A DNA stretch of 32,000 nt from Chlamydiales bacterium (lineage in GTDB: Bacteria; Chlamydiota; Chlamydiia; Chlamydiales; SM23-39): the NCBI GenBank assembly GCA_965261025.1, contig OZ253438.1, forward strand, positions 1,350,001 through 1,382,000. The letters run 5' to 3'. Of the stretch, positions 1 through 32,000 are shown piece after piece; position 1 is the stretch's first letter, and each line of letters begins with the position of its first letter. The notes beneath the pieces were generated by a model. The model was not told the DNA's origin, made no database searches, and saw only the letters and a list, made by a program, of their open reading frames with translations. Made by a program: the position numbers and the translations under genes.

Positions 1-1
1 T

Positions 2-1108
2 ATTGTTGAGGCAACTGTGGTTACTTGGTTGAAAAAAGAAGGGCAGTGGGTAGAGTTAGATGAGCCTCTTTTAGAAGTAGCAACAGATAAAGTAAACAGT
101 GAGATCCCCTCCCCTTGTAAAGGAAAGCTAAAAAAGATTTTGGCTGAGAAGCAAGAGACAATAAAAGTAGGAGAGGCTTTAGCTATTCTTTCTGTGGAGA
201 AAAAGCAAGGTTTTGTGGAAGAGAAAAAGATAGAACAAGCAAAGGAATATGAGAAAAACCAAGACTCCTCTTTCTATTCCCCTGCTGTTTTACATATGGC
301 AAGAGAAAACGGGCTTTCTTTGGCAGATCTGGGAAGAATCCCCAAGAAAGGGGGAAGATTAACTAAGAGAGACTTGGAAGCTTACTTGAATCAAAAAGGA
401 GAAAAGCTGCAAGAAGAAGGTGAATCTTTGAAAATGAGTCCTCTTCGAAAGGCTATTGCAGAGAACATGGTGCGCTCTTTTTACCAGGCGCCTCACGCTT
501 CCTTAATCACCGAGATTGATGTTACTCTCTTATTAAAGAAGATAGAAAAAGAAAAGCAGGATTTCTTTCAAAAATATAAAGCAAAGCTTTCTGTTACTAC
601 ATTTTTTGCTAGAGCTCTGTGCAAGGCGTTAAAAAAGTATCCTCATTTAAATGCTTCTTTAGAAAAAGATACTATCTTATTAAAAAAATCGGTGAATTTG
701 GGAATTGCTGTCTCTATAGAGGGGGGGGTGATAGTTCCTGTAGTAGAAGGATGTGATGCCCTTTCTTTAGTGGAGATTGCACAGAAGATTTATGCGCTAG
801 CTTCTTTAGCTAAAACAGGAAAAATTTCTTTAGATCAAATGCAAAAAGGGACCATTACCTTAACCAATTTTGGAATGAGTGGGACTTTGATAGGAATTCC
901 GATTATTCATCATCCGGAAGTAGCTATTTTGGGGATGGGGGCAATTCGAAAGGTAGTCAAGGTAGGAGAGGGCGACTCTTTTTCGGTTCGCTCTATTCTA
1001 CATGTAAGTCTTACTTTTGACCATAGAGTAATTGACGGGATGTATGGATGTTCTTTTTTAAAAGAGCTGCAAAAAGAGTTAGAACAAGAGAGTTTTTTAG
1101 AGGATTAA
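2..1108 (+). CDS. Dihydrolipoamide acyltransferase (E2 component of a 2-oxoacid dehydrogenase complex), 5' end outside the window
   Basis: The frame is open from nt 2 (IVEATVVTWLKKEGQWV... is the middle of a lipoyl domain, with the lipoyl-Lys context ATDKV). It is followed by an E3-binding (PSBD) segment SPAVLHMARENGLSLADL...TKRDLEAYL and a catalytic domain with the DHRVIDG active-site motif. The GTG at 17 in the ORF track is internal, not the true start. I cannot say which 2-oxoacid complex it belongs to. Confidence 0.85.
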   Translation: MVEATVVTWLKKEGQWVELDEPLLEVATDKVNSEIPSPCKGKLKKILAEKQETIKVGEALAILSVEKKQGFVEEKKIEQAKEYEKNQDSSFYSPAVLHMARENGLSLADLGRIPKKGGRLTKRDLEAYLNQKGEKLQEEGESLKMSPLRKAIAENMVRSFYQAPHASLITEIDVTLLLKKIEKEKQDFFQKYKAKLSVTTFFARALCKALKKYPHLNASLEKDTILLKKSVNLGIAVSIEGGVIVPVVEGCDALSLVEIAQKIYALASLAKTGKISLDQMQKGTITLTNFGMSGTLIGIPIIHHPEVAILGMGAIRKVVKVGEGDSFSVRSILHVSLTFDHRVIDGMYGCSFLKELQKELEQESFLED

Positions 1109-1109
1109 T

Positions 1110-2069
1110 TTGAAAGATGGTGCTATGAAAGGACTCTTTCAAAAACAAAAGGAATTACTCCTCCATTTTTTTGCGCATTTAGATGCGGCACAAGCGGAAA
1201 AGGTTCTTTCGCTTTTTTTTTCCTGTAAGGGTAAATTTATTTTTTCTGGGGTAGGCAAAAGTGGTTTTATTGCTAAAAAGATAGCGGCTACTTTTCTCTC
1301 TACAGGTTCGAAAGCTTTTTTTCTTTCTCCTTTGGATGCATTTCACGGGGATCTGGGGATGATAGAAGAAGGGGATCTTTTCATATTTTTGAGTAAAAGC
1401 GGGAAAACAAAGGAGCTTTTGGACTTAATTCCTCATATTCGTTTTAAAAAAGCGCTAGTGGTTTCTTGGGTGTGTGAAGAAGGATCTGAATTAGAGAAAA
1501 ACAGTGACTGTAGTGTTTTATTGCCCTGTTTTAGTGAACTTTGCTCTTATGATCTTGTGCCCACTACTTCTGCCTCTTTACAGCTTATTTTTGGGGATGT
1601 TTTAGCTATTGCCTTAATGCAGAAAAAAAGATTTCAGCTAAAGCATTATTCCTTAAATCATCCTGGAGGAACAATAGGAAAAAGGGTTTCCAAAAAAGTT
1701 AAGGATCTTATGGTAGAAGCACCTCTAGCTTTTTTAGAAGATAGTTTGCAAGATTCCCTTTCAGAATTTTCCGAGAAAAAGTGTGGATGTCTTCTAATAA
1801 TAGATAAAAAAAAGTCTTTGCAAGGAATTTTTACAGATGGGGATTTACGCAGAGCATTACAGAAAGAAGGACCTTCTTTGGTCTATAAAAAATGTAAAGA
1901 GCTGATGAATCCAAGTCCTATTTCTGTGGATCCCGAAGAACTAGCTTTTTTTGCCTTAAAGAAGATGGAAAATCCTAAAAAGCCCATCATGGTTTTGCCT
2001 GTTGTAAAAGAGAAGGAAGTAATGGGGATTCTTCGGATGCACGATATTTTGCAAGAAGACTTATGCTGA
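1110..2069 (+). CDS. kdsD: Arabinose-5-phosphate isomerase (KdsD/KpsF/GutQ family: SIS domain plus two CBS domains)
   Basis: SIS motif GVGKSGFIAKKIAATFLSTG. The C-terminal CBS pair has GIFTDGDLRR and GILRMHDIL. A TTG at 1110 lies 5 nt downstream of AGGA (1101-1104) and 1 nt after the E2 stop. An alternative ATG start is at 1125. Confidence 0.85.
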   Translation: MKDGAMKGLFQKQKELLLHFFAHLDAAQAEKVLSLFFSCKGKFIFSGVGKSGFIAKKIAATFLSTGSKAFFLSPLDAFHGDLGMIEEGDLFIFLSKSGKTKELLDLIPHIRFKKALVVSWVCEEGSELEKNSDCSVLLPCFSELCSYDLVPTTSASLQLIFGDVLAIALMQKKRFQLKHYSLNHPGGTIGKRVSKKVKDLMVEAPLAFLEDSLQDSLSEFSEKKCGCLLIIDKKKSLQGIFTDGDLRRALQKEGPSLVYKKCKELMNPSPISVDPEELAFFALKKMENPKKPIMVLPVVKEKEVMGILRMHDILQEDLC

Positions 2070-2591
2070 TATTCTAATTGAAATATGCTTCTTTCAAGGA
2101 GGAATTTGCAGTTTCAGGATCTAGTAAATGTTTTGAGCTTATTCGCAGGCCTTAAATAGAATAAGGGAAAATTACCCTGATAAAACCAGAGACACAGCTT
2201 TCTATAACAAGCTTGGTACTTTGAAGCAGTTTCCTCAGGGGAAGAGGGGGCGGTTTCTTCGAATTTCCCTAATTGGGTCGATAGCCCAAGCAAAATAAAA
2301 AACCCCTTAGAAACCTCAAAAAAACGAGAGATACTCTTAAAAACATTCAATTTTTTTTAAAAGAGTTCCCTCCTTCTAATATCCGGATTTGGCTGCAACT
2401 AATCCCTAGCTTTTGAGACTTAAAAGATTTTTGGTATTGGCAGAGCTAGGACTATAAGGCTATTTTCTTAAAATTTGGATAAGTAGGACCAAAGTTTCGA
2501 GTAAAGGCTGAGGAGATTGTGTTCAATAGTTGTATAAATCGGGAGGCATTCGATACACTCTTTTCCAAAGAAGATAAGGAAGAGGAAAGAA

Positions 2592-3875
2592 ATGCAGGGA
2601 CTTACGCTAATGCATATGGCTATGATAGGGGTTTTTTTAGTAGGCTATGCAGCAATTATTTTTGAATACCGAATCAAGGTGAATAAGACGGCAGCAGCTC
2701 TTTTGATGGCAGCTATTAGCTGGGGTTTACTTTTTGTGTACTCAGGGGAAAAAATAGCAGATAGCATAGGGAGCTTAGCAGATCATGTTTCGAATGTAAG
2801 CCAAATTATCTTCTTTTTACTGGGTGCAATGACTTTGGTGGAACTGATTGATTCTCATAGAGGATTTAAAATTATTACAGATAATATCAATACTCGTTCT
2901 AAAAAGAAAATGCTTTGGCTAATTGCAATAATTAGTTTTTTTCTCTCTTCGCTCCTGGATAATCTAACGACCACGATTGTGATGATTTCTCTTCTTCGAA
3001 AGTTAGTGGATTCACAAGAGGATAGAATTCTTTTAGGTTCTGTAGTAGTGATAGCTGCTAATGCAGGAGGCGCCTGGACTCCTATAGGGGATGTAACTAC
3101 TACGATGCTTTGGATAGGGGGGCAAGTAACTACTATTCCCTTGGTTCGCTCTTTATTTTTCCCCAGTTTGTTTTCTTTGGTGATATCTCTATTTTTTCTA
3201 GGATTTAAAATGCGGGGGAACTATCCGAGCTTGTTACAGGAAGAAGTAAAAGCGGAAGTAGAACCGGGAGCTCGTTTTGTCTTTTTTTTGGGATTAGCGG
3301 CGTTAATAGGGGTTCCTATTTTCAAGGCAAGTATAGGGCTTCCTCCATTTATGGGAATGTTAGTGGGAGTAGGGGTTTTGTGGCTTGTCACAGACATGTT
3401 GCATCATTCTCATGAAGATAGGTCTCATTTAAGGATTCCGCATGTTCTTACAAAAATTGATACCTCAGGTGTATTGTTCTTTCTGGGAATTTTACTCAGT
3501 ATTAACGCATTGGAAACAGCAGGTCTTTTAGAGGGCTTAGCCATTTTTTTAGGAAGGCATATTGAAAACCTTGCTTTAATAGCAACTTCTATAGGAATTG
3601 TTTCTTCTGTAGTAGATAATGTTCCTTTAGTAGCTGCTACTATGGGGATGTATGATTTGCATAGCTTTCCCGTAAACTCTGCTTTTTGGCAGATGGTGGC
3701 CTATTGCGCTGGTACCGGAGGGAGTATTTTAATTATTGGCTCCGCTGCAGGTGTGGCTCTAATGGGAATGGAGAAGGTAGACTTCATGTGGTATTTTAAA
3801 AGGATTAGTTTGAAAGCCCTGAGCGGATATTTAGCCGGGATGGTTCTTTACTTGGCTTTACAGATGTGGCTGTAA
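2592..3875 (+). CDS. nhaD: Na+/H+ antiporter, NhaD/ArsB-type ion transporter superfamily
   Basis: 427-aa polytopic membrane protein with motifs LDNLTTTIVMISL and AANAGGAWTPIGDVTTTMLW, typical of NhaD-type antiporters. GAGGA lies 5-6 nt upstream of the ATG. Confidence 0.75.
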   Translation: MQGLTLMHMAMIGVFLVGYAAIIFEYRIKVNKTAAALLMAAISWGLLFVYSGEKIADSIGSLADHVSNVSQIIFFLLGAMTLVELIDSHRGFKIITDNINTRSKKKMLWLIAIISFFLSSLLDNLTTTIVMISLLRKLVDSQEDRILLGSVVVIAANAGGAWTPIGDVTTTMLWIGGQVTTIPLVRSLFFPSLFSLVISLFFLGFKMRGNYPSLLQEEVKAEVEPGARFVFFLGLAALIGVPIFKASIGLPPFMGMLVGVGVLWLVTDMLHHSHEDRSHLRIPHVLTKIDTSGVLFFLGILLSINALETAGLLEGLAIFLGRHIENLALIATSIGIVSSVVDNVPLVAATMGMYDLHSFPVNSAFWQMVAYCAGTGGSILIIGSAAGVALMGMEKVDFMWYFKRISLKALSGYLAGMVLYLALQMWL

Positions 3876-3950
3876 GGAGATTCTCTCAATAGAAAAGGTC
3901 TTGTTTGGCTAGTACCACTTTAAAACAAGTTTCTGAAGATTTATAGAATA

Positions 3951-3987
3951 AAAAAAGAGAGAGCGCTTAGGCTCTCTCTCGATTTTT
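3951..3987. terminator. Bidirectional intrinsic terminator between convergent nhaD and the porin gene
   Basis: Perfect 9-bp stem AGAGAGAGC (3956-3964) / GCTCTCTCT (3971-3979) with loop GCTTAG. It is flanked by an A-run upstream (3951-3956) and a T-run downstream (3983-3987), so it reads as hairpin plus U-tract on both strands. Confidence 0.6.
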
Positions 3988-4009
3988 CTTGAACTTATGT
4001 CAAACAGAC

Positions 4010-5122
4010 TTAGAAGTCAAACTGAAGTCGGATAGATACTCCGTTCAAACTCAAGTCTCCTCTAGAGACCACATCCGAGATGAAAGTGGGACTTCCTCCT
4101 TGGGTGATTCTCATCCAGTTTTGGTCAAACCAGTGATGAAATTCATACATTGCCTGCATGGAGAAGTAATGACGGTTATTATTAAAAAAGATTCCCCAAG
4201 CAACTCCTGCTTGCATTTCCATGTTCATAACATTTCGGTAAAAATCATCTATGTAATCATACCCGTTAGTTCCTGGGGCATGTTGTGTGATGTCAAATTT
4301 TCCGAAAAGGCTAGAAAAAGAAAGGTTGGCCAGTAAGCGAAAATTAGCGCCCATGAGCCATTCAGACCGAATACCACTTCTCAAACCCACTCCCCAGAAA
4401 TCATTCTTTGCTGTGGTTTTTGTATCAAGGTCTCCTCCAAAGCTTCCGCTGTATCTAGCGATATAATCTTGGTCAATCCAAGCAGCTCTAAGACCAAAAT
4501 GAGGATTCAATATCATATGACGACTTACATGATAGGGTTTCCCCATCAATATGTCGAAGACATTCATAGAAAAATGCCATCTAGAAGAGGCTCTATCATG
4601 GTTAGCCGCGGGTACCCCAGACTGGGTAATTTTCCAAAGAGGGATTAACCCAGAACCAGTTTCTGTATGAACCGAATTTTCCTCACTTAACTTAAACCAG
4701 AACCAGTTCATCTCGGTATTCCAGGCGTCATGATTCATATAACAACCGATACCTAAGCGGAATCCAAAATCCCAGCTCCAGGAGCGGTGAGAAGTAGAAT
4801 ATCCATGAACATTTCCTGTATTAATAGGGGCACTTCCCGGAGTGCTGTCAGTGATAGCATAATCCAGGCCATCTTCTTGCGGTTGCATAGCCAAGAAATC
4901 ACCTCTGAAATAAAAATCCATAGGACAAGAGAGGCTCATATCCTTTGGAAAAGAGAAAGCGAAAGGTCCTGGCTTAGGATCTTCACAGCATACATCTTTA
5001 GAAGGTTTGGGATCACAAGGCCCCTTAGGTATAGCGTAGGCTGTATTGGACAAAAGCAAAGCTAGACCTGTTGTGGTAAGAGCCTTTTTAAAAGACCGTT
5101 TTATTTGCATATATTTCTCCAT
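4010..5122 (-). CDS. Outer-membrane beta-barrel porin with a Cys/Pro-rich N-terminus (Legionella-MOMP-like / environmental-chlamydia porin type)
   Basis: Signal peptide (MQIKRSFKKALTTTGLALLLSNTAYA). A Cys/Pro-rich mature N-terminus (GPCDPKPSKDVCCEDPKPG...LSCP). An aromatic-rich sequence ending ...SIRLQFDF, where terminal Phe is the OMP signature. GGAG lies 6 nt upstream of the second ATG, so the real start is probably 5110 rather than 5122. Confidence 0.6.
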   Translation of the reverse strand: MEKYMQIKRSFKKALTTTGLALLLSNTAYAIPKGPCDPKPSKDVCCEDPKPGPFAFSFPKDMSLSCPMDFYFRGDFLAMQPQEDGLDYAITDSTPGSAPINTGNVHGYSTSHRSWSWDFGFRLGIGCYMNHDAWNTEMNWFWFKLSEENSVHTETGSGLIPLWKITQSGVPAANHDRASSRWHFSMNVFDILMGKPYHVSRHMILNPHFGLRAAWIDQDYIARYSGSFGGDLDTKTTAKNDFWGVGLRSGIRSEWLMGANFRLLANLSFSSLFGKFDITQHAPGTNGYDYIDDFYRNVMNMEMQAGVAWGIFFNNNRHYFSMQAMYEFHHWFDQNWMRITQGGSPTFISDVVSRGDLSLNGVSIRLQFDF

Positions 5123-5389
5123 TTTTCTTTAGTAAGAGATTTTTTTTGAAGTTCTCTCATTCTTTTGCCACCTTATTTTTCAGATAAAGGAGCGCATTTA
5201 GATGTTAAACGCATACATTTGTAGACAATAAATTTTTCTCTTTAATAAGCGCAATAAAAATTTTACTAATGGAGACTTTTCCTCTGTTTCTGGAAGGGAA
5301 AAGAAGTGCTCTTTTTAAGGAAAAAAAAGAAAATCCTTCTTGTTTTGCGAGGAGAAAAAATCTTTTCAGAGAGTTTTATGGAAATTGTG

Positions 5390-5419
5390 TTGTTGTAAAA
5401 TTGGGGCTTTAGATATATT
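5390..5419 (+). promoter_or_regulatory. Candidate sigma-70/66-type rRNA operon promoter
   Basis: TTGTTG (5390-5395), 18-nt spacer, TATATT (5414-5419), about 180 nt upstream of mature 16S and upstream of the leader arm of the processing helix. Sequence match only; other AT-rich hexamer pairs exist nearby. Confidence 0.2.
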
Positions 5420-5596
5420 GAACGACATCACTTTAGCAAAGAAGAGTTAAAAGTGAAGAAGGTAACCTAAGAGTGCCTAACCCTGAAAAGGGGGAAATAT
5501 CTTGATAGTGAGAAAAGAGTGCCATAAAAGTAAAAGCTTTGTGTGAGATACCTGTTTTATAGCAGGTTCCATAAATTCAAAAATTTTTCAAATTTT

Positions 5597-7149
<1,553 letters not shown>

Positions 7150-7321
7150 TTAAGGACAAAGAGAGCAATTTTGCTTTTCTTATTGGTTGGAACAAGTTTT
7201 TGCAATTTATGGCCTCTTTTCTCATTATCTGGATAGAAATATCTTCATAGTAAAAAGAGCATATAAAATTACTACTACAAAAAGCCGATGTTTGAAGGCT
7301 TATGTTGTGTATAAATTTTTG

Positions 7322-10559
<3,238 letters not shown>

Positions 10560-10636
10560 TTCTTTTTTTAAGAAACAACATAAGTTTTTCAAGCATCGAC
10601 TTTTTGCAGTAGTTTATAGCTCTTTTTACGATTTTT

Positions 10637-10750
10637 TCTGGTGGTTATAGGAAAGGGGAAACACCTGATCCCATCCCGAACTCAGAAGTTAAGTCCTTTT
10701 ACGCCGATGGTACTATGCACAAGAGTATGGAAGAGTAGGTTGCTGCCAGA
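10637..10750 (+). rRNA. rrf: 5S ribosomal RNA
   Basis: Helix I pairs TCTGGTGGT (5') with GCTGCCAGA (3'). The conserved CCTGATCCCATCCCGAACTCAGAAGTTAAG block is present. It lies 78 nt downstream of 23S; ends are +/- 3 nt. Confidence 0.9.
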
Positions 10751-10759
10751 TTTTTTTTC

Positions 10760-10790
10760 GCCCAACAGAGTTTTCTGTTGGGCTTTTTTT
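10760..10790 (+). terminator. Intrinsic terminator of the rRNA operon
   Basis: Perfect 10-bp stem GCCCAACAGA (10760-10769) / TCTGTTGGGC (10774-10783), loop GTTT, followed by T7 (10784-10790). It starts 10 nt after the 5S 3' end. Confidence 0.8.
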
Positions 10791-10919
10791 ATTCATATAA
10801 ATTTTTCTAAATTTTTTTATCGTTTCAAATTTTGTCTAAAGATAGGAAAATCTTTTTTTGAAGAGGAGATTTTCACAGAGCTTGCCTAAAGAAATTTTTT
10901 TTATTATACATAATTTTTA

Positions 10920-13900
10920 ATGAGGCCTTTTTGTAGAACTTGCTTATTTCTTTTTTTCTCTTTTTCTGTTTTTGCTGTAGATCTTACGGTGAATGTAGCC
11001 GGGGATGCCAATGTCGGTACGGAGGGAAGTTTCACAGTGGGTACTCTTTCTGGTGATTTAAGAGGGTGTCTTAATTATATCAATACGGTAACTACCTCTT
11101 CTGCCGATTCTTTTGACATTACTTTTGCTCTCACTTCGGGAAATGAAACGATTACTTTGGCTGCTATTCTTCCTGCTTTAGGACTTGCTCAGGCAAACAC
11201 GATCACAGTAAATGGAGACAATAGTTCAGGTAGTGGTACGCAGATCACTTTGAGTGGAGGAAGTTCTTTTCCGGGATTTTTTGTAAGGCAAGGTACAGTA
11301 ACGTTAAGTAATTTAACCCTAAGTAATTTGTTATCCCAGGGAGGAACAGGAGGATTTGGAGCAGGGGGAGGAGCGATAGGAGCAGGAGGTGCTGTTTTTA
11401 ATGATGAGGGAGCCGTTACTTTGAGCGATATTACTTTTAGTAGTTGCTCTGCTGTGGGAGGACAAGGGGGGACTAGCGATGGAGCCGGAGTAGGGGGCGG
11501 CGGTGGAATGTTCCAAGGAACTGGAGGTAGTAGAGGAGTTTCCAATAATCTCACTGGAGGAGGAGGGGGAGGAGGTATAGGGAGTATAGGAGGAGCAGGA
11601 GGTGCTGGAAATGGAGCAAGACCTGGCGGCGGTGGCGGCGGCGGCGGATACGGAGGCAGAGGAGGAAACGGTGGTGTAGCAGATGCGACTAATCAGGGAG
11701 CAGGAGGAGGAGGAGGAGGCGTTTTCTCTCAAGGAGGAAATGGAGGAACCGGAGGAGGAAATGGAGGAACCGGTCAAGCTGCGAGCTCCATTGATGGGTT
11801 ACGTATAGGTGGAGCAGGCGGAGGGGGAGGCTCTACTGGAGGAACTGGGGGCACTGCTTCCGGTGGTAGTGGTTGTACCTCTGACGGAGGATCAGGAGGG
11901 GGGGGCGGATCAGGAAGTGGATCTCCTGTTTGTGCAAATGGTTCTGGGAACACAGGAGGAGCCGGAGGAATTTATGGAGGAGGGGGAGGAGCCGGCGCTG
12001 ATGCAGAATCTGTAGGAGGAGCAGGAGGGGTCGGAGGAGGAGGAGCAGGAAGTTTAACGATTACTGGAGCCTCTGTAGGAGGAGCAGGAGGATATGGCGG
12101 TGGTGGTGGCGGCTGTGGTGGTGCTGCAGGATTTGGAGGAGGCGGTGGTGGTGCATTTAGAGCGGCTGCTCTAAATGGAGGAAATGGGGGATTTGGAGGA
12201 GGAGGAGGAGGGGGCTGCGGCGTTAGTGGCTTAGAAAGAGAAGGGGGAGATGGAGGATTTGGTGCAGGCAGTGGAGGAGGAGGGACTACCACAGGAAGTC
12301 CTGGAATAGGCGGTGGTACAGGAGAAACCTCTACTTCTACTCCCGGAGGAGGAGGGGGGGCAGGACTCGGTGGTGCGGTTTTTAGTAGAGCAGGTTCGAT
12401 AACATTTCAGGGAGGGATCACCACTAGCTCTAATTCGGTTACAGCAGGAGCGGCGGGTTCCGGTAGTAGCTCAGCTGAACCGGGGGCTGCTGCTTCAACA
12501 GACTTTTTTGGTGTATCTAATGTAAGTTTTGGAGGTACTTCTTTAACGTTTGCTCCAGCTGTTTCTACAACGAGCACATTTAATGGGACTATCGGAGACT
12601 CTAGCAGCACTACTTTACCAGATGTGGGAACGTATGAGCCAGGAGCGGGAGCGGGTCTTAATTTATTACATAATGGGGCAGGGACTACTACTTTAGTAGG
12701 AACAAATACTTATGCAGGAACTACTACGGTTTCAGCGGGAGTGCTTTCTGTAACGGGGGATATTTCTAATAGCAGTAGTCTGACGGTAAATTCTGGAGGA
12801 ACGATTAGTACTAGTTTATTAAGTAAAGTTCCCTCTAGCATTACGGTGAATTCGGGGGGGATTTTCGAGCTGAATATATCTTCAGATTTAGAGATCACCA
12901 CGGATTTTTTAGCGGGAGAAGCCGGAATTTTGCAAAAGGCGGGAAGCGCTAATCTAACGGTTTCTACGAATGCGGGTACTTACACAGGAGGAACTAACTT
13001 AACTGCAGGAACCATTACAGCAGAAATTAATGAGGCCTTGGGAAGCGGAAGCATCAATATAACAGATGGAGCAACTCTTGCCTTAGATTCAGCCATTAGT
13101 TTATCAAATGATGTAGCTATATTACCTTCTGCTACAGCTACTGTATCTGTGACTGCAGGAACAGGGACTTTATCGGGGGTTATTTCAGGATCAGGGGGGA
13201 TATTAGAGAAAACGGGTTCGGCAACGCTGGCTTTAAGCGGAAATAGCACGTATACCGGAGGAACTAATTTAACTGCAGGAACCATTTCAGTAGGTACGGA
13301 TGCAGATGCTTTAGGTACAGGTACGCTGAGCATGAGTGATGGGACGACTTTTTTTATAGAAGATGCTTTGACTATTGCCAATGACATTAACCTTACAGGA
13401 ACAAATTCTTTTGACTCAGGTGCCTCAGTAGATTATGTCCTTTCTGGAGTGGTTAGTGGAACAGGTACTTTTACCAAATTAGGAGTAAGAAGTGTTACTT
13501 TTACTAATGCCTCAAATGATTTTTCTGGGGGGATTACTTTTTCTAATGGAAATATTGGTGTTTCTGCAAGTGGCGGTTTAGGAACAGGGACCATTTCTTT
13601 TGTAGGAGGATTAACTCTGAATATAGGAAATGGGGTTACTTTGAGTAATAACCTTGTAGGAACCAGCGGAACTAGAAATGTGCTTGTTGATGGATTAGCG
13701 ACCACGGCAACTATGAATGGTCAGTTTGTCTCTGGGACTTTTTTCAAGACAGGAAGCGGAACTTTGATCTATGATGGAGATGGATCTAGTTCTAGCGCTA
13801 TTGTTTTCGTATCTCAAGGGCAATTTAATCTAACAGGAGATTTACCTTCGGCAACGCTAAATTTGACAGCTTCTGGGGTTCCTTTTAACGTAACAGGAGC

Positions 13901-16900
13901 AGGTGAGCACCAACTCCAATCACTGCAAGGAACCGGAGGTGTTTTAATTGACTCAGGATCGACCCTTACTTTTGTAACCGCATTTAGTACTTATGCGGGA
14001 CCTACTTCAGGTAGTGGAAATATAAGAATAGCCAGTGGAGCAATTACGTTTAATGCAACAGGAGCCCACACAGGAACTACTACAGTAGAAGGAACTCTCA
14101 CTTTAGGAAGTAGTGTGGATTTTACTAGCTCCGCTTTTACAGTTGGCTCAGGAGGCACTCTTACCAAGGGAAGTGGCTCAAGTAGCATAGGAAGTCTTGC
14201 AGGAGAGGGAAGCGTAAGTTTAGGTGCTTCCACAAGTCTTACAGCAGGCAGCAATAACACTACAACTACCTTTTCGGGAACTTTTTCTGGTTCTGGTACT
14301 TTTACCAAAGCAGGGAGTGGGACTCTTACGCTTTCTGGTGTAAGTAGCGGCTTTAGTGGGGGAATTACTCTTTCTGCAGGGGCTATTACGGCAGGAGATA
14401 ATGAGGCTTTAGGCACAGGTGCCTTTGCTATGTCTGATTCTACTACTTTAAGTTTCACTCCTTCTCTTACTATAGCCAACGAGGTTAATTTTTCCGGTAG
14501 TAATACGCTTAGTATTAGTTCGGGTAGTTCGACTCTTTCTGGGGTTTTGGCTGGAACAGGAGCCCTATCTAAAACGGGAGGAGGTACGCTTATCTTCTCT
14601 GGGGTTTCTAATACATACTCTGGTACAACCAGTATTGCGGCGGGTTCTTTGGCTTTAGCCTCCGGTAGCAATCTTGTAAGCTCTGCTATTACAGTAGAAG
14701 CTTCCGCAACGCTAGAAAAACAGTTAGGGACAGGAACAAGTACTATAGGAAGTCTTGCAGCCTCTTCGAGTTTAGCAACCGTTTCTCTAGCCAGTTCTAC
14801 CACTCTTTCCATAGGAGATGATGATACTTCCACGGAATTTGCAGGGGGGGTTACAGGTGCAGGAGTTGTAGAGAAAATAGGAACAGGAACCCTGACCTTA
14901 TCGGGAAGTAACGATTATACAGGAGGAACTACTTTAACAAGTGGGACTATTTCGGCAGGTAGTAGTAGCGCTTTAGGTGCTTCTTCTGGATCTCTTTCTA
15001 TGGCAAGTGGAACAACTCTTGCTATGAGTTCAGGAGTAAGTCTTGCAAACGGAATCACACTAACAGGAACAGATACAGTAGCGGTGGCAAGTGGTACAGC
15101 AACTTTAACAGGAATTATTACTAGTACAGGAAGTTTAGTAAAGACGGGAGCAGGAGTTCTTTCTTTAACAGGAAGCAATGATTACTCAGGGGGGACGACT
15201 CTCTCTGCTGGTACCATCTCTGCGGGTAGCAATAGCGCTTTGGGAGCTTCTTCTGGGTCTCTTTCTATGGCAGATGCAACTACATTAACCTTAGTTTCAG
15301 GAGTGAGCTTACCCAATCCTATTTCAGTAGGCGGTGGAAATGAGGGGTCTTTGAATGTTTCTTCAGGAACTGCTACCTTAACAGGTACTATTTCAGGGGC
15401 AGGGGGAGTTGCTAAGACAGGTTCTGGAACCTTGACGATAAGCTCCAATATTACCACGGCCACTCTTGCAGTAAGCGCGGGAACTTTACTCTATAACGGA
15501 ACCAGTACTTCGGCTACTTCTGTCGCCTCTTCTGCTACTTTAGGAGGAAATGGTACATTGAATTCGGTTTCCAATGCAGGGACGATTAGTCCTGGGAATT
15601 CTATAGATACTTTAACGGCCGATACCTTTACTTTTTTGGATAACTCGAATCTTGAAATAGAGATCAATGAGACAGAATCAGATAAGATTGTAGCAACTAC
15701 AAGTGTTACTATTGGAGACAATGTCAGCGTTACTGTTCTACCATTAGCGAATATGTATCCTTCTTTTGCTAGGTACACAATCGTAGAGTCTCCTTCTATA
15801 GTCGGGGATTTTGATTTGATTATAGAAAATTTTGGCTCTTTTAGCTTTTCCTTTGATACTTCTATAGCAGGGCAGATAGATTTAATTTTGCAAAGAGATG
15901 ATCTTCAGGGTGTGGTTCAAGGGGGGAATCCAGGGCAAGTAGCCATAGCTTTAGACTTACTTCCCCTCTCCGATGCTGATGTGACGGAAGTGCGTACTGT
16001 TTTACAAGCATCAAACTCTACTATTTTGAGAAGGCAGCTGGATGAAATGCAACCTTCTCGATTTCATGCGTTATACCTAGCCCAGCAAGAGCTGGGGTTT
16101 TATCTTTTATCCTCGGTAAAAAATGTCCGATGTGAAAGGGAACTCTTTTGCAAAAGGGGGGTAAAAGTAGGTTTTTGGCAACAAGGTTTTTATGCCTTTT
16201 CTGATCAGAGGAATCTAAATAAGAAAACCACTTTAGATGGAAATAATGGATTTAGGACAGAAAAAGGAGGCATTTTAGTAGGACTGGATGTCTTTCAGGA
16301 AGAAAGAGCAAAAGTAGGAGTTTTTGCAGGAGGCTCTAGGGCTCGTGTAAGGATGGATGCTTTTTCAGAAAGGGGAAAAGCAGAAAGTGGATATGCAGGA
16401 ATTCATGCTTACAGAAGGTGGGATTTTCTAAGAGCAAACTTAACGGGTTTTGCAGCGCATAACCGTTACAAAACAAGAAGGAATATTCATCTAGAAAGCT
16501 CTTTTGGCATGATAGATAGAAAAGCAAAAGGTTCTTTTGATGGATGGCAGTTTGGAGGGCAAAATAGGTGGGAAATTATTGGACAAAAACAAATATCGGG
16601 GATTCTTTCTTATGCCTCTTTGGGCTATCAATATAGCTGCCAACGACGATACAAAGAAAGAGGAGCAAACAGCTTAAATCTACAGGTAGGGAATAAACAA
16701 GCGCAGATGACCTTCATAGAAGGAGGAATAGGCTTTTTTTATAATAAAAAACCTATTTGTACAGAGATTTTTCTAGGAATGGTGAGAGAACAAAGGTGGG
16801 GAGGAAAAGATACAAAGGTAAATTTTGCCATTAGCGATTATACCTTTTTAGTAAAAGGAATGAATCCGAGCAGAAGCTATCTGCACATAGAGGGGAAATG

Positions 16901-17012
16901 GGGAAGGTCTGCTCAAAAAAAAGAACCAGGGTTCTTCATAAAATATGAAGCAAAAGCGGGAACACAAATCCGAGAGCATTTAGCAAGTGCTTCTTTGGAA
17001 TGGGAGTTTTAA
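10920..17012 (+). CDS. Giant type Va autotransporter / polymorphic-membrane-protein-like adhesin (2030 aa)
   Basis: Domain order:
- Signal peptide MRPFCRTCLFLFFSFSVFA
- Pmp-like N-terminal module (GDLRGCLNYIN...ITF...TITL...LPAL...TITVNG, then GGAIGAGGAVFNDEGAVTLSDITFSSCSA)
- About 50% Gly segment, aa 141-490
- About 12 autotransporter-associated beta-strand (PATR-like) modules (xTYTGGTxLTAGTI...ALGTGxLxM)
- Junction GTISPGNSIDTLTADTFTF...
- About 280-aa C-terminal beta-barrel (from about nt 16167) ending LEWEF. Confidence 0.85.
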   Translation: MRPFCRTCLFLFFSFSVFAVDLTVNVAGDANVGTEGSFTVGTLSGDLRGCLNYINTVTTSSADSFDITFALTSGNETITLAAILPALGLAQANTITVNGDNSSGSGTQITLSGGSSFPGFFVRQGTVTLSNLTLSNLLSQGGTGGFGAGGGAIGAGGAVFNDEGAVTLSDITFSSCSAVGGQGGTSDGAGVGGGGGMFQGTGGSRGVSNNLTGGGGGGGIGSIGGAGGAGNGARPGGGGGGGGYGGRGGNGGVADATNQGAGGGGGGVFSQGGNGGTGGGNGGTGQAASSIDGLRIGGAGGGGGSTGGTGGTASGGSGCTSDGGSGGGGGSGSGSPVCANGSGNTGGAGGIYGGGGGAGADAESVGGAGGVGGGGAGSLTITGASVGGAGGYGGGGGGCGGAAGFGGGGGGAFRAAALNGGNGGFGGGGGGGCGVSGLEREGGDGGFGAGSGGGGTTTGSPGIGGGTGETSTSTPGGGGGAGLGGAVFSRAGSITFQGGITTSSNSVTAGAAGSGSSSAEPGAAASTDFFGVSNVSFGGTSLTFAPAVSTTSTFNGTIGDSSSTTLPDVGTYEPGAGAGLNLLHNGAGTTTLVGTNTYAGTTTVSAGVLSVTGDISNSSSLTVNSGGTISTSLLSKVPSSITVNSGGIFELNISSDLEITTDFLAGEAGILQKAGSANLTVSTNAGTYTGGTNLTAGTITAEINEALGSGSINITDGATLALDSAISLSNDVAILPSATATVSVTAGTGTLSGVISGSGGILEKTGSATLALSGNSTYTGGTNLTAGTISVGTDADALGTGTLSMSDGTTFFIEDALTIANDINLTGTNSFDSGASVDYVLSGVVSGTGTFTKLGVRSVTFTNASNDFSGGITFSNGNIGVSASGGLGTGTISFVGGLTLNIGNGVTLSNNLVGTSGTRNVLVDGLATTATMNGQFVSGTFFKTGSGTLIYDGDGSSSSAIVFVSQGQFNLTGDLPSATLNLTASGVPFNVTGAGEHQLQSLQGTGGVLIDSGSTLTFVTAFSTYAGPTSGSGNIRIASGAITFNATGAHTGTTTVEGTLTLGSSVDFTSSAFTVGSGGTLTKGSGSSSIGSLAGEGSVSLGASTSLTAGSNNTTTTFSGTFSGSGTFTKAGSGTLTLSGVSSGFSGGITLSAGAITAGDNEALGTGAFAMSDSTTLSFTPSLTIANEVNFSGSNTLSISSGSSTLSGVLAGTGALSKTGGGTLIFSGVSNTYSGTTSIAAGSLALASGSNLVSSAITVEASATLEKQLGTGTSTIGSLAASSSLATVSLASSTTLSIGDDDTSTEFAGGVTGAGVVEKIGTGTLTLSGSNDYTGGTTLTSGTISAGSSSALGASSGSLSMASGTTLAMSSGVSLANGITLTGTDTVAVASGTATLTGIITSTGSLVKTGAGVLSLTGSNDYSGGTTLSAGTISAGSNSALGASSGSLSMADATTLTLVSGVSLPNPISVGGGNEGSLNVSSGTATLTGTISGAGGVAKTGSGTLTISSNITTATLAVSAGTLLYNGTSTSATSVASSATLGGNGTLNSVSNAGTISPGNSIDTLTADTFTFLDNSNLEIEINETESDKIVATTSVTIGDNVSVTVLPLANMYPSFARYTIVESPSIVGDFDLIIENFGSFSFSFDTSIAGQIDLILQRDDLQGVVQGGNPGQVAIALDLLPLSDADVTEVRTVLQASNSTILRRQLDEMQPSRFHALYLAQQELGFYLLSSVKNVRCERELFCKRGVKVGFWQQGFYAFSDQRNLNKKTTLDGNNGFRTEKGGILVGLDVFQEERAKVGVFAGGSRARVRMDAFSERGKAESGYAGIHAYRRWDFLRANLTGFAAHNRYKTRRNIHLESSFGMIDRKAKGSFDGWQFGGQNRWEIIGQKQISGILSYASLGYQYSCQRRYKERGANSLNLQVGNKQAQMTFIEGGIGFFYNKKPICTEIFLGMVREQRWGGKDTKVNFAISDYTFLVKGMNPSRSYLHIEGKWGRSAQKKEPGFFIKYEAKAGTQIREHLASASLEWEF
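11340..12389 (+). repeat. Hyper-glycine low-complexity coding segment (GGA/GGT/GGC/GGG codon arrays) inside the autotransporter
   Basis: My hand count gives about 174 Gly in 350 residues (aa 141-490), with runs such as GGGGGGG, PGGGGGGGGYGGRGGNGG and GYGGGGGGCGGAAGFGGGGGG. The DNA is strongly purine- and G-rich on the coding strand (ggaggaggaggagga, ggcggcggtggcggcggcggcgga). Confidence 0.9.
12672..15500 (+). repeat. Diverged tandem PATR-like passenger modules (about 60-90 aa each, about 12 copies)
   Basis: Recurrent blocks: NTYAGTTTVSAGVL, GTYTGGTNLTAGTI, STYTGGTNLTAGTI, SNTYSGTTSIAAGSL, SNDYTGGTTLTSGTISAGSSSALGASSGSLSMASGTTL and SNDYSGGTTLSAGTISAGSNSALGASSGSLSMADATTL. They are conserved at protein level but diverged at DNA level. 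Confidence 0.7.
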
Positions 17013-17782
17013 AAGCGGAGCTCTCCAGATACGGTAACTCCATTTTGATTGAGAAAACGAGCTTCTACATCAATGGTCATAGTCTGAGAAGAAAGTAGCG
17101 TAGATCCTAAGATAAGACCCCATTTTTTGTGATTTACGGTAGAAGGAGAGCTAAACTCCAAAATTACGTCTTGAGAGGGAATATCCATCATCCCTGAAGA
17201 AGGGTCTGGGTCAATTCGGGCTTCTAAATAACTTAGCCCCAAATAGGGAACAAAGATGCTTACTTGATAGGCAAGGCTTAAAGATCCCTGTATTTCTGTG
17301 TAGTGTAAAGAAAAAGAAGAAAGGATGAGAGCTGGGGTGGTTTTTTCTAAGATAAAGTAAGTAGGATTTTGTTTCGTTGCAAAAAACGTGCCGGCTATGC
17401 CTAAAAAAAGGGGAGGTTTTTCGTATAGAAGAATTCTTCCTCCTACGCCCCAGGAAAATCTTCTAGAAGAGAAGAGCTCCTGATCAAATTGAATTTTAGA
17501 AGAACCTAACAAAGAATAGATATCCACCTTGTGGAAAAAGTTTGCAGTAATTGTAGTTGCATAAGTGGAGAGTGTTATTTTTGACTGCTCTGTTTGATCG
17601 AGTAGAAACTCCTCTTGAAAAGAGCTATTATAGATATAATCCGCTAGATACTCTGCTCTTAGAGAAATAGGTTTATTTTCTTCCCATATAAACCCTCTGC
17701 GGTAAAGAGAAGTTAAAGCAGGATTACCTGAGCTAGTTCCGTATAAGAGAGAAAAAAGAGAGAGAAAAAATAAAAGCCTCAT
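17009..17782 (-). CDS. Short chlamydial MOMP/PorB-family outer-membrane beta-barrel protein
   Basis: The signal peptide is followed by SSGNPALTSLYRRGFIWEE (compare chlamydial MOMP/PorB mature N-termini ...GNPAEPSL.../...GNPAFPVI...). The C-terminus ...GVTVSGELRF resembles PorB ...VNVSGGFQF and ends in Phe. The ORF track starts at 17788. I prefer the ATG at 17782, which overlaps the upstream gene's TGA as ATGA. Confidence 0.6.
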   Translation of the reverse strand: MRLLFFLSLFSLLYGTSSGNPALTSLYRRGFIWEENKPISLRAEYLADYIYNSSFQEEFLLDQTEQSKITLSTYATTITANFFHKVDIYSLLGSSKIQFDQELFSSRRFSWGVGGRILLYEKPPLFLGIAGTFFATKQNPTYFILEKTTPALILSSFSLHYTEIQGSLSLAYQVSIFVPYLGLSYLEARIDPDPSSGMMDIPSQDVILEFSSPSTVNHKKWGLILGSTLLSSQTMTIDVEARFLNQNGVTVSGELRF

Positions 17783-18630
17783 GAACATACAGAGTCATTT
17801 TCCTTAATTCTTTCTTTCTGAATCCACTGTTTTTTCTGGATATACTGGGTAAGGGCTTTCTGAATGTATTGGACTGTTTTTCTTTTGGGAAAAGAAAATG
17901 AGTCAATTTTTTTAATAGGAATAACTTCCTTGTTAGTAGCTGCTAAGAAAACCTCTTCCATCTCTGGTAGCTCTTTATAAAAAATAGGTCGTTGTTCAAA
18001 GGAAAACAAGGAGAGAAGGACCTCCCTTGTGACCCCAGGATATATATTTTCAGAAGGAGTAAGAAGCTTGCCTTTTTTTACACAAAAAAAGTTAGAGGTC
18101 GCAGATTCCAAAATCTCTTGCTTGGTAGAAAGATATAACACTTCAAAAATGGCTGGGTTTTTTTGTTGTGTTTGTATGGCAGGAAGGTAGCTCGAAGTTT
18201 TTATTTCAGGAAGAAACCTTTCGTAGGAAAAGGTGGCTAGCTCCACTCCCTCTTCATAGAAAGAAGAGGGATAGGGAAGGTAAGGAGTACAGAAGATTAC
18301 CAATCCTGGTTTTTCATTTATTTGTAAATTAGAAGAGATGCCTCCTGTGATAAAGATCTTAAAAGTCCATTCCTCTTGGCTTTGTTTAGGAATCATTTTT
18401 CTCATGATTGTATAAAAATCTTCCTTGCTATAGGAAATATTAAGACCTAATTTGTGACAGCCGTTTTTTAATCTTTCTACATGTTTTTCCCAATGAAAGG
18501 GCTGCTTTTCATAGGTGCGAATTGTAGCAGAAAGAGCATAGCCTCTTGCAATACTCAGATCCGAAATAGAAAGTTGGGCTTTAGACAAGGGAATAAATTT
18601 ACCATTTACAAAAGCAAGGGGAAAAGACAT
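17779..18630 (-). CDS. Class IV (fold type IV) PLP aminotransferase (BCAT / D-amino-acid aminotransferase / ADC-lyase family)
   Basis: The family pattern ESATSNFFCVKKGKLLTPSENIYPGVTRE is present, and the N-terminus FVNGKFIPLSKAQLSISDLSIARGY is typical. AAGGAG lies 6 nt upstream of the ATG at 18630, so this start is preferred over the ATG at 18651 in the ORF track. Substrate class cannot be decided from sequence by eye. Confidence 0.75.
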   Translation of the reverse strand: MSFPLAFVNGKFIPLSKAQLSISDLSIARGYALSATIRTYEKQPFHWEKHVERLKNGCHKLGLNISYSKEDFYTIMRKMIPKQSQEEWTFKIFITGGISSNLQINEKPGLVIFCTPYLPYPSSFYEEGVELATFSYERFLPEIKTSSYLPAIQTQQKNPAIFEVLYLSTKQEILESATSNFFCVKKGKLLTPSENIYPGVTREVLLSLFSFEQRPIFYKELPEMEEVFLAATNKEVIPIKKIDSFSFPKRKTVQYIQKALTQYIQKKQWIQKERIKENDSVCS

Positions 18631-18751
18631 AAAAAACTCCTTTTTTTTCATTGTAGCAGAAAAAAAGCCTTTTTTTTTTATAAAAAGATTGCGAATTTTT
18701 TCAAAAAATTACTATGAAAAAAAAAGAAGAGGAAAGAAGGAGCGTTTTGTT

Positions 18752-19003
18752 ATGGCTTTTAAAGAGACACTAGAAAAACTACATCAACATTTACAAGATC
18801 TATCTAACGACTTGCAGAAAGTATCAAAGGGGAATAAGGCAGCCTCTCAAAGGGTAAGAACGGGTACCTTGAAACTAGAAAAAATTGGGAAACAGTACCG
18901 CAAAGAGTCTTTACATCTTGAAAAAAGCGGGAAGTTTACCAAGACAAAAAATAAAAAATCAGGCTTTCTTCATAGAGTAAGACAAAAGATAAGAGGCACG
19001 TAA
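18752..19003 (+). CDS. hctA: Histone H1-like developmental nucleoid protein Hc1 (short, 83 aa)
   Basis: MAFKETLEKL...KGNKAASQRVRTGTLKLEKIGKQYRKES closely matches the conserved Hc1 N-domain (C. trachomatis ...KGNKAAAQRVRTDSIKLEKIAKVYRKES). The C-terminal tail is basic. AAGGAG lies 9 nt upstream of the ATG at 18752. The TTG-initiated extension in the ORF track (18689) is not supported. Confidence 0.85.
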   Translation: MAFKETLEKLHQHLQDLSNDLQKVSKGNKAASQRVRTGTLKLEKIGKQYRKESLHLEKSGKFTKTKNKKSGFLHRVRQKIRGT

Positions 19004-19043
19004 AAGCTTTTCTTTTTTTTCTCCTCCCTCTACCATATCTTTC

Positions 19044-20408
19044 ATGGAAGAAGAGTTATTTATTGAAAAATTTTCTCCCAAGGGTTGGGGCGTTGCCTAC
19101 TCGGAAAATACCAGAGTGGAGATTCCCCACGCTCTAAAAGGGGATACGGTTTTAGCAAGACTTTCCAGAAAAAGAAAAAATAAGAGAAAGGGAAGGCTCT
19201 TAGAAATACTTCACAGTTCTAAAGATAGGGTAGCCCCTCGATGCTTTCATACTAAACTCTGTGGAGGATGTGTTTGGCAAGAATATGCGTATCCTCAGCA
19301 GCTGAATCAAAAAAGGCAGTGGATTGAAAGAAATTTTCAAGAAATGATTGAACAAGGAGCCGAAGCTTTTTCCGTGATCCCTTCTGAAGATCTTTGGGGA
19401 TACCGCAATAAAATGGAGTTTTCCTTCTCTCAAAATAGAGCAAAAACGAAGTTTTTAGGACTTATGATTGCAGGCGCTAATCAATATGTTTTTAATGTCG
19501 AAAAATGCTTTCTAGCCCCTCCTTGGTTTTCTGAAATAGTTAGAGAAACAAAATCTTGGTGGGATGCCTCTTCCCTTTTGGCGTTTCAGCCTTTAAAAGG
19601 GGAAGGACACTTGATGAATCTCACCTTAAGGGAAGGGAGAAATACCCAAGAAAAGCTGATTCTACTTACGACTCTGTATTCGGAAGAGCCTTTTGTAAAA
19701 GAGGAAGTTTTTGCTTTTGCCAAGAGGATGAAAGAAAGATTTTCTGAAAGAGAGGATCTTTCCCTTGTGTGGCTGCAAAAAAAGCAGAAAAAAGGCTTTA
19801 CTACTGAGGACCTCTCTCAAACTCTGTATGGGAAAGGATATCTATTTGAAAAATTTTTTCTTTTACAAAAAGAGATTATCATGAAAGTAAGCCCGACTTC
19901 TTTTTGTCAGCCTAATACCTTGCAGGCGCAAAAACTTTATGAAAAAGCTTTTGCTCTGTTGGACTTACAAGGGAAAGAAATTGTGTATGATCTTTATTCG
20001 GGAAGTGGTTCTCTGGCTATGGTAGCCTCTTTTTTTGCTAAAAAGGTATATGCTGTAGAGCAAAACCCCTCTTCTGTTCAAGATGCTTTAGAAAACCTAA
20101 GGCATAATCAGATTGAAAATGTAGAGATAATCGAAGGTGATGTACTAAAGGCTTTAGAAGGGATTCCTGAAAAGCCTGATGCCATTTTGGTAGATCCTCC
20201 AAGAGCAGGGCTAAGAAAGGAGGCTTTATCTAAGTTGGCCTCTTTAAAAGCTGGTAAGATAGTGTATATCTCTTGTAATCCTGATACGCAGCTAGAGGAT
20301 GTAAAGGAGCTTATCCAGAGAGGATACCAGGTAAAAACCCTTGTTCCTTTTGATCAATTTCCCCACACAGCACATTTGGAAAATGTGATTCTTTTGGAAA
20401 AAAGATGA
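19044..20408 (+). CDS. rlmD: 23S rRNA (uracil-5-)-methyltransferase, RumA/RlmD (TrmA) family
   Basis: N-terminal TRAM-like domain. Fe-S cluster cysteines in CFHTKLCGGCVWQ plus a later Cys (EKCF). SAM motif I DLYSGSGSL, motif IV VDPPRAGL, and catalytic-Cys motif YISCNP. Confidence 0.85.
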   Translation: MEEELFIEKFSPKGWGVAYSENTRVEIPHALKGDTVLARLSRKRKNKRKGRLLEILHSSKDRVAPRCFHTKLCGGCVWQEYAYPQQLNQKRQWIERNFQEMIEQGAEAFSVIPSEDLWGYRNKMEFSFSQNRAKTKFLGLMIAGANQYVFNVEKCFLAPPWFSEIVRETKSWWDASSLLAFQPLKGEGHLMNLTLREGRNTQEKLILLTTLYSEEPFVKEEVFAFAKRMKERFSEREDLSLVWLQKKQKKGFTTEDLSQTLYGKGYLFEKFFLLQKEIIMKVSPTSFCQPNTLQAQKLYEKAFALLDLQGKEIVYDLYSGSGSLAMVASFFAKKVYAVEQNPSSVQDALENLRHNQIENVEIIEGDVLKALEGIPEKPDAILVDPPRAGLRKEALSKLASLKAGKIVYISCNPDTQLEDVKELIQRGYQVKTLVPFDQFPHTAHLENVILLEKR

Positions 20409-20419
20409 GCTATTTCGTT

Positions 20420-20806
20420 TTAAGTTTGGCTTTGTATTTCATCTTTTAAAGCGGTTGCTACGCCGAAGAGCTCAGAGGCATAATCTCCTACCTTGGAAAA
20501 AGCATTGTCATAGGCGTTTGTGATATTTCCCTCCATAAATAAAATCCCATCGGGTCCTTCTAAAAGACTCATTTCACTTTTACTAAAGGCCCCTTTATTG
20601 GTTTCCATGAGATTTTTAAGCTCTTTTACAATTTTTTGAAAGGTAGTTCTATCATTATGGATTTGATCGGCATTTCCCTCTTTAGCGGCTTTTATCATGC
20701 TCGAAAGAATTTGGAGCAGCTGTTGTATCAGATTTAAAGCTTTTTCTTTGGGATCAGAGTTCTGATAGGGATTTAAGGCATTTGGGGGAGTAGGGGGAAT
20801 TCTCAT
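20420..20806 (-). CDS. Hypothetical 128-aa soluble helical protein (orphan)
   Basis: Clean ORF with an ATG preceded by AGGAAAAAATT. It has a Pro-rich N-terminus (MRIPPTPPNALNPYQ), no signal peptide or TM segment, and no motif I recognise. A strongly AT-rich upstream region suggests its own promoter. Confidence 0.5.
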   Translation of the reverse strand: MRIPPTPPNALNPYQNSDPKEKALNLIQQLLQILSSMIKAAKEGNADQIHNDRTTFQKIVKELKNLMETNKGAFSKSEMSLLEGPDGILFMEGNITNAYDNAFSKVGDYASELFGVATALKDEIQSQT

Positions 20807-21001
20807 AATTTTTTCCTTTTTTTAAATAAAATAAAGTTCTAATTTTTTATTATTAAAAATTTTTATTTTAAGGAAACAAAAGTTTTTAATTTAAGTGAAA
20901 ATTTTGTTTTTTTAAATAATTTAATGTACCCTCTTTGAGAGGATCTCTTCTTGCTTTTTTTGTTTAAAAGAGGCATCCTCTATGGGAAACGAGGTCTTTT
21001 T

Positions 21002-21367
21002 ATGAAAAAGGTATTTTCTTTACTCGCCCTCTTGGGCTCTTCTTCCTTGTTTGCCGAAAGTGGGCAAACTTCTCAAAGTAATCTTACTTCCCTTTTAGTG
21101 TGGGTGGGTTTTGCTATTTTTTTCTTTTATTTCATTTTGTATCGTCCTGAGCAGAAAAGAAGAAAGAAAGCACTTCAGATGAGGTCCCTTATGAAAAAGG
21201 GAGATAAAGTCACTGCGATGGGAATCGTAGGGGTTATTTCTCAAGTAAAAGAGGATACAGTTGTTTTAAAGATGGTGGATGGAGCCAAGATTGAAATGTT
21301 AAAAGGGGCCATCACAGAGGTAACTTCTGCCGCCTCTGAAGAAGCCAAGGAATCTGTTACCGCTTAA
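21002..21367 (+). CDS. yajC: Preprotein translocase subunit YajC
   Basis: The TM segment plus ILYRPEQKRRKKALQMRSLMKKGDKVTAMGIVGVISQVKEDTVVLKMVDGAKIEMLKGAITEV is the YajC signature. GAGG lies 7 nt upstream of the ATG at 21002. The ORF-track TTG at 20951 is probably too far upstream. Confidence 0.85.
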   Translation: MKKVFSLLALLGSSSLFAESGQTSQSNLTSLLVWVGFAIFFFYFILYRPEQKRRKKALQMRSLMKKGDKVTAMGIVGVISQVKEDTVVLKMVDGAKIEMLKGAITEVTSAASEEAKESVTA

Positions 21368-23679
21368 GAGTGTCTCCCAGGACTAGGGGGAGGACTTAAT
21401 AGAGCCAGGTTTTGCAACAGGTTTTTTTGATCCTCAAAAGCAAGCGCCTTAAATCCGTTTATGAGCTCTTCGTTTGTGAGTGATGTATCGCTTTGTTTTC
21501 TGTTTTGCAGAGAGCGTGCAAGGGTCTCTTCTGTTAGGCTCAATCTGTTAGCTTGTTCCAGAAACAGAGCCATCTTAGGTGAATAAGAGGCTACTAGGAG
21601 GCTTTCATCTGGTTTTTGGATGCTGGTGATATATTTCATCAAGGCCTGTTGAGTTTTTCTTATTTCTTCTTCTAATTGAGACCTTTCTTCTCTTTGTCCT
21701 AGAGAAAGAGTTCCAAGCTCTTCTTGGGCTTTGTTAAGGCTCTCCGTTCTCTCTGCAAGGGAACTTTGAAGTTCTGAGATTCTGCTTAAAAGTCTATTGT
21801 TTGCGATTTCTTGATCTTTTTCAAAAGAGATTTTTCGGTTTTGAAGCTGCTCTAACTCTTTTAAGAGACTTTCCTTTTCTTTTTCTAATGTTTCAATAGT
21901 AGAAGATCTAGTTTCAAGATGAGAATCTAAAGTAGAAAGCTGTTGTTTAAGGTCGCTATTTTCTTTTCTTTGTTGCTCTAAAAGAGCTTCTATCTGATTT
22001 TCCTCATTAGAAGTAGAGACTGTCTCTGAAGGGCCTTGAAGAGTTAGTCGGTTTTTCATTTCTTTCATGGCTTGTTTGGTTTTCTCTAGTTCTTTTTGTT
22101 GACTCTCTATTGTACTCAATTGAGAAGTCTTCTCTTCGATAGCTTGCTCTAAATCTTTTCTACTGCTTTCCAGTGCCTGTATTAATTCGGAGATTTCTTC
22201 TGACTGCTTTTTATTTGTTTCGATCAATTGGCTTAGGTCTTGAGAAGACTCCTGCTGAGGTGTAGTAGTTTGTCTTGAAGTGAAGGTAATTCCTGAGAGG
22301 AAGTTTTCATCTTCTTTTTGTTTCTGAGCAGAAGAAGCACTTGAGGCGCTAGCTTTCAAAATAGCTATTTCGCTATTCAGGGCTTGTAACTGACTTTGAA
22401 GAGTTAAAATGGTACCATCTTTAGCCCTACCGTCTTCTTTGGCCTTTTCAAGATCTTGGGTTACTGTAGCAAGTCTAGCTTCTAAGCGATTTTTTTCCTC
22501 TTGTAGCTCTTTAAGCTGCTCTTCTAGGGAAGAAGTATGACTTTTTAGTCCTGAGAGTTCTTGTTCTTTTTGGGCTAGCGAACTTTGAAGAGAAGTTATT
22601 TGGTTTTGTAGCTGCGTTTTCTCTTGGTTAGCTTGTGTAAGCTTTTCTTGGAGCGCTTTGGTAGTGTTGTTAAGGGTTTCTTTTTCTGCTTGAAGTTTTG
22701 CTAGCTGCTCTTCTAGGGAAGAAGTATGACTTTTTAGTCCTGAGAGTTCTTGTTCTTTTTGGGCTAGCGAACTTTGAAGAGAAGTTATTTGGTTTTGTAG
22801 CTGCGTTTTCTCTTGGTTAGCTTGTGTAAGCTTTTCTTGGAGCGCTTTGGTAGTGTTGTTAAGAGTTTCTTTTTCTGCTTGAAGTTTTGCTAGCTGCTCT
22901 TCTAGGGAAGAAATACGGCTTTTTAGTCCTGAGAGCTCTTCTTCTTTTTGGGCTAGCGAACTTTGAAGAGAAGTTACCTGGCTTTGTAGCTGCGTTTTCT
23001 CTTGGTTAGCTTGTGTAAGCTTTTCTTGGAGCGCTTTGGTAGTGTTGTTAAGAGTTTCTTTTTCTGCTTGAAGTTTTGCTAGCTGCTCTTCCAGGGAAGA
23101 AATACGGCTTTTTAGTCCTGAGAGTGCTTGTTCTTTTTGGGCTAGCGAACTTTGAAGAGAAGTTACCTGGTTTTGTAGTTGCGTTTTCTCTTGGTTAGCT
23201 TGTGTAAGCTTTTCTTGGAGCGCTTTGGTGTTGTTAAGAGTTTGTTTTTCTGCTTGAAGCTTTGCTAGCTTGTTTTCAATTTCTTGAACATCTTCTAATT
23301 TTTTCTCAAGGTTTTGTAGTCTGTTTTCATAATTTGCTAAAGTTTTTCTTAAAGCTTGATTTTCAGAAAAAAGATCTTCAGGTTTAGGGGTAAGAGAATA
23401 AGAATGAGGAGGAAAGGATAAGGGAAGGCTTTTTTCTGCTTTTTGTACTTTTCCTAAGTTAAAAATAGCCTCCCACGCTTTTAAGAGAGGACCTTGTAAA
23501 TTAGTTATTGTGTGAAAACCTTGCTTAGAAACTAGCTGTAAATAGCTTGTTTCTCCTAGCTTTCCTGCTGTTATGTCTGCCTGACCATAATCTTTTACAA
23601 GAAAATTCTTTGCTTCTTGCGCTTCTAGATTAAGAGATAAAGAGCTAGTTTTTGTATTGTTATATCTTTGTACAGTCAT
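21364..23679 (-). CDS. Large coiled-coil repeat protein (771 aa), function unknown; candidate secreted effector or structural protein
   Basis: Uninterrupted 771-codon ORF. It is Q/E/K/L/S-rich with heptad periodicity along most of its length. It has a non-repetitive about 100-aa N-terminus without a signal peptide, four 63-aa tandem repeats, and a Pro-rich C-terminal tip (LLSPPPSPGRHS). Confidence 0.8.
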   Translation of the reverse strand: MTVQRYNNTKTSSLSLNLEAQEAKNFLVKDYGQADITAGKLGETSYLQLVSKQGFHTITNLQGPLLKAWEAIFNLGKVQKAEKSLPLSFPPHSYSLTPKPEDLFSENQALRKTLANYENRLQNLEKKLEDVQEIENKLAKLQAEKQTLNNTKALQEKLTQANQEKTQLQNQVTSLQSSLAQKEQALSGLKSRISSLEEQLAKLQAEKETLNNTTKALQEKLTQANQEKTQLQSQVTSLQSSLAQKEEELSGLKSRISSLEEQLAKLQAEKETLNNTTKALQEKLTQANQEKTQLQNQITSLQSSLAQKEQELSGLKSHTSSLEEQLAKLQAEKETLNNTTKALQEKLTQANQEKTQLQNQITSLQSSLAQKEQELSGLKSHTSSLEEQLKELQEEKNRLEARLATVTQDLEKAKEDGRAKDGTILTLQSQLQALNSEIAILKASASSASSAQKQKEDENFLSGITFTSRQTTTPQQESSQDLSQLIETNKKQSEEISELIQALESSRKDLEQAIEEKTSQLSTIESQQKELEKTKQAMKEMKNRLTLQGPSETVSTSNEENQIEALLEQQRKENSDLKQQLSTLDSHLETRSSTIETLEKEKESLLKELEQLQNRKISFEKDQEIANNRLLSRISELQSSLAERTESLNKAQEELGTLSLGQREERSQLEEEIRKTQQALMKYITSIQKPDESLLVASYSPKMALFLEQANRLSLTEETLARSLQNRKQSDTSLTNEELINGFKALAFEDQKNLLQNLALLSPPPSPGRHS
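22516..23268 (-). repeat. In-frame tandem repeat array, 4 copies x 189 bp (one copy 186 bp), inside the coiled-coil gene
   Basis: Copy boundaries are 22516-22704, 22705-22893, 22894-23082 and 23083-23268. The first two differ at a single nucleotide (aagGgtttc vs aagAgtttc). The fourth lacks one codon (NNTKAL vs NNTTKAL). Degenerate partial copies flank both ends. Confidence 0.95.
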
Positions 23680-23876
23680 TTTACTTACTAAGTTTTAAAT
23701 ATATATAAATATTCTAACACATTTACTAATAAAATTAAAGTTTATTTTTTAAAACAAAACTTTTCTAGAATAATTTAATTTAACGCATTATGGATTAATG
23801 AGTTATATAGAATTTTCTGAGACTTCTTGGATGGAAAAGCAAAATGCAGTATCTTAAAGGAAAATAAGCAGTAGTT

Positions 23877-24737
23877 ATGTCTTCCGGCTGGTTCTCAGAA
23901 AGTTACGTTATAAACCATGGGGTTGCGACCCTGTTGTTTTTAGCCGTTTTGGTCTTTTCTAGGGTCTTTTTGACTAAGACGATCCGCACCATTGATAGGC
24001 CTTGGAGCGCAGAGCAAAGGCTTAGACTCATAGGGTATGTTCGAAGTTTTTTCTTTGGGATTTTAGTTTTAGGCCTCCTGTATATATGGGGAGAGCAGGT
24101 TCATAATTTTGCGGTTTCTTTATTTGCTATAGCCTTTGCTTTGGTTTTTTCTGTCAAAGAGCTTTGTATGTGTGTTAACGGCTCGGTTTTTCGCTTACGG
24201 GGAAATCTTTATAACTTAGGGGATCGGATAGAAATTAATGGGACAAGGGGGGAGGTAATTGATATGAACCTTTTTTCTACTACCCTTTTAGAAAATGATC
24301 CCCATGGAAAGGGACATCACCATACAGGAAGGGTGGTTATTTTTCCAAATAGCTTTGTTATGAGCCATTTTGTTGCAAATGAGTCTTTTGTAGATCATTT
24401 TTTGTTTCATACCTTGAATATCCCCTTACGTTTTAATGAAGATTGGAAAAAGGCAAAAGAACTTCTTTTAAGCATTGCTAAAGAAGAGTGTACTCCTTAT
24501 TTAGAGATGGCTAGAAAAAGAGTTTCTGAAGTAGCTCGCCATAAAAGTGTAGACTTTCCCTCTGTAGAGCCTAGAGTGGTAATTCAGATGGTAGAGCCTT
24601 TGCAGATTAATCTTAGTCTAAGATTTCCAGGTCCTGCTCACTTAAAAGGGAGACTAGAGCAAACAATCTTAAGCCGCTTTCTAGAAAAGTTTTTCTTAAA
24701 AACTGAACCAGATACCGAAGCGGTAGAAACCCGTTAA
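23877..24737 (+). CDS. Small-conductance mechanosensitive channel (MscS family)
   Basis: Three N-terminal TM helices, then the MscS beta-domain pattern LGDRIEINGTRGEVIDMNLFSTTLLEND...GRVVIFPNSFV. Confidence 0.8.
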   Translation: MSSGWFSESYVINHGVATLLFLAVLVFSRVFLTKTIRTIDRPWSAEQRLRLIGYVRSFFFGILVLGLLYIWGEQVHNFAVSLFAIAFALVFSVKELCMCVNGSVFRLRGNLYNLGDRIEINGTRGEVIDMNLFSTTLLENDPHGKGHHHTGRVVIFPNSFVMSHFVANESFVDHFLFHTLNIPLRFNEDWKKAKELLLSIAKEECTPYLEMARKRVSEVARHKSVDFPSVEPRVVIQMVEPLQINLSLRFPGPAHLKGRLEQTILSRFLEKFFLKTEPDTEAVETR

Positions 24738-26548
24738 GACTTCTTTACTAAAAGCTCTTCCAAAAGCTCGAGGTTATTCTGTACAAGTCCTGCTATTTGT
24801 TCTGTTGCTAGCTCTTTTTGAGAGAGAGAGCAAAGTTGATAGATTTGCTGAAAGATCTTCTTAGAAAGAGAAGGCGTCGTTAAGCGCATCTGGGCTGCTT
24901 GCTGTACTAGTTTGTGATTGGTATTGATCACAAAAGTCTTTTTCAAAGGAAGAGCAAAATCTTGTCCTTGGCTCATTTTGAAATAATCATTCATCCTTCT
25001 TTCTTTCTCATCAAAAGAGAACAAGGCAGGAAGAGTAGTGCTTGCTAAACTCTTTGCCTCTACTTGTAGATCAGAAATACCTAGAGTAGACTTTACAAAA
25101 TCAGCAAGATGACTTGCTTGAGATCTTCCGTCTGCTTCCAAAAGAGATTTCTCCTTAGAAGGATCTAGAAAAATATCTTCTAAAGAAGAGTCTACCCTTT
25201 GAAAAGCTACTTTTTCTTTTTCCTCGATTAGGTTGATAAGGGGAATATCAAAGAAAGGGTTTACTACAAAGACAGGTAACCCTTTTTCCTCAAACACCTT
25301 CGCCAGAGAAGGAGGAAGCTTGGCATCTTGGGTGTAGTAAATTTTTCCTTGGGATTTCTCTTGATAAAGAGCTTTATATTCTTCTAAAGTAGAGTATTTC
25401 CCCATTAAGTCTTTCCAAAGAAATACTTCCTTGATTTTTTCATAAAACTTGTCATCTTGTAGAGCTCCATACTTTATTACAGGCTCTATATCAGGCCAAA
25501 ATTGCTCAAAAGTTTTAGGTTCACTCTGATATAAGTGTTTTAGTCTATCTGCTACTTTTTTCCCAATGTGAGAACTGAGTTGTTTTACTTTCTGGTCTGC
25601 CTGTAGATAAGATCGGGAAACATTTAAAGGAATGTCAGGGCTATCTAGAGCTCCTTGTAAAACCGTCAAAAAATCAGGGAGAAGATCTTTCAAAGACTGA
25701 GAGACAAAAACTCGATTACAATATAGCTGGACTTTTCCTTTAGAAAATTCAAGCTGTTTCGTCATTTTCGGAAAGTACAAAATCCCTTTGAGATGAAAAG
25801 GATAGTCAGTCTGAAGATGGATCCAAAAGATAGGATCAGGTTCCAGCGGGTAGAGCTTGTGATAGAAATCGAGATACTCTTTTTTCGAACACTCCGAAGA
25901 GTTTTTTAGCCATAAAGGAGGCTCATGGTTGATTTTTTTTCCGTTTAGATAAATAGGAAAAGGTAAAAAAGAACAGTAAGTTTGTAAAAGGGAAGAGAGT
26001 TTTCCCTCATCTAAAAGATCTTCTGCTTCCTTTTGAAGGAAAAGAGCAATTTGTGTCCCTCTTTCTTTTTTAGAACCCTTTTCTATAAGATAAGAAGAGC
26101 TTCCATCGCAAGACCAAAAGACCGGGTGGGCGTCTTTTTGGTAAGAAAGAGTCTCTATTTCTACATGAGAAGAGACCATATACGAAGAATAAAATCCTAG
26201 TCCAAAATGGCCTATCATCTCCTCTTTTCTTTGGTACTTCTCGGCAAATTCTTGTGCTCCAGAAAAGGCAATTTGAGCAATGTACTTTTCCACCTCTTCT
26301 TGCGTCATCCCAATACCTGTATCAGAGAAAAGAATCGCTTTTCTCTCTTTATCCAGGGTAAGATCAATCCGCAAAGAGGACTCTTCCAAATGGAGAGATT
26401 CTTGCTTATTTAACAGTTTTAATTTAGAAAGAGCGTCTGTAGCATTAGAGACAAGTTCCCTGACAAAAATGTCCCTCTCAGAATAGAGCCACTTCTTAAT
26501 AATAGGTAAGATATTTTCACTATGAATTTTTAATGTTTTTTGTGTCAT
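24734..26548 (-). CDS. htpG: Molecular chaperone HtpG (Hsp90)
   Basis: GHKL ATPase N-domain motifs (FVRELVSNATDALSKL, DTGIGMT, IGHFGLGFYSSYMV), at about 600 aa. Its start lies 2 nt downstream of the NSS transporter stop, implying co-transcription. Confidence 0.95.
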   Translation of the reverse strand: MTQKTLKIHSENILPIIKKWLYSERDIFVRELVSNATDALSKLKLLNKQESLHLEESSLRIDLTLDKERKAILFSDTGIGMTQEEVEKYIAQIAFSGAQEFAEKYQRKEEMIGHFGLGFYSSYMVSSHVEIETLSYQKDAHPVFWSCDGSSSYLIEKGSKKERGTQIALFLQKEAEDLLDEGKLSSLLQTYCSFLPFPIYLNGKKINHEPPLWLKNSSECSKKEYLDFYHKLYPLEPDPIFWIHLQTDYPFHLKGILYFPKMTKQLEFSKGKVQLYCNRVFVSQSLKDLLPDFLTVLQGALDSPDIPLNVSRSYLQADQKVKQLSSHIGKKVADRLKHLYQSEPKTFEQFWPDIEPVIKYGALQDDKFYEKIKEVFLWKDLMGKYSTLEEYKALYQEKSQGKIYYTQDAKLPPSLAKVFEEKGLPVFVVNPFFDIPLINLIEEKEKVAFQRVDSSLEDIFLDPSKEKSLLEADGRSQASHLADFVKSTLGISDLQVEAKSLASTTLPALFSFDEKERRMNDYFKMSQGQDFALPLKKTFVINTNHKLVQQAAQMRLTTPSLSKKIFQQIYQLCSLSQKELATEQIAGLVQNNLELLEELLVKKS

Positions 26549-26550
26549 AA

Positions 26551-27927
26551 TTAACTAAACCACCCGTTGATATCAATCACTTTAGCCTCTTGTAAAATAA
26601 TGATTAGCACTCCCACAGGAGCTACCCATCGGATTAGAAAGAACCATAAACGAAGTCCTTTCCTTAGGGTAGTTCCTTTCAAGTACTCTTCTTTAGCAAT
26701 CTTCTTATCCATAAACCACCCTACAAAAATGGCTACCAAAAGCCCAGAAATAGGCATCATCCAGCTACCTGTAATGTAGTTTAAAGTGTCAAAAAAATTT
26801 TTCCCGTAAATGCTTTTCCACTGAGGAAAAATAGCCCCAGATCCCGATAAAGCAGAAGGAATTCCAAAGAAGAAAGCACCCAAACCAGAAAGAAAAACCG
26901 CCTTTTTTCGCTTCCAATGGAAAAGCTCCATGAGATTAGAGACGATCACTTCTAAAATAGAGATAGAAGAGGTTAAAGCAGCAAAGACGAACAAAATAAA
27001 GAAAACAGTTGATAAGAGAACAGAAGCAGGGAGTTGGGAGAATAAAATCGGAAGAGTTTGAAATACAAGGCCAGGTCCAGAAGAGGCCTTTAACCCAAAA
27101 GAAAAAACAATCGGAAAAATCATTAAAGCAGCAAAAAGGGAAACTAAAGTAGAAGTAATGGCTACCACAAAACCCGTTTTAGGGATGTCTGTGCTAGGTT
27201 TCATGTAACTACCGTAGGTCACAAGGATTCCAAGACCAATACTCAAAGTCCAAAAAGACATTCCCAAGGCGTCTAAAACAGCGCCACTGGAAAGTCTTTC
27301 AAAAGAAGGATAAAGAGTAAAGTGAACCGCTTTTGAAAAACCAGGAAGAGTAATAGCAAAAGAAAATAAAGCTAGAAGAATTACGAGCAAAGCGGGAGTC
27401 AAAATTTTGCTCCAATGTTCAATTCCTTTTTTTACTCCTCCAAAAACCACCCCTACCGTCATAAGCATAAAGATGAAATGCCAGAAAAGACTCATTTCAG
27501 AAGAAGCAAAAAGGGTCTCGAAAACCTGACTGATTTGCTCTGGCGTTTTCCCTAGCGTAAATTGACTTAAAGACATGAAGGTATAGTTAACAGCCCAACC
27601 CGCTACTACGCTATAGTAAGAGAGAATCAAAAAGTTTGTTACTATATTCAGCCATCCTGCCATTTTCCAATTACTCGAAGGTTTAGAAAGGCTTTCATAG
27701 GAAAGCACGGCTCCTTTCTGAGCAGATCTACCTATTACCAGCTCTGCTATAAAAACAGGGATTCCAATGAGTAAGGTGAAAAGGAGATACAAAATGACAA
27801 AGGCACCGCCCCCATTTTGCCCTATGATGTAAGGAAACCTCCATAAGCTTCCAAGACCGATAGCAGAACCTGCCGTGGCCATGAGAAAACCTACTTTCGA
27901 TCCCCAATGCTCCCTTTGTTCTTTCAT
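26551..27927 (-). CDS. Sodium-dependent transporter, neurotransmitter:sodium symporter (NSS/SNF) family
   Basis: N-terminus REHWGSKVGFLMATAGSAIGLGSLWRFPY is the SNF family signature. It has about 11-12 predicted TM helices. Confidence 0.9.
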   Translation of the reverse strand: MKEQREHWGSKVGFLMATAGSAIGLGSLWRFPYIIGQNGGGAFVILYLLFTLLIGIPVFIAELVIGRSAQKGAVLSYESLSKPSSNWKMAGWLNIVTNFLILSYYSVVAGWAVNYTFMSLSQFTLGKTPEQISQVFETLFASSEMSLFWHFIFMLMTVGVVFGGVKKGIEHWSKILTPALLVILLALFSFAITLPGFSKAVHFTLYPSFERLSSGAVLDALGMSFWTLSIGLGILVTYGSYMKPSTDIPKTGFVVAITSTLVSLFAALMIFPIVFSFGLKASSGPGLVFQTLPILFSQLPASVLLSTVFFILFVFAALTSSISILEVIVSNLMELFHWKRKKAVFLSGLGAFFFGIPSALSGSGAIFPQWKSIYGKNFFDTLNYITGSWMMPISGLLVAIFVGWFMDKKIAKEEYLKGTTLRKGLRLWFFLIRWVAPVGVLIIILQEAKVIDINGWFS

Positions 27928-28074
27928 AAAAACGTACAGATTCCTTCAAAAACTAAGAAGCTCATACTAACATCTATAGAGTTAATAAGCGAGGGGATTT
28001 TTACACAGGACTTCCTATAAAATGGTAAGGAGCGCTCCCATTGCGAATTAGCGGAATAGGAATTATTCTCTTTT

Positions 28075-29133
28075 CTAGTAAAGACCTTCTAGCGCCGAGA
28101 GGACCTCACAAGAAAGATCTATCAGTTGACGGGGAAAAGAAGCTTCATCTGAAGAAACGGAGCGGCTTGTTTTTACATAGAAACTTAAGATCGATAGGCA
28201 AGATAGAAAAATTCCTGAAGGAGAAAAGGAAGATCCTAGAACAAGGGACAGATAAAATAGAGTTTCAAAAAGAGAAACAACGGATTCAGGGAGAAGCTTT
28301 TTTTGAGCTAAAAATAGGGCTGTTTCTCCAAGAAAAACGAAGGGGAGCAAGGAAAGAGCTTTGTTAGAAAAAAGACCCAAGAAACCAAAATACGCCAAAG
28401 AAAGTAAGTAAGACACCTTAATAAGGGACTGAAATGCTTTGGAATGAAAAAAATGTATTGCCTTGGGGAAAAGATCTATAAAACCCTGGAAAGATTTTGT
28501 AAGCTCTTCCATACTGCGATAACACAGCCATTTTTTTTCCACATTGCTTAGGGTTTCCTGTGAGTGCGGATTCTCGAAGGGGGAAAGGGAAGCTTGAGGA
28601 GGAAGAGCGCTATCGTTGCTGTGGTTCATTTCTCTAAGATGATTCTGTACCATTTCTATACTAAGCTGGGTAGAAGAAAAGAAACTTTTAAGAAACGTTG
28701 TGGCTTGTTCTTTGTCTTGTTCAGAAAAGGGGCGCCCAAGAATCGATTGTATCTTTTGCTGATCCTCAGAAAGCTCAGATTGTACTCCTTTCAGTAGGTC
28801 TTTATACAAATCTATCAAGAACTCTGGATTTGTTTTTTCTTTTTCAAGAAATGTTTTTACGGGAGAGTAAAAAAAGAGGTTTACCTGGGAAGTCATGTAG
28901 AATAAGGCTTGCAGGCTTTGTGAGACAACATGTACCCTGTGTACCAGGGGAGAGCTTGGATGAAAAGAAAGTATCAGTTGGGTTAGAGAGTTAATCCTGT
29001 CCCAAAAAAAGGCAGAAAGACAAGAATTTTCTTGATTCAAGTGAGAAGCAATGGAAACGTCTCCTGCGGTATTACTTAAGAAAATCCCAGAAGGGGATTG
29101 AAAAACCCGAAGGGTCGTATAAACAGGGCCCAA
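28075..29133 (-). CDS. Hypothetical membrane protein with two bilobed hydrophobic domains (candidate inclusion-membrane, Inc-like, protein)
   Basis: TTG start with AGGAG 8 nt upstream. The soluble N-terminal about 235 aa has no signal peptide. Two hairpin-like TM pairs follow: VSYLLSLAYFGFLGLF-SNKA-LSLLPFVFLGETALFLA and VVSLFETLFYLSLVLGSSF-SPSG-IFLSCLSILSFYV. I recognise no conserved catalytic motif. Confidence 0.55.
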   Translation of the reverse strand: MGPVYTTLRVFQSPSGIFLSNTAGDVSIASHLNQENSCLSAFFWDRINSLTQLILSFHPSSPLVHRVHVVSQSLQALFYMTSQVNLFFYSPVKTFLEKEKTNPEFLIDLYKDLLKGVQSELSEDQQKIQSILGRPFSEQDKEQATTFLKSFFSSTQLSIEMVQNHLREMNHSNDSALPPQASLSPFENPHSQETLSNVEKKWLCYRSMEELTKSFQGFIDLFPKAIHFFHSKAFQSLIKVSYLLSLAYFGFLGLFSNKALSLLPFVFLGETALFLAQKKLLPESVVSLFETLFYLSLVLGSSFSPSGIFLSCLSILSFYVKTSRSVSSDEASFPRQLIDLSCEVLSALEGLY

Positions 29134-29226
29134 AAGAAAAACTCCTTTAACTGCTATCTTTAAGAGGGCGCTATTATAGAGGAAAAACTATAAAAAGGCA
29201 GTTTTTTTTTAAGAAATGAAGGAATT

Positions 29227-30867
29227 ATGAAGTTTTTTTTATGTCAGTGTAACCCCACAGTTGCCGATTTGGAAGCAAATCAGAAAAAAGTGCTCCATTT
29301 TTTGCAAAAAGCCAAGGAAAAAGGGGCAGAGGTGGTGGTTTTTCCTGAAATGGCTCTTTGTGGTTATCCTCCGGAAGATCTTTTATTCCAAAAAAAATTA
29401 TTTGAAAAAGTAGAGAAGAGCTTAAAAGAAATAGCTCCCTTTACCAGCGGGTGTATGGTTATTTTAGGTGCTGTAAGGCAGACGGGCGGCTTAGAAGAAA
29501 AAAAACTCTATAATACAGCTGTCGTCTTTGTAGAAGGGAAACTTTTGGGATACAAGGATAAAACCCTCCTTCCGACTTACGACGTTTTTGAGGAAAGAAG
29601 ATATTTTGAGCCCGGCAAGCAAGAAGAAGTTTTTCTTTATAAGGGCAAGAGAATAGGTGTTTTAGTTTGTGAAGATATCTGGGCAGGGGCAGAGGAGATA
29701 GTTTTTTCTAAATATCAAAGAAATCCCATAGAAGAGCTTGCTAAAAAAAAACCCGACTATGTAGTGAATATATCTTCTTCTCCTTATCACTACGATAAAA
29801 TGAAAACAAGAAAAGCTCTTTTTGCCTTTTGTGTAGAAAAATTTCAGGTTCCCTTTTTGTGGTGTAATCAGGTAGGGGCAAGTGATGATCTCGTCTTCGA
29901 TGGCTATAGCCTTTTTATGAATGAAAAAAAAGAGATCCTCAAAATAGCAAAAGGTTTTGAAGAAGATCTTATTTCCTGTGACATTTCTCAAAAGAATAAA
30001 GCCATTTCTGTTTCTTGGGATCCCTTGGAAGCTCTTTTTTCCGCTTTGGTTTTGGGAGTGAAGGATTATTTCTATAAACAAGGGTTTTCTAAGGCTTTAA
30101 TAGGTCTCTCTGGAGGGATTGATTCTGCTTTAGTAGCCTCAGTTGCTAAAGAGGCTTTAGGAAAAGAAAATGTGGAAGCTTTTTTTCTTCCTTCACGATT
30201 TACTTCACTTCAGAGCATAGAAGAAGTAAAAAAATTAGCTAGAAAATTGTCTATCCAGTTAGAAGAACTTTCTATAGACTCCTTGTTTTCTCATTTCTTA
30301 AGTGTATTAAGCCCTTATTTTTGCCATACCCCCTTTGATGTTACAGAGGAAAATTTGCAAGCTAGAATTAGAGGGATTCTTTTAATGGCTTTTTCCAATA
30401 AGTGGGGGGCTCTTTTATTAAGCGCTTCGAATAAAAGTGAAATGGCTATGGGCTACTCTACCTTATACGGGGATATGTGTGGAGGGCTTGGCGTTATCCA
30501 AGATCTTACTAAGACGAAGGTATATCAGCTGGCCAATTGGTTGGAGAAAAAAGGGATCATACCTCGTTCTTTAATAGAAAAAGCCCCTTCTGCCGAGCTT
30601 CGAGAAAACCAAAAAGATGAGGATACTCTTCCCCCTTATGAGATATTAGATCCTATTATAGAAGATTATGTAGAGAACCTTCTTTCTGTAGAAGAAATAG
30701 CACAAAAGCAGAATCAAGAACTTTCTTTAGTACAAGAAATAGCGCAAAAAATAGCCAGGGCAGAATATAAAAGAAGGCAAGCCCCTTTGGGAATTCGAGT
30801 AAGTAAAAGAGCTTTTGGTAAAGGAAGAAGAGTCCCTGTAGTACAGAAATGGGAAGAGCAAGACTAA
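29227..30867 (+). CDS. nadE: Glutamine-dependent NAD+ synthetase (N-terminal CN-hydrolase/glutaminase domain plus NAD synthetase domain)
   Basis: Nitrilase-type residues in FPEMALCGYPPEDL and VLVCEDIW. PP-loop motif GLSGGIDSALVA. Downstream blocks NKSEMAMGYSTLYGDMCGGL and the C-terminal KRRQAPLGIRVS are typical of NadE. Confidence 0.92.
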   Translation: MKFFLCQCNPTVADLEANQKKVLHFLQKAKEKGAEVVVFPEMALCGYPPEDLLFQKKLFEKVEKSLKEIAPFTSGCMVILGAVRQTGGLEEKKLYNTAVVFVEGKLLGYKDKTLLPTYDVFEERRYFEPGKQEEVFLYKGKRIGVLVCEDIWAGAEEIVFSKYQRNPIEELAKKKPDYVVNISSSPYHYDKMKTRKALFAFCVEKFQVPFLWCNQVGASDDLVFDGYSLFMNEKKEILKIAKGFEEDLISCDISQKNKAISVSWDPLEALFSALVLGVKDYFYKQGFSKALIGLSGGIDSALVASVAKEALGKENVEAFFLPSRFTSLQSIEEVKKLARKLSIQLEELSIDSLFSHFLSVLSPYFCHTPFDVTEENLQARIRGILLMAFSNKWGALLLSASNKSEMAMGYSTLYGDMCGGLGVIQDLTKTKVYQLANWLEKKGIIPRSLIEKAPSAELRENQKDEDTLPPYEILDPIIEDYVENLLSVEEIAQKQNQELSLVQEIAQKIARAEYKRRQAPLGIRVSKRAFGKGRRVPVVQKWEEQD

Positions 30868-30879
30868 AGAGTTTTACAG

Positions 30880-31773
30880 CTAAAACAAGACCTCCTGGAT
30901 AGAAGACAGTTCATTTCGGAGCATAAGAGCCCGGTCAAATCCCACAGAGACTCCTGAGCAAGGAGGAAGCTTTTTTAGAGAATCTAAAAAGGCCTCATCT
31001 ATAGGGTAAAGGGCTTTTTTCAGGGAGGCTCTTTTTTTGTTTTCTTGGAAAAAACGGGCTCTTTGCACAGAAGCATCTGTGAGCTCTTCGTACCCATTGG
31101 CAAGTTCTAGCCCGTTATAATACACTTCAAAGCGAAGAGCTACTTCTTTTTTATCTTTTTCCATTACCTTTGCTAAAGCAGCCTGAGAAGGGGGGAAATC
31201 CTCTAAAATTATAAAAACATCTCGGGGTAATTTTGGTTCGATACAATGAGTAAGAAGGAGTTGAAGATAAAAGTCTCTTCCTTCTCCTGAAAAAACGAGG
31301 CCTTTTTTCTCGCATAGATCTTGCAACTTTTGTAAAGGAGCCGTAAAAGGATCTATTCCTAAGTACGTGATAAACGCTTTTTCATAGGAGATCTTCTCTA
31401 AAGGTTTTTCCGGGAGAAAAAGAGAGAGATATTCATAGGTCTCTTCTTGCATCTGCTCCAAAGAAAATCTTTTTCTATACCACTCTACCATGGTGAATTC
31501 ACAGCTGTGGTTTCTTCCCTCTTCCTCTTCTCGAAATACATGTCCCAAAAAGTAAAGATCCGAAGAACCTTGAGAGAGAAGCTTTTTCAAATGATACTCA
31601 GGAGAGCTGTGTAGATACTTTCCAGTCTTTGTCTCTATTAGATCAATGCACGCCTCTAAAGAGGGGAGAGAAAGAAGAGAAGGGGAATCCACTTCCCAAA
31701 GCCCCCTTTCGTGAAAAAAGTCCCTGGAGCGTCTTAACATAAAAGAGCGGTCCTGTAGAAGGAAGAGCTTCAT
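30880..31773 (-). CDS. epmA: EF-P--(R)-beta-lysine ligase (EpmA/PoxA/GenX; truncated class II LysRS paralogue)
   Basis: Class II aaRS motifs without an anticodon-binding domain: [58 protein letters not shown]. Its ATG overlaps the efp stop codon (ATGA). Confidence 0.85.
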
Positions 31774-32000
31774 ACCCTACACACATAGTCTCCTGTTCTC
31801 GTATCTACTTTAATGGTCTCTCCTTCTTGGATAAAGATGGGAACCTGGATCTTAGCTCCTGTTTCTAAAATAGCAGGCTTCAAAACCCTTCCCGAAGCAG
31901 TATCTCCTCTTATGCCTGGAGCTGTCTCTATGATTTTTAGCTCCATAAAGGTAGGAGGAATGAGATCTATGGCATTCCCCGCATAGAAGATGATCTCATA
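31770..32000 (-). CDS. efp: Elongation factor P, C-terminal 76 codons (5' part outside the window)
   Basis: This gene is not in the ORF track because no start lies in the window. My translation of the minus strand from 32000 is [76 protein letters not shown]. This matches EF-P domain II/III consensus ([51 protein letters not shown]). Confidence 0.9.

Follow-up and report, generated by a model that had tools for sequence, protein, structure and literature searches.

A PATR-subtype classical autotransporter with a conserved glycine-rich head in a Chlamydiales bacterium

What kind of protein is encoded directly behind the rRNA operon of a Chlamydiales bacterium (assembly GCA_965261025.1, contig OZ253438.1), and is its architecture unusual for the phylum? 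The window that was analysed is a stretch of 32,000 nucleotides (positions 1,350,001 to 1,382,000 of the contig). A first-pass annotation had described a long ORF in this window as a chimeric autotransporter that joins a Pmp-style N-terminal module, a 350-aa glycine-rich spacer, about 12 PATR modules and a beta-barrel. We consider it probable that the protein is a PATR-subtype type Va autotransporter that carries a glycine-rich head on a PATR stalk, with adhesion as its most likely role. Coordinates refer to the window, and all features lie on its + strand.

The gene is intact. As annotated, the ORF (10920..17012) is a single uninterrupted frame of 6.1 kb, starting with ATG, ending with ...LEWEF* and coding for 2,030 aa plus stop. 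The protein is collinear from N- to C-terminus with its homologues P0002, P0005 and P0006. Upstream lies a 16S-23S-5S operon, with the 5S rRNA at 10637-10751. The 16S sequence is an exact match to the target of probe Chls-0523, and the best homologues of the protein are chlamydial, both in favor of a chlamydial origin. This is followed by a terminator-like hairpin (10760..10783) with a T-run directly after it, which belongs to the operon context and is outside the gene. The ATG is located 137 nt downstream of the hairpin, which agrees with the annotated position right after the rrn terminator. Also as annotated, there is no Shine-Dalgarno (SD) sequence of the AGGAG type within 25 nt of the ATG, and a search of the + strand from the rrn terminator to the ATG gave no sigma-70-like promoter. 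An SD sequence is also absent from many neighboring genes, so that its lack is incidental. The gene for P0002, the closest full-length homologue, adjoins T3SS genes rather than an rrn operon. The adjacency to the rRNA genes is thus not conserved and is incidental as well.

The C-terminal part (aa 1749-2030; 16164..17009) is an autotransporter beta-barrel translocator, and its last residue is Phe. It is matched by PF03797 with 74-76 bits (cut-off 26). The AF2 model of aa 1511-2030 (pLDDT 89.3) shows a beta-helix end, a helical linker and the barrel. All top Foldseek matches of the barrel model are autotransporter translocators (EstA, 6e-27; AaaA, 9e-26; NalP, 7e-21 with TMt 0.80-0.83; also EspP, AIDA-I, BrkA and Hbp), and the assignment as a classical Va barrel ending in Phe is supported. 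The helical linker (aa 1662-1735; 15903..16124; AF2 and DSSP) includes one long helix (aa 1713-1735) just ahead of the barrel. It is preceded by the beta-helix's C-terminal end, which is a junction or autochaperone-like region (aa 1529-1659; 15504..15896), where AF2 predicts strands at aa 1516-1659 with a pLDDT of about 90. The NCBIfam model EprS matches through its C-terminal 540 positions. The PATR stalk covers aa 580-1528 (12657..15503). Pfam PF12951 matches in nine stretches (110.7-121.5 bits) and TIGR02601 in eight (107.7 bits). With our own iterated HMM, about 10 units were detected, one per roughly 90 aa (starting at aa 580, 668, 759, 848, 1125, 1213, 1314, 1403 and 1494, plus a partial unit at 938). 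PATR modules are therefore present as annotated, but the figure of about 12 was slightly high.

The N-terminal part begins with a Sec-type signal peptide (aa 1-19, MRPFCRTCLFLFFSFSVFA, followed by VD; 10920..10976), which was read from the sequence (basic n-region, 12-residue hydrophobic core, V-x-A at -3/-1). In the AF2 model, aa 2-10 form a helix and the first strand starts at aa 20, which is consistent with this prediction, and equivalent leaders are found in homologues. A beta-helix cap follows (aa 20-180; 10977..11459; AF2 strands at 20-179, pLDDT mostly 76-98 per 10-residue block). It bears the family motif GDLRGCLNYIN, which is kept in homologues, and a first rung, "GGAIGAGGAVF...ITFSSCSA". 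The next module is the hyper-glycine block (aa ~181-480; 11460..12359). Its glycine content is 42-58% per 50 aa over roughly aa 140-490 (about 350 aa, about 50% Gly), and it contains 13 poly-Gly runs of at least four residues, spaced by about 13-38 residues (mean about 24). A second rung, "GGGGAGLGGAVF", together with further beta-helix rungs (aa 481-579; 12360..12656; AF2 strands at 487-560, pLDDT mostly 88-97), joins the head to the stalk. The "GGGGAGLGGAVF" motif is nearly invariant across the family. For the head, AF2 gives a pTM of 0.85 and a pLDDT of 79.

This layout is not restricted to the protein under study. Among the candidates scored, the homologue search gave 990 matches. Taking the best 120, we see both an N-terminal Gly block and a C-terminal F/W in 94, most of which also have a G(S/D)LR cap and PATR. 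The shared order is signal peptide, G(S/D)LRxAIxxN cap, Gly block, PATR stalk and barrel. Homologues stem from Rhabdochlamydia, Parachlamydiales, Chlamydiales and Rifle "Chlamydiae bacterium" MAGs, and also from Verrucomicrobia, Planctomycetes and Alpha/Betaproteobacteria (named members: Planctomicrobium, Paraburkholderia, Bosea, Mesorhizobium and Odyssella). Over the full length, its closest relative comes from a "Chlamydiae bacterium RIFCSP..." MAG (60% identity in the head). The same genome also encodes a paralogue of 2,511 aa (P0005), whose contig has an identical length of 1,422,118 bp. When the N-terminal 620 aa were used as a profile, 39,336, 12,987 and 2,960 cluster representatives matched at E<=1e-3, 1e-10 and 1e-30, respectively; these totals include PATR-only matches, and many representatives matched end to end at their own N-terminus. 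The protein is thus a classical (type Va) PATR-subtype autotransporter from a large multi-phylum family with one fixed architecture.

These data bear on three other ways to explain the gene. Long repetitive genes are frequently mis-assembled, and neither an SD sequence nor a promoter was detected; nevertheless, an assembly artefact or a decaying pseudogene is extremely unlikely, given that the unbroken frame holds every essential part in the right order, that independent homologues are collinear with it, that its DNA is almost free of tandem repeats and that it sits on a 1.42-Mb contig. A lineage-specific chimera, in which a chlamydial Pmp head and a glycine spacer were joined to proteobacterial PATR and barrel modules, would fit the differing module compositions (the Gly region has a GC of 0.52 and its flanks one of about 0.38) and the one GGAI/GGAV ... 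F-x-x-C-x-A rung that looks like a Pmp coil. The rise in GC, however, is due only to the content of GGN codons. Because the same layout recurs in those 94 of the best 120 homologues, which span several lineages of chlamydiae as well as other phyla, and also in the paralogue, the chimera reading fails, and we give it hardly any probability; judged from the sequences compared, the modules are combined in the way that is standard for a known family, and the description as unusual for the phylum has to be dropped. Membership in the Chlamydiaceae Pmp family, as a divergent case, is suggested by the organism and by the presence of a barrel and a beta-helical passenger. Comparable proteins from chlamydia-related bacteria have been termed "Pmp-like" or "PmpB homologs" (PMC6490308), and Pmps and PATR-type autotransporters are neighboring groups in one phylogeny (PMC9289746). 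We nevertheless regard this as very unlikely. The models Chlam_PMP (PF02415), PMP_M (PF07548) and the NCBIfam POMP repeat have no match at E<=10, neither in the whole protein nor in pieces of it, and matched none of 24 homologous N-terminal modules; PF02415 is found in 0 of 120 homologues in precomputed annotation. Pmps of C. trachomatis have, on average, 6.5 GGA[ILV] and 13.6 FxxN motifs (PMC11166332), while there are only three of each here (GGA[ILV] at aa 150, 156 and 484), FxxN being below chance (4.7 +/- 2.2 in shuffles). At the motif level, the first rung of the cap is the sole Pmp-like one, with a true FxxN at that place in homologues, and it is a generic beta-helix rung. The annotated Pmp-style module is therefore not supported, and HMM searches recovered PATR and the autotransporter barrel but not the Pmp/POMP repeat.

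The nature of the head leaves two further alternatives. The Gly block might be an intrinsically disordered, low-complexity spacer or entropic linker without a defined fold. About half of its residues are Gly, the pLDDT is below 50 at aa 270-340 (about 47) and 401-414, and its length differs between homologues (P0017 lacks about 130 aa). By DSSP, the AF2 model has no helix or strand within the block, and Foldseek found no structural neighbors. Several features argue against this. The block is found inside the distal head, between two conserved GGA(V/I)F rungs of the beta-helix, and not at the junction of head and stalk, and the bracketing motif GG.G.GGA(I/V)F recurs in homologues. An alignment of the block across phyla shows 26 invariant columns, with invariant Gly among them, and conserved aromatics (F/Y) in "GG.GGFGGGGG" units; aa 190-270 have a pLDDT of 70-85 and aa 420-480 one of mostly 90-97; the spacing of the poly-Gly runs is close to one beta-helix rung; and its DNA has no substantial tandem array and no slippage-type repeats. 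A disordered spacer is thus doubtful, though it keeps some weight. The annotated glycine-rich block is real, but since it is alignable across phyla, has invariant positions and is in part predicted with high confidence, its reading as a spacer is not supported. No relative of the block was found in Pfam, NCBIfam or (by phmmer) the PDB, and it may represent an undescribed glycine-scaffolded head domain. The second alternative, that the passenger is an enzyme or toxin (e.g., a polysaccharide-lyase-like beta-helix) and not an adhesin, is improbable. Pectate_lyase_5 (Pfam) matches 4 of 24 homologous heads, and Foldseek gives pectate lyases, pectin methylesterases and phage depolymerases as weak neighbors of the head. 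These matches, however, are all non-significant (E>0.2) and reflect a generic right-handed beta-helix. The description of PF20585 itself reads "adhesive domain", and catalytic families were not detected with Pfam and NCBIfam. What speaks against the adhesin reading is that the head matched no characterized binding domain, with nothing at E<=1e-3 by Foldseek in PDB or BFVD.

Polyglycine-II (PGII) lattices occur in the glycine-rich domain of ALK/LTK, the adhesin tip gp38 of phage S16, the snow-flea antifreeze protein and mycobacterial PE_PGRS proteins. Like these, the Gly block has many poly-Gly runs and is predicted to be ordered without helix or strand, with isolated DSSP bridges i/i+3 (219/222, 276/279, 454/457 and 463/466), and its proposed place at the distal tip of an elongated fiber is that of the Gly domain of gp38. 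The best PDB matches of the profile in the Gly region are LTK (E 0.29) and the Pam3 fiber (E 0.6), both non-significant. Foldseek does not retrieve PGII domains, phmmer does not link the block to them, and a solenoid with about 13 rungs would fit the spacing of about 24 aa just as well.

Among characterized systems, the PATR-subtype classical autotransporters, as the definition by Doyle et al. 2015 is relayed in PMC8111173 and PMC9977779, resemble the protein in passenger and barrel. Brucella BmaA/B/C and Salmonella ShdA/MisL share the signal peptide, the long beta-helical passenger, multiple PF12951/TIGR02601 repeats and the PF03797 barrel; their size scales with PATR number, and the characterized members are adhesins. 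Direct database homologues are named [quoted passage not shown] by NCBI. On the other side, the NCBIfam model of ShdA matches only weakly (21.5 bits), the host is an environmental chlamydia, and the G(S/D)LR cap with its hyper-Gly head may be a further difference from the characterized members. Shigella IcsA (VirG), which is placed with ShdA and MisL in group 8 beside the Pmps (PMC9289746), is also of type Va, with N-terminal glycine-rich repeats (aa 117-307; PMC9769942), PATR and barrel. In alignment, its PATR (aa 526-557) pairs with unit 1405-1436 of the chlamydial protein, and profile A1 matches the IcsA structure 5ke1 at 1e-8 via its PATR-like part. The IcsA repeats, however, are far less Gly-rich, there is a single PATR, and hhalign of the head profile against IcsA aa 1-502 gave no relationship (probability 0.14%). 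The N-WASP/actin function of IcsA is not transferable. Chlamydiaceae Pmps (PmpA-I, Pmp21) are likewise chlamydial outer-membrane autotransporters with beta-helical passengers and a likely role in adhesion, and their GGA(I/V)...F-x-x-(N/C)-x-A rung occurs once or twice here; the protein under study lacks a PF02415 array and a PMP_M domain and has a Gly block and PATR repeats instead. Waddlia wcw_0271, R. helvetica RhT_00552 and the "Simkania PmpB homologs" resemble the protein in ecological group, in having few GGAI/FxxN motifs and in signal peptide, passenger and barrel, as compared by their description in PMC6490308, which makes no mention of a Gly block or PATR. Two proteins from Rhabdochlamydia, P0006 and P0009, share the protein's head and its Gly block and are true homologues.

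From its domains, a pathway of export can be proposed. The Sec signal peptide would direct the protein to the periplasm, and the barrel (from aa ~1749 to the terminal Phe) would insert into the outer membrane with the helical linker in its pore. The passenger would then be threaded outward from C- to N-terminus and fold into a long right-handed beta-helical stalk of about 10 PATR-containing super-repeats of ~90 aa. The head (about 560 aa) would be held at the distal end of the stalk, as a beta-helix cap plus the conserved block of about 300-350 aa (about 50% Gly) clamped by the two GGA(V/I)F rungs. Surface exposure of the passenger is thus predicted, and with a type Va architecture, PATR repeats, a Gly block and a Phe-ended barrel, the protein remains, as first annotated, a reasonable candidate surface protein or adhesin. 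Precedents for adhesins are the Pmp-like autotransporter wcw_0271 of Waddlia with its R. helvetica counterpart (PMC6490308) and, of the PATR type, BmaA/B/C (PMC8111173) as well as IcsA, ShdA and MisL (PMC9289746). By analogy, an environmental chlamydia outside the Chlamydiaceae would most likely use the protein to adhere to host cells or surfaces, and the business end of this putative adhesin would most likely be its glycine-rich head.

The autotransporter ORF runs uninterrupted from an ATG at 10920 to 17012 on the forward strand and encodes 2,030 aa, ending in ...LEWEF. Its start codon is located 137 nt 3' of a G+C-rich hairpin with a T-run (10760-10783), so that the single 2030-aa ORF behind the rrn terminator described in the first-pass annotation is confirmed. 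The same applies to the lack of a recognisable SD sequence: no AGGAG-like sequence is found within 25 nt of the ATG. An SD is also missing from about half of the remaining genes in the window; its absence thus characterises the genome rather than this gene, and the idea that the gene is for this reason not expressed was dropped. The N-terminus (MRPFCRTCLFLFFSFSVFA, followed by VD) reads as a Sec-type signal peptide, and equivalent leaders are present in homologues.

The rRNA operon in the window (16S 5596-7149, 23S 7322-10560, 5S 10637-10751) is separated from the autotransporter gene by the terminator, and the gene downstream of the autotransporter is convergent. P0002, which comes from a Rifle chlamydial MAG and is the closest homologue of full length, has another gene neighbourhood. 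On its contig (L003), one side (1-7867) carries a T3SS cluster (YscJ/FliF, FliH, FliP, Bac_export_3 and Bac_export_1 families) and a glycosyltransferase, while the other side (13690-17264) carries a heparinase II/III-like gene and another glycosyltransferase. For these reasons, the adjacency to the rRNA operon looks incidental, and an operon or functional link was rejected. The convergent ORF (17009-17788, reverse strand) overlaps the autotransporter stop codon by 4 nt and encodes a putative outer-membrane porin of 259 aa with a weak Chlam_OMP/MOMP match (34.5 bits). A second putative porin ORF (4010-5122, reverse strand; 370 aa) is found upstream of the rRNA operon; it matches Legionella_OMP (95.5 bits) and is of the MOMP-like type. 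Only coiled-coil models (SMC, Rad50, APG6, liprin-like) match the 771-aa ORF at 21364-23679 (reverse strand), which may encode a long coiled-coil protein.

The 16S gene contains, at 6129-6146 on the forward strand, an exact match to GCTGCGGTAATACGGAGG. This is the target of the Chlamydiales probe Chls-0523, and it includes, within the universal 515-530 region, the C-to-T change typical of Chlamydiales. Since the closest homologues of the autotransporter are also chlamydial, the assigned phylum stands. The organism is an environmental, non-Chlamydiaceae chlamydia with a genome contig of 1.42 Mb. Its 23S gene is interrupted by a group I intron of ca. 303 nt (9292-9594, forward strand; Rfam RF00028, 56.2 bits against a gathering threshold of 50, E 7e-13 for 9291-9552), which explains the 3,239-nt span of this gene. 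The upstream exon ends in ...AACTATAACGGT, the intron ends in ...CAATG, and the downstream exon continues with CCTAAG. In E. coli numbering, this junction is at about position 1923 (I-CeuI-type site), and not at I-CpaI/1931, which is the site reported in Simkania. No ORF of homing-endonuclease size is present in the intron. Among chlamydiae, group I introns in 23S have been reported only for some Simkaniaceae (PMC6019428).

The C-terminal part of the protein has the features of a type Va translocator. The autotransporter beta-domain (PF03797, the 12-stranded barrel type) matches the C-terminal 330-530 aa with 74.2-76.5 bits (cut-off 26). An AlphaFold2 model of aa 1511-2030, built from 18 sequences (pLDDT 89.3), comprises the last part of a beta-helix, a linker made of helices (aa 1662-1735) and the barrel (aa 1749-2029); in this model, the last linker helix (aa 1713-1735) abuts the first barrel strand. 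With this model, Foldseek retrieves EstA, AaaA, NalP, EspP, AIDA-I, BrkA and Hbp, with E-values from 6e-27 (EstA) to 1e-14 and a TM score of 0.80-0.83 on the target for NalP. The terminal residue is Phe, and F or W ends 106 of the 120 best homologues. Together with the Sec leader, the modelled pre-barrel linker and the C-terminal aromatic beta-signal bear out the classical Va barrel ending in Phe that had been proposed.

The passenger upstream of the barrel includes a stalk of passenger-associated transport repeats (PATR), matched by Pfam PF12951 (110.7 bits, nine stretches) and NCBIfam TIGR02601 (107.7 bits, eight stretches). The protein thereby has the PF12951/TIGR02601 repeats in a beta-helical passenger, at least one of which defines the PATR subtype. 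PATR modules had been correctly recognized in the first-pass annotation, with their number given as about 12. With an iterated HMM built from the protein itself, about 10 units are resolved, one per ca. 90 aa of stalk; they start at aa 580, 668, 759, 848, 1125, 1213, 1314, 1403 and 1494, and a partial unit starts at 938.

Homologues were sought in a set of 5.8 billion proteins; there were 990 matches among the candidates scored, and the best 120 of these 990 were examined. In 106 of the 120, at least 40% Gly is found over 200 aa, starting within the first 450 residues; 94 have both the Gly block and a terminal F/W. In most of the 120, a signal peptide and then a motif of the G(S/D)LRxAIxxN type come first, and in many homologues the Gly block is bracketed by GG.G.GGA(I/V)F and GGGGAG.GGA(I/V)F. 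The named chlamydial sources are Candidatus Rhabdochlamydia, Parachlamydiales, Chlamydiales and Rifle "Chlamydiae bacterium" MAGs; others are Verrucomicrobia, Planctomicrobium, Paraburkholderia, Bosea, Mesorhizobium, Aminobacter, Reyranella and Odyssella. The protein is collinear with P0002, with a paralogue from the same genome (P0005) and with a Rhabdochlamydia homologue (P0006), beginning with the first residues and up to the terminal Phe.

From an alignment of the heads (A1), we define a Gly-headed PATR family by the following elements, in this order: a G(S/D)LRxAIxxN-type cap, a GG.G.GGA(I/V)F rung, a Gly block (200 aa or longer, 40% Gly or more) and a GGGGAG.GGA.F rung. The protein has GDLRGCLNYIN at aa 45, the rung motifs at aa 151 and 479, and a maximum of 55% Gly over 200 aa. 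Over the first 620 aa, it shares 38-60% identity with 23 homologous heads. When 1.84 billion cluster representatives were searched with the head profile, 39,336 matched at E<=1e-3, 12,987 at 1e-10 and 2,960 at 1e-30, part of these totals being PATR-only matches because the last ca. 50 positions of the profile are PATR-like. In dozens of the top 150 matches, the entire profile aligns at the N-terminus. The whole head profile, with cap, Gly block and rungs, also matches in internal or C-terminal position in some giant proteins, such as P0137 (5,873 aa, at 5041-5517) and P0145 (6,324 aa, at 1514-2036); P0225 and P0239 are further giant proteins with the profile away from the N-terminus. This indicates that the module is used also outside the standard autotransporter layout. 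The paralogue P0005 (2,511 aa, encoded outside the window on a contig of identical length) has the same head, with a canonical "GAGSLRNAIDSAN" cap and Gly block, and a PATR stalk whose long repeats are nearly identical, suggesting a recent internal duplication. In the one scan of genome contigs, the only relative was a 2,642-bp fragment from an "uncultured bacterium" MAG (L001, CAYGOC010000020.1). It is partial, has 56% identity to aa 1136-2020, and points to a closer relative of this organism in public data.

The protein had been interpreted as a chimera, unusual for the phylum, that starts with a Pmp (polymorphic membrane protein)-style module carrying GGAI/F..N motifs. While the underlying observation largely stands, neither the Pmp-like label nor the chimeric reading does. 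One rung (GGAIGAGGAVF...ITFSSCSA) indeed resembles a Pmp coil, and homologues carry a true FxxN there; it is, however, a single generic beta-helix rung and no Pmp module. PF02415 (Chlam_PMP), PF07548 (PMP_M) and the NCBIfam POMP repeat have no match at E<=10 in the whole protein, in five overlapping pieces of it or in 24 N-terminal modules of the family, and PF02415 is absent from the precomputed annotation of all 120 best homologues. A PMP_M domain was also sought ahead of the barrel, and aa 501-1550 and 1501-2030 yield PATR and Autotransporter alone at E<=10. The motifs are too few: GGA[ILV] occurs three times, always at either edge of the Gly block, and FxxN three times, which is fewer than in shuffled sequences (mean 4.7), while the Pmps of C. 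trachomatis average 6.5 GGA(I/L/V) and 13.6 FxxN (PMC11166332). Chlamydiaceae Pmps are characterised by an array of such repeats and by PMP_M, and the protein has neither, so that membership in the Pmp family was rejected. PATR autotransporters have been described as a subtype (Doyle et al. 2015, cited by PMC8111173 and PMC9977779) and neighbour the Pmps in a published autotransporter phylogeny (group 8 and group 7, respectively; PMC9289746), and one in a chlamydia is therefore unsurprising. The same layout is seen in 94 of the 120 best homologues, in several chlamydial lineages, in other phyla and in the paralogue. The protein is a typical representative of a large family of autotransporters with an architecture shared across phyla, and hence no unusual gene fusion or horizontal mosaicism in chlamydiae is indicated.

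The Gly block (ca. aa 140-490) has 42-58% Gly per 50-aa window, as had been noticed. It had been considered a 350-aa spacer, which does not hold: it is inside the distal head, clamped between two conserved rungs. The block can be aligned across phyla, with 26 invariant columns and GG.GGFGGGGG-type units, and Cys and other non-Gly positions are kept among close relatives. An origin by DNA slippage was rejected because just four short tandem arrays (24-42 nt, 2.0-2.7 copies each) are found in the DNA of the block. Thirteen poly-Gly runs of at least four residues are spaced by ca. 13-38 residues, usually with a hydrophobic residue directly after the run; the mean spacing of ca. 24 residues is about the length of one beta-helix coil. 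In an AlphaFold2 model of aa 1-620 (pTM 0.85, mean pLDDT 79.4), canonical beta-helix strands cover aa 20-179 and 487-611. Between these, DSSP assigns neither helix nor strand, only isolated bridges, several of them i/i+3. Despite this, pLDDT in the Gly block reaches up to 97 per 10-residue block (aa 190-270: 70-85; 270-340: ca. 47; 340-400: 62-79; 420-480: mostly 90-97). Such a modelled pattern is what a polyglycine-II (PGII)-type or glycine-solenoid structure would give.

PGII domains (ALK/LTK GlyR, gp38, sfAFP, PGRS) consist of bundled left-handed PGII helices (phi ca. -75, psi ca. 145) that are formed by Gly runs. The Gly block has poly-Gly runs, no assigned helix or strand and i/i+3 bridges; there is no significant match in sequence or fold. 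Foldseek of the head model against PDB and BFVD gave nothing at E<=1e-3, its non-significant neighbours being right-handed beta-helix enzymes, tailspikes and collagen-like proteins. The best PDB matches of the head profile in the Gly region are likewise non-significant (LTK glycine-rich domain, E 0.29; phage fibre, E 0.6), and phmmer with the Gly block alone against PDB gave nothing meaningful. No Pfam, NCBIfam or PDB entry covers the Gly block, and the literature searched, which included work on glycine-rich chlamydial autotransporters, contained no paper on polyglycine structures in autotransporter passengers and none describing this head. Among PATR autotransporters that have glycine-rich repeats at the N-terminus, IcsA is the best studied (PMC9769942). 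Homology of the Gly block to these repeats was rejected: IcsA aa 1-502 are not recognised by the head profile (hhalign probability 0.14%), and BLASTP yields only the PATR, which is all that the two proteins share.

We propose, tentatively and with more doubt than confidence, that the Gly block (ca. 300-350 aa, held between two GGA(V/I)F rungs) is an undescribed folded, glycine-scaffolded domain, serving as distal tip and ligand-binding head of thousands of PATR-type autotransporters from Chlamydiota, Verrucomicrobiota, Planctomycetota and Proteobacteria. This domain could be built either as about 13 stacked poly-Gly rungs or as a PGII-type lattice.

Gene integrity, the parts list and family membership are established, while function is assigned by analogy. 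Following established type Va biology, the preprotein would be exported by Sec, and the barrel would insert into the outer membrane with the linker helix in its pore. The passenger would then be extruded C-to-N and fold into a long beta-helix, with the PATRs aiding secretion, so that the N-terminal head would end farthest from the membrane. Surface display of the passenger is putative. Adhesion is the most likely role, by analogy to the Pmp-like adhesin of Waddlia and its Rhabdochlamydia counterpart (PMC6490308), to Brucella BmaA/B/C (PMC8111173) and to IcsA, ShdA and MisL of group 8 (PMC9289746); no ligand-identifying feature was found in the sequence.

This environmental chlamydia with a small genome (1.42 Mb) encodes at least two large candidates for surface proteins. 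The autotransporter is one of them and thus a reasonable choice for work on adhesion and host range. The Gly head is a family-wide matter rather than one specific to this protein, and the sole part that deserves further work. A conserved module with ca. 50% Gly, placed at the tip of thousands of autotransporters, is for much of its length predicted with confidence to be ordered without helix or strand. Its structure would be of wide interest, both to the biology of protein folds and to work on the ligands of these adhesins.
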